Source: Calditrichota bacterium (GTDB lineage: Bacteria > Zhuqueibacterota > Zhuqueibacteria > JANLFK01 > Oleimicrobiaceae). From it: a stretch of 64,000 bases of DNA. Location of the stretch: NCBI GenBank assembly GCA_014359355.1, contig JACIZP010000177.1, positions 662 through 64,661 of the forward strand, given 5' to 3'. The translations under genes were made by a program, and so were the position numbers. Shown one piece after another: positions 1 through 64,000 of the stretch; position 1 is the stretch's first letter; every line of letters begins with the position of its first letter. The notes beneath the pieces are model-generated. The model ran no database searches, was not told the DNA's origin, and saw nothing but the letters and a program-made list of their open reading frames with translations.

Positions 1-45
1 CCACGCGAATGTGGCCATGCGGCACAACCCTGGAGAAGCACAGTC

Positions 46-942
46 ATGAAGCTACTGAATCGTCTCATCGTCTTCTTCATGCCTGCAGTGCCCCGCTTCA
101 TTGTCAAGCAGTTTGCCAAGCCGTACATTGCCGGGCCCACGCTGGAGGATGCCATTCGCGTGACGAAGGAGCTCAACGCACAGGGGATGTGCGCCACCTT
201 GGACGTGCTCGGCGAACACATCACCCGCCGCGAGGAGGCCTCCGCTGCGGCGCAGGCCTACAAGCAGGCCTTACAGGCTATCGCCGACCACCGCTTGGAT
301 GCCAATGTCTCCCTGAAGCTCACGCAAATGGGGCTGAAGATCAATACGGACTTTTGCTATGAGACCGTAGCCGGCATCGTCGCTGAGGCCGCGCGGCACG
401 GCAATTTTGTCCGCATCGACATGGAGGACTCTTCTTGCACCTCCGACACCATCGCCATCTACCTCCGACTCCGCGAAAAGTACGACAACGTCGGCATTGT
501 GCTGCAGGCCTATCTCCGCCGCACCCTTGCGGATGCAGAGCAGCTCATCAAGCACAAAGCCAATTTCCGCCTGTGCAAAGGGATCTACGTGGAACCGCAC
601 CACCTCGCCTGGAAAGACCCGGAGATCATCAACTACAACTTTGCTTACCTGGCGGAGCTCATGCTGCGCAATGGCTGCTACGTGGGCATTGCCACACATG
701 ACGAGCGCCTGATATGGCACGCGCTGCGCATCATCCACACCCTTGGCCTGCGCAGAGACCAGTACGAGTTCCAGATGCTCTTGGGGGTCACGGAAAAGCT
801 GCGTTCGCTACTCGTCAGCGAGGGGCACCGGCTCCGGGTGTACGTGCCTTTTGGCCAGCAGTGGTACGCCTACTCGACCCGGCGCCTTAAGGAGAACCCC
901 CAGATCGCCGGTTACATTGTAAGAAGCCTGTTCCGGAGCTAA
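46..942 (+). CDS. Proline dehydrogenase family protein (PutB-like, monofunctional)
   Basis: 298-aa ORF; N-terminal 'AKPYIAGPTLEDAIRVTKELNAQGMCATLDVLGEH' and overall length typical of monofunctional bacterial proline dehydrogenases; GGAGAAG RBS ~9 nt upstream of ATG. Confidence 0.7.
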   Translation: MKLLNRLIVFFMPAVPRFIVKQFAKPYIAGPTLEDAIRVTKELNAQGMCATLDVLGEHITRREEASAAAQAYKQALQAIADHRLDANVSLKLTQMGLKINTDFCYETVAGIVAEAARHGNFVRIDMEDSSCTSDTIAIYLRLREKYDNVGIVLQAYLRRTLADAEQLIKHKANFRLCKGIYVEPHHLAWKDPEIINYNFAYLAELMLRNGCYVGIATHDERLIWHALRIIHTLGLRRDQYEFQMLLGVTEKLRSLLVSEGHRLRVYVPFGQQWYAYSTRRLKENPQIAGYIVRSLFRS

Positions 943-987
943 TTCTGAGGAACAGGACGCACCTAACCATTGAGGAGGGAAAAAGTC

Positions 988-1455
988 ATGTCCACGACCA
1001 GTCTGCGCATATTTGGCATCGCTCTCATCGTCGGAGGGCTAGTTCTCCTGTTGGCTGCTACCAAGCTGGTCAGCATGGCTGCCCTGTGGCCGCTCATCCC
1101 GCTGACCATCGGCGTGGCCATGGCCACTGCCTACTTTAGCGGGCCGCGCAGCACGCCGTTGCTCCTTAGTGGCGTCATGCTCAGCCTGGCGAGCCTACTT
1201 CTTCTCTACTGTGCCATCGCAGGCTGGGGCGCCATGGTGCAGCTGTGGCCGCTGCTGCTCGTCGCACCTGGAGGGGCCTTTCTGGCCGTCTATGCGTTCA
1301 CGCGCGAGACCAATAGCCTCTCCGTGGCGCTCATGCTCATCGTGACCGCCGCCTTGTTCATGGTCCTCAATCACCTCTTCGGCAAACTTTGGGGTGTGGT
1401 GCTGGTGCTGGTAGGTGTGCTGGTCTTTGCCCTGTCATTGGTGCGCAAGTCTTGA
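988..1455 (+). CDS. Small polytopic membrane protein, hypothetical
   Basis: Highly hydrophobic 155-aa product (several predicted TM segments); GAGGAGGG RBS 7 nt upstream of ATG at 988 (ORF track begins at upstream TTG 970). Confidence 0.45.
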   Translation: MSTTSLRIFGIALIVGGLVLLLAATKLVSMAALWPLIPLTIGVAMATAYFSGPRSTPLLLSGVMLSLASLLLLYCAIAGWGAMVQLWPLLLVAPGGAFLAVYAFTRETNSLSVALMLIVTAALFMVLNHLFGKLWGVVLVLVGVLVFALSLVRKS

Positions 1456-1520
1456 CAAGGGTTGCTACTGCTCCAGCGCACCGACTCAGAAACGGCTTTT
1501 GGAAAGGAGGCACATCCGGG

Positions 1521-1664
1521 ATGAAGAAGCGGATTGCAAAGAAGATCCTCAAGTACCGTGAGCGGCTGTGCTACACGCCAAAGCAAATCCGAAAGGCGGA
1601 AGAGAAGCTGAAAGTCGGTCAACCGATTCCTTCGACGCCGACAGAGAAGACGGCTGAAGAATGA
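1521..1664 (+). CDS. Small basic hypothetical protein (47 aa)
   Basis: MKKRIAKKILKYRERL... short lysine/arginine-rich ORF with strong AAAGGAGG RBS 9 nt upstream; below the 60-aa ORF-track cutoff from this ATG. Confidence 0.3.
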   Translation: MKKRIAKKILKYRERLCYTPKQIRKAEEKLKVGQPIPSTPTEKTAEE

Positions 1665-1740
1665 ACCGTTCACGGAGCCGGCCCGCCAGCTGCACTGCGT
1701 CCCGGCTCTACCCAACGCGCTCACAGCAGGAGCACCACCC

Positions 1741-4332
1741 ATGAACCGTCTTGTCCTGGCAGTTTGCGCCTTTCTCTTGTTCTTCAGCGTGCTCCCCGCT
1801 GCGGCGGCCGATCGCCAGTGGCAACCATTGCCCAAGTTTCCCATCATCGATGGCCCGCTGGCGCTGGAACGTGCAGTGCAACCGGGGACCTACTGCGAGG
1901 CAGTGGGGCGCAAGGCAGCCCTTCTCGGCCTTGAGGAGGGGATATTCGAGGCGTGGGCATTCCCGCTCAAGCTTCTGCACGGTCTGCAGCTGGCGGTGCT
2001 GATGGAGGGGCGGGCCTACCCATTCGATCTCGCGCGCCTGGCGCGCACCATCACCGTGCGCCCGGAGGCGGTCACGATTCGCTACTCGCACCCAGCTTTC
2101 ACGCTGCGTCAGACCCTCTTCGCCCCCTTGGAAGAGCCGGGCCTCGTGATTCTCTTGGACGTGGACACCCAGAGCCCCCTGTCGTTGCTGGTCAGCTTCT
2201 TCCCAGACCTGAATCCCATGTGGCCCGGCGGCATGGGCGGCCAGTTCTGCTATTGGGACGACCAGGAGCGGCTCTACGTGATCTCCGAGAGCCGCTTCAA
2301 GTTCTCCGGTGTGATTGGCTCGCCGTACGGCCGGCCGCAGTCGTCGCCGCCGGCGCACGAACTGGCCAGCAATCCCATGCGCTTTGAGCTTCGCGTCGAT
2401 CCTGCCGAAAGCAAGGGGCACTTTCTGCCCATCGTCATTGCCGGCAGCACCACCCCGGGGTTGAGCGAAGTGAAGGCAACCTACTGGCGGCTCCTTGAGC
2501 GCGCAGAGGAACTGCTCGCTTCTACACGGGCCCATTACGAAAGGCTGCGCCAGGAGCTATTGGTGCTCGAGCTGCCCGACAAGGAATTGGAGATGGCCTT
2601 CAATTGGGCGCGAGTGGCGCTGGACAAGGGGCTGGTGGACAATCCCCACCTCGGCCGCGGCTTGGTCGCCGGCTACGGCACCTCAGGGGTTGGGCGTCGT
2701 CCCGGCTTTGCCTGGTTTTTCGGCGGCGACGCCTTCCTGAACGCCCTGGCCATGAACGCCTACGGCGACTTTGCCACCGTGCGCCAGGCCCTCTCCTTTT
2801 TGCAGAAGTACCAACGCGCTGACGGCAAGATGATGCACGAGCTGTCACAGGCCGGCGGCCTCGTTCGCTGGTTCGAGGAGTATCCCTACGGTTACATCCA
2901 CGGGGACGTTACCCCCTTCTACATCGTGCAGATGGCAGACTACCTGCGTGCCAGTGGCGACCTCGCCTTCATGCAGGCCAGTTGGCAGTCGCTCATGAAG
3001 GCCTACCGCTGGTGCCTCGCCTGCGACGAGGACGGCGATGGACTCATGGATCATGCCAAGGCTGGTCTGGGAGCGGCCGAGCTCGGTTCGCTGCGTCAAA
3101 ACATTCGCACGGACATCTACCTGGCGGCCCTGTGGACGCAGGCGCTGGCGGAGCTCGAGTTCATCGCCCGGGCATTAGGCAAAGAAGGTGTGGCCAAGGA
3201 GGCACACGCCAGGCATTTGAAAGCGCTGCAGGCCATGCGCGCGAGCTTCCGCAACGCGAACAAGGGGCTCATCAACTTCGCCATCGCCAAGGAGGGGGGA
3301 GTCAACGACGAGGTCACCTCTTGGCCAGCGGTGTCGCTGCTCTTCGGCCACTTCCCCCCAGATGCTGCCGCACCCATGTTGGATCGCTTCGCCTCGTCCG
3401 AACTGAGCACCGATTGGGGAACCCGAATGCTTTCCAATCGAAGCACCGCCTACGATCCCCTCAGCTACAACAATGGCGGGGTGTGGCCCTTTCTCACGGG
3501 CCTCGTGGCCCTCGCAGAATATCGCTACGCGCGCCCAGTGTCCGGATTTTTGCACTTGATGGACACCGTCCACCTGACTACTGCCGATGCCTTGGGCTAC
3601 CACACGGAGCTCCTTTCCGGCGACCGCTATCGCGCCTTGGACACCTCGGTGCCCCACCAGCTTTTCGGCTCTTCGCAGTTTGTACACGCGCTTGTGCGCG
3701 GCCTGGTAGGCCTCCGGGGCGATGTCCTTACGCGCAGTGTCGAGTTCAGTCCACAGCCGCCGTGCACCTGGGACCGGTTTGCGGTGCGCAACTACCGACT
3801 CGGCGATGATGTGTTCGCCTTTCAATACACCCGCACGCCCGGGCACGTGCGCTTGGAGTGCGAACACCAGGGGAAAGGCGGCTACGACCTCACCTGTGCC
3901 CCCTTCCTGCCCGTCGGCTCCATCGTGCACCAGGTGCGCGTGGATGGCAATCCCGCGCGATTTGTCGTAAGCGACTCCCTCGGCCTGGTGCGCTGCGCGG
4001 TCTCGCTCCGTCTGGCTACTTCCGCAGTGGTGGAAATCGACTATACGGCGGGGTTGAGCATTGCCCCGCCTGTGACATCACCGCGCATCGGCGACCCCCC
4101 GCAGGGACTGAAGGTCATCCGGCACTCGGCCGAGGATGGATGGCACACCATCGTCCTGGAAGGACGCGCCGGGCAAGACTACGAGCTTTCCCTGCACACG
4201 GAGCGCCCGGTGCTTGAGGCACAAGGGGGCGAGGTTGTGCAAAGAGACCGAGACTTCTACCTCGCAAAGCTCTCCTTCACCGGCGAAGGCGACGCATACG
4301 TCCGCCAGGTGCTCAAGCTACGTCTGCAGTGA
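1741..4332 (+). CDS. Six-hairpin glycoside hydrolase (amylo-alpha-1,6-glucosidase/GDE_C-like) with N-terminal signal peptide
   Basis: 863 aa; N-terminal signal peptide (LLFFSVLPAAAA); central 'GRRPGFAWFFGGDAFLNALAMNAYGDFATVRQAL...DGKMMHE' block resembles (alpha/alpha)6-barrel glycosidases of the glycogen-debranching/GH63-like clan; exact family not determinable by eye. Confidence 0.5.
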   Translation: MNRLVLAVCAFLLFFSVLPAAAADRQWQPLPKFPIIDGPLALERAVQPGTYCEAVGRKAALLGLEEGIFEAWAFPLKLLHGLQLAVLMEGRAYPFDLARLARTITVRPEAVTIRYSHPAFTLRQTLFAPLEEPGLVILLDVDTQSPLSLLVSFFPDLNPMWPGGMGGQFCYWDDQERLYVISESRFKFSGVIGSPYGRPQSSPPAHELASNPMRFELRVDPAESKGHFLPIVIAGSTTPGLSEVKATYWRLLERAEELLASTRAHYERLRQELLVLELPDKELEMAFNWARVALDKGLVDNPHLGRGLVAGYGTSGVGRRPGFAWFFGGDAFLNALAMNAYGDFATVRQALSFLQKYQRADGKMMHELSQAGGLVRWFEEYPYGYIHGDVTPFYIVQMADYLRASGDLAFMQASWQSLMKAYRWCLACDEDGDGLMDHAKAGLGAAELGSLRQNIRTDIYLAALWTQALAELEFIARALGKEGVAKEAHARHLKALQAMRASFRNANKGLINFAIAKEGGVNDEVTSWPAVSLLFGHFPPDAAAPMLDRFASSELSTDWGTRMLSNRSTAYDPLSYNNGGVWPFLTGLVALAEYRYARPVSGFLHLMDTVHLTTADALGYHTELLSGDRYRALDTSVPHQLFGSSQFVHALVRGLVGLRGDVLTRSVEFSPQPPCTWDRFAVRNYRLGDDVFAFQYTRTPGHVRLECEHQGKGGYDLTCAPFLPVGSIVHQVRVDGNPARFVVSDSLGLVRCAVSLRLATSAVVEIDYTAGLSIAPPVTSPRIGDPPQGLKVIRHSAEDGWHTIVLEGRAGQDYELSLHTERPVLEAQGGEVVQRDRDFYLAKLSFTGEGDAYVRQVLKLRLQ

Positions 4333-4353
4333 GAAAGGAGTTGAGGGGCGCAT

Positions 4354-4929
4354 ATGACAGAAAAGCGCGTGACCACTACCTTAGAGCACTTTCTGTACTT
4401 CTACCCCAAGAATGTAACCTTGGTGGGAGTCCGCCACGGCGAGCGTACGAACTTTATGGCGGCGGCCTGGAACACCGCCCTGTCGTTCAATCCGCCGCTA
4501 TTCGCCGTGGCAATTACCAAGAAGAGGTTCACGCACAACCTCATCGCCCAGGCGGGCAACTTTACCTGCAACTTCCTCCCTAACGAAAAGGCCGATATTG
4601 TGCATTCCTGCGGCCGGGTATCTGGCGCAGAGGTGGACAAGGTGGCGCGTTTCGGTCTCAAGCTGGAGCCCTCCCACCTCATCTCGTCCCCGGGCCTGGA
4701 GGATGCCTACGCCATCTTGGAGTGCACCTTAGAAAGCATTGCTACTTTCGGTGACCATGACCTCATCGTGGGGAAGGTAGTTGCGGTCCACTACCAGGAA
4801 GAGTTCTTTGACGAAAACGGGGCTCTGCGGCCCGAGCGGGTGAAGCCCACCCTTTATCTGGGCTCCGACACCTATGTGACCACCGACGCGGCCTCCATAG
4901 TGCGGCGGCCACGTAAGCCGACGCTGTAG
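4354..4929 (+). CDS. Flavin reductase-like FMN-binding protein
   Basis: 191 aa; 'VTLVGVRHGERTNFMAAAWNTALSFNPPLFAVAI' is the flavin-reductase-like split-barrel signature; 20 nt downstream of the glycosidase (likely co-transcribed); AAAGGAG RBS. Confidence 0.7.
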   Translation: MTEKRVTTTLEHFLYFYPKNVTLVGVRHGERTNFMAAAWNTALSFNPPLFAVAITKKRFTHNLIAQAGNFTCNFLPNEKADIVHSCGRVSGAEVDKVARFGLKLEPSHLISSPGLEDAYAILECTLESIATFGDHDLIVGKVVAVHYQEEFFDENGALRPERVKPTLYLGSDTYVTTDAASIVRRPRKPTL

Positions 4930-5047
4930 CCGAGCCTTTCGGTCCGGAAAAAGGAAAGCGCCACGGTGCCAGGCGACGCGCGTGGTGCGCAGCGAAAATG
5001 TGCTGCCCATGAGGCAAGGCGGCGCGGCGCACTCCAGGGGCGACGTG

Positions 5048-6085
5048 CTACCTCAGGGCCGGCCCGTGGATGCGTACGCTTCCTGGCTCCCCTTCTTGCC
5101 CGGCCACCTCAATGACCACCGGCAAGAACGAGCGCACCACCTCAATGTTGGTGAGAAGATGGCGCGTAAGCCGAGCCACGCGCAGCTCGGAAGACCCATC
5201 CGCCAGAAGCAGGGGGATGACCAGCTGGTCGGCGACATACTCATCCACCGCGGCATCAGTGGCCAAGAAGCGCTGCAGCTGGTCCACTGCCTCGTCTGCT
5301 ACCCGCTCGGCAGGCTTGCCACGTTCGCCCAAGGCGTAGTAGCAGCACTGCGAGTGGGCAAAGTCTGCCAGCAGGAACAAGAAAGTGCCCGGAGAGCGAG
5401 CAGGGAGGGAAAGCAGCTCGATCTCCGCCTCGACGCCCATAGCTGCCAGGCGGCGCAGAGCCTGACGCCGCTGTCGCTCAGCGATGCTCATATCCAGCCT
5501 GGCCACTGCGGAGAGCCCGGTGACCTTGCGAAGTTCTCCTCGCTCTGTGCGCACCAGAGGCCTCAGCGGCCCTGCCGGTTCCACGGTCATGCGGATAACT
5601 CCGCCGCCCTCGGGATAGAACCCGGCGCGCTCCAGCTCCATGGAGATGCGGAAGCCCGCCTGGGCCAGGAGGGGAAGCCAGTGCAACTGCAGGAAGTGGA
5701 AACAAGGGCTCCATGGCACGTGCGTGCCGCCGGTGATGGTGAGCGCCGAGGCTGCCGCACAACGGGACAAGGGCACGGCCACGGTCTGGGCCACCAGGGA
5801 GGTGGACCCGGCCGTGCCAATGTCGAAGCGGTAGGTGCCCGGGGTTACGACACCCGGTGCAAAGCGCAAGGTAGTAGAGCCTAAGGCTGCGCCCTGCACC
5901 TGTGCCTGGCCAACGGACGCTGCTGCTTCGATGGCTTTGAGATGTTGCGCCATGAGACCCGGCTTTGGGCGCCGAGCCCGAATGTTTTGGATCTGGAAGC
6001 TCTTGCCGGTCAGTAGGGAGAGCGTCAGAGCGCTGCGCAGGACCTGACCCCCTCCCTCACCCATGGACCCGTCGAGCACAACCAT
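5048..6085 (-). CDS. rtcA: RNA 3'-terminal phosphate cyclase
   Basis: 345 aa; N-terminus 'LDGSMGEGGGQVLRSALTLSLLTGKSFQIQNIRARRPKPGL' matches the RtcA family hallmark (GEGGGQ...IRA.R..PGL). Confidence 0.85.
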   Translation of the reverse strand: MVVLDGSMGEGGGQVLRSALTLSLLTGKSFQIQNIRARRPKPGLMAQHLKAIEAAASVGQAQVQGAALGSTTLRFAPGVVTPGTYRFDIGTAGSTSLVAQTVAVPLSRCAAASALTITGGTHVPWSPCFHFLQLHWLPLLAQAGFRISMELERAGFYPEGGGVIRMTVEPAGPLRPLVRTERGELRKVTGLSAVARLDMSIAERQRRQALRRLAAMGVEAEIELLSLPARSPGTFLFLLADFAHSQCCYYALGERGKPAERVADEAVDQLQRFLATDAAVDEYVADQLVIPLLLADGSSELRVARLTRHLLTNIEVVRSFLPVVIEVAGQEGEPGSVRIHGPALR

Positions 6086-6110
6086 GTGCGCTGACCTCTA
6101 CGTTCAAATC

Positions 6111-6704
6111 CTAACGGAGAAGCTCACTGAGAAGCCACAGTTGCCCGAACGTGAGGAGCAGGCCCCCACAGGCGCCGGCCACCACTTGGGCCAGCGTGTG
6201 TGCCCGCAACCGCAGCCGCGCCCAGCAGACTACCGGCAGCAGAACGTAGGCGGGGAGCATCGCCGCCCCAAAGCCATAGGTGAGGCCCGCCAGCGCCCCT
6301 GCCGCACCCATGGCGTGGGCGCTCATCTTCCAGCGGAGATTTATCAGCGTGATGAGCAGCGTATTTGTGGCGTAGCACCACATCAGACCCCAGACAGAGA
6401 ACGGCGCCCCGATGACAAGGAGGAGCGCCAGACCAACGGTGTAACAGAGCACGGCGATCAGATAAGGCCGGGTGCGCTGCTCACGGATGGGCACGTGTTT
6501 GTCGCTCACTCGCTTTTCCCGCTCCAATTTGAGCACATACGCTGCGGGCAAAATCGAGCCGGTGACCCAACAGATGGCGGTGGTCACCAGCCCCCGCAGC
6601 AAGGAGGTTTCGTCGTGGATGGACAAAGCAAGAAAGGCCACCGCCGAGAGCACGGTGGGCACCGTCACGTTGGAAATCACCTGCGCGATCCGTTCCACTG
6701 TCAT
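6111..6704 (-). CDS. PAP2-superfamily membrane protein (phosphatidic acid phosphatase-like), hypothetical
   Basis: Start placed at internal ATG (MTVERIAQ...) rather than the long N-terminal extension of the ORF track, which overlaps the divergent TrmH-family gene; multiple TM segments and 'KMSAHAMGAAGA' (S-x-H PAP2-like motif). Confidence 0.45.
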   Translation of the reverse strand: MTVERIAQVISNVTVPTVLSAVAFLALSIHDETSLLRGLVTTAICWVTGSILPAAYVLKLEREKRVSDKHVPIREQRTRPYLIAVLCYTVGLALLLVIGAPFSVWGLMWCYATNTLLITLINLRWKMSAHAMGAAGALAGLTYGFGAAMLPAYVLLPVVCWARLRLRAHTLAQVVAGACGGLLLTFGQLWLLSELLR

Positions 6705-6808
6705 CACCTGTTCTCTTCCCGTTCTGTGCGCCGCGCAAAACACTACAAATTTCCGCCCACTTTTGCAAGGGAAAAGTCGCCAGGCCTCGGCGTTGCCGGA
6801 GCGTGCAC

Positions 6809-7345
6809 ATGCGCAAGTTGAGCCCTCTTGAACTTTCCCGCCTCCGGCCGTCGCCTGCCGAGTTGCGCCAGCGCCCACGTAGGCCCATCTACGCGCTGGC
6901 TGACAATGTACGCAGCATGCACAACATCGGCGCGATGTTTCGCACTGCAGACGGCGCAGGTCTGGCCAAGCTCTTCCTTTGCGGCATCTCGGCCTGTCCG
7001 CCACGGCCGGAAATCCGCAAGACCAGCCTCGGCGCAGAGGAGGCAGTGCCCTGGGAGTACGTGCCCAGCGCGGTCCAGGCGGTGCGTCGTCTCAAGGCCG
7101 AAGGCGTGCAGATCGTCATTCTGGAGCACACCGATTGCAGCCACGACTTCCGCGTGGCGCCCTATCGCTTCCCGCTTTGCCTGGTGGTGGGGCACGAACA
7201 CCACGGAGTGTCTGACGAGGTGGTCGCTTTGGCTGACCTGGCGGTCGAAATCCCTATGGCAGGAGTAAAGGAGTCGCTCAATGTGAGTGTGGCCTTTGGC
7301 ATAGCCGTGTATGAGATCGTACGCCACTTCGATGCTCAGCGCTGA
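6809..7345 (+). CDS. TrmH/SpoU-family RNA 2'-O-methyltransferase
   Basis: 'IYALADNVRSMHNIGAMFRTADGAG' (motif 1) and C-terminal 'ESLNVSVAFGIAVYEI' (SPOUT motif 3); GGAG RBS 8 nt upstream of ATG 6809. Confidence 0.8.
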   Translation: MRKLSPLELSRLRPSPAELRQRPRRPIYALADNVRSMHNIGAMFRTADGAGLAKLFLCGISACPPRPEIRKTSLGAEEAVPWEYVPSAVQAVRRLKAEGVQIVILEHTDCSHDFRVAPYRFPLCLVVGHEHHGVSDEVVALADLAVEIPMAGVKESLNVSVAFGIAVYEIVRHFDAQR

Positions 7346-7450
7346 GAGGTGCTGGCTTGAGTGGCAGCGAAGCAGCGAAAAGCTGAGTCTGGGTTATTGA
7401 AGGGGGAGCCGGGTATCTTGCCGCACCTCGCACAGCAAAGAGGACCAGGC

Positions 7451-7621
7451 AATGAAGGCCTTTGTGACAAGGGGGGCGATCTACATCGGCATCAGTGCAG
7501 TGGGGCTCGTCTACCAGTTCGTCTTCGCCGAACAGCCGCAGGCGCTGCCCGTGTTCGTCTTCTGCGCCCTGCTGGGCATCGGCCTGTACTGCCTCCTCGC
7601 CTTGGGCAAATGGCGACCGTG
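7451..7621 (+). CDS. Small membrane protein (56 aa), hypothetical
   Basis: MKAFVTRGAIYIGISAVGLVYQFVFAEQPQALPVFVFCALLGIGLYCLLALGKWRP, two hydrophobic helices; GAGGA ~9 nt upstream; not in ORF track (<60 aa). Confidence 0.25.
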
Positions 7622-7776
7622 AGGAGCCGGCGATGGAGGTTCCGCTACTCAGGAACCCCCGCGGCGACGCGCCACTGTGCCCCCGCTTCTCCCCACGCCC
7701 TGCACAGGCCGAAACGCACACGCCTCGGCCGCACTGAGGACCTGGCCTCCTCGCGCGTAGGCTCCCCCTCGTCGCT

Positions 7777-7815
7777 CAAAAACAAAGCGCCCATCGACCG
7801 CAGGCCGACGGGCGC
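7777..7815 (-). terminator. Rho-independent terminator downstream of the PorV-like gene
   Basis: On minus strand: 13-bp stem (GGCGCCCGTCGGCC/GGTCGATGGGCGC, two G-U pairs), 3-nt loop, followed by TTTGTTTTTG; located 22 nt after the stop of the 7837..8883 gene. Confidence 0.6.
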
Positions 7816-7836
7816 CTGTCAGGTCATCCGTGGAAT

Positions 7837-8883
7837 TCAGAACTTGAGGGTAATGCTAAGTTGCTGCGTGTTGCCCAGTATCTGGTAGTCCGTGTAGGCA
7901 TAGTCCAAAGTCAGGTCCAACCCAGCCACCGCATAGTGCAAGCCGACACCTGCTGCATAACTGGAGGTGTTGTAGGTCTCGTACTCATCGTGCGCCAGCA
8001 CCACACCACGGTAGCCGCCTCGCAAGGCGATGATGTTGTTCCACACGTACTCCACGCCAAAGTTAGACCGCAAGAGCGAGTCGTTGGTATCGGTCGCATC
8101 GGCATAGACGGTGACCTCATTGGACTCACTCTTAGCCAGTTGGCCGTCTACTCCCACCAGACTGGAGGAGATGCCCATGCGGAAGATCATGGGCAGGGGC
8201 CAAACCTCGGTGCTCAGGTCAGCATAACGCGTAGGGTTGCCGGTGTACTCTGGCCAACGCGTGTGGCTGACACGCAGGTCTGGGCCGGAAAGCCGCATAT
8301 TGCCCCCGAAATTGGAAAGACTCATGGCCAATTTCATCCCCAGCAGTCCGGTGTCCAGGAGCGAGCCGAGGTCGACCGCGATCGTGCGCGCCTTCTCCCG
8401 GTAAATCCCCTCCTGGATGAACTTGGCGGTGATGCCCAAGCTCAAGCGATCCGTCATGTAGCGCGCAAAGGTCAGCCCCACGGCGTAGTTACTCAGGCTG
8501 TAGAACGCGCCGGTTCCCTGCGGCATGTCCACTGTGGTGATTTCGATGTCGTCGGAGGTCATGTAGGTGATGCCCACGCCGACGGTGCTCCCTGCACCCA
8601 GTGGATAGGCCAGCCCCAAGAAGTTGTGCGACAGGCCCGCATACATCGAGGAGTAGGAGAAAAAAGCGGACAAGCGGTCCACTGCCGCCACGGCCGCCGG
8701 GTTCCAGTACAAGCCGGTAATTCCCGGCGCTGCCGTACCCGACTCACCGAGCGCTGCCGCCCGGGCGCCGACCCCCACCTTGAGGAACTGCGCGGCGCAG
8801 GTGCCCACGCGTGAGTTCTCCTGTGCCCACGAGGTCAGCACCCAGACCGTCGCGACCAGAAGCACTATGGTTAACTTTCTCAT
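7837..8883 (-). CDS. Outer-membrane beta-barrel protein, PorV/FadL-like (candidate T9SS shuttle protein)
   Basis: 348 aa; signal peptide (VATVWVLTSWAQE); 'GARAAALGESGTAAPGITGLYWNPAAVA' matches the G-x-R-A-x-A-x-G-x-A...NPA motif of FadL/PorV-family barrels; alternating beta-strand pattern to C-terminal F; AAGGAGG RBS. Confidence 0.45.
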   Translation of the reverse strand: MRKLTIVLLVATVWVLTSWAQENSRVGTCAAQFLKVGVGARAAALGESGTAAPGITGLYWNPAAVAAVDRLSAFFSYSSMYAGLSHNFLGLAYPLGAGSTVGVGITYMTSDDIEITTVDMPQGTGAFYSLSNYAVGLTFARYMTDRLSLGITAKFIQEGIYREKARTIAVDLGSLLDTGLLGMKLAMSLSNFGGNMRLSGPDLRVSHTRWPEYTGNPTRYADLSTEVWPLPMIFRMGISSSLVGVDGQLAKSESNEVTVYADATDTNDSLLRSNFGVEYVWNNIIALRGGYRGVVLAHDEYETYNTSSYAAGVGLHYAVAGLDLTLDYAYTDYQILGNTQQLSITLKF

Positions 8884-8946
8884 GATTGGCTCCTTCCGCT
8901 TTCATCCAGTGGCGTGACTGCCACCCTGATGACTTCCGGACCAGAA

Positions 8947-11900
8947 CTACCGCAGTATCGCAAATTTGCCTACCTGGGTTTGCCCATTGGGCGTCTCCAC
9001 CACGTAGAGGTACATGCCGTAGGCCACCTCCTGCTGGTTGAAGCTCAGCATGTTCCAGTAGGTCCAGCTCTGCGTCTCATGCTCGTGGTGAAGGGTATAC
9101 ACCCGCTCTCCGGTAATGGTGTAGATGTGGATGTCGCACTTGTTGGGCAGGTTGGTGAATTGAATCTGCCGCTGGTTGGGGTCAAGCTCCCATTGCGCGG
9201 AGATGATGTACGGATTGGGCACCACGCGCACCTTCTTCAGGTCGGCCTTCTCAGCTTCCCGCACCACATAGCGGCTGGTGTTGAGGCGGAACTTGTCCCG
9301 CTTGCCCACAAAGGGCTTGCCCGAGATGATGCGCAGCACATCGCCAGTCTGCGGGGCCACTCCAGTATCCACCTTCGTGTACACCCACTGCCCATTCACC
9401 AGGGTACTGTCGATGCGCGGAGGCGGAGCCGAAAGCTTGAATGTCCAGGTAAACTTGGCCGGCTTGCCTGTCTCCACCACCTCGCGCAGTTTGAGCTCGT
9501 CACCGCTGGTCCAGGTCGCTTTCATTTGGGGCGTGGTATCCGCTGGGTTTGCGGTGAAGTGACCAAAAGCCGCCTTCTTGTTGAGCGTCAAGTTCCAGAT
9601 CTCAAAAGGCGTAATGTAGGTGGCCGGCTGAAAGGCCGTGTCTGGCTCGCTTACAAACCTAAACTCATAGTCAAAGGGAAAGTCGCCGGCTGGAGTGCCC
9701 GTGACCTGCCAGTTGCAGGGCGACTCCGTGCCGCGCTGCCCCCGGTACCAGTAGGTCGAGTCGGGGTCAAGGCTCACGGTGCTGAAGCGCTCCACCACCG
9801 TGAGCTGCAGGCCATCGAAGATCGGCCCCTCAGCAGAGGCACCCAGTGGACCGTTGTCCACCACCTGCTGACCTGTCGCCTCGTCCAGGACGTCGTAGTA
9901 CTTCACCCCCGGCTTTGCGTCGTCGATGGTAATCAGGTACGAGTGTCCAGTCACCGCGAACTGGTCAAAGATTCTGGCAGTGAGCGTGTTGCCGGTGTAC
10001 GCACCAGGCAGAGCCTCCACTGCGATGGTCGGCGCCACGTAGTTGCTAGGCGTAGGTCCAGGGGTGACCTCCACCAGGTTCGGCGCGGCCTGCGGGTTTA
10101 CCCCTTTGGCGCACTCTAACGAGTTCAGGTCCGCCCACCCGGCTAAAGCTAACGAGTCGCCACGTGCCAGGCTAATGCCCCGGTCGTAGGAGGTCACACT
10201 GTACCAATAAGTGACACCGTTCTTCACGTTGTTGTCCGTCCACGAGTGCACCAGGCCGGTATTGTTGCCGAGGTTGAGGTGCGGGTAGTTGGGGTCAAGG
10301 CCACTCACGTTATCGTTGAGGTCAAATTGCGCCACCGGGATGAACCCCACCGCGTTGCCTAATCCGTCGCGAATGATCTCGCCCCACTGGTTGTTAGTCG
10401 GGTTGGAGGTCGTCCGATAGATACGGTACCCCTGAAAGTCCTTGGCGCCAGTCATCAAGTCGCGGCTCTCCTCGGCGCTGCGGTCCCAGTAGAGGGTCAC
10501 CTTGCCGTCGCCTGGCACCGCCGTGACGCGCGGCGGCGACGGCGGGTCGGCCCCCTGGTAGAACAGCTCGTACATGAACTGCGCATTGCGCGCGTTGAAC
10601 TTGTAGTCTTCGAAATCATCGCCGGCGATCATGCAGAAGCTGAAGGTGGTCGTGTCACCGGCCGGCAGGTCGAACGGCCCTGTGCTCATGATGAACACGC
10701 AGTCTAACCCGGTGGGGAACTTTTCCCTGATCAGCTCCGGCGAATCCAGGTGCGGATTCAGCTTGCCGCTGGGGTCCGGCCAGAAGTAGTTGTCCTGCTG
10801 CTCGATGGACAGGTTCGAGGTGTCGCCGCTCATCAATTTGTACTGCTCCAGCTCCTGCTTGTCCGGGGTCAACACGCCTGGCCGTTGCTCCCAGTTGAAC
10901 CAATGCCAGTCGGTGAGCCCGAGCTGTTGTCCCTCCGGAATATCGATGATCCCGTCCTTGTCCAAGTCCACACCACCCGCGGGAGCCTTCGGCGTCTCCA
11001 GCAGCTTGAGGCCAATATACACCTTCCATGCCGCCGGGTCAGCCACGCCGCTAAAGTCGCCCGTACCCCAACGATAGTCGTAGAAGTAGGCCGTGTTGTA
11101 CCGGTAGGTGGTGTCCTTCTTGGCGTCGTACTCCGAGATCAGGAACCCCATCCAGTCCATGCGGTCGTTGTAGGTAGTGGTGAGGTTGTACTCCGGGAGG
11201 TCCGCATCGATGTAAAAGCCGAAGTAGACTCCCTTGTAATCGTAGCCAATGCCCCGTGGGTCGATCGCCTTGCTATTGTTGATGATCCGGCACGGGAAGA
11301 AGATAAAGTCCTCGGCGTAGGACCTTCCATAGGTGTAGGCAGTCACCTCCACGTCGATGCCAGTGGCATAGCCTTGGTCCACGCGGCCGTCCGCCTCGGC
11401 ATAGCGCTGACCGACGTTGTTGAGGTCATAGTCGTTCATCACGAAAAAGACGTCTTTGTCGGAGGTGAATTTGCCGGGGATGATCTCCCCAGTTTTGGGG
11501 TCCCGCGCCCACGGCCCGGGCCAGATGCGATTGCCACTGGCATCCTTCGGCCAGGAGGCCTCGATTGTGCTGGTGGCGACAATGGGCAGGCCTTTGATGC
11601 TCGACGGCGCATTGGCCATCACGTCGCCCACGGTCACGTCGCCAGAATGAAGCTTGCCGTAGGAGCCGGCCTTGGGGCCCCAGTCTGCGGCCACGTTTCG
11701 CTCCGAAACCGTGGCCCCCATGCTCACCGTGTCACCTTTGACTGGGTCATAGCGCCGCGGTGCCCATGGTCCATCCGGAATGCCCAACATTGGGAAAAGG
11801 TCCGGCACGTAGGACCACCCCTTGTAGAAAAACGCCGGCACCGAGGGTCGGTAGTCCCATGTGGACAGACGGCCGTCGTTAAACACCGCATGCTGCACCT

Positions 11901-12045
11901 TGCCCACATCCAGTATGCCCACGGCGATGTCGCGGCTGTGCATGGGCTTCTGCAGACCCTTCTGCTGTTGCTGGTTCAGGTCCGCTGCCCAGGCCAAGGC
12001 GGCCAGTAGGACAATGCAGAGGAACACGAGCGCTTCTCGTCTCAT
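8947..12045 (-). CDS. Large secreted protein with T9SS C-terminal sorting domain (function unknown)
   Basis: 1033 aa; signal peptide (ALVFLCIVLLAALAWAA); C-terminus 'CDIHIYTITGERVYTLHHEHETQSWTYWN...GMYLYVVETPNGQTQVGKFAILR' is the type-A Por secretion CTD pattern; start moved to second ATG (AGGAGA RBS). Confidence 0.6.
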   Translation of the reverse strand: MRREALVFLCIVLLAALAWAADLNQQQQKGLQKPMHSRDIAVGILDVGKVQHAVFNDGRLSTWDYRPSVPAFFYKGWSYVPDLFPMLGIPDGPWAPRRYDPVKGDTVSMGATVSERNVAADWGPKAGSYGKLHSGDVTVGDVMANAPSSIKGLPIVATSTIEASWPKDASGNRIWPGPWARDPKTGEIIPGKFTSDKDVFFVMNDYDLNNVGQRYAEADGRVDQGYATGIDVEVTAYTYGRSYAEDFIFFPCRIINNSKAIDPRGIGYDYKGVYFGFYIDADLPEYNLTTTYNDRMDWMGFLISEYDAKKDTTYRYNTAYFYDYRWGTGDFSGVADPAAWKVYIGLKLLETPKAPAGGVDLDKDGIIDIPEGQQLGLTDWHWFNWEQRPGVLTPDKQELEQYKLMSGDTSNLSIEQQDNYFWPDPSGKLNPHLDSPELIREKFPTGLDCVFIMSTGPFDLPAGDTTTFSFCMIAGDDFEDYKFNARNAQFMYELFYQGADPPSPPRVTAVPGDGKVTLYWDRSAEESRDLMTGAKDFQGYRIYRTTSNPTNNQWGEIIRDGLGNAVGFIPVAQFDLNDNVSGLDPNYPHLNLGNNTGLVHSWTDNNVKNGVTYWYSVTSYDRGISLARGDSLALAGWADLNSLECAKGVNPQAAPNLVEVTPGPTPSNYVAPTIAVEALPGAYTGNTLTARIFDQFAVTGHSYLITIDDAKPGVKYYDVLDEATGQQVVDNGPLGASAEGPIFDGLQLTVVERFSTVSLDPDSTYWYRGQRGTESPCNWQVTGTPAGDFPFDYEFRFVSEPDTAFQPATYITPFEIWNLTLNKKAAFGHFTANPADTTPQMKATWTSGDELKLREVVETGKPAKFTWTFKLSAPPPRIDSTLVNGQWVYTKVDTGVAPQTGDVLRIISGKPFVGKRDKFRLNTSRYVVREAEKADLKKVRVVPNPYIISAQWELDPNQRQIQFTNLPNKCDIHIYTITGERVYTLHHEHETQSWTYWNMLSFNQQEVAYGMYLYVVETPNGQTQVGKFAILR

Positions 12046-12090
12046 GGTCATTCTCCTGGGGTAGAGTCTACGGTTACCTTTCCTGAGCTG

Positions 12091-15000
12091 CTACATCTCC
12101 AGGCGCAGGCCCAGGTCGATGCGCCGCCGCTCGCCGTACCAGTGCGGGTGGTCATACTGCGTGCTGTACGCCGTACGGCTCATGGTCGGGCCGGGATCGG
12201 TCGGGCTGCCGGTCTCCGAATACACGGTGAGCACGTTCTTGCGGTCCAGGATGTTCCACACTCGTGCCACCAACGCGGCGCGCAGACGCCCGAACAGCAC
12301 AAAGTCCCGGCGGAACACCCCATCAAGCGTCATGCGCCACGGTCGCCGCGCGGTGTTAGGCTCCAGCGCCTGGCCGCCCACCGTCGGCGTGTAGGGGTAA
12401 CCACTGGAGCCGCGGAAGATAAACTGCAGCGTCGTGCGCTCAAACGGCCGCACACCAAAGATCTTCGGGCCTTGCCCTCTTCCCAAAGCGTAGCCAGCGT
12501 TGATGTCGATGACGTGGGTCTGATCCCATGGCATCAGGTACTCCTTCTTCGGCCGGTTCTCCTCGGTGTCACTGTCCCAGTACCCGGCCCAGGAGTAATA
12601 CTTGTTCGCCTTGGCCACAGAGTAAGTGTACTCCAAGGTACCGAAGTAGTTGTCACTGAAGCGCTTCTCCAAGCTGATGTCGATTCCCTTGGAGCTGCCA
12701 AAGTCGCTGTTGTGGATAATCGAGTAGCTGTAGAGCCCTAAGCTGTCCGGGTCAAAGCCGGTGATGCGGTAGCTCCCTGGGTCGCCGTTGTTCTCCTTGG
12801 CCCATGCCGCCACGCTCAGCTTCCAATTGTCGCCAATCTGCTGATCCACGCCCAGTTCATAGGCCTCAGTGCGCGCCGCATCCATATTGGCCCAGCCGAA
12901 CAACGGTAGGGGCGAGTTCAGGTTAAGGGTCTGGTTGGTGTACAGGTCCCGGTAGTCCGGCACCTGGAAGAAGTGGCCATAGGCAAAATGGAAGGTGGCC
13001 CGATCGGTGATCGGATGGCCAATGCCCAAACGAGGGCTCCACTGCCACTTCTTCCTCCCCGTCTGCACCTGCGAGGTGGGATCGTTCCAGTTTTCCCACG
13101 CCCGCCCTTTGGAATCGGCAAAGTCGAAGCGGATTCCGGCGTTGACGATGAGGTTTTCGAACTCCATTTTGTCCTGAATGTACGCTGAAATCTCCACGGG
13201 ATGGGTGTGGTAGTACTCCACATACGGGTTGGCAAGGTAGGGGTGCTGGAGTTCCAGGAAGAACAGGCCTCCGGATTCGCCACCTGCCAGCTTGCCAAGT
13301 AGGCTGTTCTTGTCAAAGCCGAAGGTCTTGTACTCGCCGCCAATCTTCACCTGGTGGCTGCGGTGCGCCTGCCAGGTGAGGCTGCCGGAGAGCTCGAAAT
13401 CCTGCTGGAAATTCCGCGTCCAGTACTGCGTAGTGTAACCGTAGTACACGTAGCGCGGCACCTGCACGCCATGTTCGGTGATGGTATCTACCCGGACGAA
13501 GGTAAGGTCGCACGCAAAACCACCGGTGGAAGTCCTGTCCGGGTATTCCTGTGGGGTCACCGGCCATTCGCGGGCGATCTGCTGGCGCCGGGCCTCGATC
13601 TCCGCATCGGTGGGCTTGCGACCGTTTTCCTTCTCGAACTGCTCGATCCACGTCTCGAGAAATGCATCCCTGAAGAGCTCCGAGTGGCCTGCGGTCAACT
13701 CGTGGCCATCCGGACCATACACGCGATAGCGGCGATGCTTCCAGAAACGTGAGCCGCGCAGCTCGTAAAAGAGCTTGGGGCTCACCTGGTGCGTCCAGAT
13801 CAGACCTTGCTGCTCAGTCTGGTCGGTGACGATGTGGATGCCCTGCTCGGCAAAGCGCCAGAAGTCGTCGAAGTAGCGGAACCGCCGCTGCGTCTGCCGG
13901 TGGGTGTAGACCAACTTCATGCTGGGGTTGATCCGCCAGGAGAGCTTGCCGGCAAAGTCATAGTCGGAGTTGAAGCCAAAAGCCATCCAGCCGGCAGTGT
14001 CGTCCCAACGAATCAGGTCGTTGATGCCGTCACCTTCGCCTGCGTCCTTGGTGTTCGGCTTGCGGTCCTCTCCCCAGTCGGCTTTCCAGGACCACGCCTT
14101 CCGCCAGGCGCCGGTGGCCCAGTGCCGCATCACATCGCCGACGTAGCGGTAGGTGCTGTTGTTGCGCAACTTGTTGATGTCGGTTACTTCCGTGATGATC
14201 CCTGCGTCGATCTGCTCCTGGATCTTCTTGTAGCGAGGATCCTCGGGATGGTCCAGGAGCCAATTGAGCGGTGTCGGGTCGTAAGTGTACTGGTCGTACT
14301 CCAGCACCGTGTACTTGCGGTAGCCCTGTGAGCCAGAAAGGAAGAAGCTCAGTCCCTTAACAAACGGCACCGGGCCGCCAAAGGAGCCGATGACCTGGTG
14401 GGCGTTGCGCAGGTCGTCGCTCTTGGAGCCCAGCCAGCCCGCCACCTCGCCGCTGGTCACCTCCGCCATGCCGGAGTAGTAGTCGCGCCCCTCTTTGGTG
14501 ACGATGTTGACCACCGCCGATTGCGCCTCGCCGTACTCCGCGTCAAAGTTGCCGGTGATGACCGTCAGCTCATCGATGGCCTCCCGGTTGACCGTGGTCC
14601 CCATGCCGGCGTAGATGGCATCTTCCACGTACATCCCGTCCACCATGTAGGCGATCTGGCCACTTCTGCCGCCGCGCACGTGGGTTTGGTCAAGGCCGCG
14701 CGCCTCAAAGCCGGCGATCTTGTTCTGGTAGCCTTCCATGACGGTGATACCCGACTGCAGGGTCATGATGTCCTGCACCGAGCGCACGGGCATGTTGGTG
14801 ATCATCTCCGCCGTGACCGTGGTGCGCTTGGTGGTGACCGAAGGCTCGATGAGCGGCCGCTCTGCTGTCACCTCCACGGCCTTGCCCAAGTCGATCACCG
14901 TGGGGCTGAGCTCAAAGTTGATCTTAGTGGTCAGGTCAACGCTCACCCGCACACCGGTAACCGTCTCCCGCTGATAGCCGATCATGGAAGCCGTTACCCG

Positions 15001-15225
15001 ATAGACGCCAGGCCGCACGTTGATGATGAAGTAGTAGCCGTCAGCGTCGGTTGCTGCCCCCATCTTCGTGCCCTCGATGAACACGTTGGCACCGGGCAGG
15101 GGTTGGCCCGTTTCCTTGTCCTTTACGAACCCGGCGAGCTTGCCTGTGGTGCCAGCAAACAGCGTCACCGGCACTGCCAGCACCAGGGCGAGAGCCAGGG
15201 CCAGGACTACCTGTGCGCGTTTCAC
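12091..15225 (-). CDS. TonB-dependent receptor, SusC/RagA-like (CarbopepD_reg + plug + barrel)
   Basis: GTG start 15225 preceded by AGGAGG RBS; signal peptide; 'GKLAGFVKDKETGQPLPGANVF...DGYYFI' carboxypeptidase-regulatory-like domain; TonB plug (ITGNFDAEYGEAQSAVVNIVTKEG); ~1045 aa typical of SusC-like receptors; C-terminal residue is M rather than the usual F. Confidence 0.75.
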   Translation of the reverse strand: MKRAQVVLALALALVLAVPVTLFAGTTGKLAGFVKDKETGQPLPGANVFIEGTKMGAATDADGYYFIINVRPGVYRVTASMIGYQRETVTGVRVSVDLTTKINFELSPTVIDLGKAVEVTAERPLIEPSVTTKRTTVTAEMITNMPVRSVQDIMTLQSGITVMEGYQNKIAGFEARGLDQTHVRGGRSGQIAYMVDGMYVEDAIYAGMGTTVNREAIDELTVITGNFDAEYGEAQSAVVNIVTKEGRDYYSGMAEVTSGEVAGWLGSKSDDLRNAHQVIGSFGGPVPFVKGLSFFLSGSQGYRKYTVLEYDQYTYDPTPLNWLLDHPEDPRYKKIQEQIDAGIITEVTDINKLRNNSTYRYVGDVMRHWATGAWRKAWSWKADWGEDRKPNTKDAGEGDGINDLIRWDDTAGWMAFGFNSDYDFAGKLSWRINPSMKLVYTHRQTQRRFRYFDDFWRFAEQGIHIVTDQTEQQGLIWTHQVSPKLFYELRGSRFWKHRRYRVYGPDGHELTAGHSELFRDAFLETWIEQFEKENGRKPTDAEIEARRQQIAREWPVTPQEYPDRTSTGGFACDLTFVRVDTITEHGVQVPRYVYYGYTTQYWTRNFQQDFELSGSLTWQAHRSHQVKIGGEYKTFGFDKNSLLGKLAGGESGGLFFLELQHPYLANPYVEYYHTHPVEISAYIQDKMEFENLIVNAGIRFDFADSKGRAWENWNDPTSQVQTGRKKWQWSPRLGIGHPITDRATFHFAYGHFFQVPDYRDLYTNQTLNLNSPLPLFGWANMDAARTEAYELGVDQQIGDNWKLSVAAWAKENNGDPGSYRITGFDPDSLGLYSYSIIHNSDFGSSKGIDISLEKRFSDNYFGTLEYTYSVAKANKYYSWAGYWDSDTEENRPKKEYLMPWDQTHVIDINAGYALGRGQGPKIFGVRPFERTTLQFIFRGSSGYPYTPTVGGQALEPNTARRPWRMTLDGVFRRDFVLFGRLRAALVARVWNILDRKNVLTVYSETGSPTDPGPTMSRTAYSTQYDHPHWYGERRRIDLGLRLEM

Positions 15226-15254
15226 TGCCGCGGCCTCCTCTGTTTGGTGAAAAA

Positions 15255-15270
15255 AAAAGTTGCAACTTTT
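15255..15270. promoter_or_regulatory. Perfect 16-bp palindrome AAAAGTTGCAACTTTT in the TBDR leader (candidate operator)
   Basis: Self-complementary sequence 15-30 nt upstream of the receptor RBS; a second half-site copy GAAAAGTTGCAATTCC lies at 15476-15491 next to a putative -35. Confidence 0.4.
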
Positions 15271-15300
15271 TCCCCATCTGCTGCGTCTTAAAGGTGTGCC

Positions 15301-15358
15301 AAAACAAAAAGGGCGGTCCTCTCCCCTGGATCCTTGCGCGGATTTCGGGAGACCGCCC
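15301..15358 (-). terminator. Strong intrinsic terminator/attenuator hairpin inside the TBDR upstream region
   Basis: Minus strand: GGGCGGTCTCCC-20 nt loop-GGGGAGAGGACCGCCC followed by TTTTTGTTTT; lies between a sigma70-like promoter (15444-15471) and the receptor start, or alternatively terminates the upstream operon ending at 15605. Confidence 0.55.
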
Positions 15359-15443
15359 CCTGGCTTCTGGCACAACGGGCTATTGGCATGGGTCTGGCAG
15401 CTCCTGCTAATAGCCTTTTCTTTTCTGGGGGTTTCTATGCCGT

Positions 15444-15471
15444 AAAATAATGAATCCGCCCCAGTTTGTCA
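15444..15471 (-). promoter_or_regulatory. Sigma70-like promoter (TTGACA-16-TATTTT) reading toward the TBDR operon
   Basis: Minus-strand TTGACA (15471..15466), 16-nt spacer, TATTTT (15449..15444) in an AT-rich island. Confidence 0.35.
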
Positions 15472-15604
15472 AGAGAAAAGTTGCAATTCCGCGGCAGAGA
15501 GACAAGAAAAAAAGTCGACTTAAGGCAAGCTTGTGGGGGAAGGAGCGCCGGCGGGGATTTCGGGCGGAGTTTCGCTGAGGGCAAGCCCGCGCTTTAGCCA
15601 GGGG

Positions 15605-16168
15605 TTAAGCGCCATCAGTCTTTGCGCCTTCCATGCGTGCCCCCTCCAGGTTTGCATGTGCCAGGTGTGCACCGCGCAGGTCGGTGTCGGACAGGTCAGC
15701 CCCCGTCAAGTCCGCGCGCTCCAGGTGAGCACCCCGCAGGATGGCACCTGCCAAGTTCGCCCCCTTGAGGTTGGCGCGCTTCAGCCGTGCGTCGGTCAGG
15801 TTCGCGCCGCGCAGGTTCGCCCTGGCAAGGTGCGCCCCGAACAGAGCGCAGGCAACCATTTCTGCCCTGGCAGCCGACGCCCCCTCCAAGTTCGTGTCTT
15901 GTAGGTTCGTCTCCACCAGCACGGCACCGTCCAGGCGAGCCCGGCTGAGGTTAGCGCCAAACAGGAAGGCCCGCGTGAGATTGGCACCGCTGAGGTTGGC
16001 TCGTTCGAGGTTGGCATTCTGCAGGTGGGCATCGCTGAGGTCAGCATTGCGGAGGTCCAGGCCCCGCAAGTCTTCGTAAGACAAGTCCGCTTCTCGGAGA
16101 TCAAGGCCGGCAAGTGACTCGCCCTGTCGGGCGCGCGCCAGGATCTCCTCTCGGGTCAAACGTGCCAT
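15605..16168 (-). CDS. Pentapeptide-repeat protein
   Basis: 187 aa made almost entirely of A(D/N)LxG(A)xL quintets ([38 protein letters not shown]...). Confidence 0.8.
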
Positions 16169-16177
16169 GGGGTCCTC

Positions 16178-16516
16178 CTAAGCAAAGCTGCGCACCCCCT
16201 GTTCCTCGCTGTCGAACACCTCGAAGACGGAGTCCAGCCGGGTGATCACCAGCGGGCGGCGTGTCCCCTCATTGAGTCCCACCAGGCGCAGGTCACCGCC
16301 GGCGCTGCGCATGGTGGTCAGCCCGCTGATGAGCATGCCCAGCCCGGAGCTGTTCATCCAGGTCACCTGGCTCAGATCCACCAGCACGTTCACGATGCCC
16401 TCGCCGATGGCGCGATAGAGCATCTCGCGGAAGCGTTCGGCGTCTTTGCCTCCCATGAGCTTGCCACTCAGGCCCACGACCAACACGTCCCCCACACGCT
16501 TTTCCTCAAGCTCCAT
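16178..16516 (-). CDS. STAS-domain anti-sigma-factor antagonist (SpoIIAA-like)
   Basis: 'VVGLSGKLMGGKDAERFREML...VLVDLSQVTWMNSSGLGMLISGL' STAS fold with the phosphorylatable Ser in NSSGLG; start chosen at MELEEKRV by alignment with paralog at 55764..56102. Confidence 0.75.
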   Translation of the reverse strand: MELEEKRVGDVLVVGLSGKLMGGKDAERFREMLYRAIGEGIVNVLVDLSQVTWMNSSGLGMLISGLTTMRSAGGDLRLVGLNEGTRRPLVITRLDSVFEVFDSEEQGVRSFA

Positions 16517-16541
16517 GCTTCCTCCTGGCTTTGCCAACAGG

Positions 16542-17789
16542 CTACTCGTACCGCAGTGCTTCGATCGGATCCAGCCGTGCGGCCCTGGCTGCCGGGTAGA
16601 TGCCGAAGACGATGCCCACCAAGGAGATGAACCCCAGCCCCAACAGGACCGCCCACACCGGCACCGCAGCCGGCAGGGGCGTGAGGGCGCCGATGAGCAA
16701 CCCTATGCCCACGCCGAGCACAGCGCCGATGATCCCACCGAACTCACAGATCAACACCGCCTCCAACAGGAACTGCCCCAGAATGTCGCGACGCCGCGCA
16801 CCCACTGCCTTGCGGATACCGATCTCCCTGGTGCGCTCGGTGACCGACACCAGCATGATGTTCATCACGCCGATGCCGCCCACTAGCAGCGAGATGCCAC
16901 AAATGACCAGCGCCGCCACAAAGACAACCTTGGTCACATTGCGCCAGGTCTCCATCAACGAGTCCCTGGTCATAATTTCAAAGTCGTTGGGCTCGCCGGG
17001 CGGCACCCGCCGCACAGCCCGCATAATCCCCGTCACCTCTTCAATGGCCTGATTCAAGAGCTCGGGCCGCACTGCCTTGCAGTCCACATACACACTGCGA
17101 TTCATTCCGTAAAACTTGCCGAAGGTGGAGATGGGAATAATCACATGCGCGTCCTGGCTCTGGCCAAAGACAGACCCCTTCTCCTCCAGTACGCCGATCA
17201 CCGTACAGCGATGTCCATCGATGAGGATGTCCTCGCCCACCGCTTCGCGGAACGGGAAGAGCTGCTCGGCGAGGTCCGTGCCGATGACGCACACCTGCCG
17301 TCGCCGCTGTACGTCCATCTCGTTGATGAAGCGGCCTTCGCTCACGAACTGCCCGTCAGCCTCCTGGCGGTATTGGTCGCCGCCGAAGACCATGATGTCC
17401 GGGTTGGTCTTCTTGTCGCCGTGCCGCAGGGTCGCGCCAAAGCGAAAGACCACCGGTGACACCACGCTGACCAATGTGGCGCGCCGCTGCAGTTCCTCCA
17501 CTTCCTCCAAGGTGATGTTACGCCGGTTGCGGTATTTCTGCCACGAGTCCCCAATCTGTACTGCCGGATACTTGCGGATCTGGAAGGTGTCCGCACCCAG
17601 GACCGACAGCTCTTTCTCCCACCAGTTGTTGAGGCCCTGGATTATGGTCTGCATGCCAATGACCGCGAACACACCGATGATGATGCCCAGCGCGGTCAAG
17701 ATGGAGCGGAACTTGTTCGCGGCGATGGCGCTCACAGACATCTTTATGCTTTCGCGCAAATCCATGGCAGTGTTCGCCTTGCTCCTCAT
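16542..17789 (-). CDS. ABC transporter permease, FtsX/MacB family (MacB periplasmic domain + 4 TM)
   Basis: 415 aa; N-terminal TM then large periplasmic domain, C-terminal FtsX core 'ERTREIGIRKAVGARRRDILGQFLLEAVLI'. Confidence 0.8.
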   Translation of the reverse strand: MRSKANTAMDLRESIKMSVSAIAANKFRSILTALGIIIGVFAVIGMQTIIQGLNNWWEKELSVLGADTFQIRKYPAVQIGDSWQKYRNRRNITLEEVEELQRRATLVSVVSPVVFRFGATLRHGDKKTNPDIMVFGGDQYRQEADGQFVSEGRFINEMDVQRRRQVCVIGTDLAEQLFPFREAVGEDILIDGHRCTVIGVLEEKGSVFGQSQDAHVIIPISTFGKFYGMNRSVYVDCKAVRPELLNQAIEEVTGIMRAVRRVPPGEPNDFEIMTRDSLMETWRNVTKVVFVAALVICGISLLVGGIGVMNIMLVSVTERTREIGIRKAVGARRRDILGQFLLEAVLICEFGGIIGAVLGVGIGLLIGALTPLPAAVPVWAVLLGLGFISLVGIVFGIYPAARAARLDPIEALRYE

Positions 17790-17792
17790 CCG

Positions 17793-19028
17793 CTATTCGT
17801 AACGCAGGGCGACGATGGGGTCAAGCCGCGAGGCCTTCCAGGCCGGATAAAGGCCAGCGAACATCCCCACGCCGCATGAAAACCCCAACCCCAAGAGCAC
17901 GGCACTCGGGGCAATGGTGGCTTCCAAAACGGGCAGCCGCCCCAAGAGCATGCCCACCCCAAAGCCGAGCCCGAGGCCGATTAGCCCGCCCAGGGCGCTG
18001 ATGACCACCGACTCCACAAGAAACTGCAGCATCACATCGGAGCGGCGTGCGCCCACTGCCTTGCGGATGCCGATCTCGCGCGTCCGTTCCGTCACCGAGA
18101 CCAGCATAATGTTCATGATGCCAATGCCCCCGACTAACAGCGACAATGCCCCGATGCCAAAGGCGACGGCGTAGAGCACCCGTGTCAGATTTTTGTAGAG
18201 GTTTTCCAAAATGTCCTGGCGGTTGATGGCAAAGTCGTTCTCCTTGTCCGGCGGCACCTGCCGCACCCGGCGCAAGATGCCGATGATCTCATCTTCCGCA
18301 TCGGCAAGCCGGGAGGCGTCGACGACCTTCACCAGAATCGTCAGGCTGCGCCGCGAGCCGTACAGCTTCTGGAAGATGGAGAGGGGCACCATGACCACGA
18401 TGTCATTGTTCCGCCCGAGCACCTCCCCTTGCTTTTCCAGCACGCCGACCACGGTGAACTTGTGGTCCCCCACGGTGATCTTGCGCCCGATGGGGTCGAC
18501 GCGGTCAAAGAGCTTGGCGGCCACCTCCTGGCCGATCACGCACACCGCGTGTCGTCGCTCCACGTCCGTTTCGGTGATGAACCGACCGAACTCTGGCAAC
18601 ACATTGGCCGCGTCCTTGTAGTTGGCCTCCACGGCGTAGATGGTGACGTCGCTCAGCTTGGTGCTGCCGTACTTGACTGTGCGCCGCGTGCCGGTCATTG
18701 GCGAGACCACCGTGGCCAAGGTGCAGAAGCGCTTCAAGGCATCGGCTTCCTTGGTGGTGATGTTCTTGCGATTGCGATACTTATAGAACTCCCGCCCAGA
18801 GACCCAAGGAAACTTTTGCACGTAGAGCAAGTCAGCGCCCAGGCCGGCGATCTGCGAGTAGACGGCCTTGTTGAGTCCCTGAATGACCGACACAATCCCG
18901 GTGATGGTGGTGACACCGATAATGATGCCCAGCACGGTGAGGAAGGCGCGCATCTTGTGTGCCCACAAGGCCAACACTGCCATGCGGGCGCTGTCCCACA
19001 ATGCTGTGGCAAAACGGATCATGCTCAC
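17793..19028 (-). CDS. ABC transporter permease, FtsX/MacB family (second paralog)
   Basis: 411 aa; same architecture, 'ERTREIGIRKAVGARRSDVMLQFLVESVVI'; 4 nt from downstream paralog. Confidence 0.8.
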   Translation of the reverse strand: MSMIRFATALWDSARMAVLALWAHKMRAFLTVLGIIIGVTTITGIVSVIQGLNKAVYSQIAGLGADLLYVQKFPWVSGREFYKYRNRKNITTKEADALKRFCTLATVVSPMTGTRRTVKYGSTKLSDVTIYAVEANYKDAANVLPEFGRFITETDVERRHAVCVIGQEVAAKLFDRVDPIGRKITVGDHKFTVVGVLEKQGEVLGRNNDIVVMVPLSIFQKLYGSRRSLTILVKVVDASRLADAEDEIIGILRRVRQVPPDKENDFAINRQDILENLYKNLTRVLYAVAFGIGALSLLVGGIGIMNIMLVSVTERTREIGIRKAVGARRSDVMLQFLVESVVISALGGLIGLGLGFGVGMLLGRLPVLEATIAPSAVLLGLGFSCGVGMFAGLYPAWKASRLDPIVALRYE

Positions 19029-19046
19029 CTCTCCTGGCCCGGTCTG

Positions 19047-19727
19047 TCAGTTGATGGCTTCGTCGCGCTCGATCATGCCGTCGCGAAGGCGGATGATGCG
19101 GTTGGTGTGCTCGGCGATGTACTCTTCGTGGGTGACCAAGATGATGGTGTTCCCTGCCTCGTGCAACTTCTCGAAAATGTCCATGATTTCTTGCCCAGTG
19201 CGCGTGTCGAGGTTGCCCGTGGGCTCATCAGCCAGAATGATCGAGGGCCTGTTGACCAAGGCGCGGGCAATGGCCACCCGCTGCCGTTGTCCACCGGAGA
19301 GTTCGTTGGGGCGATGGTGCATGCGGTCGGCGAGCCCCACCTTGGCCAGCGCCTCCTCGGCCAGTTGCCGTCGCTTGCTCGCCGGCGTGCCGTTGTAGAT
19401 GAGCGGCAGTTCCACATTGTGCAGAGCGTCGGCGCGGGGCAAGAGGTTGAAGGTCTGAAAGACAAAGCCGATCTCGCGATTGCGAATCCCTGCCAGTTGG
19501 TCGTCGTCCATGGTCCCCACGTTCTGCCCTTTGAAGAGGTAGCGTCCGGAGGTGGGGGTGTCCAGGCAACCGAGGATGTTCATCATGGTCGACTTGCCTG
19601 ACCCCGAGGGTCCCATGATGGCCAAGTATTCGTTCTCCTCGACGCGCAGGGAGACACCGCGCAACGCGTGCACGCGCTCGGCACCGACCTCGTAAATCTT
19701 CACCACATTCTCAAGCTCGATCAACAT
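19047..19727 (-). CDS. ABC transporter ATP-binding protein, MacB/LolD-type
   Basis: Walker [10 protein letters not shown], signature [15 protein letters not shown], Walker [14 protein letters not shown]-loop. Confidence 0.9.
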
Positions 19728-19786
19728 CTACCACCTCGACAGTTCTGCCTTCCGCAAAGGGACGGCCCCGAAGTCGCCCCGCCCGG

Positions 19787-21072
19787 CTACTTCTTCTCCT
19801 TGGCCACGGGCAGCTTACCGGAGCTAATCTTCACGGCAGCGCCATTCTTGAGCTCTTTGGAAAGCACGCGATAGCTGCCGGTGACCACCTGTTCACCCTC
19901 GCTTACCCCGCTGACGATCTCGATGTCCGTCTCGCTGCTGATACCGGTCACCACCGGGCGCATCTTGGCGACGCCGCCTTCGACCACAAAGACCACTTCG
20001 ATCTGCTTGGGGGCGGCCTGCGCCTTCTTTTCCTCCTCAGACGGTGGCGGTCCGAAACCCTCCATGCTCTCGTCCCTGGTGCCGCCCTTCTTGCGCCGCC
20101 ATTTCGAACCGCCCGCTTGGGCCAGCATTGTCGTATCCTCGGGCGTACGCATGGTGATGCACTGGATGGGGACGTAGAGCGCCTGGTCTTTCGACTTTGT
20201 TTCGATCTCCACGGTGGCCGACATGCCTGGTCTGAGCTGGGGCACGCGGTCCACCACCGACACTTTCACCTCAAAGTTGGTGATCTCCTCCTGGGTGCCA
20301 CGCCCCCGGGTGATGGCGGTGTGGGCGACTTCACGCACCCGCCCCCGCAGTACAGTGTCGGGGATGGCGTCCACCTGGATGCGCGCGCTCTGCCCCTCGG
20401 TCACGTCCACCACATCATTCTCGTCGATCTCGGCGACCACCTCCATGCGCTCCAGGTCGGCAACCTCCATGATGACGTCTGCCTGGAACTGGGAGCCCAG
20501 GGTTATCTCACCCACCTCCTTGTTCAGCTTGATGACGGTCCCATCGATCGGCGACGTAATCGTGGTCTTGGCGAGGTTGTCCTCGGCCTGGGCCAAGGTG
20601 GCCTGGGCCTGTTCGACCTCGCTTTCGGCAAGCATTAACGCCGCCTCGACCGTCTGGAGCTGCGCCAACGAGGTCAGCTTCTGCGCGTAGAGCTCCTTGG
20701 CGCGCTCGTACTCGGCGCGCGTCTTGGTCAGGTTAGCCCGTGCCGATTTCAGGGTCGAGCGCGCCCTTTCCACTGCCGCCTCGTACTGTTCACGCTCCAA
20801 GCGAACCAGGAGCTGCCCACGTCGCACCTGTTGGCCCTCGCGCACCGGCAGCTCCACGATCTTGCCGGCCACATGCGCGGCGATGTTCACCTTGAGCTCC
20901 GGTTGCACCTTCCCCGAGCCGGAGACGATCTGGGTGATCGTCCCCCGCTTGACCGGCGCCACCGTCACCTCGAGTGCCTTCTTCTTGGCTGACTGGCTGC
21001 CGAGTATCACGGCCAGCGCTATGACAACCGCCAGGCCCACCAGGAAAATGACTGTTCTCTTCTTCTTCGCCA
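19787..21072 (-). CDS. Periplasmic adaptor subunit (MacA/HlyD-family membrane fusion protein)
   Basis: Start at MAKKKRTVIFLVGLAVV (N-terminal TM anchor); long coiled-coil segment (REQYEAAVERARSTLKSARANLTKTRAEYERAKELYAQ); beta-barrel/MP domains. Confidence 0.8.
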
Positions 21073-21102
21073 TTGCCACTTCTCCAGCTGTGTCACCTTC
21101 AA

Positions 21103-21564
21103 CTATGGGGAAAGGAGCGTGAACACCTGACTGCGCATGAATTGTCCGTCCAGATAGACCTCCACCCACCAATCACCTGCCGGTGCAGAGGCCGCCGTAT
21201 CCAAGTAGAACCAGGTGACCGCATGCCCGCTGTCGGAGGTCAACTCCACCTCGCGATGGCCCTGGAGCTGCCCCTCGGGGTCGAACCATTTGGCCCCCAC
21301 TGTGTGCGTCTTGTACCAGTTGCCCCACCTGATCCAGAGGTAGACGACGTCATCCACCCGAAACGTGGCAGTCACCAGGACCGGATGCGACTCTTCGTCC
21401 ACCGCGACGCAGGTGAAGCACTCGATGATGTACGGCTCATCCTTGGTGGGCGCCACTACGCCGCCCCCTTCGCCCTCTATTTTCTCGCAACCGGGCAGCC
21501 CGGCCAGCCCTAAGAGGCAAGCAAGGAGGCCAACAATCGAGCCGCGTGCCATTGGCAACACCAT
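21103..21564 (-). CDS. Small lipoprotein, hypothetical (between TolC and adaptor genes)
   Basis: 153 aa; signal peptide ending LAGLPGC (probable lipobox Cys); no recognisable domain. Confidence 0.45.
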   Translation of the reverse strand: MVLPMARGSIVGLLACLLGLAGLPGCEKIEGEGGGVVAPTKDEPYIIECFTCVAVDEESHPVLVTATFRVDDVVYLWIRWGNWYKTHTVGAKWFDPEGQLQGHREVELTSDSGHAVTWFYLDTAASAPAGDWWVEVYLDGQFMRSQVFTLLSP

Positions 21565-21575
21565 GGGAGCCTTTC

Positions 21576-22964
21576 TCAGGACCCCTGGCCGACTTTGCCC
21601 AAGCTGCCCATCAGAGCTTCGAGAGTGGCCCGAGCAACTTGGCTATCGTATTTGGCGCCGATCACGATCTGCTTGGCGCGGGTGACCGCCACGCGCGCGT
21701 CGTTGATCTCCAATAGCGTGCCAGACCCCACCCGGTAGCGCTCCTCTGCCAAGCGCAGGTCCTCTTCGGCGGCCAGCAAGTTGTCGCGATTGATGCGGGC
21801 GATCTCCTGCACCGCCTCAAGGTAGAGGAAGGCCTGGTTGACGCGCAGCGCCAACTGTCGCAATTTGTCGGCATGCTCTTCCTGCACGCTGCGGTAGGAA
21901 GCGGCCTCGCGCTCCACCGCCGCCTTGTCCGCAAAGCCCCGGAAGAGGTTCAGGTCCACCTGCATGCCCAAGGAAAGGTAGTAATCTCGATTCAGGTCCT
22001 TCGAGTAGACTTTGTCGAAGAACTCGTTGTCGCGCGAATACGTAAGCCCGAGAGAAAAGGTGGGCAAGTAGGCCAGTTTGGCCGCGCGCACCCCCAGGCG
22101 AGCGGCCTCTAACGACTGCCGTAGCTCGCGCAGCTCCGGGTTGTTCTGCAAGGCCACTTCCAGCACCTGTTCGCGGGTGTACGGAAACGGCGTCTCGGCC
22201 GCCTCCACTTCCACCACCGAGAGTTCCGCCTCCGGATCGCGCCCCATGGCGACGTTCAGGTTCCCCTTGGCCGCACGCACCTCGTTTTCCTGGGAGATGA
22301 CGTTGATTTTGGCTTCGCCCACGGTCACCCTGGCCTTGTACACATCGCCCTGCGCCGCTGCGCCAAGCTCAAACATGCTCTGCGTACGCCTGAGCTGTTC
22401 TTCCGCCGACTGCAGCGCTTCCCGATATACCTCCAAAAGCTTCGTGGCTTTGAGCAGGGCGAAGTATTTCGTGTACACATCCAGGACGACTGCCTGCTGG
22501 GCCGCGATGAACGCCTGCTCGGCTGCTTGCTGGCGCGAACGCGCCTGCTGCAGGAGGCTGATGCTCCGCCCCCAGTCGAACAGGTTCTGCGCCACCGACA
22601 GCCTGGCGTAATGGCTGTTGCGTTCCACGCCCTTTTGCACAATCTCGCGCTGTTCGTAGATGACCTGGCCGGTCTGCGGATCATAGCCCACCGGCACGTC
22701 CATCTTGCGAATGCGGTCGCCTTGGATGAACCGCCCCGAGGCGAAACTGGCGTTCACGTGGGGCAGGAGGCCGGACCACGTGCCCAGCACGGTGGCCTCC
22801 GCCAGATCCACCCCAAACTCCGCCTTGCGCACCCCGGCGTTCTTTTCGAGGGCCAGGGCGACACAATCCTCCAAGGTGAAAGGGCGCCCCGCCTGTTGCG
22901 CCTCAAGCCCCCCAGCTGCCGCAAGCACGCACAGAGTTGCAACGACCACACCAACTCTTGTCAT
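21576..22964 (-). CDS. TolC-family outer-membrane efflux protein
   Basis: 462 aa; signal peptide; 'LTLEDCVALALEKNAGVRKAEFGVDLAEA' OEP-repeat start, two repeat halves with coiled-coil heptads. Confidence 0.8.
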   Translation of the reverse strand: MTRVGVVVATLCVLAAAGGLEAQQAGRPFTLEDCVALALEKNAGVRKAEFGVDLAEATVLGTWSGLLPHVNASFASGRFIQGDRIRKMDVPVGYDPQTGQVIYEQREIVQKGVERNSHYARLSVAQNLFDWGRSISLLQQARSRQQAAEQAFIAAQQAVVLDVYTKYFALLKATKLLEVYREALQSAEEQLRRTQSMFELGAAAQGDVYKARVTVGEAKINVISQENEVRAAKGNLNVAMGRDPEAELSVVEVEAAETPFPYTREQVLEVALQNNPELRELRQSLEAARLGVRAAKLAYLPTFSLGLTYSRDNEFFDKVYSKDLNRDYYLSLGMQVDLNLFRGFADKAAVEREAASYRSVQEEHADKLRQLALRVNQAFLYLEAVQEIARINRDNLLAAEEDLRLAEERYRVGSGTLLEINDARVAVTRAKQIVIGAKYDSQVARATLEALMGSLGKVGQGS

Positions 22965-22991
22965 CTCTTTGCTCCCGGAATGCCCGCCGGC

Positions 22992-23702
22992 CTAAGTGAG
23001 CGCCGCGGTGATCGCCGCCGCAGCCAGCGCGTAGACGATGTAGAGCGCCACCACGCCGGTGGCTGCCTTCTTCACGGTGAAGCGGTAAATGACCGCCATG
23101 CCAATGCACACCAGCACCAGCTCCCACAGCGAGAAGACATCGGTGCGCGCCAGGAGCTGGTAAAGAAAGGTGCCCTTCTGCTCGGGGTCAAGGAACGCGG
23201 CCAGGCTGGTCTGCACGTTCACTGTGCCCCGGGAGAGCATGAGCGGCGTCTTGACAATGGTGGCCAGGACACCGATCAGCGAGGTCCAGGTGTACATGGC
23301 AAACACCTTCTTGAAGTTGCTCGCGCCACCCAGGACGATGTTTCCTAAGAAAAGGAGGGCCAATGTGACGACCACTATGACGACCACCGCACCCACTGGT
23401 GCCATCACCGGGCCGGTGATCCGGCCGATCTTGGCCCCCACTTCCAGAGCCCGGTCTGCTTCCTCTGGAGTCATGCCCCGCTGTTCGATCAGCTTGTCCC
23501 GCTGCTTGGCCATGCCCTCTTCCATGGCCATCGGCGTGATGAAGATGGCGGCAACCACGGTGGCAATGACCACCAGCACCAGCGGCAGAACCCACCGGGG
23601 CCGGCGGTCGATCGCCTCATAGGCCTCACGCGGACTGACGAAAATGTTGACCAACGTCCCCAACAGGGAATCCCCCTGCCCAGACACTTGTGGATTCTCC
23701 AT
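22992..23702 (-). CDS. Yip1-domain membrane protein
   Basis: 236 aa; 'LLGTLVNIFVSPREAYEAIDRRPRWVLPLVLV' plus five TM helices typical of the Yip1/DUF1282 family. Confidence 0.6.
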   Translation of the reverse strand: MENPQVSGQGDSLLGTLVNIFVSPREAYEAIDRRPRWVLPLVLVVIATVVAAIFITPMAMEEGMAKQRDKLIEQRGMTPEEADRALEVGAKIGRITGPVMAPVGAVVVIVVVTLALLFLGNIVLGGASNFKKVFAMYTWTSLIGVLATIVKTPLMLSRGTVNVQTSLAAFLDPEQKGTFLYQLLARTDVFSLWELVLVCIGMAVIYRFTVKKAATGVVALYIVYALAAAAITAALT

Positions 23703-23877
23703 GCTCGTTTCCTCCGCAGCTTAGTCCTTCTGCAGCGCAGCGACCACCTGCTCTGCCTGCATGGCGCCGGCACTGCAACCACTCACCGAGTATACACTTC
23801 ACCATCGGCAGTTATTGCAAGCCAGCTCCACCAAAAAAACCAGAAGATGGAACGAAAAACCGCCACAAAAGTTTCGG

Positions 23878-25290
23878 TCAAGGCATGCGCTTTTTCGTGG
23901 GTTCGCCGCTGGCCAGCACCTCGTCTTTGATGGAAAGCAGATAGTGGTAGGCCGCATCGTGCTCGTTGGGGATCTGGCCGTCCAGGATCGCCTCCTCAAT
24001 CATCTTTTTCAGGCGCCCGACCATGGGGCCCGGTCCAATGCCGCACACAGCCATGATTTCGTCGCCGCGCACCGGCGACTGGAAGGCGCGCATGCGGTCT
24101 TTCTCTTCGACCTCATGGATGCGCTGCACCAGATGGTCGAAGTTGGCCAAGTGCTGGCTCACCCGCGCCGGGTTGCCCGAGGTGATGTCCGCCCGGCAGA
24201 GGATGAAGAGGTCCTCCAGGTGCTCGCCTGCCTGAACGATGAGCCGGCGTATGGCCGAATCGGTGACTCCTTCGTCCGCCAGGTGAATGGGGCGCAGGTG
24301 CAGGCGAATGAGTTTCTCCGCGTACTTCTCCACGTCGTTGGGCAGGCGCAGCCGCCGACAGATGCCCTTAATCATGCGAGCACCGATCTCGTCATGCCCG
24401 TGAAAAGTCCACCCCACGCGCGGCACAAAGGCCTTGGTCTGCGGCTTGGCCACGTCGTGGAAAAGCGCCGCAAAGCGCAGCGGAAAACTCTGGCTGACTG
24501 CCGCCACATTGTCCAGGACCTTCAGCGTGTGGAGGAAGACATCCTTGTGATGATGGCGGCCGATCTGCTCCACTCCCTTGAGCGCGCTGATCTCGGGCAG
24601 CACCACTTCCAGCACCCTGGTCTCATCCATCAGTTTGAAGCCGATGGACGGACGGCTCGCCAAGAGGATCTTGCGCAGCTCCTCGCTGATGCGCTCCTGG
24701 GAGACGATGGCGAGCCGCTCGCGCATGGCGGCAATCGCGGCCTTGGTGCGTTTTTCCAGGCGAAAATCAAGCTGGGTGGCGAAGCGTATGGCCCGCATGA
24801 TGCGCAGCGGGTCGTCCTGAAAAGTCACCTCGGGGTCCAGCGGGGTGCGCACCAGGCGGTGCTCCATGTCTTGCCTGCCGCCGAAGGGATCCACCAGCTC
24901 CATCCAGGAGGCGCTATTTAAAGACAGGGCCATGGCGTTGATGGTAAAGTCCCGCCTGGCCAAGTCATCGGCAAGGGTGGCCTTGCGCACCGAGGGCTTG
25001 CGCGAGTGGGGCTCGTAGCTTTCGGCTCTGGCCGAGACAAACTCCAACTTGCGGCCGTCCAGCAGGAAGGAGGCGGTACAGAACTTGTCGTACACTACAA
25101 AGCCCGTGCCCTGCAGCCTCTTCTTGACCAGGCGCGCGAACTCCGGGCCGTCGCCCACCACGACAAAGTCGATATCGGCGCTGTCCATGCCGCGCAGACG
25201 GTCGCGCACAAAGCCCCCAACGGCATAGACCGGCAGGCCTTGCTCGTCAGCCAGGGCCCCTATCTGGGCCAGTATCTCTTCAGTGGTCAC
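23878..25290 (-). CDS. cca: CCA tRNA nucleotidyltransferase with HD domain
   Basis: 'VYAVGGFVRDRLRGMDSADIDFVV' polymerase-beta head motif, 'RDFTINAMA', HD domain (HHHKDVFLHTLKVLDN...FAALFHDVAKP). Confidence 0.85.
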   Translation of the reverse strand: MTTEEILAQIGALADEQGLPVYAVGGFVRDRLRGMDSADIDFVVVGDGPEFARLVKKRLQGTGFVVYDKFCTASFLLDGRKLEFVSARAESYEPHSRKPSVRKATLADDLARRDFTINAMALSLNSASWMELVDPFGGRQDMEHRLVRTPLDPEVTFQDDPLRIMRAIRFATQLDFRLEKRTKAAIAAMRERLAIVSQERISEELRKILLASRPSIGFKLMDETRVLEVVLPEISALKGVEQIGRHHHKDVFLHTLKVLDNVAAVSQSFPLRFAALFHDVAKPQTKAFVPRVGWTFHGHDEIGARMIKGICRRLRLPNDVEKYAEKLIRLHLRPIHLADEGVTDSAIRRLIVQAGEHLEDLFILCRADITSGNPARVSQHLANFDHLVQRIHEVEEKDRMRAFQSPVRGDEIMAVCGIGPGPMVGRLKKMIEEAILDGQIPNEHDAAYHYLLSIKDEVLASGEPTKKRMP

Positions 25291-25319
25291 GTTGCCTCAG
25301 GAATCCGAAAATCCTCGCT

Positions 25320-26993
25320 CTACAACTTCCCCGACCGCAGTATGGCCACCACTAACCACACCCCCAGCAGGCCGGCAAATGCATAGCCCACGATCCCCAG
25401 GACCGAAATACCCAGCAGCGACGGCCCCACATGCGCCGCGATAATCATGGAGGAAGCAACGATGAGCGCAGCGATGATCAGGCTGAAGGAGAGCCGGTTA
25501 GAGGAACGGTCAATCTCCCGAATGAGGTTCTCCAACCCTTGATGCCTAAGCTCGGCGCCGATCTTTCCGGCGCTCACACGTCGCAGCAGCACCTCCATTT
25601 CGTGGGGCAAGGTCAAGGCGAGCTGGTACAGGTCGCGCAGGCCTCTTCCCAGCTGATAGGCAACCCGTCCCGGTTCGAACTGCCGCCACATGAGCTTGCG
25701 CGCATAGGGACCGATGGCCGCCGCAAAGGAAAAGTCGGGGTCCAGCTTCTCGGCAATGTCCTCGTAGGAGCCCAAGGTCTTGCCCAAGAGCATCAAGTTG
25801 GAGGGGACGCGCAGCCGGTGCCGCGCCAAAACCGCAACGGCATCGTCGAGTACCGCCTTCATCCGCAATTTGCCCAAGTTGACGCCGTAGTAGCGGTCGA
25901 TGAACTCGCCGATGTCCAGGCGCAGCAGCCGCTCGTCGCTGCCCTGGGGCACAATCCCCATCTGGGCCATGACGCGCAGGATGAGGCTCACGTCGCGCCG
26001 GGTCACCCCCACCAGAAGGTCCGCGAACAGAGCAAGCATCTGGTCGTCCAGCCGACCCATGATGCCAAAGTCCACCGGGGCGATCGTCCCATCTCTGCGC
26101 ACCAGCAGGTTGCCAGGGTGCGGATCGGCGTGGAAGAAGCCGTCTTCAAAAACCTGCTTCAGGACAAAGTCGGTGCCGCGCCGCACCAAGGCCTTCAGGT
26201 CGACGCCCATGGCGCGGAGACTCTCCACGTCGGAGATCTTTACTCCCTCCACATACTCCAGCGTCAGCACCCGGGACGTCGTCAGCTCCCAAAACACGGC
26301 CGGCACATGTACTCCCGGGAGTGTGGCGCAGTTGCGGGCGAAGAGCTCCACATTGCGCGCCTCGCTCATAAAGTCCAACTCGCGCCTGGTGGTCCTGGCC
26401 AACTCCTCCACCATCCCCACCGGGTCGAACTGGTGGCTCTCCGGGACATGCCGTTCGATGAGGCGCGCCAAGTCCAAGAGGATCTCCATATCCACTTCGA
26501 TGAGCTCGCCGATGCGCGGTCGCTGGATTTTGACCACCACTTCCTGTCCATCCACGGTGCGGGCACGATGCACCTGGGCAATAGATGCCGATGCCAGCGG
26601 CTCGTTGTCGATGGAAGCGAACCGCGCGAGAGCCGGTTCCTGGAGCTCCTGGTGCAGTGTCTGCTCCAGAACAGAAAACGGCTCCGGCCGCACCTGATCC
26701 TGGAGGAGGGCAAGCTCGGCAAGAAGGTCGGCAGGCACCAGGAACGACCGCGTGCTGAGCACCTGGCCAAGTTTCACGAACGTGGGGCCAAGCTCCTCCA
26801 AGGCCATGCGAATGCGCCTGGCGGTGGTAACGCCTTCCACCCCACGCCGCACGCGCGCAAGTCGCCGCCCCAAGTGCAAGTAGGCAGCCAGGTCCAGCCT
26901 TTCCGCCAGGTCAGCGAACCCGTACTTGATGAGCACCATGGCGATCTGGCGGTAGCGCTTGAGGTGGCGATATCGCCGGTGAATCGTTAGCAC
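25320..26993 (-). CDS. ubiB: UbiB/ABC1 (AarF) atypical kinase family protein
   Basis: 'EELGPTFVKLGQVLSTRSFLVPADL' ABC1-family signature; two C-terminal TM helices; GTG start with AAGGAG RBS placed at 26993 (ORF track extends further to 27095). Confidence 0.8.
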   Translation of the reverse strand: MLTIHRRYRHLKRYRQIAMVLIKYGFADLAERLDLAAYLHLGRRLARVRRGVEGVTTARRIRMALEELGPTFVKLGQVLSTRSFLVPADLLAELALLQDQVRPEPFSVLEQTLHQELQEPALARFASIDNEPLASASIAQVHRARTVDGQEVVVKIQRPRIGELIEVDMEILLDLARLIERHVPESHQFDPVGMVEELARTTRRELDFMSEARNVELFARNCATLPGVHVPAVFWELTTSRVLTLEYVEGVKISDVESLRAMGVDLKALVRRGTDFVLKQVFEDGFFHADPHPGNLLVRRDGTIAPVDFGIMGRLDDQMLALFADLLVGVTRRDVSLILRVMAQMGIVPQGSDERLLRLDIGEFIDRYYGVNLGKLRMKAVLDDAVAVLARHRLRVPSNLMLLGKTLGSYEDIAEKLDPDFSFAAAIGPYARKLMWRQFEPGRVAYQLGRGLRDLYQLALTLPHEMEVLLRRVSAGKIGAELRHQGLENLIREIDRSSNRLSFSLIIAALIVASSMIIAAHVGPSLLGISVLGIVGYAFAGLLGVWLVVAILRSGKL

Positions 26994-27066
26994 GTCTGCT
27001 CCTTTGCTTGCGGTCGGCTCCCGGGTCTCTGCTTCCGCGAAGGAGCCCAACTGCCGGTGACGAGTT

Positions 27067-27111
27067 AATTTAACAAACGCCCGACCAAAAATCAACGCGT
27101 TTGTGGGTGGC
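27067..27111. repeat. Intergenic motif copy A (AATTTAACAAAC...AAAAATCAACGCGTTTGTGGGTGGC)
   Basis: Near-identical to copy B at 44694-44729 (AATTTAGCAAAA AAAAATCAAGACGTTTGTGAGGGTGGC); both lie in divergent promoter regions. Confidence 0.5.
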
Positions 27112-27423
27112 CGGCATCCGGTCAGACCGTCTCATTTCTAACACACTGTGTCACCGTGTCGCAACGCCTGCGCTTCTCCTGCACCACGGCGCGAAACGGA
27201 AACGATGGAGCCAAACAACGATGGGCCGGAAGATGCTGTTGTCTCGTGACTTAGCTTACCAAGAGCAACATTGGGTGTCCCGGCGCTTCCAAAATCGGGC
27301 GCCGAGGCGGTTTCGGGCATGGCATTACTTTTGCGGGCTGTCTGGCGTAACGAGTGGGCCTTCCGCGGCGAGGGCGCGTCCCTTGTAGTGAGTGTCCAGG
27401 CCCACAAGTTGTTCAAAAAGTGC

Positions 27424-27451
27424 TTGCTTTTGTGAATTCAATTGCTAATTT
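27424..27451 (+). promoter_or_regulatory. Candidate sigma70-like promoter (TTGCTT-16-TAATTT) for the giant surface-protein gene
   Basis: AT-rich island ~80 nt upstream of ATG 27536. Confidence 0.3.
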
Positions 27452-27535
27452 TACACGCTGTGAAGCGGGTGGGATGAACGGTATCGGTCGTCACTCTCTG
27501 CTTCAGGGGCACAACCATAAGCAGTGGAGGCTGAG

Positions 27536-30500
27536 ATGGCAGCGAAACGGATACAGGCCAGCACGCTGATCGGAGTTGGTCTCCTCCTGTTCTATACGAC
27601 AGCGGCGGTTGCACAACAGGGCTCCATAGGTAACAGGGCTACCGCCGACCCCGCGTACACCGGGTATGCAGCTTGGATCAAGCTGACCGTGGCGGGGCCC
27701 GCAGGGAACAATTCTCTCAACGACAACTTTGCCGGTGCGAAGGTCGAGATTGACCTGAATATCGACGGCGACAACAATGAAGCCACCAACCCTGGCGACG
27801 TGTACGAAGCCAGTGGCGACGCCGGAGAAATGGTGACTGACCCGCTTGGCTCCGGCGGCGCCTTTGACCAGTACTTCTACGTGCGCATCAAATCCGGCGC
27901 GAACAACCCGTTCCCGGATGGAGTAGGTTACGACACCGACCTCCGTCCGCGCGTGAAATTTGCCGCCAGCGGGTTTCTGCGTGTGGGTGGGGTGCCGATA
28001 CAGACCGAGACCGGCTTTGTGAACGCCACCGACGACATCACCCCCAGGATGCGCAAAATCGAGCACTATGACGACGGTACAGGTCATATGCCCGGTTCTC
28101 CTGGCAATCAGGTGCAGTACGACGGCTACATTGACAAGATCATCATCGAGTGGAGCGAGCCCATGCGCACCAGCAATGTGGCCGCCAGCACAGCCATCTT
28201 CGGTGGCCTCGGCTCCTCGGTGAGCAGCATTGAAGCTACCGGTGCGTGGGCCGACAACAAGCATTTTGTCATGTGGCCCGTGTCCATTTCGCCGAACTCC
28301 GGCATCACCCCAACCCTGTCCTATTACCCCCCACCCAGCAACAGCGACAAATTTGCCAGCGCAACTTTGCAGTACGCCGAGACGCATGCCAAGGTGGTGA
28401 CCGACCGCTCCGGCCCGGCGATTGTCAGCGCGCAGACCAAGCGCGCCACCCGGCGCCAGGCCTTGGCTGCAGCGCTCGCGGCCAAGCGCATCCGCGTGGT
28501 CTTTAGCGAGCCGGTGGCCTTCAACTACATCCAGGGTACTGACTTTACCGTGACCATCAACGGCGTCAACAACCCGGTGGCCAGCATCGTCTCGCCCACC
28601 ACCGCAAACCCACCGACCAATACGTACGAATTCGCCCTGACCAACGACTTTGTCCACGAGGATGTGACCGGAAGCATCTCCTACACGGGGACGATGCTGG
28701 TGCGCGACGTCAGCCCCGACAGCAACTACAACGGCGTGGGGCCCACAAGGACAATCACCGACGGTATTCTCCCCAACATTGTCTCCGTGCGTACCGTTGA
28801 CGGTCTCTCGGCCACCAATGCTGGCGCCAATGGCTGGGGTTACTTGGACTGGGTGGAGGTCACCTTTGACCACACTTACAACGGCATGGACCAGGCCCGC
28901 CTCAGCACTTTGGGCTTCACCGTCACTGGCACCGGTATATTGACCATTGGCGCCACCGGCAGTTGGGCCAGCGCCACCACGTTCCGCATTCCTTTGGTGG
29001 CCACTTCCCCGAAGGTGCCTAATACTGACCTTGTGCCCACGGTGACCTATGTCAACCCGGGGTCGACTACCGGTTTGCGGAGCGCCGTCAACAACGGGTT
29101 GGCCGAGAACTTGCTGGCAACCGATGTGACACCATCCTCGGAAAATGCCTCGCCCGTGCAGATTATCGACGGTGCCGGCCCAGCCCTCATCGAAGCTTAC
29201 ACTGCTGGTGGCAACAGAATCAGGCTCACGTTCAGTGAGAAGGTCAACACGGCCGGTTGGCCCACCACCGAACCGGCCGCCCAGGTGCCTTCCCGCTTCA
29301 AGTGGTTCGTCGGCCTGCGGAACTTTAGTGCGGCCGGAACCAAGGTCTTTTTCACCGGGCTCTCTGGCACCAATCAGGACAATGTCATCTACCTGAACAG
29401 CACCGGGGCCACCTGGACAAAGACCGATAGCGGCTTCGTCAACTTTTATGGGACCAACGTCGTCTACGACGTCGCCACCCCTGCTAACGGGAACCTGCAG
29501 TGGGACGACGACGGCTCCATAGTCGGCTTCACCGGGACCACTTCCGACGTCAAAGTGAAACGTGACAACATCGCCCCTATCCTCCTTGGTTTGTACACGC
29601 AGGACTTTGACGCCGACGGGACGTTAGATCACTACCGCTTCGTGTTCGATCCTCTGTCTCCCATCTTCCCGAAGACGTCGTTCAAGGCGGCAAACTGGAC
29701 GATTGCAGGCTATGACGGACCGAAGTCGGGCATCAGCCTGAACATGAACGTCTACAATCCGGCACACGCGCAGTACAAACCCACGGCCATCAACACCTTT
29801 GGCGATACGGTGGAGGCATACATCTCGTTCAACGAGACTACGGCTGGTGGCCCACCTGCCACCCCGTATGGCGGTGACACAGGGGATGTGCCGGACGTAA
29901 TTGTAGAAGCTGGAAAGGGCTTCGCGGACTGGGCCGACAATGTGATGGCCGCCTTGGGCGAGGGCCTCTCCTTGGAGAGCGATAAGGCTGGCCCGGCCAT
30001 CATGAGCGCCAAGACCATCTCTACAACCACCGTGGAAATCCTCATGAGTGAAAAGGTCCAGGGACTGGACTTGGCCGACTTTGACCTCACCATGGGTTTT
30101 GTCCCGCCGCTGGCCTCGGTGACCCAACCCAGCGACGCTCGTGTGCTGCTGACCGTCGCCCCTTACGCCCAGTGGGCACCCACGCAGACGGGCACCGTTC
30201 GCCTGACCGGGGTCAACAAGATCTATGACGATATCGCCGGCACTAACAACGGCAACATGCAGACTGCCTCCATCGCCGTGATCGATGCCACGGCCAGTTA
30301 CTTCATAGTCAGCCAAGTCTACAAGGAGGGGTCGCAGTTCACCGGTGTGCCGTTTGACATCAAAGTTATCGCCAAGGATTCCCACGGTACCACTGACGTG
30401 AACTTTACGGTACCCATCCAGTTCGCTGCCAACAAGCAGCGGGTGACCCTCCCGACCGGCGTGCAACGCCTGACCAACGGCGAAGGGGTGTTCCAGATCG

Positions 30501-31981
30501 TCTGCTATGACACTACCTCGAACTTGGTGATTACGGTCTACAAGACCACCGATCCCGGGGTGAACGGCTCAACTGAGCCAATAGAGGTGGTGGAAGCGGT
30601 GATCGACGCACCCAACACGCTCACCGTGAAGGACTACAAGGGTGCCGACGGCGAGGGGGACCAGGGTGGTTATGTGACGCTGGTCTGGGACTTTTCGCAG
30701 AACCATCCTGGCATCGGTACGGTCAACATTATCGACTACTACCAGATCTACCGCGTGGTCGAGGGCAAGCTCTTCCATTGGGGCACCGTGCAAGCGACTG
30801 ACCCGCGAAAGAGCGAGGCGGACTCGGTGCGCGTGGTGGTGCCCACCTATGACAATGTGATCTCGGACTTTTACGTGCAGGCTGTCAAGAATCCTCCCCC
30901 GCTCACGGCTGCGGCCCCGCTCTTGCCTGATGAGGACGCCATCCCGCTGCCGGCGGGGTACGTGTTTGCCATGCCGCCGAAGGGCGACAATGGCGAGGTG
31001 ACTGTCGCTGCCGCCATGACTGCTGGGCAGTTGGTGTCGCCGCTCACCAAGGGCACGGGTGGCGCCACTGACGACATCCCGCCGGCAGCCATCACCGAGG
31101 CGGCTATTCGCAAGATTAGTGCGCAGGCGAAGCTGTTCTGGCCAAAGGTCACCAAGGGCATCGATGGCTCGCCGGAGCGTTCGCGGATTACCTATCGCGT
31201 GTATGCGCACCCCAGCAATGCCTTCTTTAACGTTGGAGACCCGGACGCGGTACTTCTGGGTAGCTGCGCAGATACCTTCTTGGTGGTGAACGTCGATGCC
31301 TTGCGGCGGTTCTACATGGTGGTGGCCATGGACGACAACAACATGTCCGGCCCCTCCAACCGCGTCGGCCATTACGGCTTTGCCTTGAACAAAGGCGAGA
31401 CGCGCAAATACACGCACATCTCGCTGCCGCTGATCGATCCGAACATCACCGACGCCAAGTCATTAGCCGCCAGCATCGGCGGTGTGGCTGCGGTGTACAA
31501 GTTGGACCCAGCGACCAACGCCTACACCACGTACTGGCTGCCAGATATGGGTTTGGGCACCAACTTCCCCATCACCCCTGGCATGGCCTGCTTGGTCAAC
31601 CTGAAGAGCGACGCACCCAGCACCTGGTTCATGGTGGGGTCGGTGCCGTACCCAGGCAGCGTTCGTTTCACGCTGGCCAAGACCAAGACGCGTACCTACA
31701 ATGAGATCAGCGTGCCGCTTGACCGTCTGACCCTGACCAACGCCGCACAGCTGGCCGCCAGCATTGGCGGCGTGGAGGCGCTCTACCGGATCGACCCGGC
31801 TACCAACGCCTTCACGCAGTATTGGCTCGTGGCTCAGGGCTTGGGCACGAATTTCCCCTTGAACCCAGGCGAACCGGTGCTCCTGTTGGTGAACCAGTCG
31901 GCTCCCAATCAGTGGCCGGCAGGCAGCATGACCGCTGCGCTCCCTGTGGGCGAACAGCCTGCGGGCGCAAAGGAAGAATGA
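27536..31981 (+). CDS. Giant secreted surface protein (1481 aa) with Ig-like/beta-rich repeats and C-terminal tandem ~90-aa repeat
   Basis: GGAGG RBS 6 nt before ATG 27536; signal peptide (LIGVGLLLFYTTAAVAQQ); Thr/Gly/Asn-rich beta-strand composition; last ~190 aa contain two copies of ISLPLxxxxLTxAxxLAASIGGVxAxYxxDPATNAxTxYWLxxxGLGTNFPxxPG; no T9SS CTD. Confidence 0.6.
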   Translation: MAAKRIQASTLIGVGLLLFYTTAAVAQQGSIGNRATADPAYTGYAAWIKLTVAGPAGNNSLNDNFAGAKVEIDLNIDGDNNEATNPGDVYEASGDAGEMVTDPLGSGGAFDQYFYVRIKSGANNPFPDGVGYDTDLRPRVKFAASGFLRVGGVPIQTETGFVNATDDITPRMRKIEHYDDGTGHMPGSPGNQVQYDGYIDKIIIEWSEPMRTSNVAASTAIFGGLGSSVSSIEATGAWADNKHFVMWPVSISPNSGITPTLSYYPPPSNSDKFASATLQYAETHAKVVTDRSGPAIVSAQTKRATRRQALAAALAAKRIRVVFSEPVAFNYIQGTDFTVTINGVNNPVASIVSPTTANPPTNTYEFALTNDFVHEDVTGSISYTGTMLVRDVSPDSNYNGVGPTRTITDGILPNIVSVRTVDGLSATNAGANGWGYLDWVEVTFDHTYNGMDQARLSTLGFTVTGTGILTIGATGSWASATTFRIPLVATSPKVPNTDLVPTVTYVNPGSTTGLRSAVNNGLAENLLATDVTPSSENASPVQIIDGAGPALIEAYTAGGNRIRLTFSEKVNTAGWPTTEPAAQVPSRFKWFVGLRNFSAAGTKVFFTGLSGTNQDNVIYLNSTGATWTKTDSGFVNFYGTNVVYDVATPANGNLQWDDDGSIVGFTGTTSDVKVKRDNIAPILLGLYTQDFDADGTLDHYRFVFDPLSPIFPKTSFKAANWTIAGYDGPKSGISLNMNVYNPAHAQYKPTAINTFGDTVEAYISFNETTAGGPPATPYGGDTGDVPDVIVEAGKGFADWADNVMAALGEGLSLESDKAGPAIMSAKTISTTTVEILMSEKVQGLDLADFDLTMGFVPPLASVTQPSDARVLLTVAPYAQWAPTQTGTVRLTGVNKIYDDIAGTNNGNMQTASIAVIDATASYFIVSQVYKEGSQFTGVPFDIKVIAKDSHGTTDVNFTVPIQFAANKQRVTLPTGVQRLTNGEGVFQIVCYDTTSNLVITVYKTTDPGVNGSTEPIEVVEAVIDAPNTLTVKDYKGADGEGDQGGYVTLVWDFSQNHPGIGTVNIIDYYQIYRVVEGKLFHWGTVQATDPRKSEADSVRVVVPTYDNVISDFYVQAVKNPPPLTAAAPLLPDEDAIPLPAGYVFAMPPKGDNGEVTVAAAMTAGQLVSPLTKGTGGATDDIPPAAITEAAIRKISAQAKLFWPKVTKGIDGSPERSRITYRVYAHPSNAFFNVGDPDAVLLGSCADTFLVVNVDALRRFYMVVAMDDNNMSGPSNRVGHYGFALNKGETRKYTHISLPLIDPNITDAKSLAASIGGVAAVYKLDPATNAYTTYWLPDMGLGTNFPITPGMACLVNLKSDAPSTWFMVGSVPYPGSVRFTLAKTKTRTYNEISVPLDRLTLTNAAQLAASIGGVEALYRIDPATNAFTQYWLVAQGLGTNFPLNPGEPVLLLVNQSAPNQWPAGSMTAALPVGEQPAGAKEE

Positions 31982-32040
31982 CCGGTGGGGGTAATCCCCC
32001 GCCTTCGATCACTATGGAAGACTACCCAAGGGAGGTTGCT

Positions 32041-32994
32041 ATGAAAGGCCTGCTGAGCTTTGCGCTGGCGCTCTTGGCAATAGCGGTGCTCACCGGCCCA
32101 GCTGCAGCACAAGGGCCGCTGACCGCCATCGTCTACGGGCAGGTCCTCAATCCTGACCTGAGCAAGCCCGATTCGGCGGACATCAAATACCGGGCTTATC
32201 TGACCAATGACCCGCTCGACACGCTGGTGGGTCGCTCACAGAAGGAAGGGATGTGGAGCTTGGCACTGGCCCTTTTCGCCGGCGGCTCGTTCCCCTGGAA
32301 AGTGGGCGACACCTTAGCCATGCGCTTCGAGAACGTGGGCAATGGGCCCTTCAAGGGTGCGGTGACCTACTTGCGCTACGTGACCACCAACGAGGACCTG
32401 CAGTACGCGGGCCAGTCCGCGTTGCCCGTGGAACTGGTGGAGTTCGTTGCCGCAGTGGAACAGACCGAGCTTGCCACACGGGTGCGCCTCACCTGGAAGA
32501 CGGCTTCCGAGAGCAACAACTATGGCTTCGAAGTGCAGCGTTCACCGGACAGGAGCAACTTCCAGACGCTGGCGTTCATCCCCGGCGCCGGCACCACCGC
32601 TGCACGGCAAGTCTACGAGTACGTCGACCAGGAGGTAAAGGCTGGCACCTATTACTACCGTTTGAAGCAGGTTGACCGTGACGGCTCCATCCAGCTCACC
32701 GAGCCGCAATGCGTCGAGGTAGCGGCACCGCGGGCCTACGCGTTGCGGCAGAACTACCCGAACCCGTTCAACCCGTCGACCGAGATCGTGTACCAGCTCA
32801 AAGAGCGTGGGCGAGTCTCGCTGGTGGTGTACAACGTCCTGGGCGAGCAGGTGGCTACCTTAGTTGACGAAATGCAGGAGGCCGGCATCCACCGTGTGAC
32901 CTTCAACGCTTCCGGCCTCCCCACCGGCGTGTTCTTCTACCGGCTGCGGGTGAACGGTTTCGACCAGATGCGGAAGATGGCAGTGGTGAAGTAG
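32041..32994 (+). CDS. Secreted protein with T9SS C-terminal sorting domain
   Basis: GGGAGG RBS; signal peptide; C-terminus 'LRQNYPNPFNPSTEIVYQLKERGRVSLVVYNVLGEQVATLVDEMQEAGIHRVTFNASGLPTGVFFYRLRVNGFDQMRKMAVVK' is a textbook type-A T9SS CTD. Confidence 0.8.
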   Translation: MKGLLSFALALLAIAVLTGPAAAQGPLTAIVYGQVLNPDLSKPDSADIKYRAYLTNDPLDTLVGRSQKEGMWSLALALFAGGSFPWKVGDTLAMRFENVGNGPFKGAVTYLRYVTTNEDLQYAGQSALPVELVEFVAAVEQTELATRVRLTWKTASESNNYGFEVQRSPDRSNFQTLAFIPGAGTTAARQVYEYVDQEVKAGTYYYRLKQVDRDGSIQLTEPQCVEVAAPRAYALRQNYPNPFNPSTEIVYQLKERGRVSLVVYNVLGEQVATLVDEMQEAGIHRVTFNASGLPTGVFFYRLRVNGFDQMRKMAVVK

Positions 32995-33174
32995 TCCCTC
33001 CAGAGGCGCGCGGGCACATCTCGGCGTTGGGCGCCCATCTCCTGCCCCCGGGGCGTCCTTATGCGTGAGAAGTGGGTGAGTCTGCCCGCGCGCCTTCGTT
33101 TTTCCCGCCGAAAAGTGAGAGCCGGGCCCCATGAGCAAGAATCTGGATCCTTCCCCTATTTCCCCTGAAAATCC

Positions 33175-33203
33175 TTGAAATTGTCCCCGCTTTGCGTTAT
33201 CTT
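33175..33203 (+). promoter_or_regulatory. Sigma70-like promoter TTGAAA-17-TATCTT upstream of proS
   Basis: Hexamers with 17-nt spacer ~75 nt upstream of proS ATG in AT-enriched stretch. Confidence 0.4.
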
Positions 33204-33277
33204 TTGCCATTGATCGGGCGTCTGCCGAGACGGGCGCTCAACAGCACCTGCCAAGCATCACTGTCAAGAGGAGACCT

Positions 33278-34708
33278 ATGGCCAAGGGAATCACCCCGCG
33301 ACACGAGGACTATGCACGCTGGTACACCGACGTCATTGCCGCTGCAGAACTTGCCGACTATGCACCGGTCAAGGGCTGCATGGTCATTCGCCCTAACGGT
33401 TACGCCATCTGGGAAAAGATCCAGAGCACCTTAGATCGCATGTTCAAAGAGACCGGTCATGTGAATGCCTACTTTCCGCTGTTCATTCCGGAGAGCTACT
33501 TGCGGCGAGAGGCGGAGCATGTGGAGGGCTTTGCCCCAGAGTGCGCGGTGGTGACCCATGGCGGGGGCAAGAAATTGGAGGAGCCTTTGGTGGTGCGGCC
33601 CACCTCGGAGACCATCATCTGGGCCATGTACCGCAACTGGATCCATTCGCACCGCGACCTGCCGCTCCTCATCAACCAGTGGGCAAACGTCGTCCGCTGG
33701 GAGATGCGCACGCGCCTGTTCTTGCGCACCACCGAGTTCCTTTGGCAGGAGGGGCACACCGCCCATGCTACTGAACAGGAGGCCGAGCACGAAGCGCTGC
33801 TCATCCTTGACCTCTACCGCCGCTTCGCGGAGGAGTATATGGCCATGCCGGTCTTCGTCGGGGTGAAGACGGAGAAAGAAAAGTTCGCCGGTGCCGTGCG
33901 CACCTACTGCATCGAGGCCATGATGCAGGACAGGCGCGCGCTGCAGGCAGGGACCTCGCACAACCTGGGACAGAATTTCGCCAAGGCCTTTGATGTTACC
34001 TACCAGGACGAGCAGGGGAAGCAACAGTACGTCTGGGCCACGAGCTGGGGTGTGTCCACCCGTCTCATCGGCGCACTGATCATGTGCCACAGCGACGACA
34101 ACGGGCTTGTCCTGCCGCCGCGCTTAGCAAGCCTCCAGGCGGTGGTGGTGCCCATCTGGACAGGCGACACGGAGCGCGACGCGGTGCTGGCCTACGTGCG
34201 CCAGCTGACCGCCTCGTGGACTGGACGCTTGAGCTTCAAGATCGACGACCGCGACAACTATCGGCCAGGCTGGAAGTTCAACGAGTGGGAACAGCGTGGC
34301 GTGCCTATCCGCATCGAGGTGGGGCCGCGCGACATGGCCCAGCAGCAGGTCGTCCTCGTGCGACGCGATACGCGCCAGAAGACTGTCGTGCCTGCCAGTG
34401 CCTTGCCCGGCGCAGTGACAGAAGAGTTGGAATCGATGCAAAAGGACTTGTTAGCCCGGGCGCGGGACTTTCGCGACCGCTACACGCAGAAGGTCGACGA
34501 TTACCCGACTCTTACCCGCCTCATCGAAGAACCAGGCGGCTTTTTCTGGGTGGACTGGTGCGGCGAGCGCGCCTGCGAGGACCGCTTGCAGGAGGAGACC
34601 AAGGCCACCATCCGCCTCATTCCATTCGAGCGCGTGCTCGAGCGCGGACCGTGCATACTCTGCGGGCAGCCTTCTCAGCACCGCGTGCTCGTGGCAAAGG
34701 CCTACTGA
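33278..34708 (+). CDS. proS: Proline--tRNA ligase (archaeal/eukaryotic-type class II ProRS)
   Basis: 476 aa; '[35 protein letters not shown]', motif 2/3 class II blocks, C-terminal zinc-binding Cys; no bacterial-type editing insertion. Confidence 0.85.
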
Positions 34709-34796
34709 GGCGACGGCCATGCGTGCGGCACAAGAGCGCGCGACCTAAGGACCAGAACTGGAGCGACAGCGAGCGCCAGGATCAGAGGAGAAGACA

Positions 34797-36161
34797 TTGG
34801 AAGAGACACTGCTCCGCTTCTTCAGGGGACTGAGCGACATTGTGTGGGGCCCACCGATGCTGGTCTTGTTGGTCGGCACCGGCATCTTCCTGACCATCCG
34901 GCTGCGCGGGCTGCAGTTTCATGGCCTGCTCCATTCGCTCTACCTGGCCCTGGTCAAACGCAAGGAGGAGAATGCCACCGAGGGGGACATTTCGCATTTC
35001 CAGGCACTGATGACCGCGTTGGCCGCCACCGTGGGCACCGGGAACATCGCCGGCGTGGCCACCGCCATTGCCTCCGGAGGGCCAGGCGCCTTGTTCTGGA
35101 TGTGGATCACCGGTCTCTTCGGCATGGCCACCAAGTACGCCGAAGCAGTGCTTGCCGTCAAATACCGCGAGGTGGATGAGTTCGGAACCATGAGCGGCGG
35201 GCCGATGTACTACCTCAGCAAAGGGCTCGGCGCCAAGTGGTTAGGGGTCATCTTCGCCGTGTTTGCTTCGGTGTCAGCGTTCGGTATTGGCAACATTGTG
35301 CAGTCCAACTCGGTGGCCGAGGCGGTGCGCACCTCGTTCCCCGTCGTGCCGACTTGGGCCGTGGGGACCGTTATGGCTGTGGCCACGGCATTGGTCCTCC
35401 TCGGGGGCATTAAGAGTATTGGCAGGGTGGCAAGCCTCCTGGTGCCGGTGATGATTGTCTTCTACATGCTCGGCGCCACTGTGGTGGTAATCCTCAACTA
35501 CCGAGGTATCCCCAGTGTTTTCTCACTGGTGATGAAGGGGGCGTTCACCGGGACGGCGATGTTCGGCGGCTTCCTCGGCGCCTCGGTGCGCGAAGCAATT
35601 CGCTGGGGGGTGGCGCGCGGCGTCTTCTCCAACGAGTCCGGCCTGGGCAGTGCTCCCATTGCTGCAGCTGCCGCGCAGACCAGGAATCCGGTCACCCAGG
35701 CGCTGGTCTCCATGACGCAGACCTTCATCGACACCATTGTCGTCTGCTCGTTCACGGGCTTTGTCATCATCTCCACCGGCCTGTGGACCAGCGGCAAGAC
35801 CGGCGCAGAGCTGACTACCCTCGCCTTTAACCATGGCCTGCCCGGGAACAGCGGCGGCATGATTGTGGCCATCGGCCTCATTCTTTTTGCCTACTCCACC
35901 ATCATCGGCTGGAGCTACTATGGCGAAAAGTCGTTGGAATACCTGTTGGGCCCCGCCTCGGTCAGGCCCTATCGCGCGCTCTTCTGCGTGATGGTCTTCG
36001 TGGGGAGCGTCATCAGCAAGTTGGAGCTCGTGTGGTCATTCGCCGACGTCATGAATGGCCTCATGGCTCTGCCCAACCTGGTGGGGCTCCTCGGCCTCTC
36101 CGGGGTTGTGGTTGCAGAGACGAAAAAGTACTACTGGAGTGAGCGGGCACGGGCTCACTGA
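34797..36161 (+). CDS. Alanine/glycine:cation symporter (AGCS) family transporter
   Basis: 454 aa; '[57 protein letters not shown]' AGCS signature; 11 TM; TTG start with AGGAG RBS. Confidence 0.8.
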
Positions 36162-36193
36162 ACAGTGCCGACTCTGGGCAAGGTGAGGTAACC

Positions 36194-36643
36194 ATGAACG
36201 CCAAGCGCGAGAAGATCGAGCTGGAGATCCCGTCCAAGGCGGTGCACATCAGCCACGCTGCTTGCGGCAATGGCTGCAGCCTCATGGACGAAACGGTGCA
36301 GATCGGCGGCCACGCCTCCATCAAGGCGAAGATCCGTTACGCCGGGCAGGAAGGGATCATCAACCTCGACCCGGTGTACGGCAGCTTTGAGCACCGCTGC
36401 ACCATCGACGTTCCATGCGGGGCGGTCGTCGAGTTCTTCTGTCCCCACTGCGGAGTTTCTCTCAAAGGCCAAGATACCTGCAACGTCTGTTCGTCGCCGA
36501 CCTTTGTGTTGCATCTGCCGCGGGGAGGCGTCGTGGAAGGCTGTTTGCGAAAAGGGTGCTTCGAGCACTCCCTAAAGATTGTCGATGCAGAAGAGCTGCT
36601 CAAGCGTCTGTTTGACGAGCACACCCTGGACGCATACCTGTGA
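36194..36643 (+). CDS. Cysteine-rich (zinc-ribbon-like) hypothetical protein, translationally coupled to era
   Basis: 149 aa with CxxxC, CxxC and CxxC pairs (CGNGC, CPHC, CNVC); stop overlaps era GTG start (GTGA). Confidence 0.5.
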   Translation: MNAKREKIELEIPSKAVHISHAACGNGCSLMDETVQIGGHASIKAKIRYAGQEGIINLDPVYGSFEHRCTIDVPCGAVVEFFCPHCGVSLKGQDTCNVCSSPTFVLHLPRGGVVEGCLRKGCFEHSLKIVDAEELLKRLFDEHTLDAYL

Positions 36644-37551
36644 CGCAGCCGAACACAAATACGCAGTCACCGCACAAAGTCGGGTATGTGGCGTTGGTGG
36701 GCCGCCCTAACGTCGGCAAGTCGACGCTGGTGAACGCACTGCTGCAGTTCAAGCTGTCCATTGTCACACCCAAGCCCCAGACCACGCGTCACCGCATCTT
36801 GGGGATTCTGTCGGAGCCCGGATGCCAGGTTATTTTTCTCGACACTCCCGGCTTGATCCAGCCGCGGTACGCGTTGCAGGCGGCGATGATGCGTGCTGCA
36901 GAGCGGGCCATGGCCGAAGCGGACATTGTCGTCGTGCTCCTGGACGTCTCCACACCCTTGCAGGAGGAGGATTTCCAAACGCTGGAGCAGGTCAAGGCCC
37001 ACGGCAAGTCACTGCTCATCGCGCTGAACAAGATCGACTTGATCAACAAGGCCAACCTCTTGCCCATTATCGACCAGCTCGCGCAACGTTTCCCTGAGAC
37101 GGAGATTATCCCCATCTCTGCACTGCAGCGCGACGGGCTCGATGACCTCAAGGCGGCTATTGTGCAGCGCCTGCCCGAGGGCATGCCCCTCTATCCGGAG
37201 GATCAGCTCACTGAGCATCCGGAACGCTTTTTCGTGGCGGAAATCATCCGCGAGAACATTTTCGAGCGCTATGGCGAAGAGATCCCTTATGCCACCGCCG
37301 TGCAGATTGAAGAGTTCAAAGAGCGACCTGGGGGGAAGGATTTCATCAGCGCCCGTATCGTGGTAGAGCGCCCTTCGCAGAAAGCAATCCTCATCGGCAA
37401 GGGTGGACAGGCCCTCAAGGAGGTCGGGAAAGCGGCGCGCGTCGAGATCGAACAGTTCTTGGGACGGCCCGTTTTCCTCAAACTGTGGGTGGCGGTGCGC
37501 GAGAAGTGGCGCTCCGACGAAACGCTGTTGCGCGAGTACGGCTACCAGTAA
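36640..37551 (+). CDS. era: GTPase Era
   Basis: G1 'GRPNVGKST', G3 'DTPG', G4 'NKID', C-terminal KH domain. Confidence 0.9.
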   Translation: MTQPNTNTQSPHKVGYVALVGRPNVGKSTLVNALLQFKLSIVTPKPQTTRHRILGILSEPGCQVIFLDTPGLIQPRYALQAAMMRAAERAMAEADIVVVLLDVSTPLQEEDFQTLEQVKAHGKSLLIALNKIDLINKANLLPIIDQLAQRFPETEIIPISALQRDGLDDLKAAIVQRLPEGMPLYPEDQLTEHPERFFVAEIIRENIFERYGEEIPYATAVQIEEFKERPGGKDFISARIVVERPSQKAILIGKGGQALKEVGKAARVEIEQFLGRPVFLKLWVAVREKWRSDETLLREYGYQ

Positions 37552-37619
37552 TGTGTCACCCCCTGCCGTGCGCCGACCACGTTGCGACCAAAGCCACGCC
37601 GTGCAAGAGCAAAGTTTCC

Positions 37620-39404
37620 ATGAGCAGGATTAGCCAGGCGACACGAGTCTTCTCGGGCCTTCGAGGCAAGCCGGCGGCACCGGCCCGGCCGTGCAGGACG
37701 AAGAGCTCCGCGGGCAGGTGCCTCCCCTGTGCGCCGCCTCCTGTCCGGTCGCAAGCTCCCCTGCTGGTTGCCTTGGGGCTCCTTGCCGCCGCGGCAGTGC
37801 TGTGGCTGAGCTGTGCCCCGCATGTGCCTCCTGCCGGAGTGCCGGTCCCCCCGCAAGAGCCTGAGGTCACCATCCGCGTCGGCATTGTGCAGGGGCGGGA
37901 CAGAGTAGAGTTTGCCACAGCCGATCCCTACCGCATCGTTGAAGCTGGGGGCAAGGTTCTCATCGACAAGGGGCAGGCGCGCTCGCTGTGGGAGGTGACG
38001 GTGGAAGGCGGCAGGCCAGCGCCCTCGGTCTTTTTGCTGGTCGTGCAGACCACCAAGGACCGGGCTGCCGCCGAGCGGCTCCTGGCAGACCTTCGCGCCA
38101 AAGGCGTGGAAGCCACCGTCGACGTGCTGGGCAAGGTGGTGCAGGTGGGCGGCAGAGAGTTGCGCGACTACCGCACCTACCGCGTGCGCCTGAAGCGCCT
38201 GTTCCCCTCCAGACAGGAGGCGCAAAGGTGGCAGGGGAACGTGGCCGGCATCTGGACCACCATCGTGGAAGAGCCCGGGCACACACCAGAGGGCACTCTC
38301 TCCCTGCGCAACGTGCACACAGGCCAACGCATCTTCTCCTCGCTGCCCGTGCGCATAGAAGGCTCGCGCGTGGCCATCAAAGATGTGCCGGTCGCGGAAG
38401 GTTACATCCACGAGCGGCGCGAAAACCGCCTATTTCGCGGTGCGATGGAGTTTATGGTGGACAGGGCCGGCAAAGTCACGGTGGTAAACGTGGTGAGCCT
38501 TGAAGACTATTTGCGCGGGGTGGTGCCCTACGAGATGCACGGCGATTTCCCCTTGGAGGCGCTCAAGGCGCAAGCAGTGGCGGCGCGCACCATGGTCCTC
38601 TACACCATGGGCAGCCGCCATCCCTATGACCCCTTCGACGTGTGCGCCGACGTTCATTGCCAGGTCTACGGCGGAGTGGTCGCCGAGACTGAGCAGAGCA
38701 ACTCAGCGGTCCTCGCCACCGCAGGGGAGGTGCTCACCTACGGCGGGCAACTGTGCGAGGTGGTCTTTTCCAGCTGCTGTGGAGGACACACCGAGCACAA
38801 CGAAAACGTTTGGCAAGGCACCGCTCAGCCATACCTTCGCGGCGTGCTCGACATCGAGGAAGGGGCAAGGTTCACCGGCAGGTACGACTTGGCCAAGGAG
38901 GAGGTGCTGCGTCGCTGGATCGAGGGGCGGCCTGCGGTGTTCTGCAACGTTGGTCAGTCATCCGTGCCAGCCGGTTTCGGGTATGCTGCTGAAGCCTTCC
39001 GCTGGGAGCTAAAGGTGAGCGCCAGCCAAATCCGCCGCACGGTACTCGCCGCCACTGGCCAGGACCCTGGGGAGGTCACAGAGCTTGTCCCCCTGCAACG
39101 CGGTGTCTCTGGCCGCATCGTGCGCCTGCAAGTGAAGGGCAGGAACAAGACCGTCACCCTTTCCCAGGAGCTGAACATCCGCAAGGCGCTGGCCGAGCCC
39201 CCACTGCGCAGCTCGTGCATCGTCATCGATCGGGAGCAGACGGCATCCGGGGAGGTTTTTTTCCACATCCGCGGCGCGGGCTCGGGGCACGGAGTGGGCA
39301 TGTGCCAGACCGGCGCCGCCATGATGGCTCTGCGTCACGGCAAGGACTACCGCCAGATCCTCCGCCACTACTTCACCGGAGCAGAGATCACCGGGCTCTA
39401 TTGA
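37620..39404 (+). CDS. SpoIID/LytB-domain protein (peptidoglycan-remodelling, lytic transglycosylase-like)
   Basis: Start at MSRISQ... with N-terminal TM anchor; 'LEDYLRGVVPYEMHGDFPLEALKAQAVAARTMVLY' and 'DVCADVHCQVYGG' SpoIID/LytB signatures. Confidence 0.7.
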   Translation: MSRISQATRVFSGLRGKPAAPARPCRTKSSAGRCLPCAPPPVRSQAPLLVALGLLAAAAVLWLSCAPHVPPAGVPVPPQEPEVTIRVGIVQGRDRVEFATADPYRIVEAGGKVLIDKGQARSLWEVTVEGGRPAPSVFLLVVQTTKDRAAAERLLADLRAKGVEATVDVLGKVVQVGGRELRDYRTYRVRLKRLFPSRQEAQRWQGNVAGIWTTIVEEPGHTPEGTLSLRNVHTGQRIFSSLPVRIEGSRVAIKDVPVAEGYIHERRENRLFRGAMEFMVDRAGKVTVVNVVSLEDYLRGVVPYEMHGDFPLEALKAQAVAARTMVLYTMGSRHPYDPFDVCADVHCQVYGGVVAETEQSNSAVLATAGEVLTYGGQLCEVVFSSCCGGHTEHNENVWQGTAQPYLRGVLDIEEGARFTGRYDLAKEEVLRRWIEGRPAVFCNVGQSSVPAGFGYAAEAFRWELKVSASQIRRTVLAATGQDPGEVTELVPLQRGVSGRIVRLQVKGRNKTVTLSQELNIRKALAEPPLRSSCIVIDREQTASGEVFFHIRGAGSGHGVGMCQTGAAMMALRHGKDYRQILRHYFTGAEITGLY

Positions 39405-39405
39405 C

Positions 39406-40296
39406 ATGCGCGTGCTCATGATCTTCGTGGACGGGCTCGGGATCGGCCGCCACGACCCCGCGTGGAATCCCTGCAGCGCTGAGGGTCTGCGCTTCTTCAA
39501 CAACTTTGCCGATCGTCAGCGCCCGGAGCCCGTGCCGTTCGGCGGCATGGTGCTCGGTCTGGACGCCACCCTGGGTCTGCCTGGCTTGCCGCAGAGTGCC
39601 ACCGGTCAGACTGCGCTGCTCACGGGCGTCAATGCTGCCCAGCTTCTCGGCCGCCACCTCAACGGCTTTCCCAACGGCAAGCTGCGTGAGGTCATTGCCC
39701 AGCACTCCCTGCTCAAGCTCCTGGCCGAGCGTGGCCGCAAGGTAGCCTTCCTCAACGCCTTCCGCCCGCCTTTCTTCGACTATGATCCTTTTCAGATCAT
39801 CCGCCACCTGTCGGTGACGAGCGTGTGCAATCTGTACGCAGGGCTGCGCTTCTTCGACCTCGACGACCTGCGCGCCCGCCGCTGCATCTACCAGGACTTT
39901 AGCAATGAGGCGCTGCGTCGCCGCGGGTACGAGCTCCCCCTGTTCTCGCCCGAAGAAGCAGGAACGATCCTTGGTACGCAGGCTGCTGCCTACGACTTTT
40001 GCCTGTACGAGTACTTCCAAACTGACCGGGCTGGCCACGCGCAGGAGACGTCGACGGCAGTGCAACTGCTCCGCGACCTGGAGAGGTTCGTGGCCGCCAC
40101 GTTGCAGAGCGTTGACTTGCAGGAGACCCTGGTGGTGCTTACCAGCGACCACGGCAACATCGAAGACCTGTCCGTTAAGGGGCACACCCGCAATCCGGCA
40201 ATGACCCTGATCTGGGGCCGTGGAAAGGAGGATTTCGCCTCGGGCATGAGCTCCATCCTCGACGTCGCCCCGAAGATCCTCGAGCTGCTCGGCTAA
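39406..40296 (+). CDS. Alkaline-phosphatase-superfamily metalloenzyme (cofactor-independent phosphoglycerate mutase/phosphopentomutase-like)
   Basis: 'MRVLMIFVDGLGIG' N-terminal metal-binding Asp motif and C-terminal 'VVLTSDHGNIED...GHT' of the metalloenzyme family. Confidence 0.5.
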   Translation: MRVLMIFVDGLGIGRHDPAWNPCSAEGLRFFNNFADRQRPEPVPFGGMVLGLDATLGLPGLPQSATGQTALLTGVNAAQLLGRHLNGFPNGKLREVIAQHSLLKLLAERGRKVAFLNAFRPPFFDYDPFQIIRHLSVTSVCNLYAGLRFFDLDDLRARRCIYQDFSNEALRRRGYELPLFSPEEAGTILGTQAAAYDFCLYEYFQTDRAGHAQETSTAVQLLRDLERFVAATLQSVDLQETLVVLTSDHGNIEDLSVKGHTRNPAMTLIWGRGKEDFASGMSSILDVAPKILELLG

Positions 40297-40336
40297 GTCT
40301 CGGCCTCATCTTCTCTGCCCGCTGCGCAAAAAGGGC

Positions 40337-40365
40337 TTGACACTTCTCATATTATTTGCTATAAT
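40337..40365 (+). promoter_or_regulatory. Perfect-consensus sigma70 promoter TTGACA-17-TATAAT
   Basis: TTGACA 40337-40342, 17-nt spacer, TATAAT 40360-40365, in AT-rich island 80 nt upstream of BFN-nuclease ATG. Confidence 0.6.
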
Positions 40366-40445
40366 TACTCGGCACAAGGCTCCAGTCAACTTCCGGGAAC
40401 GGCCCTGCCGGGGACGGGGCGCGACATTTGCGTGAGGTTCATGAC

Positions 40446-41003
40446 ATGTTAGTCTCGGTACGAGTTGATCGGGTCACGTTGGACACCGCGACGAGTCGGT
40501 TCGTGGTCGTCCTCAGAGACGACGCCCACAATCGCTGGTTGCCAATCGTGGTTGGCTCCACCGAGGCCCAGGCTATCGCCCTCCAGCTGGAGAAGGTAGA
40601 GCCTCCCCGTCCGCTGACCCACGATCTCATGAAGAACCTCCTGGAATCCCTCGACGCCAAAGTGTCGAGAGTTGTAGTCACCGAGCTGCGCGAGAACACC
40701 TACTACGCGAAGATCGGGCTGCAACTTGACGGCAAGAAGCGGGAGATCGACGCACGCCCCAGTGATGCCATCGCCCTCGCCCTGCGCATGAATGCGCCGA
40801 TCTTTGTGGTGGAGGAGGTGATGAAGAAAGCGGCCGTGGTTGACCGGCAGGAGGCCAGGGAGCGCGAAGTGCCGCTGGAGGAGCGCTTAGAGCAACTGGC
40901 GGCGGAACTGGAGGGCGCAATCCAAGAGGAGCGTTACGAGGACGCGGCGCGCCTGCGCGACGAAATACGCAAGCTCAAAGAACAGCAGGCGGCGTCAAAG
41001 TAA
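40446..41003 (+). CDS. Bifunctional nuclease (BFN/DUF151) family protein with C-terminal UVR motif
   Basis: BFN-domain core with UvrB/UvrC-type C-terminal helix 'EERYEDAARLRDEIRKLKE'; GTGAGG RBS. Confidence 0.7.
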   Translation: MLVSVRVDRVTLDTATSRFVVVLRDDAHNRWLPIVVGSTEAQAIALQLEKVEPPRPLTHDLMKNLLESLDAKVSRVVVTELRENTYYAKIGLQLDGKKREIDARPSDAIALALRMNAPIFVVEEVMKKAAVVDRQEAREREVPLEERLEQLAAELEGAIQEERYEDAARLRDEIRKLKEQQAASK

Positions 41004-41118
41004 TCACAGGCACACGCCACCGCCTTTGACGACAAGAACAACCCGCGGCCACGCGGGGCGGAAGAGGTACAGGCCGAAGGCAAGCGCCGCTTGACTTTCG
41101 CTAAGGAAGCACACGGGA

Positions 41119-41148
41119 GGCACTCTGCAGAGTGCCTTTTCTGTTTTT
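41119..41148 (+). terminator. Rho-independent terminator after BFN-nuclease gene
   Basis: GGCACTC-tgca-GAGTGCC hairpin followed by TTTTCTGTTTTT. Confidence 0.65.
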
Positions 41149-41288
41149 CAGCCAACCCCACAAGGCCTGCCAAGCAGCCGGGAACAAGCCCGGTGCAGCC
41201 ATAGGCCAAGGAGTTGGTCGCTGCGTGGCGAAGTGGGGGCGTTTCCCTTCTCTCTGTGCCCCCTGGTTTGGCCGCTTGCCGGAGGCCC

Positions 41289-42371
41289 TTAGTAGACACA
41301 CTCGCGCGCCGCGTCGGCATAAGCCTGTAGGTTCTCCACTGGCGCATGGAAGAAGTGGTCGCAGGTGCTGAGAATGTAGCCGCCGCCTGGACCTGCCGCA
41401 GCAAAGTTCTTCAGCACCATTTCGCGGACTTTTTCTGGTGTGCCGTAGGTGAAGCCGTGCGTCTGGTTCATCCCGCCGATCATGCACACGTACTGCCCAA
41501 CCCGTCGCTTTGCTGCGGCCAAATCCACATCGCCGCCGATCTCGCGCGGGGTCAAAGTTTCGATGGCGTCCACCTCCGTGCCCACAATCTTCTCTAAGAT
41601 GGGCATCATGCCGCCGCAGGTGTGGTACACCACCCGCATGCCCACTGCATGCAGGGCGCGGTGCACCTCGCGGTCGTAGGGGGCCACAAACTGCTCGAAG
41701 ATCGTAGGCGAAATCACCGTCGTCGAGGCGTCGCCGCCGCCACCCTCGATGAGGTCGTAGGCGCTGTCCTTGTACTGTTCCACAAAGGCCAGCTTCTTGT
41801 CGCGCAGAATGCGCAGGAACTCGTGCACCCAGGCCGGGTCGTCGAAGGTGGCCATAATCATCTGCTGCGTGCCGTACCACTGGCAGGCGTCTTGCCAGCA
41901 TCCGGGCTGCTGGTACGGAAGCACCCCGCGCACGATGCCGTCGTCGCGCACCCGGTCGCGCCAGGAGGCGACCAGCTCCTTGTCCAGGCGCGGCACAGGC
42001 ATGTATTTTTCGATCCAGCGGATTTGCTCGGGGTGTTTGAGTGGGTAGTCGGCGATCCACGAGGTGTACTGGTCCGCCTCGTACACTGCCACAAAGCTTC
42101 CCTCAGGCGTCGTGATGGTGCGGAGCCAGCGGCGGTAATCGGGCCGCTCCTCAACGACCTCTTCAGTGACCCGCCACTGTGGACTTTCCATGTCCAAGAA
42201 GGGCGAGACATAGATGGACGCATCGAGCCCGAAGCGACGAAAGGCCTCCAGCGGGTCAATGCCGCCCAGGTAGTGGTCGAGGTAGTACTTCATCCAGTCG
42301 TGCAACGTGGCGGGCAAGCGATCCGGCTTGCCGCGCTGCAGTGCCGTCAAAAGGCGTTCCCGTGAGGTCAT
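41289..42371 (-). CDS. Uroporphyrinogen decarboxylase (URO-D)/MtaA-like family protein
   Basis: 360 aa; 'RLPATLHDWMKYY' N-terminus and TIM-barrel-like pattern of URO-D/corrinoid methyltransferase family; precise activity unknown. Confidence 0.5.
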   Translation of the reverse strand: MTSRERLLTALQRGKPDRLPATLHDWMKYYLDHYLGGIDPLEAFRRFGLDASIYVSPFLDMESPQWRVTEEVVEERPDYRRWLRTITTPEGSFVAVYEADQYTSWIADYPLKHPEQIRWIEKYMPVPRLDKELVASWRDRVRDDGIVRGVLPYQQPGCWQDACQWYGTQQMIMATFDDPAWVHEFLRILRDKKLAFVEQYKDSAYDLIEGGGGDASTTVISPTIFEQFVAPYDREVHRALHAVGMRVVYHTCGGMMPILEKIVGTEVDAIETLTPREIGGDVDLAAAKRRVGQYVCMIGGMNQTHGFTYGTPEKVREMVLKNFAAAGPGGGYILSTCDHFFHAPVENLQAYADAARECVY

Positions 42372-43885
42372 GGCTGCGCTCTCTCCTGATGAGATCCGAT
42401 TGCTGCGCCGTCTGCTAAGACGCGGGCGGTGAGGAATGCCAGCCGCGCCGCGGCTGTAAAGAGCTCTGGCCGTAAGGTCTCCGGCCTGTCAGAGGGAAGG
42501 TGCAAATGCTCGTAGCTGTTGGTAGTGGCAAAGTAGAGGTTGGGCACGCCCCGGCGATGGAATGGACCGGCATCGGCTCCGCCGCCCCCTCCAGTAGCTG
42601 CGCTGAGGAGCCGCGTGTGCAACCGGTCCTGTTCCTGCACCAGGGCAAACAGCTCCGAAAAGTCCACTCCCCCATAGACCGCCACGCTGTCGCCGGTGCC
42701 GATGCAATCCAGGTTCAGCATGGCAACGGTCCGCTCCAAGGGAAAGGGTGGGCGACTTGCATAGGCATCGGCGCCCAGCATTCCTTGCTCCTCGCTGGCG
42801 AAAAGGGCAAAGACTATGCTCCTGCGAGGCCGAGAAGACGCTTGCGCAAAGGCCTTGGCGATGGCCATCACCGCCGCGCTCCCGGAGGCATTGTCGTTGG
42901 CCCCCGGGTAGTAGACCTCCGGCGACTGCCGCCCCACGTGGTCGAGGTGCGCGCCGATGACCACGCACTCTTCCTGCACCTGCGGATCAGAGCCAGGCAA
43001 CAGGGCGACCACGTTCATGGTGCGCTTTGCCTTGGCGTAGCGGGCGCGGACCTCCACTCTCACCTTGGTGCGCAAGGGGAACGACCGCGGCATGTGGGTC
43101 GAATCGATGACCGCCTGCAGGGCCGCCAGGTTCACGCCCGCATCCGCCAGCATCTCGTCCGCCAGCGCCACGTCGATGTGCAGCTGTGGGATGTCCTGCT
43201 GCTCGCCAGGTCCATGCATGACGCTGCCGATGGGCCTCTGCACCGGCTGGCTATTTGGGCAAGAGACAAGCAGCAAGGCACGAGCGCCGCGACGGCGCGC
43301 TGCTTCTGCCTTCGGCCTGGGCAGGGCGCGCTCGCCCCAGTTCGCACCTGGCGGTTGCCACGCCGGCGGCTGCTTGAAGGCCAACACCACCTTGCCGCGC
43401 ACATCGACGCCGGCATAGTCGTCGTAGCCATGTTCGGGGCAGGAGAGGCCATAGCCGCAAAAGACCACCGGCGCGGTGACCTTGCCGCTGCCGCTAAAGC
43501 CGCGCGCCACAAATTCCTTGCCCAGCACGCACTCCCGGACCACCTGGCCGCCCGCGCTCAGAATCGCTAAGCGAGGAGGGCTGAGCAACTCATTGTACTC
43601 CACATCCAGGTACTGGAAGTAGCCCTGGTCCCCGGCCGGGCGCAAGCCGAGCCGCTCGAACCACGCCGCAGCATAAGCGGCTGCTTTGTCGTACCCCTTG
43701 CTTCCTGGCAATCTGCCGTCCAGCTCGGGCCGACAGAGCTCGCGCACAATTTCCATCAGCGTCGGCGCGTCGATCGCCTCCGCACCGGCCTGCCCTGAGG
43801 ACACGCCTGCGCTGCCGCACAGGAACAGCAGGACCACCAACGCCCCTTCAACACCCCGTACGACCCTCGATTTCGTGGATCTCAC
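42368..43885 (-). CDS. M28-family aminopeptidase with PA domain, secreted
   Basis: Signal peptide; 'NVVALLPGSDPQ...VIGAHLDHVG' and 'GANDNASGSAAVMAIAKAF' zinc-ligand motifs; 4-nt overlap with downstream gene. Confidence 0.8.
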   Translation of the reverse strand: MRSTKSRVVRGVEGALVVLLFLCGSAGVSSGQAGAEAIDAPTLMEIVRELCRPELDGRLPGSKGYDKAAAYAAAWFERLGLRPAGDQGYFQYLDVEYNELLSPPRLAILSAGGQVVRECVLGKEFVARGFSGSGKVTAPVVFCGYGLSCPEHGYDDYAGVDVRGKVVLAFKQPPAWQPPGANWGERALPRPKAEAARRRGARALLLVSCPNSQPVQRPIGSVMHGPGEQQDIPQLHIDVALADEMLADAGVNLAALQAVIDSTHMPRSFPLRTKVRVEVRARYAKAKRTMNVVALLPGSDPQVQEECVVIGAHLDHVGRQSPEVYYPGANDNASGSAAVMAIAKAFAQASSRPRRSIVFALFASEEQGMLGADAYASRPPFPLERTVAMLNLDCIGTGDSVAVYGGVDFSELFALVQEQDRLHTRLLSAATGGGGGADAGPFHRRGVPNLYFATTNSYEHLHLPSDRPETLRPELFTAAARLAFLTARVLADGAAIGSHQERAQP

Positions 43886-44014
43886 CCGCAGGCGTTCCTT
43901 TCTCCTTTTCGCCCGTAACTCGGCAAACTGCTTTTCCCTTGCGTTCGGCCGCCAGCCACGACCGACACTCTGCCTGCCCCGTGGAGCGGTAGCACTCCGC
44001 CCGCCCGTCTGGCC

Positions 44015-44415
44015 TCACTTTTTCTCGTAGGCGTGATGGGCGCGCGAAAAGTGCTCATGCACGACCTTCCACTGGCCGTCGCGCTTGGCGTACACGTGCG
44101 TGCCCCGTCCCTCGATGACCCGCGGCTTGCCCTTCTTGTGCAGCGTCACGGTCCAGTAGAAGCTGACCACCGCCACATCGCCGAGCACCTGCACCTGCGG
44201 CTGGAGGATCTTAAAGTCCACCTTGTCCGCCTGCGTGAGGTAGTACTCGATGGTCTGCCGCAGGGCGCGCAGGCCCTTCAGGCGCGCATGGCGTGTCGAA
44301 GAGAAACCGACGAGTTCCGAGTCAAAGTGCGCCAAAATGGCCTTCACGTCGCCCTGGTTGAAGGCCTTGGCCTGCGCCTTCTCCAGGTCCACCAACGTCT
44401 TCTTGAGGTCTTCCA
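44015..44415 (-). CDS. NTF2-like/SnoaL-like (DUF4440) small protein
   Basis: 133 aa from MEDLKK (AGGAGG RBS); cone-shaped alpha+beta fold pattern. Confidence 0.5.
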
Positions 44416-44693
44416 TGTGCGTTCTCCTCCTGCGCTGGTTTGCAGGCACAAAGGGCCACCGCATGCCGTGCCGCCGCGGAAGCATGCGGTCCCTCTGCGA
44501 TTATCCACATCCCCAGCACGTCGTCAGCGGCCACTCGGCCTTTCGCGCCCTCCGCTACAACGGGGAACGCCGAGTAGGCTTCACTGCGGCCTGCTTGGTC
44601 GCTGCATCCGCCTCACTTCTCGGTCCTTTGGGCAAAGGACCCTTCGACCAAAAGCCCGCCGCGCCATACCGGCATGAAGCTGCCGCTGTCAAT

Positions 44694-44729
44694 ATTGAGC
44701 AAAATTTAGCAAAAAATCAAGACGTTTGT
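44694..44729. repeat. Intergenic motif copy B (AATTTAGCAAAAAAATCAAGACGTTTGTGAGGGTGGC)
   Basis: Matches copy A at 27067-27111; an inverted partial copy TTGCTAAATTTGC sits at 44943-44955 just upstream of the GT9 start. Confidence 0.5.
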
Positions 44730-44975
44730 GAGGGTGGCAAGAAGCACGGGGCTGCTCAGAGCCGAGGGCCCAGCGCGTGGACGGTATGCATGGCACGCCA
44801 GAGGCGTGCGCACCCAGGGCGACACCAATGACGGGCCGGGAGGCCCGCGCACCCCGGGCGCACCCAAGACCACTTCTATTCCCGAGAGGCCGATTGAAGA
44901 AAGGATGTGGCGCCATTTTCCCCTTTGTTTTTGCCTATGGGGTTGCTAAATTTGCCACACCAGCTTTGGAGGGCT

Positions 44976-46172
44976 ATGGCAAGTCTGTTCGACACATTGC
45001 ACCGCCTTCTGCGGCGGCCGCAGATTCACGACGCGCAGCGCAAGGCGAAGGTGCTGCTCTTCCGCGGCCTGCGCAGCTTCTTCCCGGTGTCCACCATGAG
45101 CGTACAGGAGATCGGCCATCTGCGGCGCATCCTCGTGGTGCGCCAGCACAATCAGCTCGGCGACATGCTGTGCGCCACACCGACTTTTCGCCTCCTGCGC
45201 CAGGCTTACCCACACGCGGAAATCACCCTCATCACCAGTCCGGCCAACTACCCGGCGGTGCAGAACAGCATCCGCCTGGACCGCGTGCTGGTGTTCGACA
45301 AGATCGGCTTTGCCAAGCAGCCCCGTCGCTACTGGCACTTTTTGCGCACGCTGCGTTCCCTGCGGCCAGACGTGGCCATTGTCCTGTCCACGGTCTCCAT
45401 GTCGGTGACCTCGGACGTGCTCGCCTATTTGTCGCGCGCCCGCTATCGTCTCGGTCCGGCTGCGATCGACGGGGTGCCCAACACCACGGGCTTTCTCTTC
45501 AACGTGCCGGTCACGCTCAATTGGCGCGAGCAGCCGCATCGCCACCAGGCTTTGCGCAACATGGACATGCTCGGCCCCCTGGGCCTGAGCAGCACCGACC
45601 TGCAGGCGGAGCTCTTCCCCACCGCGGATGAGCAAGCGCGGGCGGCAGAGCTCCTGGCGCGCTTGGGCGCAGTGGTCAAGGTAGGAATTCACCCTGGGGC
45701 GGGCAAGCCGGCAAACCGCTGGCCGGCAGCTCATTTTGCGGCGTTGGCCAATACCTTGGCGCAGCAGTTCGGTGCCCACATCATCGTCTCCGCCGGCCCA
45801 GATGACGGGCAAGTGCTTGCGGAGCTCTTGCCTGCGCTGCAGGCGCCCCACACGTTGTGCCTGAATCGTCCGCTCGGCGAGCTTGCCGCCATCATCGCTG
45901 GCCTGGACGTGATGGTCACCAACGACACCGGGGTCATGCACGTGGCCGGCACGACCCGGGTGCCGCTCATCTCGCTGTTTGGCGCCACGGATCCGGAGCA
46001 ATGGGCTCCCTCGCGGCCCGGAAGCTACTACCTGCAGCGGCCGCGGTTGAGCGACATCAGCGTGGAGGAGGTGGTGGCCCTTGTGAGCAGACTGCTGAGG
46101 GAAACCCAACGCCCGGGAGCGTCTCCCAGGCGCGGGCGCAGGCGCAAGGCGAAAAGGGCCGTGGCCGGCTGA
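44976..46172 (+). CDS. Glycosyltransferase family 9 (ADP-heptose:LPS heptosyltransferase-like)
   Basis: 'RILVVRQHNQLGDMLCATPTFRLLRQAYPHAEITLI' GT9 N-terminal signature and C-terminal 'MVTNDTGVMHVAG'. Confidence 0.75.
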   Translation: MASLFDTLHRLLRRPQIHDAQRKAKVLLFRGLRSFFPVSTMSVQEIGHLRRILVVRQHNQLGDMLCATPTFRLLRQAYPHAEITLITSPANYPAVQNSIRLDRVLVFDKIGFAKQPRRYWHFLRTLRSLRPDVAIVLSTVSMSVTSDVLAYLSRARYRLGPAAIDGVPNTTGFLFNVPVTLNWREQPHRHQALRNMDMLGPLGLSSTDLQAELFPTADEQARAAELLARLGAVVKVGIHPGAGKPANRWPAAHFAALANTLAQQFGAHIIVSAGPDDGQVLAELLPALQAPHTLCLNRPLGELAAIIAGLDVMVTNDTGVMHVAGTTRVPLISLFGATDPEQWAPSRPGSYYLQRPRLSDISVEEVVALVSRLLRETQRPGASPRRGRRRKAKRAVAG

Positions 46173-46303
46173 CCTGGTCGAGGCGGGGGCTGAACCTCGG
46201 GGAGCTTGTCGGAGGCTGGAGTGACGGCCCAATGGGGCTCATGGAGCTGGTTGGGTGAACTTTCGCGTGGGGAGTTACGACTTACTGAAGACAACGGAGG
46301 CAG

Positions 46304-47974
46304 ATGATGAATCGCATCGCAGAGCAGTTGCAAAAGATTGTCGGCGAGGATTACCTCTTTACCCCGGAGCGGCCGGAGTACTGGGCCTACACCTTTGGCG
46401 ATGCCACCATGTATCGCTCCCGCCCGGACTATGTGGTCTACCCCGGTTCAATCCAGGAGATCCAGGCGGTGGTAGAGCTCGCCGGGCGTCACAAGGTCAA
46501 GGTAGTACCCGGTGCCGGGCTCACCGGCCTGTCGGGGGGTGCCCTGTGCGATGGCGGCATCCTCCTCAACCCATCGCGCTTGCGCCAGGTGTTGGACATT
46601 GACCCCATCACCCGCACCGTGGTCACGCAGCCGGGCATCAGCTGCGCCGAGCTCAATCGCCGGTTAGCGCCCTTTGGCATGGTCATTCCGGTGGCGCCTG
46701 CCTCGCACGAGATTTCCACCATCGGCGCCAACATCGCCGAGTCATCAGGGGGCACTTGGGGCATGTCCAAAGGCACGTTCAAGAACTATCTCTTGGCGCT
46801 GAAGGCAGTGGACGGCAAAGGCCGCCTGTTCAGCGCCGGGCACCGCTGTCCCAAGGAGAGCACCGGCCCGAACATAGTGGGCCTGATGATCGGCTCCGAG
46901 GGGACGTTGGGCATCATCGTCGAGATGACCTTCCGCTGCGACTTTTTGCCTGAGGACACCTGGACCATCCGTTGCAGCTTCCGCGACGAGTCGGTGTTGC
47001 AACAGATTCACGAAGCGGTGGCTAAGGCGCGCATCAACCTCTTCTCCTTCGAGTACATGGACACGAAGATGATGGCCTGCTTTGGCAAACAGAACATGCT
47101 CCTCCTGTTCCAGACTGCCGGCGGACCGCATGAGGCCAAGGAGAACGCGGAAAAGTTAGTGGCCGTGCTCAAGGCCCTGGACCCGCTGGAGCTCCGCTAC
47201 ACCAACGACCCCAAGGAGGCAGACGAGCTCTATGCGGAGCGCCGGAGCTGCCTGGGGGCAATGGCCAAGTTCAAGCGCGAAAAGCCGGTGATCGTGCAGT
47301 TCGACCCGGTGCTGCCCATCGCCAAGTTTGCGGCGGGGGTACGCAAGATGCGGGAACTGGCCGCGCGCGAGGGGTTGGAACTCATCATCTACGGACACGC
47401 AGGCGACGGCAACCTGCATCCCAGCTTCATCGTGCGCGACTGCCAGGAGGATAAGGAGAAGGCGGCACGCGTGGTGCGCGAGTTCGACGCCTGGATCGAG
47501 GCAGAGGGCGGCTGTTTTGCCGGCGAACATGCCATCGGCAACTTCTTAGGCAGATGCGAGGAGCAGCTCAGCCCGGACATCGTGGAGTACGTCAAGGGCA
47601 TCAAGAAGGCCTTTGACCCGCTGGGCATCCTCAATCCTGGCAAAGTCTTTGACGTGCAGGCGCCGAGCTTAGCGGTGGACCCGGTGCTGCCGCAGTACCA
47701 GGCCATCTACGAGCTCAGCAAGCTCTGCTGCAAGTGCCACCTGTGCAAGAACGACAGCCCGCGCTTCAAAGAGGTGCCGTTCGAGCACCACACCATCCGC
47801 GGGCGGATTGCCATGATCGACGCTGCGGCGCGCGGCAAGGTGTCGTTCGCGGCCATCAGGCCCTTTGTGGAGGAAATGCGCCCGTGGACGACCAACATGA
47901 ACTGTCCCACCTTCATGAAGGAAGAAATGGGCAAGCTGATTGACTTGGCCATCCAGGCAGGGAGGGCGGCATGA
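46304..47974 (+). CDS. FAD-linked oxidase (GlcD/D-lactate dehydrogenase family) with Cys-rich C-terminal extension
   Basis: FAD_binding_4 'VVPGAGLTGLSGGA', 'GPNIVGLMIGSEGTLGII'; C-terminal CCKCHLC...CPTF cluster suggesting Fe-S/CCG-like tail. Confidence 0.7.
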   Translation: MMNRIAEQLQKIVGEDYLFTPERPEYWAYTFGDATMYRSRPDYVVYPGSIQEIQAVVELAGRHKVKVVPGAGLTGLSGGALCDGGILLNPSRLRQVLDIDPITRTVVTQPGISCAELNRRLAPFGMVIPVAPASHEISTIGANIAESSGGTWGMSKGTFKNYLLALKAVDGKGRLFSAGHRCPKESTGPNIVGLMIGSEGTLGIIVEMTFRCDFLPEDTWTIRCSFRDESVLQQIHEAVAKARINLFSFEYMDTKMMACFGKQNMLLLFQTAGGPHEAKENAEKLVAVLKALDPLELRYTNDPKEADELYAERRSCLGAMAKFKREKPVIVQFDPVLPIAKFAAGVRKMRELAAREGLELIIYGHAGDGNLHPSFIVRDCQEDKEKAARVVREFDAWIEAEGGCFAGEHAIGNFLGRCEEQLSPDIVEYVKGIKKAFDPLGILNPGKVFDVQAPSLAVDPVLPQYQAIYELSKLCCKCHLCKNDSPRFKEVPFEHHTIRGRIAMIDAAARGKVSFAAIRPFVEEMRPWTTNMNCPTFMKEEMGKLIDLAIQAGRAA

Positions 47975-49119
47975 AGATTGTCGTTGCCCCGGATTCGTTC
48001 AAAGGGAGCCTGTCGGCCCTGCAGATTTGCGAGGCCATGGAGCGCGGCATCAAGCGCGTGCTGCCGAAGGCAGAGGTCGTGAAGATCCCGATGGCCGACG
48101 GCGGGGAGGGCACCGTACAGGCTCTGGTCTCCTCCACCGGCGGGCACATTGAGAAGGTCACCGTGGTGGGGCCGTTGGGCGAGCCGGTGGAGGCGGAGTA
48201 TGGCATCCTGGGCGATGACCAGACGGCGGTCATCGAAATGGCAGCTGCCTCTGGCCTGCCGCTGGTGCCGGTGGCGAAGAGGAATCCGGTGGTCACGACC
48301 ACCTTTGGCACCGGGCAGCTCATGCGCGCGGCCTTGGCGCACGGCTGCCGGCAGCTCATCGTCGGCATAGGCGGCTCTGCCACCACCGACTGCGGCACAG
48401 GGATGGCGCAGGCGCTGGGCGTGCGCTTCTACCGCAGCGACGGCAGCGAAATCACCGACTATATGTGCGGCGGCCTCATGGCGGAAGTGGCGCGCATCGA
48501 CCTTTCCGGCAGGCTGCCGGAGCTGCTCCAGGCCACCGTCACTGTGGCCTGCGATGTGGACAATCCCCTGCTCGGCCCGCGCGGTGCGGTCATGACCTAT
48601 TCCCGGCAGAAAGGCGCCACCGACGAGCAGCTGGCCCTGCTGGAGAAGAACATGACCCACTTTATCGGCGTGGCGGAGCAGACGATCGGCCGTTCGGTGC
48701 GTGACCTGCCGGGTGCCGGTGCCGCCGGTGGACTGGGCGCGGGCTTGATGGCCTTCGCCAATGCTACCTTGCAGCCAGGCGTGGCCATTGTCCTGCGCGC
48801 CTCGCGCTTTGCCGAACGCATCAAGGGCGCTGCCCTCATTCTGACCGGCGAGGGCAAAGTCGACTTCCAGACCGCCTATGGCAAGACCATCAGCGGCGTG
48901 GCGGCAGAGGCGCAGAGGCAGGGGATCCCGGTGATCGTTTTGGCCGGAACGGTGGAAGACGAGGCGGAGAACTTGTACGAGCGGGGGGTGGTGTCGCTAT
49001 TTTCCATCTGCCCGGGGCCAATGAGCTTGGAGGAAGCTATGCAGCAGTCGGCGACCCATGTGGAAAAGGGTGCCGAAAGAATCGTGCGTGCCCTCAAAGC
49101 AGTCAACCTCAAGGACTGA
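47971..49119 (+). CDS. glxK: Glycerate kinase
   Basis: 'MKIVVAPDSFKGSLSA...MADGGEGT' and 'GIGGSATTDCGTGMAQALG' glycerate kinase family I motifs; ATGA overlap with upstream oxidase. Confidence 0.85.
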   Translation: MKIVVAPDSFKGSLSALQICEAMERGIKRVLPKAEVVKIPMADGGEGTVQALVSSTGGHIEKVTVVGPLGEPVEAEYGILGDDQTAVIEMAAASGLPLVPVAKRNPVVTTTFGTGQLMRAALAHGCRQLIVGIGGSATTDCGTGMAQALGVRFYRSDGSEITDYMCGGLMAEVARIDLSGRLPELLQATVTVACDVDNPLLGPRGAVMTYSRQKGATDEQLALLEKNMTHFIGVAEQTIGRSVRDLPGAGAAGGLGAGLMAFANATLQPGVAIVLRASRFAERIKGAALILTGEGKVDFQTAYGKTISGVAAEAQRQGIPVIVLAGTVEDEAENLYERGVVSLFSICPGPMSLEEAMQQSATHVEKGAERIVRALKAVNLKD

Positions 49120-49173
49120 GGGAGGTGCTCAGCGGCAATTAGGGACGGTCTTCCCTACCCTGGCATATTGTGC

Positions 49174-50031
49174 CTAGGGCCTCGCCGCCGGCGGGAGCAC
49201 CTCGGCGTAAAAGGCCTCCTGTAGGCGGCGGGTCACCGGCCCGGGCCTGCCCTCGCCCACCACCAGGTCGTCGATGCGCACGATGGGGGTGATCTCCACC
49301 GTGGTGCCGATGAGCATCGCCTCGTCAAAGTGCGCAAGTTCAGCGCGCGGGATGGGCAGTTCCTTGGCTGGGATGCCCAGCTCCTGGCACAGGCGCAGAA
49401 CCACCGCCCGCGTTACCCCAGGCAGGATCAGGTGCGAGAGCGGCGGGGTGTACAAGGTGCCGTCCTTGACAAAGGCGACGTTGCAGTGCGTACCCTCGGT
49501 CATGAAGCCGTCGCGCGCCCAGATGGCCTCCACTGCCCCCTGGTCAATTGCCCGCTGCCTGGAGAGCACATTGGGCAGCAGGGCGATGGACTTGATGTCG
49601 CAGCGCAGCCAGCGGATATCGTCTTCCAAAATCACCTTCACCCCCTGTTCGATCTCCTCCCAGTGCGGCTTGAAAGGCGAGGTGCTGATGTAGACGGTGG
49701 GGGGCGTACCCGGCGGCGGGAACCAGTGCCGCCGTGGCGTGTAGGCCCCGCGGGTCACCTGCAGGTAGGCAATCGCCTGCTGCTCGTCGTGGTTGTTCTC
49801 CTCCACCAGCCGCTGCATGATCTGTGGAAAAGCCCCAAGGTCCGGCGCATCGATGCGCAGCTCACGCAGCCCGCGCGCCATCCGTTCGAGGTGGGCCTCC
49901 GTCTGAAAAAAGGCCCCGTAGTAGCAGCGGACTACCTCGTACACGCCATCGGCAAACTGAAAGCCCCGCTCATAAGGGGGCAGGCACACCTCTTCTTCCT
50001 GCATGTAGTGGCCATTGTAGTAGACGAGCAT
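49174..50031 (-). CDS. Class IV (fold-type IV) aminotransferase (branched-chain/D-amino-acid aminotransferase family)
   Basis: 285 aa; 'FQFADGVYEVVRCY' and 'EGTHCNVAFVKDGTLYTPP...ILPGVTR' fold-type IV motifs. Confidence 0.65.
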   Translation of the reverse strand: MLVYYNGHYMQEEEVCLPPYERGFQFADGVYEVVRCYYGAFFQTEAHLERMARGLRELRIDAPDLGAFPQIMQRLVEENNHDEQQAIAYLQVTRGAYTPRRHWFPPPGTPPTVYISTSPFKPHWEEIEQGVKVILEDDIRWLRCDIKSIALLPNVLSRQRAIDQGAVEAIWARDGFMTEGTHCNVAFVKDGTLYTPPLSHLILPGVTRAVVLRLCQELGIPAKELPIPRAELAHFDEAMLIGTTVEITPIVRIDDLVVGEGRPGPVTRRLQEAFYAEVLPPAARP

Positions 50032-50070
50032 GCGGAGTCCCTTTCGGCGTGGTCGATGGTGTCACACGTC

Positions 50071-53000
50071 CTACAGTCGGCCAGCCAGAACCACCGTGGC
50101 TCTGGCGGTTTCCACGGTACCGGCTGCGGCGTTGAGCGCTTCCAGGTAGACGATGTACACCCCGATACGTGCCTGCTGGCCATGATCGTCCCTGCCGTCC
50201 CACACCACCGCATTGGAGGCGGCCACCGGCTGGTTGCTCGCTAAGAAGCGAATGAGGCGGCCGGTGACATCGTAGATCTTGACGTTCACGGCAGCCGTGG
50301 TCATCGGCAAGGCGAACGAGATGACGGCAAAGTCGTCGCGCCCGTCGCCATCTGGCGAAAAGGGCGAGGGCGAGACGCTGAGCGTGGTGCGCGGCGGTAC
50401 CACCATGGTGAGGACGCTGTTGGCACGGCCTGGCGTCCCCCCGGTCTTGTCCACGCACGAGCTCCAATTGGACTTCAGCTGCGAAGGCAGGCTTGGGTTG
50501 ATTCTTTCGAGCGAGACGCCCGTATCTCCGCCCCAGCTCTGGTCGTAGGCCACACTGTCGATGACCGTGCCCTGGGGGTCGTAAACGACCACGGCGTCGC
50601 CAGTCGCGGAGAGCGCAGGCCATGAGGGTACTACCAGCAGCAGACTTTCGCCGAGCTCGCCCGCCTTTGCTAAGGAAGAGTCTTCGGCAAGCAGCACAAA
50701 GCCGCCGGGCGGCACGAGCAAGAGATTGCTGCTCACCACCCGGCGCTTGGCCAGGTCCGCATCGGAGAAGAGCCACTTCTCCAAGTTTACTGCCGCCTCG
50801 CTGCGATTGTACAGCTCCACCCACTCGCCCATGCCGCTGAGCGGCGCGTACATGATCTCGTTGACCACCAGCGTCCCCCTGGCAAAGCCCACCATCAGTT
50901 CAGCCACGGCGATGTTGTTGGCCGGCCTCATGTCGCCTGCACAGGTCACCAGCACGCCGATCCACATGACGCCAGCCGGGGCTTCGCGCCATTCCACCTC
51001 CACCGACCGGCACTCATCAGGGGCCAGTTGTGCTATGTCGACCGGTTCCCCCAGTCGCTCGCCCGGCGCAAATACCGTATCCCGGTTGGCGTCCCAGAAG
51101 AACTCCACCCGCACGTGCTCGGCGGGCGCCCGACCTTCGTTGCACACCTGGGCCTGAAGCCGCACGCTTTCGCCAACACGAGGTTGCTCGGGGAGGAAGG
51201 AAAGCCCGGCACCAGCCACACCAACGTCCACCGTCAAGGGGCTCACGCTGTTTTCTGTCCCAGGGGTGGCTCCTTCGGGGGCAGTGCTCAGCCGCCAGTT
51301 GGCGCTGTCCTGCGAGCCCCACTCGTAGCGCACCCGCTCCAGGGAAACGCCAGTGCGCATCCCCCAGCGAGAAAAGTAGTGCACGCTGTCCACCACCACG
51401 CCCGCGGGGTCGTACACCCGCACCTCATCCTGGTCATTGTTGAGCGCGGCCCACCCCTGCTTCACTGTCAGCAGGGGCGCAGGAAGCTGGCCGTACTGGA
51501 AGCGCACTACAGAATCGGCGGCGACCACCGCAAAACCACCCACTGGCACGCGCACGTGGGTGGTGCCGAAAAGCCGCGGACCGGAAGTGGCATCGCCCAG
51601 TCCCCAGCCGTAAAGGTCCACCTCGCTAGGTCCGGCATTGTAGAGCTCAACCCACTCACTCTGCCCGGAGAAGGGTGCGTACATAATCTCATTGACCAGC
51701 ACCTGCCCCACGGGAAAGGCCACCACCAATTCCGCGAAACGGCGGTCATTGTCCGGCCGCTGGTCATTTGGGCAGCTCGCCGCCACTGCGATGCTGTGCA
51801 CTCCTGGCGGCACTCCTTCCCAGCGGAAGAGCAAGGTCTGCTTCGCGCCACTGGCCAACTCGCCCACCACCTGTGGCGCATCCAGCCGTTCCGCAGCCGT
51901 CAGCACGGAGTCGCCGTCTGCGTCCCAGTAGCAGCTCACCTCCACGCCGGCCACCGCCTGGCGGCCTACATTGCGCACTGCCGCAGCGATCGTCACCGAT
52001 CCCTGCGCACGAGGCACAAACGGCGCCCACTGAATCGACCCCGCCACCACCTCGACGTCCACCGCCAGGGGACTCACGCTGTTCTCCAGGCCTGGCGTTC
52101 CGCCGCGTGCGTTCACCGCAGCACGCCAATTGCTGGGCAGGTTGGACGGCTCTTCCGCGCGCACCCGTTCCAGGGACACGCCTGTTCGCACCGGCCCCCA
52201 AGAAGCAGCATAAGCCACGCTGTCGATGGTTGCCCCTGTCAGATCGCGAACAACCACCAGGTCGGCGTCGTTGTTGAGGGTCGGCCATTTGCTGCCGATC
52301 GTCAGCAACAGGCCGCCAAATTCCGGAAAGTCCCTCTTCATCGTCGTGTCTTTGGCCACGACCAGGTACCCGCCTGGCGGTACCACGATGTGGCGGTCGG
52401 TGAGGCGCACCAGTGTTCCGACGTTCTCGTCGCTCACCGTCCAGTCATAGACGTCCACACCGCTGTCACGAGGGTTGAATAGTTCTATCCACTCGCACGC
52501 GCCGGACTGGGGTTGGAACATGATCTCATTGATGATGAGGTCTCCGCTCTGGAAAGGCACGCGATACTCCCCGTACGCCATGTCGTCGGAGGTGTCAGGA
52601 TCCGCCACCTCAACCAGTCGAGCAATGATGCGGCTGAGCCCAGGGGCAGCGGCTCCCAGCTCGACGCTGCACAGCAAAGAGTCGCCGCCTGCCAGGCCCG
52701 CCAAGGGACAGGAGAGGCCCACCAGCTCCTGCGCGCCGGGCTTGAGGTCATAGTCCGCGTCGCGATAGAAGGCGACCATGCCGCTCTCCGCCGTATCCAT
52801 GCCGTGATTGTAGACCCACACCGAGGCGCGGACCGTTTGCCCATAGCGAGGCTGTGGCGGCTCAAACTGCACCCCGGCAGAACCAAGTCCAACATGCTTG
52901 TCGCGCGGACGGATGCTATTCGGGGCATTGGGCGTACCGCCCAACGGCGCCCGGCAGGGACCCCAGTTCTTGCGACTGTTGGTTGGCCAGTCTGGCCTCA

Positions 53001-54312
53001 CCCGCTCTATGGACACGCCCGTCTCGCCACCCCAAGAGGCGAAGTAGTACAGGCTGTCCACCGAAAAGCCTGCGGCATCCCAAATCACCACTGCATCGCT
53101 GGTGTTGTTAAGAGCAGGCCAGCCCCGTCCCGGCACAAACACCGGGCCGGACAAAGTGGGAAAGAGCGCCCGAACCAGGGTGTCCTCTGCGAGCAGGGCG
53201 AAGCCGCCAGGAGGGAGGAGCGCCTTTGTGCTGGTGACCGTAACTCGTGTAGCAGTGCGGGAATCGCTTAGCGACCACAGCCGCAGGTCGATCACCTCCG
53301 GGCTGCGGTTTAGGATCTCCACCCACTCGGGCTCCCCTGCACTTGGCCGGTACATGACTTCGTTGACCACCACCTCGCCGGGCCACACGCCGACGCCAAG
53401 GGTCACCCTCTGCTGGTCGTTCTCCGCGGAGCTGTCGCCTTCGCCCACCACCCGCGCAAGTAGCTGGTGCACTCCAGCCGGCACCTCATGCCAGGTGAAC
53501 CGTGCCACCGCACTGTCGCCTGGCTGCAGAGAGGGGCTGACAAACGGCGCTTCCAGGAGTTCCTCTTCCCTGCCGAAACCGTCCTCGTCGCGATCCAAGT
53601 ACAGGGCAATCTGGCAGCTGGCGATTTCCTTGCGGCCGGCGTTCAGCGCGACCACCGTAAGCTGAACGCTCTGGCCGCGTCGGACACGAGACGGCGACCA
53701 GACCACGCTCTTGAGCGCCAGGTCTATGGCTCCCGCGCTCACGCTGTTGGGCGCGCCAGGCGTACCCCCGAGCACCCGGCTGTTCGCCCAGTTGGCAGGT
53801 GCGTCGCCGGCTTCGAGATCGATCTTCTCGTCAGAGTACCCCTGAGGGTTGTCCAGGGTGTAGCGATAGCGGCTCACCGTGTCGCCCCTGGCGTTGGTGA
53901 GAATCACCGGTTCGGGAATGGTGTTTGACCACCCGCCGCTGCCAAAGGCGCCGTCGTCAATTTTCACAATCAATGCTTCGGCAGGGATGACGCCGTCGTA
54001 GGTGGTGGAGTTGCCGAAGTAGCTGCCGTCGAGGATGACGGCGAACTGCCGCGGCCGGAGGATGAGCCCCCACCCTGCGTCGATAATCTTGTCCAACTCG
54101 ATGCTGTCGCCAACGGCCCAACCGGCGAGGTTCACAGAATCCGTCGCACTGAGGTTGAATATTTCCACGTACTCGTCGTGGGCCTCGTTGGTGGCGGGAT
54201 CGAACATGACCTCTGACACGGTCACCTGCCCCAGGCTGCGACCTGGGCTTGCGGCCAAGATAAGGAAGGCTCCAATAACGAAGAAGCGGCGATAAAACTT
54301 TGACTCAGCCAC
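50071..54312 (-). CDS. Giant secreted protein with five lamin-tail domains (LTD) alternating with CARDB/Ig-like domains and C-terminal FlgD-Ig-like domain
   Basis: GTG start 54312 with purine-rich RBS (ORF track extends upstream into purA region); signal peptide; five repeats of NE(I/V)M(F/Y)xPxxGxxEW(I/V)ELxN...D(L/V)xxWxLxD...PPGG(F/Y)xV...ALNNxxDxVxxxDxxGxxxDSVxY...WG...GVSLERV; C-terminal 'PFSPDGDGRDD...VKIYDVTGRLIR' FlgD-Ig-like. Confidence 0.7.
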   Translation of the reverse strand: MAESKFYRRFFVIGAFLILAASPGRSLGQVTVSEVMFDPATNEAHDEYVEIFNLSATDSVNLAGWAVGDSIELDKIIDAGWGLILRPRQFAVILDGSYFGNSTTYDGVIPAEALIVKIDDGAFGSGGWSNTIPEPVILTNARGDTVSRYRYTLDNPQGYSDEKIDLEAGDAPANWANSRVLGGTPGAPNSVSAGAIDLALKSVVWSPSRVRRGQSVQLTVVALNAGRKEIASCQIALYLDRDEDGFGREEELLEAPFVSPSLQPGDSAVARFTWHEVPAGVHQLLARVVGEGDSSAENDQQRVTLGVGVWPGEVVVNEVMYRPSAGEPEWVEILNRSPEVIDLRLWSLSDSRTATRVTVTSTKALLPPGGFALLAEDTLVRALFPTLSGPVFVPGRGWPALNNTSDAVVIWDAAGFSVDSLYYFASWGGETGVSIERVRPDWPTNSRKNWGPCRAPLGGTPNAPNSIRPRDKHVGLGSAGVQFEPPQPRYGQTVRASVWVYNHGMDTAESGMVAFYRDADYDLKPGAQELVGLSCPLAGLAGGDSLLCSVELGAAAPGLSRIIARLVEVADPDTSDDMAYGEYRVPFQSGDLIINEIMFQPQSGACEWIELFNPRDSGVDVYDWTVSDENVGTLVRLTDRHIVVPPGGYLVVAKDTTMKRDFPEFGGLLLTIGSKWPTLNNDADLVVVRDLTGATIDSVAYAASWGPVRTGVSLERVRAEEPSNLPSNWRAAVNARGGTPGLENSVSPLAVDVEVVAGSIQWAPFVPRAQGSVTIAAAVRNVGRQAVAGVEVSCYWDADGDSVLTAAERLDAPQVVGELASGAKQTLLFRWEGVPPGVHSIAVAASCPNDQRPDNDRRFAELVVAFPVGQVLVNEIMYAPFSGQSEWVELYNAGPSEVDLYGWGLGDATSGPRLFGTTHVRVPVGGFAVVAADSVVRFQYGQLPAPLLTVKQGWAALNNDQDEVRVYDPAGVVVDSVHYFSRWGMRTGVSLERVRYEWGSQDSANWRLSTAPEGATPGTENSVSPLTVDVGVAGAGLSFLPEQPRVGESVRLQAQVCNEGRAPAEHVRVEFFWDANRDTVFAPGERLGEPVDIAQLAPDECRSVEVEWREAPAGVMWIGVLVTCAGDMRPANNIAVAELMVGFARGTLVVNEIMYAPLSGMGEWVELYNRSEAAVNLEKWLFSDADLAKRRVVSSNLLLVPPGGFVLLAEDSSLAKAGELGESLLLVVPSWPALSATGDAVVVYDPQGTVIDSVAYDQSWGGDTGVSLERINPSLPSQLKSNWSSCVDKTGGTPGRANSVLTMVVPPRTTLSVSPSPFSPDGDGRDDFAVISFALPMTTAAVNVKIYDVTGRLIRFLASNQPVAASNAVVWDGRDDHGQQARIGVYIVYLEALNAAAGTVETARATVVLAGRL

Positions 54313-54365
54313 TGCCCTTCTCCCCGCTCGTGCTGAACGGTAGCTGGTCTGTAGCGATGATGCGA

Positions 54366-55640
<1,275 letters not shown>

Positions 55641-55763
55641 CTATCCGACCGATTTGGGGACACGCCACCACGTGCCCATTGCGAAACAAAACTCCGAATC
55701 GGCCCCTTCCCGACCCGGAGTCCCAACCACACGCACACCTCACCGGGGCAAACCGCCTCCGGT

Positions 55764-56102
55764 CTAAGCGAAACTCTCTACTGCCTGTTCGACGCTATCG
55801 AACGTCTCAAAAACGTGGATCAGCTTGGTGATGGTCATCAGGCTGCGTATGCGCGGTGTGACGCACGCCAACTTCAGCTCGCCGCCGTTGTTACGCAGCG
55901 TACTCAGCGCGCTGATCAGCAGGCCCAATCCGGAGCTGTTCATCCACTGCACCTGGGCCAGGTCGGCGACTACCTTCCTGACGCCGGCGTCGATCAGCTC
56001 GTGGACCTTCTCGTTGAGGAGCCCTGCGTCCGGTCCTCCCATTATCTTGCCCGCCAAGGAGAGCACCGTCACTGGGCCAAACTGCCGTTCGGTGAGCGTC
56101 AT
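55764..56102 (-). CDS. STAS-domain anti-sigma-factor antagonist (paralog), downstream of secF
   Basis: 'VTVLSLAGKIMGGPDAGLLNEKVHELIDAGVRKVVADLAQVQWMNSSGLGLLISAL'; ~45% identical to 16178..16516 product. Confidence 0.75.
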   Translation of the reverse strand: MTLTERQFGPVTVLSLAGKIMGGPDAGLLNEKVHELIDAGVRKVVADLAQVQWMNSSGLGLLISALSTLRNNGGELKLACVTPRIRSLMTITKLIHVFETFDSVEQAVESFA

Positions 56103-56129
56103 CGCTCCCTCCTATTCCCCTGTGCCCAA

Positions 56130-57071
56130 TCAGGCTCGGGCCACTTCGCGGTGGAGCTTCCTGCGTTCGAGCCATCCCTGCCACGCCACGACAATAGGGC
56201 TGGCCACGAAAATGGACGAGTAGGTACCAATGGTGATTCCTATCAACAGGGCAAAGGCGAAGCCATGGATGACCCTACCCCCGATGAAAAAGAGCACGAC
56301 CAGCACCATGAGCGTCGTGAGGGCGGTGATCACCGTCCTACTCAGGGACTGGTTGATGCTGGTATTGACGATGGTGTAGATGTTCTCACGCCGCATGAGT
56401 TTGAGGTTTTCCCGTATCCGGTCAAAGACCACAATCGTGTCATTCAGGGAGTAACCAACCAGGGTCAAGAACGCCGCGACCACCACCAGCGAGATTTCCA
56501 TGTTCAGCAACGAGAAGATGCCCAGCGTGATGAGCACGTCGTGGAACAGCGCCACCACCGCACCCACGGCAAAACGGAACTCGAACCGCCAGCTGATGTA
56601 GATGAGAATGAGCAACAGCGAGATGAAAATGGCCAAGGTGGCTGCACGCCGCAACTCTGCCCCGATCTTCGGACCCACGGATTCGATGCTCAGTACCTCG
56701 TAGCTCTTGTCGGGCAGGTCCTTAGCCAGCTGCTCCTTGATTTTCTCGGCAACTTGTTCGCCGCTCAGCTCGCCCTGTTCAACGCGAATGAGGATATCGC
56801 TGCCAGCCCCGGCGCCCCGCAGTGAAGTGGAGGCCTTGATCTCTGCAGTGCCAAAACCGATCTTGGCCAACGAGGCTCGCACCTGGCCGACGCTCACCTG
56901 TTCCTTGAATTCCAGCACAATGGACGTGCCACCGCGAAAATCGATGCCGTAACGGGGTCCGCCGTGGGCGATCAGGGAAATGAGCCCCGCCAGGATGAGC
57001 ACGCCAGAAAAGGTGTAAGCTGCCTTGCGCATGCGCAGGAAGTCTATCGATGTCTGCTTAAAGAGTTGCAT
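56130..57071 (-). CDS. secF: Protein translocase subunit SecF
   Basis: 313 aa; 'IDFRGGTSIV' and six TM with 'LHDVLITLGIFSLL' SecF motifs. Confidence 0.85.
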   Translation of the reverse strand: MQLFKQTSIDFLRMRKAAYTFSGVLILAGLISLIAHGGPRYGIDFRGGTSIVLEFKEQVSVGQVRASLAKIGFGTAEIKASTSLRGAGAGSDILIRVEQGELSGEQVAEKIKEQLAKDLPDKSYEVLSIESVGPKIGAELRRAATLAIFISLLLILIYISWRFEFRFAVGAVVALFHDVLITLGIFSLLNMEISLVVVAAFLTLVGYSLNDTIVVFDRIRENLKLMRRENIYTIVNTSINQSLSRTVITALTTLMVLVVLFFIGGRVIHGFAFALLIGITIGTYSSIFVASPIVVAWQGWLERRKLHREVARA

Positions 57072-57110
57072 CTGATCTGTCTCCTTGTGATGCCGTATCG
57101 CCGTGAACCA

Positions 57111-59186
<2,076 letters not shown>

Positions 59187-59275
59187 CGACAGACTACCTC
59201 CTGAGAGGAAATAGCTCAATTTCGCTGCTTGTCACGAAGGTCACGCCGCACCCGGCGGGTGCACCACGAACTGCA

Positions 59276-59304
59276 AATATAGACCATTCCCACCTAAAAG
59301 TCAA
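59276..59304 (-). promoter_or_regulatory. Sigma70 promoter TTGACT-17-TATATT for secD-secF-STAS operon
   Basis: Minus-strand -35 at 59304..59299, 17-nt spacer, -10 at 59281..59276, ~80 nt upstream of secD ATG, between citF stop and secD. Confidence 0.55.
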
Positions 59305-59325
59305 ACGGAAAAAGGCGAGGCCGGC

Positions 59326-60876
59326 TCACGTCTTCGGCACCAGCTGGCGCACTGCGTCGATGATTGTACCATCCCGAAACTCGATGAGCGCCACGATGCG
59401 CTCGGTGAACGTGGGCTTTTCCGGCTGCCCTGTCATGTCGATCGCCATGCGGTAGAGCTTGTCGATGGGCACGATGGGCAGACTGCTCCGCTTCAAGCGC
59501 TGCAGCAGGTCTTTCCGCCGTGGGTTGATGGCAATGCCGCGCTCGGTGACCACCACGTCGATCATCTCGCCTGGCGCAGTAACGGTCACCACCTTGTCCA
59601 CGATGATCGGCACCCGCCCACGCACCAGCGGCGCGGTGATGATGGTGACCTCTGCGTCGGCGGCGTCTGTGAACCCGCCGATGCCGTGCAGCAACCACCC
59701 GTCGGAGTGGGTGTTCACGTTGACGTTGAAATCAAGGTCGATTTCCGTGGCACCCAGCACCGAAACCTTGACCATCTGGGCAAAACAACCCTTGGTGTGG
59801 TAGTTGTAGGAGACGAAAGGATTGGTCTCGATGTGCCGCGGGTTGTCGCGCAGGGACTGCACTCCAGCCAAGTCAAAGCTCTGGCCGTCGAGAATGTAGC
59901 GGGTGAGGCCCTGGTTGAGCAGGTCCACCATGTACTGCGTCGATCCGCCTCGCACAAAATCGGCGACGACGCCGGCGCGGGCCATGTGCTCGGCCATGAA
60001 CTGCACGAACGCAAGGGAGACACCTCCGGCCCCAGCCTGAAAAGAGAAGTGCGGCTCGTGCATGATGCCGCTATCCACCACCAGCTGCGCGGCGTACTTG
60101 GCGATGAGCAGCCGCGTGGGGCTGCGCGTGATGACCGTGGTGCCGGAAACGATGCGCGCAGGGTCGCCGATGGCATCCACCTGGACGACATAGTCGACGT
60201 TGCCGCCCTGGATGCTCCATGGGTAACAGGGGAAGGGCACAAGGTTATCGGTGACCACCACCACCTTGTCGGCATAAAGGGAATCGGCCAAGGCAAAGCC
60301 GAGCGGGCCGCAGGCCGATTTGCCATAGACGCCGTTGGCGTTGCCGTGGGCATCGGCAGCCGGTGCGGCAATGAAGGCAACATCGATGTGCAGGTCGCCA
60401 TCCTGGATGGCGCGATAGCGGCCGCCGTGGGAGCGGAGCACGCACACGCTCTTCATCTTCCCCAACGAGCACGCCCTGCCCACCGGCCCGTTCATTGAGC
60501 CCTCCACGCGGCGCACCACGCCCTTTTCGATGTGGCGCACCAACGGCTCGTGGCAGGGGAAGAGCGCAGACGGGGCGACCACCAGGTCTTTGAGGCCTCT
60601 GCGCGCCAGCTTGTCCATGACCATGTTCACCACATAGTCGCCATCCCGCAAGTGGTGATGGAAGGAGACCGTCATGCCGTCCTTGATGCCGCAGGCATCG
60701 ATGGCGTCGTCCAGCGACTTGAGCAGTTTGTTGCGGTAGTCGCTGGCTGCACGAATCAGCGCGCCAGCAGTGCGTCCCCCACCTTTGTCGGCATGAGCCC
60801 CTTGGAATGGTCTAAGCTTTCTCCCTTCAATCTCTGTGGGCACTAACCGCCCAACGGCGTTCTCTACCAGGTCCAT
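59326..60876 (-). CDS. citF: Citrate lyase alpha subunit (citrate CoA-transferase)
   Basis: Start at MDLVENAVGRLVPTEIEGRKL; 'LDDAIDACGIKDGMTVSFHHHLRDGD' and overall ~516 aa match CitF family. Confidence 0.75.
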   Translation of the reverse strand: MDLVENAVGRLVPTEIEGRKLRPFQGAHADKGGGRTAGALIRAASDYRNKLLKSLDDAIDACGIKDGMTVSFHHHLRDGDYVVNMVMDKLARRGLKDLVVAPSALFPCHEPLVRHIEKGVVRRVEGSMNGPVGRACSLGKMKSVCVLRSHGGRYRAIQDGDLHIDVAFIAAPAADAHGNANGVYGKSACGPLGFALADSLYADKVVVVTDNLVPFPCYPWSIQGGNVDYVVQVDAIGDPARIVSGTTVITRSPTRLLIAKYAAQLVVDSGIMHEPHFSFQAGAGGVSLAFVQFMAEHMARAGVVADFVRGGSTQYMVDLLNQGLTRYILDGQSFDLAGVQSLRDNPRHIETNPFVSYNYHTKGCFAQMVKVSVLGATEIDLDFNVNVNTHSDGWLLHGIGGFTDAADAEVTIITAPLVRGRVPIIVDKVVTVTAPGEMIDVVVTERGIAINPRRKDLLQRLKRSSLPIVPIDKLYRMAIDMTGQPEKPTFTERIVALIEFRDGTIIDAVRQLVPKT

Positions 60877-60895
60877 TGCCAAACCTCGTGGTTCC

Positions 60896-62083
60896 TCAGT
60901 CGATAAGGCCAAGGGCCTTGGCCAATTGCAGCGTACGCTTTGCCCGTGCCACCACGGGCGCATCGATCATCTTTGTGCCGAGACTGGCGACACCCGCACC
61001 GCGGCGCTCTGCCTCCTCCAACGCAGCAATCACTTGCTGCGCATGCGCAATCCGCTCCGGAGTCGGCGCAAAGGCGCGATGGATGGGCTCAATCTGCGCT
61101 GGGTGGATGACCCCTTTACCTTCAAAGCCCAAGGCGATGGCCTCTTCTGTGCTCTTGACCAAACCGTCGACGTCGGCAACATCGGAGAACACGGTGTCGA
61201 TGGCCTGCACCCGTGCGGCCTTTGCCGCCAGCACCAGCAGGCTGCGCGCCACAAAGCTCTCCTTGCCCTCAACGGTGCGCTCTGCGCCGATGTCTGCGGT
61301 AAAATCCTCCGCTCCGAAGCAAAGGGCGACCACCCGCTGACTGGCAGAGGCGATCTGGTATGCGTTGAGCACGCCTTTGGCGCTTTCGATGAGCGGCATG
61401 AGCCAAATCTGATAGCGAAGGCGATGCTCTCTTTCGAGGGCAGCGACTCTCTCCTCGACCTCCAGCACGCTTTCCGCTGCCTCGCACTTGGGGATGAGGA
61501 TGGTATCAGGTTGGGCCGGTACCACCATCTCTAAGTCGGCTGCGCCAAATTCTGTGGCCAAGGGGTTGATGCGCACGATGCGCTCGGCAGCACCAAAGTC
61601 CACCGCCAGCAGGCTGTTGCGCACCAACACGCGGGCGGCCGCCTTGTCTGCGGGCGCTACCGAGTCCTCAAGGTCCAGAATGACGCTGTCCGCCCCAAAG
61701 AGTCCTGCGTTGAGCATCAGGTCTGGATTGTTGCCGGGCAGATAGAGGCGCGTGCGCCGTAGGCGATCTTTGGGTACCTGTCTCCGCTTGATCCGCCGCT
61801 CCGGCCAGACGCCCAGCCCTTCGACAGGCCAAAGGGCGCGCACCCCCGCCTCCACGCGAGCCTGAATGACGTGGTCTAAGGCGCCCCTGTCGTCTACCGT
61901 CAGGGAGGCATGACGCACGCCCAAAGCCTCGAGGGTAGAGAGAATGGTGGCACGGATTTGTTGGCCAAAGGTGCCCGCCACCGAGCTGACCAGGTCGAGC
62001 CGGATGCCACCGCGTGTCCGTCGCTCGATGGTCAGCAGCAGGTCGCTCTTGTCACTCCTTCCGACTTGGATCTTCTCTGCCAT
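60896..62083 (-). CDS. Fused citrate lyase acyl-carrier (CitD, gamma) + citrate lyase beta/citryl-CoA lyase (CitE) protein
   Basis: Residues ~10-85 'SDKSDLLLTIERRTRGGIRLDL...IRATILSTLEALGVRHASLTVDDRGALDHVIQARVEAGV' align with CitD incl. VDDKGALD block; residues ~110-395 'RRTRLYLPGNNPDLMLNAGLFGADSVILDLEDSVAPADKAAAR...' HpcH/HpaI-CitE fold; single continuous frame. Confidence 0.65.
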   Translation of the reverse strand: MAEKIQVGRSDKSDLLLTIERRTRGGIRLDLVSSVAGTFGQQIRATILSTLEALGVRHASLTVDDRGALDHVIQARVEAGVRALWPVEGLGVWPERRIKRRQVPKDRLRRTRLYLPGNNPDLMLNAGLFGADSVILDLEDSVAPADKAAARVLVRNSLLAVDFGAAERIVRINPLATEFGAADLEMVVPAQPDTILIPKCEAAESVLEVEERVAALEREHRLRYQIWLMPLIESAKGVLNAYQIASASQRVVALCFGAEDFTADIGAERTVEGKESFVARSLLVLAAKAARVQAIDTVFSDVADVDGLVKSTEEAIALGFEGKGVIHPAQIEPIHRAFAPTPERIAHAQQVIAALEEAERRGAGVASLGTKMIDAPVVARAKRTLQLAKALGLID

Positions 62084-62121
62084 ATGTTGTCCTCAACACC
62101 ACAGAGCCTCAACGATTCCGT

Positions 62122-62706
62122 TCACAACAAGCTGGTGACCAACTCCGCCTTGGGGGCTGGAATCACCACCTTGCGCATGAGCAAGCCCTTGCGCTGTACC
62201 ACTGCCGCGCCTGCCTCCACTGCCGCCCTGGCTGCCGCCACCTCTCCCGTGAGGGTCACGAACGACTTGCCGCCAAGTCCCACGGCCAGACGCACCTCGA
62301 TGAGGGTCACCTTGGCTGCCTTGGCCGCGGCATCGGCCGCTTGAATGCTGGAAGCAACCGAAAAGGTCTCGATGATACCCAGCGCCTCGACTTGTTCAAC
62401 TGCGGAGGTCGCGTTGATTGCCGGGAATACGCTCTGGTGGACGCGCGGCAGGACCATTTCGTCGACGACCGTTTCGCCACCTCTGGTCACGCCGGCGTTC
62501 ACGCTGCTCTGCACGGCGGCGACATCGCCACGCACCAGGCAGATATACTTGCCAGGGCAGACCGTCTTGGCCACCACCAGCTCCACCTCGCTCACCTTGA
62601 GCATGGCGTCGGCTGCCTCGATGCCCACGGCGATGCTGTTGAACTCCACCAGACCTATGCAGTCACGCGCCGCTTGCGTCATCATCCCTCTGCCACTTCG
62701 GTTCAC
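62122..62706 (-). CDS. Bacterial microcompartment shell protein, tandem BMC-domain (PduT-like BMC-T)
   Basis: Two BMC domains: 'IGLVEFNSIAVGIEAADAMLKVSEVELVVAKTVCPGKYICLVRGDVAAVQSSVNAG' and 'LGIIETFSVASSIQAADAAAKAAKVTLIEVRLAVGLGGKSFVTLTGEVAAARAAVEAGA'; conserved Cys in KTVCPGKY as in PduT (4Fe-4S site); start may be internal ATG 62682; GTGA overlap with upstream gene. Confidence 0.8.
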   Translation of the reverse strand: MNRSGRGMMTQAARDCIGLVEFNSIAVGIEAADAMLKVSEVELVVAKTVCPGKYICLVRGDVAAVQSSVNAGVTRGGETVVDEMVLPRVHQSVFPAINATSAVEQVEALGIIETFSVASSIQAADAAAKAAKVTLIEVRLAVGLGGKSFVTLTGEVAAARAAVEAGAAVVQRKGLLMRKVVIPAPKAELVTSLL

Positions 62707-63995
62707 GATGCTTCGATGCAGACCATTTCCTCATCCACTTCTGCCACACGGCCAGAGATGGAGGCGTGCACCCGGGCGCTCACCTCGTCTGGGTGGCAAT
62801 CGCCGATGAGTTGCCCAACAACTACCTGCTGGCCGCGCGTTACCACCGGTCGTGCTGGGGCCCCTGCGTGTTGCTTGAGGCGGATGCGCACCCGTTGCGG
62901 GGCCACGGCATCTTCCCAGTAGCGCGCCGGACGGGCATAGGGCGTGAGCTGGAACCGCCCCATCAAACGCGAGGTGGGAATGCGTCGACTGCCCAGGGGC
63001 ACGCGCGCCTTGGTCTCGCGTGGCGCGGGCGCCTGCACCCCTCCACTGCGCAGAGCACGCTTCAACTCCCTGTTCACCAGGCGCGGCGACAACCCCATGG
63101 GACAGGCGTATTCGCAGGCCCCGCACTCTGAGCAGAGCAGGGCCATGCGCGCCACCTCGCTTTTGGCATCCAGGCCCAAGGCCATAGTCCGCATCACTCG
63201 ATGCGGCTCCAAGTGGTGCCCCAGCAGGTAGCGATTGCACGTCTCCGTGCACAATACACACTGCGTGCAAGCAGACCTCGCGTTGCGCAACTGGTGGGCA
63301 ACGCTCTGCGTGCGCGCCTGGACGCAGGGGTGCGCCAAGGGGAGCATAATTACCGCCGCGGTGGTCTTGTCAATGGGGGCCTCGGGATCCGTGGTTAGCG
63401 TCCCCATCATGACCCCGCCCATGAAAAACGCGGGGGCTTCGCACTGCGTGCCGCCGCAGAGCGACAAGAGCTCCCGTACCGTGGTGCCCACAGGCGCACG
63501 CACCACCTTCGGCTGCTGCACACAGCCGCCCACCGTCAGGGTACGGTGCGTGACTGGCTCCCCTTGCCACGCAGCAGCCACATTCCGGAGCGTCTCCACG
63601 TTTTGCACCAGCACACCCACGTGGACCGGCAGCCCCCCTTCGGGCACTAGCCTCCCGGTGGCAAGGGCCACCACCTCATGCTCGTCACCCGCCGGGTAGG
63701 CGTCAGGAAGCTCGACTACCTCCACGCCCTCGCGCCACGCAGCAATCAAGTGCCGGTTCTTTTTCTTGAGAGCGATGGCGAGCCTCTGCGCACCTGTTGC
63801 CTGGGCGATGAGCCGCAGCCCCCTGAGCACTTGCTGCCCCTCGACCCGCAAGACCTCCTGGTCGTTGCACAGAAGAGGCTCACATTCCGCAGCGTTGGCA
63901 ATCACCCACTCCACCCGGTGGGCGAACTTGTGGTGCGTAGGAAATCCTCCGCCTCCACCGCCAACCACACCTGCAGCAAAGACCTTTTGCGCCAA
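62703..63995 (-). CDS. PduS-like RnfC-family flavoprotein with two 4Fe-4S ferredoxin motifs (5' end probably outside window)
   Basis: 'AAGVVGGGGGGFPTHHKF...VIANAAECEPLLCNDQ' (RnfC/PduS NADH-binding + SLBB), 'CTQCVLCTETC' and 'CSECGACEYACP' ferredoxin motifs; ORF reaches window edge. Confidence 0.7.
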   Translation of the reverse strand: MAQKVFAAGVVGGGGGGFPTHHKFAHRVEWVIANAAECEPLLCNDQEVLRVEGQQVLRGLRLIAQATGAQRLAIALKKKNRHLIAAWREGVEVVELPDAYPAGDEHEVVALATGRLVPEGGLPVHVGVLVQNVETLRNVAAAWQGEPVTHRTLTVGGCVQQPKVVRAPVGTTVRELLSLCGGTQCEAPAFFMGGVMMGTLTTDPEAPIDKTTAAVIMLPLAHPCVQARTQSVAHQLRNARSACTQCVLCTETCNRYLLGHHLEPHRVMRTMALGLDAKSEVARMALLCSECGACEYACPMGLSPRLVNRELKRALRSGGVQAPAPRETKARVPLGSRRIPTSRLMGRFQLTPYARPARYWEDAVAPQRVRIRLKQHAGAPARPVVTRGQQVVVGQLIGDCHPDEVSARVHASISGRVAEVDEEMVCIEAS

Positions 63996-64000
63996 AGAAC

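Follow-up and report, generated by a model that had tools for sequence, protein, structure and literature searches.

We analysed a 64-kb stretch of DNA, which we refer to as the window, and concentrated on three consecutive open reading frames on its minus strand. In the order of transcription these encode a TonB-dependent receptor (12091-15225, 1044 aa), a secreted multidomain protein which we call mid (8947-12051, 1034 aa), and an outer-membrane barrel of the PorV/PorQ family with the FadL fold (7837-8883, 348 aa). By inspection, all three proteins start with a Sec-type signal peptide. The genes are separated by gaps of only 39 nt (receptor/mid) and 63 nt (mid/barrel). About 220 nt 5′ of the receptor start there is a sigma-70-type promoter-like site on the minus strand (15444..15472, TTGACA-17-TATTTT) with 10 of 12 consensus matches; it is a consensus match only, and such sites are no commoner in this region than in shuffled sequence. 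The 5′ leader between this site and the start codon (15226..15443, minus strand) contains a T9 run and a GGAGG ribosome-binding site. No Rfam family matches anywhere in the 64-kb window. The transcription unit is closed by a strong intrinsic terminator on the minus strand (7785..7817), whose hairpin begins 20 nt past the barrel stop codon and consists of a 15-bp stem with 10 GC pairs and a 3-nt loop, followed by TTTGTTTTT. With short gaps, a single promoter-like site and a single strong terminator the trio constitutes a self-contained operon. The first-pass annotation had described three closely spaced minus-strand genes, a clean terminator and the absence of SusD, and all of this was borne out: the open reading frames are present, the terminator is a GC-rich hairpin with its tract, and neither the gene downstream of the receptor nor any other of the large window ORFs that were scanned matches a SusD-type Pfam family.

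The open reading frame of the receptor extends in full from 12091 to 15375. The true start is, however, almost certainly the GTG at 15225, since a GGAGG ribosome-binding site lies 8 nt 5′ of it and the predicted signal peptide (15154-15225, VKRAQVVLALALALVLAVPVTLFA) begins there; the protein then has 1044 residues, in line with the approximately 1045 residues first estimated. On the minus strand the signal peptide is followed by a CarboxypepD_reg domain (~14908-15138; PF13620 72.5 bits, PF13715 67.3 bits), the plug (~14518-14838; PF07715 41.4 bits) and a large beta-barrel (~12094-14517; PF00593 62.4 bits), and a TonB-box-like motif, VEVTAERP, is present. Both PF07715 and PF00593 exceed their Pfam cutoffs, and the protein is therefore a generic TonB-dependent receptor. 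The label "SusC-like" fits this architecture but not the family, as TIGR04056 (SusC/RagA) scores only 50.2 bits against a cutoff of 368.25, the alignment extending only over ORF residues 79-296 and 2-206 of the 981 model positions. A profile of the receptor family is equally distant (57-77 bits) from the solved transporters Cir, PqqU, YncD, PhuR, SusC and RagA, that is, no nearer to SusC/RagA than to the others, and we rejected membership in SusC/RagA. There is a weak match to the SusC N-terminal domain 9hfj. In related loci the gene directly downstream belongs to the mid family and is not a SusD/RagB lipoprotein gene.

The predicted model of mid is all-beta. The signal peptide (11986-12051) is followed on the minus strand by a head predicted as a galactose-mutarotase-like beta-supersandwich (aa 40-500, 10552-11934), an Fn3-like domain (aa 501-660, 10072-10551), three variable beta-sandwich domains (aa 661-945, 9217-10071) and a distinct-class T9SS-like CTD (aa 961-1034, 8950-9171). 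As had been judged by eye, no recognised catalytic domain is found by Pfam, which gives no peptidase match, or in the predicted model. The family is large, with 1852 cluster representatives at E ≤ 1e-30, and among the representatives examined no Pfam domains were found outside the CTD. Many members keep profile positions ~440-1030 (Fn3-like domain, stalk and CTD) while their heads differ; conservation is highest in the Fn3-like domain and in the CTD. The PorU model NF033707 and the PorZ model NF052228 match mid with only 23 bits (cutoff 420) and 17.2 bits (cutoff 260), and in the CTD region only. Such weak matches to PorU/PorZ C-termini are generic to CTDs, and other cargo proteins of the window give the same.

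The CTD deserves closer attention. It stays below cutoff in TIGR04183 (17.0 versus 23 bits), in PF18962 (13.8 versus 27 bits) and in the type B family CHU_C (PF13585; 20.6 versus 27 bits), which is nevertheless its best Pfam match. The relatives behave similarly: at E ≤ 0.01 one of 42 matches PF18962, and 12 of 42 weakly match CHU_C (best E 0.00048). Type-A features are nonetheless recognizable: the C-terminal ~75 aa make up an Ig-like beta-sandwich in which a PNP motif occurs and whose tail is of the G-x-Y / K-x-x-x-K kind. The motifs PNPY (type-A-like, with an insertion), G-Y-Y-V and GKF-V-R lie within a predicted seven-strand Ig sandwich. Thus, of the T9SS sorting domain originally noted, the motifs and the predicted fold are CTD-like whereas every HMM cutoff is missed, so that under the strict HMM test set at the outset mid would count as lacking a CTD. 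An assignment to type B sorting domains with a PorP/SprF partner does not fit either, CHU_C being below cutoff and the barrel lacking a PorP/SprF match. Compared across phyla, mid-type CTDs reach 63-129 bits with one another and at most 34 bits with the canonical type-A CTDs of the same loci; judged by these scores, the mid CTD is a separate, conserved CTD class. Because it fails every curated CTD HMM cutoff, the case for T9SS dependence of mid draws on motifs, fold and analogy, and we infer that secretion would proceed by this route. Canonical type-A cargo is present, as a genuine TIGR04183 domain was identified in the ORF at 32041-32994 (36.1 bits, cutoff 23). The T9SS core genes (SprA/Sov, GldK/L/M/N) were not found within the 64-kb window.

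The assignment of the barrel is clear. NF033709 matches with 177.8 bits (cutoff 90), residues 30-348 covering model positions 3-326 of 326. The equivalog models for PorV, PorQ and PorV2 proper (NF033710, NF033711, NF052325) reach 68.8, 84.8 and 74.5 bits, below their cutoffs of 250, 220 and 325 bits, and on these model scores the protein is a separate subfamily, apart from all three. Among PDB sequences the best match is PorV 6h3i (E 3.8e-6). Foldseek with the structure model (pLDDT 88) finds PorV 8gl6_F at the top (E 1.1e-15, TM 0.67), then 6h3i_F and then the FadL/TodX/TbuX group; the best structural match is PorV of F. johnsoniae. No PorP/SprF model is listed at E ≤ 0.1. The first description as a PorV/FadL-like barrel is thus correct, and the protein is not an unrelated porin. 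The BtuB-BtuG structure 8p97 is among the weak structural matches of the barrel.

The closest proteins, 92% and 87% identical, are from MAGs of candidate division KSB1 / Candidatus Oleimicrobiaceae, which agrees with the non-Bacteroidota lineage assumed earlier. Synteny, named at the outset as a check, is strongly conserved in the relatives: the three genes share a strand in the majority of 80 related loci (KSB1, Calditrichota, Marinimicrobia, WOR-3, Stahlbacteria, Ignavibacteria and Bacteroidota-labelled MAGs), and at least 580 genomic stretches match a search for the trio. The gene immediately upstream of mid is the receptor in 42 of 58 cases (median gap 13.5 nt) and the gene immediately downstream is the barrel in 48 of 62 (median gap 11 nt). 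Independently gene-called and Pfam-labelled contigs confirmed the order in four more instances; in a fifth one additional gene separates mid from the barrel. The same order in most of 80 loci from many phyla is far beyond chance. Paralogous trios whose heads are unlike each other occur within a single genome (three loci are found in Calditrichota M_MaxBin.061, two in chromosome OZ245730). Relatives of mid without receptor or barrel occur in Zhuqueibacterota (L081) and in a subgroup of Marinimicrobia (L061, L066, L074, L075, L077). No description of the trio was found in the literature. As the trio recurs in many related phyla, it seems to be an undescribed, SusD-less way to build a nutrient-capture machine.

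Cargo and barrel are linked specifically. A PorV-family gene directly follows 49 of 64 genes for proteins with a mid-type CTD, versus none of 92 genes for canonical type-A cargo in the same loci. Four loci of Marinimicrobia (L039, L069, L062, L050) have the order receptor-cargoA-barrel-cargoB-barrel. In each both barrels are 100% identical proteins, and the similarity of the two cargo proteins is confined to the CTD (60-68% identity) and a single further domain. In a further locus (L022) two cargo-barrel pairs have diverged in the barrel (28%) and in the CTD (34%). The barrel gene thus specifically accompanies a single CTD class and has been copied along with its cargo, which is what we operationally expect of a cognate pair. 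We propose by analogy that the barrel could be a dedicated anchor of the mid-type CTD. The earlier term "PorV-like shuttle" is apt in its first half; for the second half a dedicated anchor fits better, as each cargo gene has a barrel gene to itself and tandem cargos have identical barrels. The tandem arrays with identical barrels constitute a natural experiment on CTD-barrel specificity.

The gene neighbourhood differs between relatives. Downstream of trios we found a T9SS-type S8 subtilase and MAM-domain cargo, upstream GH31 and an acetyl-xylan esterase (AXE1), and in other relatives either LacI and a sugar ABC transporter or GGT and a carboxypeptidase-like gene. These neighbours hint at peptides in some lineages and at glycans in others. 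No enzymes or regulators adjoin the trio of the window or those of several KSB1 relatives, so that for the window the substrate cannot be read from context. The predicted fold of the head hints at a glycan.

We suggest that the trio operates as follows. After export, mid would be neither released nor lipid-linked but would remain at the cell surface because its uncleaved, family-specific CTD docks into the PorV/PorQ-family barrel encoded directly downstream. CTD-retaining cargo bound to cognate PorV-like barrels has precedents in PorU-PorV, PorZ-PorQ and type-B-CTD/PorP-SprF (PMC10202324). The conserved Fn3-like domain and the variable beta-sandwich stalk could hold the supersandwich head outward, where it may capture and possibly process an oligomeric substrate. 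The substrate would then pass to the co-transcribed TonB-dependent receptor, with which mid presumably associates physically, for energised import. The pair of mid and barrel would functionally replace the SusD/RagB lipoprotein of Bacteroidota. We consider such an outer-membrane nutrient-acquisition complex, in which the receptor is supplied by a surface capture protein whose CTD is fixed to a barrel of its own, somewhat more probable than the alternatives taken together. The different arrangement for substrate capture at which the first-pass annotation hinted is still something that we infer, now on a much better foundation. More tentatively, and in our opinion with slightly less than an even prospect of being right, the trio could be an unrecognised and widespread outer-membrane machine of the FCB superphylum, in which a new class of T9SS sorting domain is read by its own PorV/PorQ-subfamily barrel, which permanently tethers a modular capture protein beside a TonB-dependent transporter.

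It is possible, although we think it unlikely, that mid is a surface-anchored enzyme, a novel glycoside hydrolase, lyase or peptidase, with its active site in the supersandwich head, where certain Asp, Glu and His residues are invariant. Mid would then cut polymers into pieces which the receptor imports; the architecture would be the same. Less probable still is an Oar-like export system in which the receptor works outward and secretes or surface-exposes mid, with the barrel as shuttle or anchor and no classical T9SS translocon. The TonB-dependent transporter Oar is needed for secretion of the protease PopC in Myxococcus xanthus (PMC6434023). The CarboxypepD_reg-plug-barrel layout of the receptor is common to Oar-type receptors, PF25183 (OMP_b-brl_4) matches are recorded in the receptors of two relatives, and the strict order of receptor, cargo and barrel with near-zero gaps would fit a dedicated secretion unit. 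However, the window receptor does not match PF25183 at E ≤ 0.1, the cargo ends in the T9SS-CTD-like domain with its motifs and seven-strand sandwich, and canonical T9SS cargo is present in the same genome and in the same loci. Moreover, the second cargo of the tandem arrays has its own barrel and no second receptor. Export by the receptor is also hard to reconcile with its plugged 22-strand barrel, which is ill suited to the passage of a folded protein of ~110 kDa.

We regard as very improbable a housekeeping T9SS attachment module, with mid as a lineage-specific PorU/PorZ analogue on a PorV/PorQ barrel and the receptor as a mere neighbour: the PorU and PorZ models barely match, in the CTD only and no better than in other cargo, the C25 peptidase domain and beta-propellers are absent from the Pfam results and the model of mid, several paralogous trios with different heads exist per genome, cargo-barrel pairs occur in tandem, and the linkage to the receptor is kept across phyla. 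Equally remote is a true FadL-type channel as a second import route for hydrophobic compounds, for although the barrel has the FadL fold (FadL, TodX, TbuX and CymD at Foldseek E ~1e-8 to 1e-9) and precomputed PF03349 (FadL) matches exist for some relatives, the window barrel does not match PF03349 at E ≤ 0.1, passes NF033709, has PorV as its best structural and PDB match, and is encoded by a gene type that follows only mid-type-CTD genes and is duplicated along with each cargo.

What is understood of how polymer-derived nutrients are taken up comes mainly from the SusCD-type systems of Bacteroidota. For the abundant, mostly uncultured sister phyla, such as the oceanic Marinimicrobia and the Calditrichota and KSB1 of sediments, the uptake route is largely unknown. 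If the surface-capture complex suggested here is correct, the module of receptor, T9SS cargo and dedicated barrel would be a defined and testable capture apparatus of these phyla. T9SS biology would gain one more class of CTD that has a barrel to match. In addition, the trio would serve as a marker for annotating thousands of "hypothetical" proteins of about 1000 aa. If the more tentative reading as a machine of the FCB superphylum holds as well, the trio would represent a "utilisome" independent of SusD and of lipoproteins, in which heads can be exchanged and of which a genome may have several paralogues. The T9SS would then assemble import machines beyond secreting enzymes and adhesins, and polymer uptake by KSB1, Calditrichota, Marinimicrobia, WOR-3 and Ignavibacteria could be explained.

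How does the trio compare with known systems? As in SusC/SusD and RagA/RagB, a large TonB-dependent receptor of the CarboxypepD_reg type is co-transcribed with a surface partner directly downstream, several paralogues per genome exist in some lineages, and the flanking enzymes and regulators vary (S8, GH31/AXE1, LacI with sugar ABC). In contrast, the receptor of the trio fails TIGR04056, SusD is an alpha-helical lipoprotein whereas the partner here is an all-beta protein of 1034 aa that begins with a Sec signal peptide and ends in a CTD, and a PorV-family barrel is added as an obligatory third part. In BtuG-BtuB and XusB-XusA of Bacteroides and TbpB-TbpA of Neisseria a non-SusD, mostly beta surface protein beside the transporter captures and delivers the substrate. 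BtuG, XusB and TbpB are, however, lipid-anchored lipoproteins, whereas anchoring in the trio would be via a protein barrel and export via the T9SS. Oar resembles the trio receptor in being a receptor of about 1000 aa with an N-terminal CarboxypepD_reg domain and in having a functional connection to a secreted protein (PMC6434023). Oar is not known to be linked to CTD-bearing cargo or to a PorV-like barrel, and for the trio we propose transport in the direction of import.

In PorZ-PorQ and PorU-PorV of P. gingivalis T9SS cargo does not lose its CTD and is tethered to the cell surface through a barrel of the PorV/PorQ family (PMC10202324). The barrel of the trio belongs to the same family and the predicted CTD of mid structurally resembles that of PorZ. 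Mid itself is neither PorU nor PorZ by HMM and is without sortase or propeller domains, and the pairs of the trio are adjacent, multi-copy and receptor-linked, their presumed role being nutrient capture rather than cargo processing. The genes of type-B CTD cargo (SprB-SprF of F. johnsoniae, PG1035-PorP) form clusters with the gene of a dedicated PorV-like barrel, the presumed anchor of the uncleaved cargo (PMC10202324). A distinct CTD class with a dedicated barrel is common to both systems, and CHU_C is the best, though sub-threshold, Pfam match of the mid CTD. The trio differs in that its barrel is of the PorV/PorQ family and the PNPY motif of the mid CTD is type-A-like, and the linkage to a TonB-dependent receptor is new.

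The three minus-strand open reading frames fill positions 7837-15375 of the window, with spacings of 39 and 63 nt. The receptor gene is followed by the gene of a secreted middle protein (1034 aa, with signal peptide) in the centre of the trio and by the barrel gene (348 aa, with signal peptide) as its last member. When read from the farthest TTG, the receptor would comprise 1094 aa, of which residues 1-50 do not resemble protein. A typical signal peptide begins with the GTG at 15225, which is preceded by GGAGG. We therefore place the receptor gene at 12091-15225 (minus strand, 1044 aa). A promoter-like TTGACA-17-TATTTT is located at 15472-15444, and just past the final stop codon of the operon there is a 15-bp GC-rich hairpin with a T-tract (7817-7785). 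The GC content is 60-62% at the trio and throughout the window. The first-pass annotation was correct on the operon anatomy. Between the promoter-like site and the start codon of the receptor lies a leader of about 220 nt (15226-15443, minus strand) with a T9 run; it could hold an unrecognised regulatory element. Rfam has no match in the window, this leader included, and a riboswitch-controlled vitamin transporter is therefore unsupported.

The receptor carries a CarboxypepD_reg domain (PF13620, 72.5 bits), a Plug domain (41.4 bits), and a TonB-dependent barrel (62.4 bits). The label SusC-like holds for the N-terminal layout but not for the family, as the SusC/RagA model TIGR04056 aligns with the N-terminal fifth only and scores 50.2 bits against a cutoff of 368.25. 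A profile built from 30 trio-linked receptors matches the solved transporters Cir, PqqU, YncD, PhuR, a SusC homologue, and RagA with 57-77 bits each, and thus transporters of widely differing specificity obtain similar scores. We class the receptor as a TonB-dependent transporter of generic type whose N-terminal layout is SusC-like; it is not a SusC.

The barrel had been proposed to be PorV/FadL-like, and this is borne out. It passes the PorV/PorQ family model NF033709 (177.8 bits, cutoff 90) and stays far under the equivalog cutoffs of PorV, PorQ, and PorV2; its relatives are named "PorV/PorQ family protein" at NCBI. PorV is its sole sequence match in the PDB. In fold comparisons against PDB libraries the closest structure to the AlphaFold model (pLDDT 88) is PorV of F. 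johnsoniae (8gl6_F, E = 1.1e-15, TM 0.67), taken from a structure of PorV with a CTD (C-terminal domain), and the FadL, TodX, and TbuX group comes next.

The middle protein has no Pfam or NCBIfam domain above cutoff, and a search of the PDB with its profile returned only marginal matches to CTDs and Fn3. We modelled it from an alignment with 41 homologues and obtained a confident model (pLDDT 84.7, pTM 0.66). Behind the signal peptide (residues 1-22) the model shows a beta-rich head (about 40-500), an Fn3-like domain (about 501-660), three small beta-sandwiches (about 661-945), a low-confidence linker (948-959), and a CTD which forms a sandwich of six to seven strands (961-1034). It is almost free of helices, and a catalytic (alpha/alpha)6 barrel is absent. 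The partner of the receptor is thus, as modelled, a large all-beta surface-type protein and not a helical SusD. The earlier statement that no catalytic domain is recognisable agrees with the Pfam and NCBIfam searches and with the model. The T9SS (type IX secretion) sorting domain also ascribed to this protein misses all CTD cutoffs (CHU_C 20.6 against 27, TIGR04183 17.0 against 23, PF18962 13.8 against 27), but a CTD sandwich does stand at the C-terminus, where the tail reads VVPNPY...YGMYLYVV...GKFAILR.

Two other proteins of the window bear on secretion. The secreted 317-aa protein at 32041-32994 (plus strand) is a type-A cargo with 36.1 bits to TIGR04183 (cutoff 23). The giant protein at 50071-54513 (minus strand, 1480 aa) contains five lamin-tail domains, CARDB, and DUF11, ends in a FlgD_ig/CHU_C-like C-terminal domain, and is a probable further T9SS cargo. 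The first of them shows that this genome has canonical T9SS cargo, and together they support the use of T9SS by the genome; core T9SS genes are absent from the 64-kb window. The reading frame of the small cargo extends upstream to 31822. This gene directly follows a 1485-aa frame (27524-31981, plus strand) with a signal-peptide-like N-terminus, high GC3, and no Pfam or NCBIfam match.

To survey the synteny, one genome per GTDB species was scanned. Relatives of the middle protein were found in at least 580 stretches, of which 80 were fetched. These loci are labelled KSB1, Calditrichota (with one MAG labelled Caldithrix abyssi), Marinimicrobia/Neomarinimicrobiota, WOR-3, Stahlbacteria, Ignavibacteriales/Melioribacteraceae, and Cloacimonetes, together with a number of Bacteroidota-labelled MAGs. 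In most of them tblastn with the three window proteins finds receptor, middle protein, and barrel on the same strand, and all-against-all clustering of the reading frames agrees. Adjacency was counted by cluster membership, since a strict tblastn count misses relatives with a different head and tandem second cargos. The immediate upstream neighbour of the middle gene belongs to the receptor family in 42 of the 58 cases with room and the immediate downstream neighbour is a barrel-family gene in 48 of 62; 32 of 49 cases have both. The median gaps are 13.5 nt on the receptor side and 11 nt on the barrel side. Many of the misses are tandem second cargos, fragmented frames of draft MAGs, or a single inserted gene. 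Gene calling done independently, with Pfam domains computed beforehand, recovers the trio in four further loci (L082, L084, L085, and L086; 52-57% identity). In a Fidelibacterota locus (L083, 43% identity) an extra 283-aa gene without Pfam match (12167-13018) splits the middle gene from the barrel gene. Several genomes have multiple loci, for example Calditrichota M_MaxBin.061 (L002, L026, L076) and the Calditrichia chromosome OZ245730 (L019, L080). A relative in Zhuqueibacterota (L081, 8001-11027) adjoins neither a receptor nor a PorV-family gene, and a Marinimicrobia subgroup (L061, 9203-12385; L066, L074, L075, L077) also has no adjacent receptor or barrel. This subgroup has its own conserved neighbours (gene clusters 16-18). 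On the whole, conservation in relatives, which had been put forward as a check, is found across many phyla.

The closest relatives of the middle protein, with 92% and 87% identity, come from "candidate division KSB1" and "Candidatus Oleimicrobiaceae" MAGs, and every named relative is annotated as "hypothetical protein". Against 1.84 billion cluster representatives its profile yields 1852 matches at E<=1e-30 and 6141 at E<=1e-10. Many of these cover only positions of about 440-1030 (Fn3-like domain, stalk, and CTD), and the N-terminal head differs. Mean identity to the window protein in the alignment is highest for the Fn3-like domain (0.56) and the CTD (0.55), intermediate for the head (0.48), and lowest for the three stalk domains (0.31-0.34). 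The family therefore looks modular, with a constant anchoring and positioning module and exchangeable heads. In a Pfam search of eight different-head relatives nothing was found except PKD arrays, which occur in the second cargo of two Marinimicrobia loci, and weak matches of two CTDs to CHU_C.

The CTD of the middle protein forms a class of its own. The last 95 residues from KSB1, Calditrichota, Marinimicrobia, and a different-head variant match each other with 63-129 bits and the canonical type-A CTDs of the same loci and the window with at most 34 bits; the canonical CTDs (NYPNPFNP...K-M-x-L-L-K) score 55-80 bits among themselves across phyla. We built an HMM for each class and classified all CTD-bearing reading frames of the 80 loci and the window. 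A PorV-family gene follows directly after 49 of 64 proteins with a mid-type CTD but after none of 92 with a canonical CTD, a contrast within these neighbourhoods and not genome-wide, because the loci were picked via the middle-protein family and the HMMs come from the same sequences. In four Marinimicrobia loci the order is receptor, cargo A, barrel, cargo B, barrel: L039 (barrels at 8827-9846 and 12055-13074), L069 (12411-13445 and 17304-18338), L062 (12417-13437 and 16805-17824, one copy being split by the ORF caller), and L050 (12310-13332 and 15482-16504). The paired barrel proteins are 100% identical over the length compared, and the genes are 97.5-100% identical over about 1.05-1.14 kb. 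In L039 there are 13 nucleotide differences and no amino-acid difference; the copies are therefore true duplicates rather than an error of assembly. The repeat reaches about 70-120 nt into the preceding CTD end. This looks like concerted evolution or gene conversion, or a very recent duplication under strong constraint. Cargos A and B share only the CTD (60-68%) and one domain of about 250 aa (about 40%). In L022 two pairs have diverged (CTD 34%, barrel 28%). Since there is one barrel per cargo and the barrel follows the cargo's CTD but not its other parts, we favour a cognate anchor, which predicts such a pattern; a general shuttle does not.

The trio in the window stands alone, without the companion genes of other loci; those of two KSB1 relatives likewise sit among housekeeping genes. 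Directly upstream, a MacB-type ABC/HlyD/TolC export operon with genes for STAS and pentapeptide-repeat proteins occupies 15605-22964 (minus strand). It encodes a TolC-like OEP, HlyD, one ABC ATPase, and a pair of MacB-type permeases, and thus a tripartite export pump; the STAS and pentapeptide-repeat genes that trail it are unusual companions. Downstream follow two frames without Pfam match (7278-7721 and 6111-7004) and RNA 3'-phosphate cyclase. Elsewhere, in 33 of the 80 loci, the gene directly before the receptor encodes a cargo of about 520-690 aa with canonical type-A CTD (cluster 3). This cargo has Asp-box-like repeats (GVTWSD, DKGATFS, KGKTWG; for example L011, 2244-4319) and is possibly an optional fourth member of the system. 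Further canonical-CTD cargos lie downstream of the trio, a MAM-domain protein (cluster 6) in nine loci and an S8 subtilase with FG-GAP repeats (cluster 5) in 11, both also in L086. A search of the window for homologues of clusters 3 (propeller-like), 5, and 6 gave matches to other frames through the CTDs alone, and the cluster 3 cargo is absent. Other sets of companions are gamma-glutamyltranspeptidase, a carboxypeptidase-like gene, and a DctM-like permease; LacI and a sugar ABC transporter; and GH31 and an acetyl-xylan esterase (L082). These contexts point to nutrient acquisition, of peptides in some lineages and of glycans in others, and the modelled fold of the head hints at glycan binding. 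The window has genes of amino-acid catabolism (proline dehydrogenase, Na+/alanine symporter, M28 peptidase). The sole glycosidase-like gene seen near the trio in the window (1741-4332) lies on the opposite, plus strand, downstream of the operon by 3.5 kb; its product of 863 aa has a weak MGH1-like (GH63-type) glycoside hydrolase domain.

We suggest that the system operates as follows. The middle protein would be exported by Sec and T9SS. Its CTD would be retained uncleaved and dock into the dedicated PorV/PorQ-subfamily barrel, which keeps the protein on the surface. PorU-PorV, PorZ-PorQ, and type-B CTD/PorP-SprF pairs are known to work in this way (PMC10202324). Finally, the head would capture an oligomeric substrate, contact the co-transcribed TonB-dependent receptor, and hand the substrate over for import. 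Of this, the analysis shows the operon, the families and folds of its products, the synteny, and the CTD class with its exclusive link to the barrel gene, whereas dependence on T9SS, retention of the CTD, contact with the receptor, and the direction of transport are inferred.

The head could instead be an enzyme, with the architecture unchanged and only the role of the head differing. Many acidic and histidine residues of the middle protein are invariant, D198, D207, E247, D248, and H383 of the head among them, and catalytic supersandwiches exist; all the same we regard this as unlikely. Outward transport through the receptor in the manner of Oar (PMC6434023) is a still more doubtful proposition, since the middle protein carries a CTD, canonical T9SS cargo occurs in the same loci, and second cargos come with a barrel and without a second receptor. 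We also considered a housekeeping PorU/PorZ analogue, as the middle protein weakly matches the C-termini of PorU and PorZ (NCBIfam). Two other cargo frames of the window give the same matches, which are therefore generic, and we dropped this candidate; HMM scores, domain content, the multiple paralogues, and the linkage to a receptor make it very improbable. That the barrel is a FadL-type hydrophobic channel is hardly credible given its PorV-family assignment and CTD-specific linkage.

A description of the trio was not found in the literature searched (PorV/T9SS/TonB; FCB lineages), and neither the paper on the genome of Caldithrix abyssi nor one on a Marinimicrobia genome mentions it; the coverage is incomplete and absence is no proof. 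What the literature found does not describe is the union of a T9SS-type anchored cargo and a TonB-dependent importer in one conserved operon. The trio is widespread and testable, and the polymer-uptake machinery of its host lineages is essentially uncharacterised. It is not categorically new, because its components belong to known superfamilies and the proposed steps all have precedents. Its proteins fall outside SusC/RagA, PorU, PorZ, PorV proper, and PorQ proper, and the CTD passes neither the type-A nor the type-B models. In function, the trio resembles SusCD/RagAB and other systems of a receptor plus surface partner, and the logic of its assembly is like that of the cognate barrel-cargo pairs of T9SS.

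Follow-up and report, generated by a model that had tools for sequence, protein, structure and literature searches.

A conserved two-hairpin module upstream of a TonB-dependent receptor operon in Zhuqueibacterota, proposed to be transcribed from both ends into an attenuated leader and an ECF-driven cis-antisense RNA

The spacer upstream of an Oar-like TonB-dependent receptor gene in a Calditrichota bacterium raises the question of why a promoter directed at the gene should be separated from it by a strong terminator. The sequence analyzed here (the window; 64,000 nucleotides of contig JACIZP010000177.1) had been interpreted in a first-pass annotation as containing a leader attenuator under riboswitch or antitermination control or, alternatively, the terminator of an upstream operon followed by a palindromic operator. 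The promoter, the GC-rich hairpin with its T-tract, and the palindrome were all found in the sequence where that annotation had placed them. Two details required correction: the TTGACA and TATTTT elements are indeed present on the minus strand, but are separated by 17 nt instead of 16 nt, and the palindrome is perfect but does not abut the ribosome-binding site, lying instead 14 nt upstream of the Shine-Dalgarno sequence. The operon downstream of the spacer consists of the following features.

15223 to 15240, minus strand: Shine-Dalgarno sequence (GAGGAGG, 15240-15234) and start codon (GTG, 15225-15223) of the receptor gene
12091 to 15225, minus strand: Oar-like TonB-dependent receptor with CarboxypepD_reg, Plug, and beta-barrel domains, the first gene of the operon
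8947 to 12051: T9SS-signal protein of 1034 aa (PorU-like), the second gene of the conserved three-gene operon
7837 to 8883: PorV/PorQ-family protein, the third gene of the conserved three-gene operon

The module precedes this same operon (Oar-like receptor, T9SS-type protein, PorV/PorQ) in 17 distinct KSB1/Zhuqueibacterota-like orthologous loci, and the genes located 5' of it differ among these loci (e.g., pentapeptide protein, divergent sigma-54 activator, NAD-glutamate dehydrogenase, M23 peptidase). Synteny with a varying upstream gene bears out the initial view of a structured, conserved element tied to the receptor gene, and does not support the alternative of an upstream-operon terminator next to an operator, given that the module tracks the receptor whatever the upstream gene and that the palindrome is not conserved. 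No extra copies of the module were detected by nhmmer in the window and 110 loci, making it single-copy per locus. Across the 17 loci, the only invariant columns belong to the A-tract, the U-tract, and a bipartite promoter motif, and the distance from the module to the receptor start extends to ~250-300 nt in three loci (L066, L070, and L071). The elements of the spacer in the window are listed below, with F referring to the receptor strand and R to the opposite strand.

15444 to 15472, minus strand: sigma-70-type F promoter (TTGACA 15472-15467, 17-nt spacer, TATTTT 15449-15444)
15301 to 15438, minus strand: predicted F RNA of ~137 nt (A-rich 5' tract, hairpin 1, hairpin 2, U-tract), with ends placed from the promoter and the U-tract
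15378 to 15415, plus strand: hairpin 1, predicted intrinsic terminator of the antisense RNA
15416 to 15426, plus strand: U-tract TTTTCTTTTCT located 3' of hairpin 1, equivalent to the conserved minus-strand A-tract, with columns invariant in the 17 loci
15295 to 15373, minus strand: hairpin 2, predicted intrinsic terminator/attenuator of the F transcript
15301 to 15310, minus strand: U-tract TTTTTGTTTT of the F terminator, with invariant T columns
15255 to 15270, no strand assigned: perfect palindrome AAAAGTTGCAACTTTT, of which only the part containing the ECF -35 element and T-stretch (one half) is conserved
15261 to 15287, plus strand: ECF-sigma-type promoter (-35 TGCAAC 15261-15266, TTTTT 15267-15271, 17-nt spacer, -10 CGTC 15284-15287)
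15261 to 15276, minus strand: weak sigma-54-like match TGGGGAAAAAGTTGCA directed toward the receptor, a possible but doubtful receptor promoter
15293 to 15426, plus strand: predicted R RNA of ~134 nt, a putative ECF-dependent cis-antisense sRNA with predicted ends

The F promoter matches the sigma-70 consensus at 10/12 positions, which alone is not rare (three comparable matches in 9 kb versus 1.9 expected). Despite the frequency of chance matches, the promoter is credible because it has a conserved counterpart: a near-consensus sigma-70 or sigma-54 promoter occurs on the F side of the module in 16 of the 17 orthologous loci, and lies directly 5' of the module in most of these 16. The promoters in relatives take the form of either TTGACA-17-TATTAT or a sigma-54 element (TGGCAT-N5-TTGCA). 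Sigma-54 F promoters were identified in L004, L009, L006, L012, L065, and L070, where 9-10 of the 11 positions of TGGCAC-N5-TTGCW are matched, a consensus whose GG and GC lie 10 nt from each other and that was not found at the F promoter of the window. Some of these sigma-54 promoters have inverted repeats upstream, and in two cases an NtrC-type activator gene is adjacent. Amongst the out-groups, which were inspected to see whether F is ancestral to the operon, a near-consensus F-type promoter (TTGACA-17-TATATT, 11/12) was present only in the Fidelibacterota loci L011 and L010, located 43 nt and 171 nt before the start codon, respectively, and the Melioribacter locus L018 has a weaker sigma-70 match (10/12). 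Transcription from the F promoter is predicted to start near 15438 and to yield an RNA that would serve either as the receptor operon's leader or as a leader RNA ending at the terminator. A 145-nt transcript spanning 15440-15296 folds with -59.0 kcal/mol (z = -4.4; none of 200 shuffles equally stable), and the architecture of the F RNA is the same in all 17 loci.

The terminator that the first-pass annotation had placed between the promoter and the receptor gene is well supported on the receptor strand, where hairpin 2 has a stable GC-rich stem followed by UUUUUGUUUU, with invariant U columns. The inner GC-rich stem occupies 15311-15360, with TTTTTGTTTT coming next at 15310-15301, and in the outer helix this U-tract and GGCAC pair with an upstream purine-rich arm (GUGCCAGAA), giving a long helix at ~15295-15373. 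Hairpin 2 is more stable on the minus strand than on the plus strand both in the window (-45.4 versus -38.9 kcal/mol) and when summed over the 17 loci (-433 versus -402 kcal/mol). A simple terminator scanner did not list hairpin 2, an omission attributed to its branched loop. In several relatives, A- and U-tracts flank this hairpin on both sides, as in bidirectional terminators. No terminator was detected between the stop codon of the pentapeptide gene (15605) and the module; therefore, hairpin 2 probably also ends transcripts of the upstream operon, and it may incidentally stop read-through from the upstream genes.

A second conserved hairpin, absent from the first-pass annotation, is flanked by the A-tract and has the properties of an intrinsic terminator on the plus strand: a stable stem followed by UUUUCUUUUCU, and strand-specific G.U pairs. 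Compensatory changes were observed in 9 of the 12 stem pairs of hairpin 1, and 94.1% of its cells are paired (versus 80.7% in shuffles). The sequence of hairpin 1 varies freely, and the type of mismatch that occurs is tolerated only on the strand opposite the receptor (16 G.U versus 1 A.C pairs when read on the plus strand); in the window, the hairpin folds with -22.6 kcal/mol on the plus strand and -15.4 kcal/mol on the minus strand. A strand-neutral count of wobbles favors the strand opposite the receptor for hairpin 1 (9 versus 19) and the receptor strand for hairpin 2 (31 versus 17), and these opposite biases differ by Fisher's test (p = 0.009), with counts that are not phylogenetically independent. 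The number of independent events behind the hairpin 1 bias is estimated at ~6-8, and the hairpin 2 bias is modest, with exceptions that include L009, which favors the opposite strand. Each hairpin is more stable on the strand where a U-tract comes next. Folding energy summed over the whole module favors neither strand (-763 versus -779 kcal/mol), and only the per-hairpin analysis is informative.

As an operator, the palindrome was rejected, since perfect 16-nt palindromes occur in the window at chance frequency (two versus 1.6 expected in shuffles) and neither L001 nor L063 retains the symmetry; the closest relatives, with 94% and 92% identity, have lost it as well as reading AAAAAGTTGCAGACTTT and AAAAAGTTGCAGGTATT at this position. 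A second copy of TTGCAACTTTT, missed in the earlier annotation, is located at 15476-15486 and is not conserved in relatives. The possibility that this 11-mer and its counterpart in the palindrome form a pair of regulator sites was discarded because neither L001 nor L063 preserves the copy lying upstream; this copy also forms no ECF or sigma-54 promoter.

The half of the palindrome that is conserved belongs to a bipartite promoter motif on the plus strand. The pattern TGMAAC-N16/17-CGT has a single site in the 64-kb window, at 15261-15287, and the motif (TGAAAC/TGCAAC-TTTT-N12/13-CGT(A/C/T)) is present in all 17 KSB1-type loci and in the partial locus L072, always opposite the receptor strand and with invariant ACG and GTT.C columns in the 17 loci. 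It is absent from the homologs in Ignavibacteria, Marinimicrobia, Rhodothermales, and Fidelibacterota. The distance between the motif and hairpin 2 is constant (29 nt from the U-tract to AAAAAG), and the distance between the motif and the ribosome-binding site is 22-33 nt, reaching up to ~300 nt in L066, L070, and L071. At the sequence level, the motif in the window (TGCAAC-TTTTT-N12-CGTC) matches the published ECF-sigma consensus (tgaAACntttt with CGTA/CGTC), including the T-stretch (PMC5758882). Since the motif is single in 64 kb, the ECF reading draws no support from a regulon or an autoregulated sigma operon, and a test of ten small ORFs in the window revealed no ECF sigma gene.

Two forward-directed interpretations of the same motif were rejected. 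As a sigma-54 promoter of the receptor, it has the -24 GG only in the window and in L001 (L063 has the GG of the TGGGGAAAAAGTTGCA site in a different register, and the remaining orthologs lack it), and the number of sigma-54-like matches in the window (10 versus 6 expected) is not above chance. As a sigma-70 promoter, it lacks a -10 element in the window, and its spacing to the ribosome-binding site varies. Read on the plus strand, the ECF-type promoter has a predicted start near 15293-15295, a position that coincides with the base of hairpin 2. The corresponding plus-strand sequence (15293-15428) folds with -61.7 kcal/mol (z = -3.9) into a long 5' hairpin and a terminator hairpin followed by a U-tract, and the predicted R RNA is complementary to almost the whole predicted F leader.

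Taken together, these data make it plausible, at a level that falls a little short of even confidence, that the spacer (15255-15472) is a KSB1/Zhuqueibacterota-specific two-hairpin module transcribed from both ends. One product would be an attenuated leader, and the other a cis-antisense sRNA driven by an ECF sigma factor and proposed to lower expression of the operon. From the promoter and terminator signals, we infer that both RNAs are made, with the ends given above. The F promoter (sigma-70, or sigma-54 in some relatives) would fire into the A-rich 5' end, hairpins 1 and 2, and the U-tract, and most F transcripts should end as a ~137-nt leader RNA. Only F transcripts that read through would reach the operon. 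The F promoter is taken to drive the operon because the receptor operon has no other convincing promoter: none is recognizable in the forward direction in the 22-33 nt that separate the motif from the ribosome-binding site. Against this, the window clade has the weak sigma-54-like site directed at the gene, and a weak sigma-70 promoter near the receptor could hide in some AT-rich relatives.

In the proposed mechanism, R transcription would start at the foot of hairpin 2 from the ECF promoter, run back through both hairpins, and end at hairpin 1 with the plus-strand U-tract, giving a ~134-nt sRNA that is a perfect complement of the F leader. Upon activation of the cognate ECF sigma factor (e.g., under envelope stress), R would lower expression of the outer-membrane operon, and could do so by colliding with or blocking read-through polymerases and by pairing with the leader in a duplex that is then cleaved. 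The sign of this regulation is proposed to be repression, in line with DonS-type antisense RNAs, which are divergent to susC homologs and affect them negatively (PMC7366714), and with RnaG, which is transcribed from a convergent promoter and attenuates icsA (PMC2879508). The complementarity between F and R ends ~70 nt upstream of the receptor start codon, a distance that excludes direct occlusion of the ribosome-binding site and means that a repressive effect of R is not guaranteed. The lack of a conserved single-stranded seed fits a cis-antisense rather than a trans-acting mode.

It is possible, but unlikely, that the two RNAs are instead trans-acting sRNAs (or an sRNA and an antisense sponge) that titrate each other, as SdsR and RyeA do, act on distant mRNAs through partial pairing, and merely lie beside a receptor gene with its own unrecognized promoter. 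Each RNA does look like a full sRNA gene (promoter, 5' structure, terminator, U-tract), and the ~250-300 nt separating the module from the receptor start in L066, L070, and L071 would suit such independence. In L004 and L009, moreover, the sigma-54 F promoter adjoins a divergent NtrC-type activator gene, an arrangement that we take to resemble LuxO-Qrr1 and GlrR-GlmY. However, trans-acting sRNAs would be expected to carry a seed, and no conserved unpaired stretch of the MicA/RybB type was found, nor any Rfam match to MicA or RybB. Predicted duplexes of the F or R RNA with the receptor translation-initiation region were shuffle-like (z from -2.2 to +1.5) and unrealistically long. The fact that synteny with the receptor and orientation toward it are strictly kept in 17 of 17 loci argues for action in cis, and the 22-33 nt interval has no recognizable forward promoter for separate receptor transcription.

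Antisense repression in cis is also preferred to the opposite sign, which is regarded as distinctly unlikely. According to this possibility, R would pair with the nascent leader (hairpin 1, then the 5' arm of hairpin 2) and block the terminator, such that expression of the operon requires simultaneous activity of the F promoter and of the ECF sigma factor. Such an AND gate would explain why a -45 kcal/mol terminator without a cis antiterminator stands between a consensus promoter and the operon. It would also account for the fixed position of the R start exactly at the foot of hairpin 2, from where R holds the full complement of the terminator. If correct, it would combine a nutritional signal (sigma-54/NtrC-type or sigma-70) with an envelope signal (ECF sigma), and would represent antitermination of a constitutive intrinsic terminator mediated by an antisense RNA. 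The natural precedents found here, DonS (PMC7366714) and RnaG (PMC2879508), act negatively, however, local folding of a hairpin is normally faster than bimolecular pairing, and convergent transcription would itself hinder read-through.

A leader attenuator controlled by a ligand or protein (riboswitch, T-box-like element, or leader peptide), with the palindrome either irrelevant or an operator, is considered very improbable, even though promoter, structured leader, intrinsic terminator, and gene follow each other in the classical order and TonB-dependent receptors are frequent riboswitch targets. The scan for cobalamin, TPP, and other riboswitches did not produce a covariance-model match: Rfam 15 gave none at the gathering score in the whole window, none on the two strands of 15150-15650 even at E <= 10, and none in 16 orthologous loci. 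Blocking the 3' arm of the terminator to expose an antiterminator cost the fold 8-32 kcal/mol of stability (the window being at 32 kcal/mol), and in 8 of the 17 loci no bases of the 5' arm then re-paired with the upstream leader. The 17-locus alignment contains no conserved unpaired aptamer core, loop, or bulge, and neither strand encodes a conserved leader peptide or small ORF in the 17 loci (longest ATG ORFs of 0-39 aa). The absence of a conserved small hydrophobic ORF on either strand of these loci likewise speaks against a type I toxin-antitoxin system. With no covariance-model match and no conserved alternative pairing, outcomes that the first-pass annotation itself had named as refuting, and with no unpaired core, the riboswitch or classical attenuator proposed there is not supported; the free variation of hairpin 1, with mismatches tolerated only on the other strand, and the chance frequency and poor conservation of the palindrome also weigh against it.

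Equally improbable is a passive DNA-level insulator, in which back-to-back terminators would guard against upstream read-through and antisense transcription and the promoter-like motifs would be unrelated or a transcription-factor site for a receptor promoter: the lack of a detected terminator from 15605 to the module and the A- and U-tracts that bracket hairpin 2 in several relatives are compatible with it, but the module is kept in L004, L009, and L002, in which a terminator of this kind is not needed for the divergent upstream gene, and neither the near-consensus promoter directly before the terminator in most of the 16 loci nor the invariant spacing, orientation, and distance of the bipartite motif is explained.

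If the convergent leader/antisense reading is correct, the module would represent a non-coding RNA family of the uncultured KSB1/Zhuqueibacterota lineage that is matched by no Rfam family, and no description of such a family was found in the literature searched. The FCB superphylum would then share, in compact cis-antisense form, the regulatory logic leading from an envelope-stress sigma factor through a small RNA to a major outer-membrane protein. Three features make the mirror-image design unusual: each RNA would start just outside the terminator of the other, the type of the sense promoter has changed between sigma-70 and sigma-54 in evolution, and the antisense ECF promoter is invariant. 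The module would lend itself to clean studies of convergent transcription and of antisense control, and would give access to the regulation of a widely conserved, uncharacterized operon (Oar-like receptor, PorU-like, PorV/PorQ). For annotation, the locus serves as a warning that the order promoter, terminator, gene before a TonB receptor need not indicate a riboswitch.

Amongst known systems, the sigma-E-dependent sRNAs MicA, RybB, and MicL of enterobacteria repress outer-membrane proteins in trans, relying on conserved 5' seeds and on Hfq. The proposed module is alike in logic, with an envelope-stress ECF sigma factor producing a short terminated sRNA that lowers abundant outer-membrane proteins, but R would be cis-encoded, has no conserved seed, and has no predicted pairing at translation initiation. 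SdsR and RyeA (SraC) of E. coli and Salmonella form a fully overlapping sRNA pair that is neither an mRNA leader nor linked to a downstream operon. Their resemblance to F and R lies in small RNAs on opposite strands of one short locus, one of them dependent on an alternative sigma factor, that are able to neutralize each other; there is no homology, and the module here is linked to a downstream operon. Countertranscript-driven attenuation is known from pT181, pIP501, and pCF10. In these systems and in RnaG/icsA, the antisense RNA induces a terminator that would otherwise not form, whereas the terminator described here seems constitutive, lies inside the complementary region, and has no competing fold. 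RnaG/icsA of Shigella nevertheless shares the convergent promoters, an antisense RNA directed against the leader, and an effect at the level of termination and/or interference, and icsA also encodes an outer-membrane protein (PMC2879508).

The antisense promoter itself is indistinguishable from the sigma-W/M/X/V-type promoters of Bacillus subtilis (TGAAAC/TGCAAC, T-stretch, 16-17-nt spacer, CGTA/CGTC; PMC5758882), the differences being that the host here is an uncultured bacterium of the FCB superphylum and that the promoter would drive a putative non-coding antisense RNA and not a protein gene. The DonS-type sRNAs of Bacteroides, which are PUL-associated, 78-128 nt long, and divergent to susC homologs, share with the predicted R RNA a similar size, a position directly upstream of and divergent to a SusC/Oar-type receptor gene, membership in the FCB superphylum, what would be an antisense relationship to the 5' part of the transcript, and an expected repressive effect (PMC7366714). 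R fits the DonS-like position, being divergent to and directly 5' of the receptor gene, and overlaps only the predicted untranslated leader, presumed to be continuous with the mRNA, ending ~70 nt before the start codon. In contrast to DonS, R has no Rfam relationship and is associated with an operon encoding a receptor/T9SS-type/PorV-PorQ trio instead of a SusC/SusD PUL, and it would be transcribed from an ECF-type promoter and mirror a complete terminated leader RNA.

The spacer between the stop codon of the pentapeptide-repeat gene (15605) and the GTG start codon of the receptor gene (15225) contains all of the features listed in the first-pass annotation, namely a promoter, a GC-rich hairpin, and a palindrome. 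The receptor-side promoter match (TTGACA-17-TATTTT, 15472-15444, minus strand) scores 10/12, and matches of this kind are not unusual (3 in 9 kb versus 1.9 expected). The GC-rich stem (15311-15360), followed by TTTTTGTTTT at 15310-15301, is the inner stem of a longer hairpin (hairpin 2, 15295-15373), and a further hairpin with an A-rich tract before it (hairpin 1, 15378-15415) was overlooked. For the predicted transcript 15440-15296, the folding energy is -59.0 kcal/mol (z = -4.4 versus dinucleotide shuffles). The perfect palindrome AAAAGTTGCAACTTTT occupies 15255-15270.

Downstream of the receptor (1044 aa; CarboxypepD_reg, Plug, and barrel domains, i.e., an 'Oar-like' TonB-dependent receptor) come a 1034-aa protein bearing a T9SS-type C-terminal signal and weak similarity to the PorU C-terminus, and then a PorV/PorQ-family protein. 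An exact-protein look-up of the receptor gave no match. The trio (7837-15225, minus strand) recurs in several lineages of the FCB superphylum and keeps its order in KSB1, Ignavibacteria, Marinimicrobia, Rhodothermales, and Fidelibacterota loci (downstream regions of L001-L062); such conservation points to a module for sorting or secretion at the outer membrane, not to a simple receptor for nutrients. The receptor start codon is GTG in the window (15223-15225) and TTG in most KSB1-type orthologs, where it lies 6-9 nt downstream of GGGAGG, a very strong Shine-Dalgarno sequence. A conserved AAC(C/T)AA(A/T)TCA stretch comes before the latter, and the conserved weak start codon and strong Shine-Dalgarno may reflect translational tuning of the receptor. 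The genes upstream on the same strand encode pentapeptide-repeat, STAS, MacB-type ABC, HlyD, and TolC-like proteins. No terminator-like hairpin is found between the pentapeptide-repeat stop and the leader promoter (15487-15604, minus strand), and the upstream efflux/STAS/pentapeptide transcripts probably run into the spacer element and end at hairpin 2.

Protein-anchored scans yielded 62 genomic and 48 metagenomic loci, the closest relatives being unclassified MAGs (92-94% identity) and the next tier (55-67% identity) being labelled candidate division KSB1, Zhuqueibacterota, or 'uncultured Cytophagia'. The same architecture lies upstream of the receptor in 17 distinct loci of the KSB1/Zhuqueibacterota-type group, in the order promoter, A-tract, hairpin 1, variable linker, hairpin 2, bipartite motif, and Shine-Dalgarno; the U-tract of hairpin 2 forms part of an extended helix, and the bipartite motif lies 29 nt beyond. 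An nhmmer profile recovers exactly one copy of this module per locus and no further copies elsewhere in the window, and the module is absent from the Ignavibacteria, Marinimicrobia, Rhodothermales, and Fidelibacterota homologs. The observation is real, and its element is both conserved and specific. Since the upstream gene varies among loci (pentapeptide protein, divergent sigma-54 activator/response regulator, NAD-glutamate dehydrogenase, M23 peptidase, and others), the module travels with the receptor and does not represent the tail end of the upstream operon.

Whole-module folding energies do not tell the two strands apart. The stem of hairpin 1 shows compensatory changes in 9/12 pairs, and its paired cells reach 94.1% versus 80.7% in column shuffles, a value attained by none of 500. 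Hairpin 1 favors the plus strand (16 G.U versus 1 A.C pairs; -22.6 versus -15.4 kcal/mol in the window; -356 versus -308 kcal/mol summed over the 17 loci), where it is followed by UUUUCUUUUCU, and the matching A-tract columns are invariant. Hairpin 2 favors the receptor strand (-45.4 versus -38.9 kcal/mol in the window; -433 versus -402 kcal/mol summed), on which its U-tract follows; this bias is modest and has exceptions (e.g., the related locus L009). A strand-neutral count of transition mismatches (hairpin 1, 9 versus 19; hairpin 2, 31 versus 17; Fisher p = 0.009) rests on counts that are not phylogenetically independent, those of hairpin 1 representing an estimated 6-8 independent events. 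Our reading is that the hairpins are predicted intrinsic terminators of opposite strands.

A near-consensus promoter faces the module in 16/17 loci, with the predicted start at or just before the A-tract in most; the exceptions, L005 and L013, have promoters 71 and 157 nt upstream, respectively. The sigma-70 version is TTGACA-17- with TATTTT, TATTAT, TATAAT, TATACT, or TATATT, while some loci carry a sigma-54 version (TGGCAT-N5-TTGCA/T, 9-10/11 positions) and two (L008 and L068) have both, overlapping. Because sigma-70, sigma-54, or both front the same module in different loci, the promoter type has been exchanged in evolution, with the module and the bipartite motif retained. At L004 and L009, the sigma-54 promoter adjoins a divergent gene for an NtrC-type activator (NtrC-family response regulator), with GTGCA...TGCAC inverted repeats between. 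Sigma-54-type relatives have one or two GTGCA-N6-TGCAC repeats 60-130 nt upstream, resembling enhancer-binding-protein sites, and a large NAD-glutamate dehydrogenase gene lies upstream at L006, L008, and L012, a hint of nitrogen control.

Regions with a sigma-54-type leader promoter and GTGCA-N6-TGCAC inverted repeats (locus:positions).
L004:3640-3800
L009:3640-3800
L006:620-745
L012:3575-3720
L008:3600-3730

In the window, a second exact copy of TTGCAACTTTT lies at 15476-15486 (minus strand), just upstream of the leader promoter -35 box (3 matches, including the two strands of the palindrome, versus 0.53 expected). The copy is not kept in the two closest relatives (L001 and L063), where the position is T-rich and UP-element-like, and it is perhaps what is left of the sigma-54 -12 element (TTGCA) present in relatives.

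Neither regulatory role first proposed for the leader is supported. The palindrome is a poor candidate for an operator, its symmetry being lost already in both closest relatives and perfect 16-nt palindromes occurring at chance frequency in the window (2 versus 1.6 in shuffles; the other is GCACTCTGCAGAGTGC, 41120-41135). The attenuator reading (riboswitch or antitermination) runs into the refuting results that the first-pass annotation itself named: no Rfam match turned up in the window at the gathering score, in the region with the cutoff relaxed to E <= 10, or in 16 related loci, and blocking the terminator 3' arm costs the leader fold 8-32 kcal/mol in stability (32 for the window), with no upstream partner at all for the 5'-arm nucleotides in 8/17 loci. 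Nucleotides invariant across the 17 aligned loci are confined to the tracts and promoter elements, and there is therefore no aptamer-like core; no conserved small ORF occurs on either strand.

Overlapping the palindrome is a bipartite motif that is invariant on the receptor strand in the 17 aligned loci, ACG-N16/17-(A)AAAGTT(T/G)C, and also present at the partial locus L072. On the opposite strand it reads TGAAAC (TGCAAC in the window clade), TTTT, a spacer totalling 16-17 nt, and CGT(A/C/T), and as a predicted promoter it fits the ECF sigma consensus of sigma-W/M/X/V ('-35 tgaAACntttt', '-10 CGTA/CGTC'; PMC5758882), which comes from another organism, B. subtilis.

Predicted promoter in the spacer.
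15261-15287, plus strand: ECF-type promoter motif, by match to consensus

The motif faces the hairpins, with the receptor behind it. Its distance is fixed to hairpin 2 and variable to the RBS (22-33 nt, up to ~300 nt in L066, L070, and L071), and it is therefore part of the hairpin module, not of the receptor translation start. TGMAAC-N16/17-CGT has a single site in the 64 kb, and thus no regulon supports the ECF-type promoter; no cognate sigma factor was found among the ten small window ORFs tested. In the three loci with the longer distance, an additional 130-300 nt separates module from RBS (L066:2185-2460, L070:2225-2500, L071:2350-2475). This insert, partly conserved between L066 and L070, which both begin TTTTTTTGACAGCGGAGCGAGCATGCTG, has no Rfam match and may supply either an additional promoter or a further structured element of the leader.

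These sequence features predict a pair of convergent transcription units that overlap almost completely.

Predicted transcription units.
~15438 to ~15301, minus strand: leader RNA, with sigma-70 promoter, A-rich 5' end, hairpin 1, and hairpin 2 terminator
~15293 to ~15426, plus strand: antisense RNA, with ECF-type promoter, hairpin 2', and hairpin 1' terminator

The antisense stretch (15293-15428) folds at -61.7 kcal/mol (z -3.9). We infer that the leader promoter is that of the operon and the module an inserted leader that would terminate most transcripts, because no convincing forward promoter exists between hairpin 2 and the RBS (the only candidate, a weak sigma-54-like match, loses its register in L063 and is missing from more distant orthologs) and because Fidelibacterota, a related phylum, have a near-consensus sigma-70 promoter (11/12) before the orthologous gene, 43 nt (L011) or 171 nt (L010) from the start codon. 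The plus-strand product would then be an ECF-controlled cis-antisense RNA; a cis mechanism is favored over trans since there is no conserved seed among the invariant positions and no predicted pairing to the receptor translation-initiation region. Repression could operate through transcriptional interference, with the ECF promoter sitting in the path of read-through polymerases, alongside duplex formation with the leader and cleavage. The opposite sign, in which the antisense RNA would sequester the terminator 5' arm and so cause antitermination, is a less likely alternative.

The best-supported reading of the sequence is a new lineage-specific variant of an antisense-controlled leader, in which a terminated sigma-70/sigma-54 leader RNA and an ECF-promoter-driven antisense sRNA would precede an Oar-like receptor/PorV-family operon. 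We favor repression of the operon by the antisense RNA by analogy with known systems. The sigma-E/MicA-RybB logic, a precedent for repression, is one such analogy. The others are the DonS-type RNAs, which are divergent to susC homologs (PMC7366714), and RnaG/icsA (PMC2879508).

Follow-up and report, generated by a model that had tools for sequence, protein, structure and literature searches.

A STAS–pentapeptide-repeat protein pair, probably regulatory, in the operon of a MacB-type tripartite exporter from an uncultured Zhuqueibacterota bacterium

The window, a 64-kb stretch of DNA from an uncultured KSB1/Zhuqueibacterota bacterium, carried nine consecutive genes on the minus strand (23702→15605), with no internal gap longer than 59 nt. 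These encoded, in order, a Yip1/YknW-like protein, a TolC channel, a lipoprotein, a YknX/MacA-type adaptor, a stand-alone ATPase, two paralogous permeases, a STAS protein and a pentapeptide-repeat protein (PRP). The whole region is best explained as one operon whose nine genes encode a tripartite type VII (MacB-superfamily) ABC exporter. Pfam searches recovered every gene named in the initial annotation with its stated domains, but the first gene, encoding the Yip1 protein 27 nt ahead of TolC, had been missed there. Since this gene kept its place before TolC in most related loci, the true unit is 15605–23702, and its presence connects the system with the YknWXYZ type.

Table 1. Genes and flanking region of the export operon, in order of transcription.
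Feature	Position	Strand	Length	Basis
Probable promoter region, between the CCA-adding enzyme gene and the Yip1 gene	23703..23877	−	175 nt	sole sizeable upstream gap
Yip1-domain, YknW-like polytopic membrane protein (first gene)	22992..23702	−	236 aa	Pfam Yip1, E 8.4e-18
TolC-family outer-membrane channel	21576..22964	−	462 aa	Pfam OEP, E 4.6e-65, two stretches
Lipoprotein	21103..21564	−	153 aa	lipobox LPGC
Periplasmic adaptor (membrane fusion protein), YknX/MacA type	19787..21073	−	428 aa from ATG at 21073	Pfam HlyD_D23, HlyD_3, Biotin_lipoyl_2
Stand-alone MacB/LolD-type ABC ATPase	19047..19727	−	226 aa	Pfam ABC_tran, E 1.5e-33
Permease A	17793..19028	−	411 aa	Pfam MacB_PCD + FtsX, E 1.6e-43 and 1.9e-23
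Permease B	16542..17789	−	407–415 aa, likely start ATG at 17765	Pfam MacB_PCD + FtsX, E 4.2e-39 and 8.9e-23
STAS protein, SpoIIAA/RsbV type	16178..16516	−	112 aa	PF01740, E 7.8e-17
PRP, without signal peptide	15605..16168	−	187 aa	PF00805, E 1.7e-55

The gap upstream of the Yip1 gene is probably the promoter region of the operon because it was the sole sizeable one; a promoter scan found no consensus site in it, nor any promoter-like site ahead of the STAS gene, and no significant hairpin or terminator was found within the operon. The most likely STAS start was the ATG at 16516, preceded by an AGGAGG ribosome-binding site, which leaves 25 nt after permease B. Of the 4–9 nt gaps originally reported for the 3′ genes, the 9 nt between STAS and PRP was correct; the 4 nt between permease B and STAS held only with a less likely TTG start at 16537. 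The ribosome-binding site of the PRP gene overlapped the STAS stop codon, and STAS-to-PRP gaps across loci ranged from -8 to 118 nt with a median of about 12; these short gaps suggest translational coupling of the pair.

By domain content, the pump consisted of a TolC channel, a YknX/MacA-type adaptor, a homodimeric stand-alone ATPase, a permease heterodimer and a YknW-like Yip1 protein, with the extra lipoprotein joining in this sub-lineage. The sole NCBIfam match of the Yip1-gene product was YknW_fam (94.5 bits, under the 110-bit cut-off), and TolC scored 169.8 bits on TIGR01844, also under the cut-off. The adaptor passed TIGR01730 (194.6 bits, cut-off 94.9), and its 90% identical orthologue in L084 had precomputed BSH_YknX, Beta-barrel_YknX and YknX_C matches. 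No family match was obtained for the lipoprotein in Pfam, NCBIfam or PADLOC, and same-position orthologues were present only in L014, L020, L022, L023, L029 and L084. The ATPase, a separate polypeptide not fused to a permease as in E. coli MacB, had intact catalytic motifs (Walker A at residue 39, LSGGQ at 143, Walker B at 164) and matched the N-terminal half of MacB best in NCBIfam. Domain searches confirmed MacB_PCD and FtsX in each permease. Homologues of permease B were 405–408 aa long; the two permeases of the window were 47.8% identical. Their strong co-evolution (mirror-tree distance-matrix r 0.92, partial r 0.77) is what a heterodimer would be expected to show. The architecture of one ATPase with two different permeases held as first described.

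The STAS protein was of the SpoIIAA/RsbV type and not the MlaB type, by both sequence and fold. It scored 66.4 bits on TIGR00377 (cut-off 53.45) and kept the phospho-serine motif (Ser56 in WMNSSGLG); its AF2 model (pLDDT 95) matched SpoIIAA and TM1081 in Foldseek with TM-scores of 0.86–0.88, compared with 0.54–0.61 for MlaB. The SpoIIAA-like identity proposed in the initial annotation thus stood, as did the lack of a neighboring RsbW-type anti-sigma kinase or PP2C phosphatase, none being found in the 64-kb window (tblastn; Pfam on large ORFs). Its premise that STAS antagonists normally sit beside kinases overlooked MlaB, the STAS subunit of MlaFEDB (PMC7367683), although the present protein remains SpoIIAA-type.

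Among 80 STAS-anchored genomic loci, 33 formed a monophyletic STAS clade (G1, which includes the protein of the window) in the same operon, with a MacB-type permease adjacent in 33/33. The PRP gene adjoined STAS in all 31 transporter-linked loci whose downstream flank extended for 250 nt or more. In the paralogous STAS clade, an adjacent MacB-type permease or PRP occurred in 0/42 loci; this paralogue sits in secD–secF–STAS–purA in the same genomes, and both copies were found together in the window and in L002/L013, L021/L057, L026/L037 and L008/L053. Arg-Pro at positions 87–88 was specific to the transporter-linked clade. The linkage is old, because STAS identity to the window across these loci was only 41–57%. 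In six operons (L012, L015, L027, L030, L043, and L086) the order was permease A–STAS–PRP–permease B, with gaps of about 1–40 nt. The proposed tie between the pair and the transporter was therefore borne out; the case named beforehand as refuting it was an own promoter with no conserved linkage in relatives, and the linkage was found to be conserved. Across dozens of species the pair and the pump are inherited together, and comparative genomics shows STAS and PRP, as judged from gene content and order, to be dedicated operon parts and not passengers. The pair was absent from sister transporter clades and Marinimicrobia operons, and since close pump relatives work without it (L085, L088, L089, L081, and L082), it is dispensable for basic pump function.

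The PRP orthologues aligned with no internal gaps, and one face of the β-helix was nearly invariant, with an outward-residue entropy of 0.5 bit vs 1.85–2.3 on the other faces (p 2.6e-9). This face comprised D28/S30/Y31, H48/Q50/N51, F68/F70/G71, N88/Q90/D91, F110/G111, K130/R131 and H148/R151, and was rich in aromatic and basic residues, with exposed Phe and Lys/Arg. From its single sequence, AF2 modelled the PRP poorly (pLDDT 59.7).

The mirror-tree analysis, in which the permease A–permease B control worked, singled out no partner for either STAS or PRP (partial r: STAS–PRP 0.09, STAS–ATPase 0.16, PRP–ATPase 0.19). Pump residues were also screened for those at least 93% conserved in 29 operons with STAS–PRP and different in at least 5/6 operons without. 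Non-conservative positions occurred only in the ATPase: E80, E85 (to K/R/L), E186 (to K/R/Q/D) and R221 (to S/E/K). Elsewhere, permease A had one position and permease B two, all conservative, and none were found in MacA (0/76), TolC (0/28) or Yip1 (0/11). The ATPase is thus a candidate docking partner of STAS/PRP through E85, E186 and R221, an argument that is post hoc and, with six operons from about three lineages, confounded by phylogeny.

The pump design is a Gram-negative, heterodimeric version of YknWXYZ/MacAB-TolC. YknWXYZ of Bacillus subtilis / B. amyloliquefaciens, a four-component ABC exporter protecting against SDP toxin, is likewise encoded as a group of genes in which a stand-alone ATPase and a MacB-like FtsX permease accompany a Yip1-family membrane protein and a YknX-type membrane fusion protein; assembly is reportedly modulated by YknW (PMC4887032). 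The window operon differs in its Gram-negative setting, TolC channel, two paralogous permeases instead of one, extra lipoprotein and STAS–PRP pair, and in the below-cut-off YknW_fam score. With MacAB-TolC, the E. coli tripartite macrolide/enterotoxin pump, it shares TolC, a MacA-like adaptor and a permease with MacB periplasmic core and FtsX domains, and MacB was the best NCBIfam match of the ATPase and both permeases; however, E. coli MacB is a homodimer with ATPase and permease fused, and MacAB has no Yip1, STAS or PRP partner. LolCDE also combines a single ATPase gene with two paralogous FtsX-family permeases, but it lacks an adaptor or TolC partner, and the window permeases scored 56 and 41 bits on the LolCE model (cut-off 362). 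MlaFEDB is another ABC transporter whose operon includes a gene for a small single-domain STAS protein, but it is of the MCE/MlaE and not the MacB/FtsX class; the window STAS is of SpoIIAA/RsbV type by sequence and fold and has a PRP partner, and the 226-aa ATPase here has no MlaF-like C-terminal extension. Compared with SpoIIAA/RsbV, the window STAS shares the fold and a phosphorylatable serine at the N-terminus of helix α2, whereas its Arg-Pro and the lack of a cognate kinase or phosphatase in the window and 31 related loci set it apart.

No literature on a STAS–PRP pair with such a pump was found, and the two proteins are probably undescribed regulatory subunits of it. MlaB binds and regulates the ABC ATPase MlaF with a conserved Ser/Thr at the interface, and a phosphomimetic substitution at the equivalent site, Thr52, weakens MlaF binding (PMC7367683). 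STAS and PRP would both be cytoplasmic and might, as a tentative reading, jointly regulate the pump from its cytoplasmic side, with the ATPase dimer as their most likely target. The invariant PRP face would be a rigid docking surface, and the STAS serine, as in partner-switching antagonists, could be phosphorylated or not by an unlinked kinase and phosphatase, with this state setting binding or release of PRP or ATPase. In this way the state of the cell would govern the activity or assembly of the pump post-translationally, as proposed for MlaB on MlaF. Counted against this reading were the lack of a specific mirror-tree partner, the SpoIIAA/RsbV-like character of STAS, the missing linked kinase or phosphatase, the relatives without the pair and the poor PRP model.

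That the pair might instead be a partner-switching-type module merely co-expressed with the pump, relaying envelope stress or pump expression level to a sigma/anti-sigma factor, enzyme or second-messenger enzyme without touching the transporter, appears unlikely. The anti-sigma-antagonist score, motif and fold of STAS would fit it, as would the absence of specific co-evolution with any pump subunit, and in Ignavibacteria the sister STAS paralogue adjoins an ECF sigma / PP2C / RsbW / RsbV cluster. However, no sigma factor, anti-sigma factor, kinase or phosphatase gene was conserved nearby in the 31 related loci, charge-changing ATPase residues track the presence of the pair, and its position between permease genes and strict co-inheritance with one transporter clade would be surprising if pair and pump had no direct functional connection. 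It is less probable still that the operon combines efflux with target protection, the pump expelling a toxin while the PRP shields an intracellular target (e.g., DNA gyrase) like McbG, AlbG, Qnr and MfpA, and STAS modulates the PRP as MfpB does MfpA. In the microcin B17 operon (mcbEFG), the gene for a small cytoplasmic PRP lies next to those of an ABC exporter, and the two do confer dual immunity (PMC6722960); most PRP orthologues were mildly acidic (pI 4.7–6.9), and weak similarity to MfpA and Qnr structures was detected (E 1e-10 to 1e-12). Yet the PRP scored 50 bits on the NCBIfam Qnr model (cut-off 240) and 61 on MfpA (cut-off 360), with closer matches among consensus-designed and cyanobacterial PRPs such as HetL and Np275/276. 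Its C-terminal tail was variable, so that orthologues share no conserved dimerisation element, and conservation lay on one face, with no overall DNA-like acidic surface; the protective role first suggested by analogy with Qnr/MfpA thus gained no positive support. The operon also lies in core-genome synteny across a phylum (CCA-adding enzyme, ABC1/UbiB, polyprenyl synthase), and neither a biosynthetic nor a toxin gene cluster was seen nearby in the compared loci. Since MacB-type pumps draw their substrates from the membrane or periplasm, a target in the cytoplasm is less readily expected.

Chance retention of two unrelated genes downstream of the pump is very improbable. The CCA-adding enzyme and polyprenyl synthase genes are likewise syntenic with the pump with no obvious functional link, but the 31/31 and 33/33 co-occurrence persisted at such low protein identity, the pair lay inside the operon in two different gene orders with short coupling-type gaps, and its STAS is a dedicated paralogue that coexists with a separate housekeeping copy in these genomes.

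The operon was composed of nine consecutive ORFs on the minus strand, with intergenic gaps of at most 59 nt, running from a Yip1-domain gene to the genes for a 112-aa STAS protein and a 187-aa pentapeptide-repeat protein (PRP). Every domain named in the initial annotation was matched by Pfam, including MacB_PCD and FtsX in both permeases, and all of the genes it listed were present, although the Yip1 gene, also part of the unit, had been missed. The Walker A, signature and Walker B motifs of the ATPase were all intact, and the permeases A and B (PermA and PermB) shared 47.8% identity. The likeliest start of the STAS gene was the ATG at 16516, with AGGAGG 5′ of it, leaving a gap of 25 nt after permease B rather than the 4–9 nt described initially; the latter range did hold for PRP, which started 9 nt past the STAS stop. 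A promoter scan of the window found no internal promoter 5′ of STAS, and a terminator scan with folding of the 3′ flank (z 0.29) gave no convincing terminator after PRP. Upstream of the operon were genes for a CCA-adding enzyme and an ABC1/UbiB-like kinase; downstream, across 230 nt holding a promoter-like site, was a TonB-dependent receptor gene. Scanning the window for Rfam families and tRNAs gave no matches, and comparison of the STAS protein, PRP, lipoprotein and Yip1 protein with PADLOC defence models returned zero matches. The lipoprotein, encoded between TolC and the adaptor and also lacking Pfam and NCBIfam matches, was confined to a subset of related operons (loci L014, L020, L022, L023, L029, and L084). 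The STAS protein was 100% identical to an NCBI protein labelled 'Calditrichaeota bacterium', and the nearest genome fragment found, whose permease was 94% identical and whose synteny was shared, was from Candidatus Oleimicrobiaceae (Candidatus Zhuqueibacterota, formerly KSB1). The host is an uncultured FCB-group bacterium.

Features of the export operon and of other regions of the window
Feature	Position	Strand	Family match or context
Yip1-domain protein	22992-23702	minus	Pfam Yip1, E 8.4e-18
TolC/OEP	21576-22964	minus	Pfam OEP
153-aa lipoprotein	21103-21564	minus	no family match
HlyD/MacA-type adaptor	19787-21073	minus	Pfam HlyD_D23/HlyD_3
ABC ATPase, 226 aa, separate gene	19047-19727	minus	Pfam ABC_tran
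Permease A	17793-19028	minus	MacB_PCD+FtsX: PF12704 E 1.6e-43, PF02687 E 1.9e-23
Permease B	16542-17765/17789	minus	MacB_PCD+FtsX: PF12704 E 4.2e-39, PF02687 E 8.9e-23
STAS protein	16178-16516	minus	Pfam STAS
PRP	15605-16168	minus	Pfam Pentapeptide (PF00805), 184.5 bits over 6 stretches
ABC1/UbiB-like kinase	25320-27095	minus	
TonB-dependent receptor	12091-15375	minus	CarboxypepD_reg domain; cluster 7837-15375
1034-aa protein	8947-12051	minus	weak T9SS C-terminal signal
PorV-like β-barrel	7837-8883	minus	
1485-aa protein	27524-31981	plus	no Pfam match
1480-aa protein	50071-54513	minus	five lamin-tail domains, CARDB, FlgD_ig, T9SS-type C-terminal signal
SecD	57111-59219	minus	cluster 54366-59219
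SecF	56130-57071	minus	cluster 54366-59219
Second STAS copy	55767-56102	minus	between SecF and PurA
PurA	54366-55637	minus	cluster 54366-59219

The transporter core was ordinary. Both permeases carried PF12704 and PF02687, as expected of type VII (MacB-superfamily) permeases, and the OEP and HlyD/RND_mfp matches, together with a gene order kept in relatives, were those of a tripartite efflux pump. An E. coli-type MacB, a homodimer whose permease carries the ATPase domain at its N-terminus, was rejected because the ATPase was unfused, the permeases were two paralogues, and NF007826 scored far under its 966-bit cut-off. LolCDE was rejected as well, with TIGR02212 scores of 56.1 and 41 bits for the permeases against a cut-off of 362 bits. 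The sole NCBIfam match of the Yip1 protein was YknW_fam (94.5 bits, under the 110-bit cut-off), and YknX-type adaptor domains were recorded for the orthologue in L084, which was 90% identical to the window adaptor. These matches and the separate ATPase point tentatively towards the four-component YknWXYZ transporter, whose Yip1-family protein YknW is reported to modulate YknXYZ assembly (PMC4887032); against such an assignment, the Bacillus system has a single permease and no TolC, and the window operon has two permeases and TolC. From these sequences, we infer that the pump is probably a Gram-negative, heterodimeric relative of YknWXYZ/MacAB-TolC.

An alignment of 44 STAS homologues was used to fetch 80 loci from one-genome-per-species contigs, onto which all window proteins were mapped by tblastn. 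The operon was shared by 33 of the 80 loci, with the arrangement (ABC1)-CCA-Yip1-TolC-(lipoprotein)-adaptor-ATPase-PermA-PermB-STAS-PRP; most of these loci bore the label KSB1, one was CSSED10-310, and several came from MAGs that were unclassified or mislabelled. A MacB-type permease adjoined the STAS gene in all 33, and PRP was present in every locus whose downstream flank reached 250 nt or more (31/31), at a distance of -8 to 118 nt from STAS (median near 12). The order PermA-STAS-PRP-PermB, with gaps of about 1–40 nt, occurred in L012, L015, L027, L030, L043, and L086, the last of which was found independently of the STAS-anchored loci. STAS identity to the window was merely 41–57% across the 33 linked loci, and the arrangement is therefore old. 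Both the observation and the linkage of the genes stand on solid ground, and the tie of both genes to the transporter that had been proposed at the outset was borne out, as the pair kept company with MacB-type permeases in relatives rather than lacking conserved linkage to them. The spread of the PRP clade is known from the STAS-anchored loci; a homologue search with the PRP profile and an exhaustive phmmer search with PRP mostly brought up generic PRPs of great length or giant ones, matched in many places, and the 187-aa orthologues did not surface. None of the papers searched brought pentapeptide repeats together with a STAS domain or an anti-sigma antagonist, and matches for PRP and MacB led to an unrelated E. 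coli transcriptome study. As far as could be found, the STAS-PRP accessory pair is undescribed.

Permease B was used as a second anchor, and the genomic contexts were then read. Two 'Marinimicrobia' contigs (L081 and L082) carried Yip1-OEP-adaptor-(300-aa unknown protein)-ATPase-PermA-PermB without STAS or PRP. The six-gene core was present and the pair absent in L085, L088, and the KSB1-labelled L089, and in L087 a paralogue of four genes lay among radical-SAM genes. When ATPase, PermA and PermB were placed in a neighbour-joining tree, L085, L088, and L089 formed a sister clade, and the remaining operons all had STAS-PRP, except for the two Marinimicrobia operons nested within them, which could reflect secondary loss or a tree artefact. 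Since it was confined to one transporter clade and missing from the sister operons, the pair is an accessory, dispensable for the basic pump and stably inherited within that clade.

Other genes accompanied some of the pair-less operons. In L081, the protein of ~300 aa between adaptor and ATPase (7012-7917) was unrelated, and permease B was followed on the plus strand (11492-12361) by a gene with an HPD (J-domain-like) motif then leucine-rich repeats, and next by a gene for a 111-aa membrane protein. These two genes occupied, in Marinimicrobia, the position of STAS-PRP in KSB1; the link of the HPD-motif gene to the pump is uncertain, given a 265-nt gap from permease B. About 3 kb downstream of the operon in L089 were two larger PRP genes (394 and 282 aa; 12109-14187, plus strand), preceded by sigma-54 activator and response-regulator fragments and probably unrelated to the 187-aa PRP clade.

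The remaining 47 of the 80 loci contained a STAS protein about 49% identical, in a conserved secD-secF-STAS-purA context, and none of the 42 with adequate flanks had a transporter or PRP beside it. The window held such a second copy, and several MAGs yielded one locus of each kind. L021 and L057, one such pair, both lay in the complete Zhuqueibacterota genome OY843751.1. A neighbour-joining tree placed the transporter-linked copies (G1) in one clade, apart from the secDF/purA copies (G2), with only two positions as clean discriminators, Arg87-Pro88 in G1 vs Ser-Leu in G2. The G2 context was kept in KSB1, Calditrichota, and Rhodothermales loci; in Ignavibacteria, a STAS-purA pair was back-to-back with an ECF sigma/PP2C/RsbW/RsbV cluster.

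The STAS profile matched TM1442, SpoIIAA, and RsbV at E 1e-19 to 1e-11, and MlaB chains merely at about 0.01. The protein passed TIGR00377, the anti-sigma-antagonist superfamily (66.4 vs a cut-off of 53.45), and its AF2 model (pLDDT 95) had TM-scores of 0.86–0.88 to SpoIIAA and TM1081. Identity as MlaB was rejected, with no mlaB_1 match and a Foldseek TM-score of 0.54–0.61. S56 was invariant in the 44 homologues. The motif WMNSSGLG, whose serine is the equivalent of SpoIIAA Ser58, was kept in both G1 and G2, an invariance that is partly by construction within the scanned loci because the motif was the genome scan pattern; the phospho-motif serine also occurred in L084 and L086, both anchored on the permease, and in the set of homologues gathered by word matching. 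By family model, predicted fold and a conserved, putatively phosphorylatable serine, the protein is of the SpoIIAA/RsbV type. In agreement with the initial annotation, Ignavibacteria RsbW and PP2C queries gave no tblastn match to an RsbW/SpoIIAB-type kinase or PP2C in the 64-kb window, neither was present among the Pfam-scanned window ORFs, and none was conserved in the 31 related loci.

PRP belonged to PF00805, a family of tandem A(D/N)LXX repeats folded as a right-handed quadrilateral β-helix, matched solved PRP structures over residues 22–186, and had a clear 20-residue periodicity. It was nearest to consensus-designed PRPs, HetL and Np275/276, and fell far under the Qnr, MfpA, and HetL family cut-offs. 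A Qnr/MfpA/McbG-type protein was rejected on family models (Qnr 50.4 vs 240 bits; MfpA 61.2 vs 360), and the McbG-like AlbG structure was matched merely at E 6.8e-4. The 29 orthologues aligned without internal gaps, with Arg6 invariant in the N-terminal cap region and the C-terminal 15 residues varying in sequence and length. A single-sequence AF2 model had a pLDDT of 59.7, with an unreliable C-terminal half and values <50 at the C-terminal tail. When PRP was read in the 20-residue register of a quadrilateral β-helix, the outward residues of one face had a mean entropy of 0.5 bit, vs 1.85–2.3 for the other three (Mann-Whitney p 2.6e-9). The pentapeptides of this face (ADLSY, AHLQN, AFLFG, TNLQD, CALFG, ARLKR, and AHLER) expose Phe68/70/110 and Lys130/Arg131/Arg151. 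Such one-face conservation is the signature of a putative protein-binding surface about seven coils long.

A screen for docking partners retained positions at least 93% conserved in 29 pair-bearing operons and differing in at least five of six pair-less ones. The ATPase had four, E80, E85 (to K/R/L), E186 (to K/R/Q/D), and R221 (to S/E/K). Permease A had one (D155 to E) and permease B two (I272 to V/L and L347 to I), all conservative, and the counts elsewhere were 0/76 for the adaptor, 0/28 for TolC, and 0/11 for Yip1. Charge-changing positions were found only in the ATPase, the one cytoplasmic subunit, which would fit docking there as a post hoc pattern from few independent losses, not as proof. 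Acidic ATPase residues may face basic residues of the PRP face or Arg87 of STAS. Mirror-tree analysis picked up the co-evolution of PermA with PermB, the control pair (r 0.92, partial r 0.77), and gave no specific partner for STAS or PRP; the highest partial correlations of these two were with MacA in the periplasm and TolC in the outer membrane, and were dismissed as physically implausible.

Domain content and operon conservation suggest, tentatively and at somewhat less than even chances, that the ATPase dimer is regulated by a cytoplasmic pair, STAS and PRP. MlaB offers a precedent: this STAS protein binds MlaF with Thr52, the phospho-serine equivalent, at the centre of the interface, where a phosphomimetic substitution weakens binding (PMC7367683). 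The STAS serine would be the switch, set by unlinked enzymes. In a more specific and rather unlikely version, the pair would serve a type VII ABC exporter as a clutch under the control of phosphorylation, in which PRP would sit on the ATPase dimer, its invariant face docked around E85, E186, and R221, and STAS would bind or release PRP according to the state of Ser56. This mechanism is a reasoned hypothesis.

Efflux combined with target protection has a precedent in mcbEFG (PMC6722960), and Qnr/MfpA-style shielding had been the initial suggestion for PRP. That explanation was weakened by the failure of the family models, conservation on a single face, a variable C-terminus in which no dimerisation element appears to be conserved, and a location within the core genome. 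The pair might otherwise be a signalling module merely co-expressed with the pump, as the SpoIIAA-type features of STAS and the partner-switching genes beside its paralogue in Ignavibacteria would suggest, but its embedding between permease genes and the absence of a conserved signalling partner in 31 loci weaken this view too. Inert synteny is disfavoured by the co-occurrence data.

Post-translational regulation of bacterial ABC exporters is little known, MlaB-MlaF being among the few small-protein cases, and MacB-family pumps (MacAB, LolCDE, FtsEX, and YknXYZ) have central roles in building the envelope and in resistance. Pentapeptide-repeat proteins occur in very large numbers and, apart from topoisomerase protection and HetL, most lack an assigned function. 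The phylum-wide, operon-embedded pair offers a concrete system for both ABC exporter regulation and PRP function, with a face of PRP, three or four residues of the ATPase, and Ser56 as defined candidate surfaces, natural negative controls in the sister operons, and the paralogous STAS of the same genomes for specificity. If the clutch version is true, PRP would be the first of the pentapeptide-repeat proteins with a demonstrated role as an ABC transporter subunit or regulator, and the pair would be the first case of partner switching with its output acting directly on a tripartite efflux pump; should the pair do no more than signal or protect a target, an orphan PRP clade would still gain a genomic context.

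Around the pump, an ABC1/UbiB gene was upstream in the window, L009, L026, and L084, and a polyprenyl synthase gene was directly downstream of PRP or PermB in 20 of 31 loci, plus L085 and L088. An FMN_dh (possibly IDI-2-like) gene was also syntenic, and UbiA was upstream in L085 and L088. This repeated synteny of isoprenoid/quinone genes may hint at an isoprenoid-lipid substrate or be plain core-genome synteny. The receptor, 1034-aa protein and PorV-like genes also followed the operon in L084, and the 1480-aa lamin-tail protein encoded elsewhere in the window is probably secreted cell-surface cargo.

Follow-up and report, generated by a model that had tools for sequence, protein, structure and literature searches.

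Gene content and shared sequence of two divergent intergenic regions

The window, by which we mean the whole 64,000-nucleotide stretch of DNA that was analysed, lies on a contig of a MAG that carries the label Calditrichaeota/Calditrichota; the label of its nearest relatives is candidate division KSB1, now Ca. Zhuqueibacterota, of the FCB group. Two intergenic regions, 530 and 560 nt in length, each contain a copy of a short sequence, here called copy A and copy B. The first separates ubiB (UbiB/ABC1; 25320–26993, minus strand), whose GTG start follows an AAGGAG ribosome-binding site, from a surface protein gene on the plus strand (27524–31981) specifying a 1485-aa product with no Pfam domain. 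The second lies between a SnoaL/DUF4440 (NTF2-like) gene (44015–44417, minus strand), the first gene of an operon that also encodes an M28 peptidase and uroporphyrinogen decarboxylase (URO-D, hemE), and a plus-strand gene (44978–46172) for GT9, a family-9 glycosyltransferase (heptosyltransferase), the ATG start of which was confirmed by a 100% database match. Homology and domain annotation of the flanking genes agrees with the neighbourhood proposed for both copies in the initial annotation. Exact-sequence look-up of the UbiB and NTF2-like proteins of the window returned no match, and homologs were taken from a homology search.

The window holds two very large genes of ~1480 aa, at 27524–31981 and 50071–54513. 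Orthologs of the former have no Pfam match and the next gene encodes a Por_Secre_tail (T9SS-signal) protein, while LTD, CARDB and FlgD_ig domains are present in orthologs of the latter.

Copy A occupies 27067–27111 (AATTTAACAAACGCCCGACCAAAAATCAACGCGTTTGTGGGTGGC, plus strand) and copy B 44703–44738 (AATTTAGCAAAAAATCAAGACGTTTGTGAGGGTGGC, plus strand). The similarity that had been described between them exists, although copy B had been placed at 44694–44729, a shift of ~9 nt. The exact identities comprise AATTTA.CAAA, then, following a 9-nt gap in B, AAAAATCAA, and after two mismatches CGTTTGTG, a 2-nt indel and GGTGGC; this last indel had been given as a single nucleotide. A common origin of A and B by duplication or gene conversion was considered and rejected since the likeness ends at GGGTGGC and the flanks are unrelated.

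A degenerate 19-mer (AAAAATCAASRCGTTTGTG) finds only two sites in the window, even at three mismatches. The expectation of 0.03 matches from this test was discarded as circular, the pattern having been built from the two copies, and for that reason an all-pairs Monte Carlo analysis was used in its place. Every pair among the window's 18 intergenic regions (4.9 kb in all) was compared on both strands, with dinucleotide-preserving shuffles as the control. The A–B pair is the best-scoring intergenic pair by a narrow margin (21 versus 20, 20 and 19), and shuffled intergenic sets equalled or beat the observed best pair in 76% of trials with +1/-1 scoring and in 48% with +1/-2. Tested alone by shuffling, A against B gives p ~0.02. 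The similarity is thus real, yet by itself it is not above chance over all intergenic pairs.

A third copy was found neither in the 64-kb window nor in ~150 kb of related loci, where only orthologous sites occur. A scan of genome contigs with CACAAACGNNTTGATTTTT gave at least 120 matches, and each of the matches listed was a single match in an unrelated taxon, apart from the orthologous ubiB locus L015. Scanning metagenomes with CCACCCN{0,2}ACAAACNNNTTGATTTTT gave one unrelated match, inside a coding region (L132), and did not recover the known JGI ortholog of L005.

Predicted promoters upstream of ubiB and the NTF2-like/M28/hemE operon

Both copies had been read on the plus strand; their features make sense on the minus strand, directed towards ubiB and the NTF2-like operon respectively. 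A plus-strand promoter was rejected for either copy, no usable -10 being found at the right spacing.

For locus A the ubiB/giant-protein intergenic region was retrieved from L001, L002, L004 and L015 and aligned with the window (five-genome alignments A1 and A3). UbiB identity across the five genomes of this locus is 80–100%, with L001, L002 and L004 at 80–92%. On the ubiB strand AAACGCG-TTGATT-TTTG, GTTTG and TAAATTA (AAACGCGTTGATTTTTG included) are invariant in the five genomes, and variation is seen in the central 8 nt of the spacer and past TAAATTA, as expected of a promoter with a -35 TTGATT, an extended -10 TGyTAAATT and a spacer of 17 nt. The predicted ubiB promoter (27067..27105, minus strand) is supported by its sequence, by a match to TTGNNN-N16-18-TANNNT and by this footprint. 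It consists, all on the minus strand, of an A-tract CACAAACG (27105..27098), the -35 TTGATT (27095..27090) followed by the 17-nt spacer, the TGt of the extended -10 (27075..27073) and the -10 TAAATT (27072..27067). The end of the -10 and the ubiB GTG at 26993 are 73 nt apart, and the predicted start, at ~27060, is ~67 nt ahead of that codon. Upstream of a more distant KSB1 ubiB (L133; 55% identity) TTGACA-N16-TAAATT is present at a similar distance. A built-in scan for consensus promoters called neither A nor B; A has 8 of 12 hexamer matches, the threshold being 9.

The GGTGGC tail of copy A (27106..27111; GCCACC on the minus strand) is unconstrained. Though GGGTGGC had been counted as a conserved part of the motif, its complement GCCACCC reads GCCAGCT in L002 and TCCGCAC in L004 at this locus.

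Directly upstream of the ubiB promoter the five genomes also share an invariant 45-nt block (27119..27163), on either side of which they diverge. Its sequence on the ubiB strand is TGCGACAnGGTGACACAGTGTGTTnGAAwTGAGACGnnCTGACCG (pattern GGTGACACAGTGTGTT), which includes the palindrome ACACAgTGTGT and repeats of TGnGAC/TGAC. The window has a single instance of it and the fetched loci have it at the orthologous site alone; locus B lacks it. Neither an Rfam nor a structure signal was obtained for it. This block, which lies outside the repeated motif, may bind a regulator of the two divergent promoters, those of ubiB and of the surface protein gene.

The corresponding comparison at locus B used the NTF2-like/GT9 region from L005, L007, L009 and L010 (five-genome alignment A2). 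Besides the GT9 promoter, the sole block common to the five genomes is, on the plus strand, CAATATTGAGCAAAATTyrGsAAAAAAkCAA, which on the minus strand (TTGATTTTTTGCCGAATTTTGCTCAATATTG) corresponds to TTGATT-N17-CAATAT(TG). This conserved block identifies a predicted promoter for the NTF2-like/M28/hemE operon (44692..44730, minus strand), with the A-tract CACAAACG at 44730..44723, the -35 TTGATT at 44720..44715, a 17-nt spacer, the -10-like CAATAT(TG) at 44697..44692 and a predicted start at ~44685. Its -35 and spacing fit those of a sigma-70 promoter, whereas the -10 CAATAT lacks the usual first T. The distance from the -10 to the NTF2-like start codon is 65–67 nt in L007 and L010, 113 nt in L009, and 275 and 307 nt in the window and L005.

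These alignments divide the string AATTTA(A/G)CAAA, which had been taken as common to both copies, into parts of different standing: at A it is the ubiB -10, and at B it falls in the promoter spacer. There TGCTAAATT (44703..44711, minus strand), the former AATTTAGCA, fits the extended -10 consensus in this genome only, AATTTAGCA being a 2-nt change private to it; the relatives have CGAATT, CGATTT or TGAATT. TTGATT and TAAATT as a single promoter at copy B were rejected, lying only 6 nt apart. The tail of copy B (GAGGGTGGC; 44731..44738, minus strand) is upstream of the promoter and lineage-specific, common only to L005; the sequence that takes its place in L007, L009 and L010 is rich in A/T (GGAAAATG or AAAAAAAA, plus strand). 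CGTTTGTG and CGTTTGTGAGGGTGGC are likewise kept at locus B only in L005, the closest relative. The placing of both copies in divergent promoter regions, and the view of them as functional sequence, hold. Each core is kept at the orthologous position in five genomes.

The leader between promoter B and the operon (44418–44691) represents a lineage-specific gain of ~200 nt in the window and L005 (275–307 nt, against 65–113 nt in L007, L009 and L010). This stretch includes another promoter-like sequence, CTGACG-16-GATAAT (44527..44500, minus strand), nearer the operon than B, and a weak terminator-like hairpin (44674..44657).

Other putative promoters of the window and their common grammar

Upstream of GT9 we predict a plus-strand promoter at 44925..44952, TTGTTT-N16-TAAATT, which can also be written TTTG-N19-TAAATTTG and matches TTGNNN-N16-18-TANNNT. 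Its TTGCTAAATTTGCC is invariant in five genomes and lies 23–26 nt ahead of the GT9 ATG. An inverted partial copy of the motif (TTGCTAAATTTGC) had been reported 240 nt from copy B; it is present at that position (44943–44955, plus strand), where it forms the extended -10 of the predicted promoter of GT9. The predicted promoter of the 1485-aa surface protein gene (27424..27451, plus strand) has TTGCTT-N16-(TGc)TAATTT preceded by CAAAAAGTGC, is conserved in five genomes and matches the same pattern. In addition a textbook promoter with a perfect TTGACA-17-TGcTATAAT stands at 40337–40365 (plus strand) before the BFN-domain/UVR gene (40428). It is conserved in L005, L007, L009 and L010, and its presence indicates that canonical and Bacteroidota-like -10 forms coexist in this lineage.

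TTGNNN-N16-18-TANNNT occurs in the window at 1.52/kb in intergenic and 0.27/kb in coding DNA, a 5.6-fold enrichment, and seven of its eight intergenic matches face the adjacent gene; the textbook promoter at 40337–40365 is among the matches. TTGNTAAWTT has four sites in the 64 kb, all within the two divergent regions, one per strand and each facing its gene, and in the relatives TGnTAwwwT is found almost solely at orthologous promoter sites. Locally, the -35 region tends towards TTGaTTTT and the -10 region towards TTGCTAAATT, with a spacer of 16–17 nt.

When eight predicted promoters were aligned on the -35, counting positions upstream of it, A or T was found at -9, -7, -6 and -5 in 8/8, 8/8, 8/8 and 7/8 respectively, compared with 2/8 at -4 to -1. 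Over -8 to -5 the count is 27/32 (binomial p ~9e-8), a value to be read with the columns having been picked after inspection and the promoters being themselves predictions. The eight tracts are cacaaacgcg, cacaaacgtc, caaaaagtgc, caaaaagggc, ctgaaaatcc, attttcccct, ctttttccgt and aacttttctc. Since an A/T tract lies 5–9 nt upstream of the -35 in all eight, CACAAACG is one variant of a general UP-element-like tract. In their likeness upstream of the -35 the giant-protein and BFN promoters (9/10 and 13/20) surpass A and B (8/10 and 10/20).

In one form of sigma-70 (RpoD) promoter the -10 is extended (TGnTATAAT) and an UP-element-like A-tract occupies the proximal position. With this form the predicted promoters of the window share TTGnnn, a 16–17-nt spacer, TGn-TAnnnT and an A/T tract upstream of the -35, and they point at the gene from 25–70 nt before the start codon. 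They differ in the preference for TTGaTTTT and TTGCTAAATT, and at B in having CAATAT for TAnnnT. The forms seen in the window agree with RpoD consensus sequences published for the FCB group: for Bacteroides this is -33 TTTG and -7 TAnnTTTG, Flavobacterium has TTG-N17-23-TAnnTTTG, and for Chlorobaculum the form is TA[ATC][ATC][AT]T (PMC2483708; bioRxiv 10.1101/172254). The GT9 promoter, TTTG-N19-TAAATTTG, is an exact match to the Bacteroidota/FCB form (PMC2483708; bioRxiv 10.1101/172254), and the remaining promoters of the window fit TTG...TAwwwT(T). The -10 regions of ubiB (TAAATTAA) and of B (CAATATTG) match TAnnTTTG in part, and a canonical TTGACA/TATAAT promoter is present in the window as well. 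No experimentally mapped promoter from KSB1/Calditrichota was found in the literature searched.

Interpretation of the shared sequence

Taking together the architecture, orientation, gene distances, conservation footprints and intergenic enrichment, all of which were observed directly, we consider it highly probable that A and B are the cores of two independent housekeeping sigma-70/RpoD-type promoters, predicted for the minus strand and serving ubiB and the NTF2-like/M28/hemE operon. What counts against a promoter reading is that the 8-mer CACAAACG is identical and at the same offset in both, which exceeds the general A-tract rule, and that the sister genome retains it at both loci (in L001, and with one mismatch in L005). 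The position of B also counts against it, 275–307 nt from the gene in the window and L005 with the CTGACG-16-GATAAT site nearer, as do the missing first T in the -10 of B and the failure of the consensus scan to call either promoter.

A site for a shared regulator had been among the explanations first offered, and in its most specific form CACAAACGnnTTGATT would be a transcription-factor operator, for example of a class II activator overlapping the -35, co-regulating ubiB and the hemE operon in this sub-lineage. The identical 8-mer and 9-mer at the same offset, the retention of the likeness at both sister-genome loci (CACAAACGCG in L001, CACAAACCTC in L005) and the p of ~0.02 for the A–B pair alone are in its favour, and supply of quinone (ubiB) and haem (hemE) would make a plausible pair for co-regulation. 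The element is, however, missing at locus B in L007, L009 and L010, where CATTTTCCTA or TTTTTTCTG is found, so that at this locus CACAAACG is present only in the window and L005. Neither dyad nor direct-repeat symmetry is common to A and B, AACGCGTT being palindromic at A only, and equally similar A-tracts (CAAAAAGkGC) precede the giant-protein and BFN genes. With the likeness not exceeding chance over all intergenic pairs, a third copy missing from both the window and the related loci, and GCCACCC varying at A in L002 and L004, we regard an operator as unlikely. The simplest reader of the common bases (TTGATT, TGnTAAATT and the A-tract) is RNA polymerase, and the parts that do not belong to the general promoter grammar, GGGTGGC and, at B, CGTTTGTG, are not conserved across relatives. 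An FNR/CRP-like dyad, ATCAA-N4-TTTGT, was rejected, its half-sites being in the wrong order and the dyad not being shared by B. The composite CACAAAC-N3-TTGATTTTT is kept at both loci in the sub-lineage of the window and L005. That a dedicated activator or alternative sigma factor might act on it in this MAG and GCA_024655945.1, coupling ubiB with the hemE operon and with the 27119–27163 block as an extra regulatory input, strikes us as a rather improbable proposition.

It is very improbable that the motif is the start of a plus-strand small RNA or a cis-regulatory RNA, a small RNA 5' end having been another early suggestion. Its appeal lies in the length of both intergenic regions (530 and 560 nt) and in the plus-strand sequence just past the motif at A (27119–27163), which is invariant in five genomes. 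Neither copy, however, has a plus-strand promoter upstream or a terminator downstream, and at B the downstream plus-strand sequence is unconserved, the total intergenic length ranging from 272 to 801 nt. Nothing reached the gathering score in Rfam, and what appeared at E<=5 was noise (isrK, 17.7 bits against a threshold of 50; Vax2os1, 12.3 against 55). Folding is no more stable than that of shuffled sequences (z = +0.42 and +2.42), and compensatory change was seen in none of 24 predicted pairs. Membership of a family of miniature mobile or REP-like repeats, also raised in the initial annotation, is the least credible proposal and can be set aside almost entirely, although there are two similar copies, both intergenic, and the sister genome has a genuine palindromic intergenic repeat (AACCTCCSGGAGGTT) with eight copies in 21 kb. 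The motif is like REP and MITE repeats in its short length and intergenic position and in having more than one copy. It is, by contrast, without palindromic or terminal-repeat structure: neither copy has terminal inverted repeats or target duplications, and a repeat finder reports no such family. Its two copies in 64 kb are not joined by any elsewhere in the related loci, and their cores are fixed at orthologous positions in all relatives examined, with no presence/absence polymorphism. Every part of the motif has a positional role in a promoter, and AACCTCCSGGAGGTT is unrelated to it in sequence.

The palindrome AACCTCCSGGAGGTT (15 nt) represents a REP-like family. Its eight exact copies lie in three intergenic regions within 21 kb of GCA_024655945.1 (L005), at 9605–9619, 9797–9811, 9861–9875, 11221–11235, 11284–11298, 14233–14247, 14296–14310 and 14360–14374, and explain part of the greater length of intergenic regions in the sister genome. 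The window has a single degenerate copy with two mismatches (46193–46207), just after GT9, where L005 has two.

Under the preferred explanation, that of two separate housekeeping promoters, the RNA polymerase holoenzyme would read the -35 TTGATT and the T-run that follows it, and then, 17 nt downstream, the -10, which is TGtTAAATT at A and CAATATTG at B. The alpha subunits would probably contact the A-tract (CACAAAC) 5–9 nt upstream of the -35; its role as an UP-like element is proposed from sequence and presumes action by the alpha C-terminal domain. Transcription would begin at the predicted sites. A and B would then resemble each other because the promoters of this lineage are all built from the same short modules, the resemblance having been enlarged by chance matches in the non-conserved flanks (GGGTGGC) and by the private 2-nt change which gives the spacer of B the appearance of a -10 (AATTTAGCA).

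As a finding, two unannotated but conventional promoters matter little. AT-rich short look-alikes in GC-rich intergenic DNA should be tested as promoters first. A modest by-product is a consistent sequence-based promoter grammar for an uncultivated FCB lineage (KSB1 / Ca. Zhuqueibacterota or Calditrichota), and this grammar (A/T tract, TTGaTTTT, 16–17-nt spacer, TTGCTAAATT) could aid the annotation of transcription units in these MAGs.
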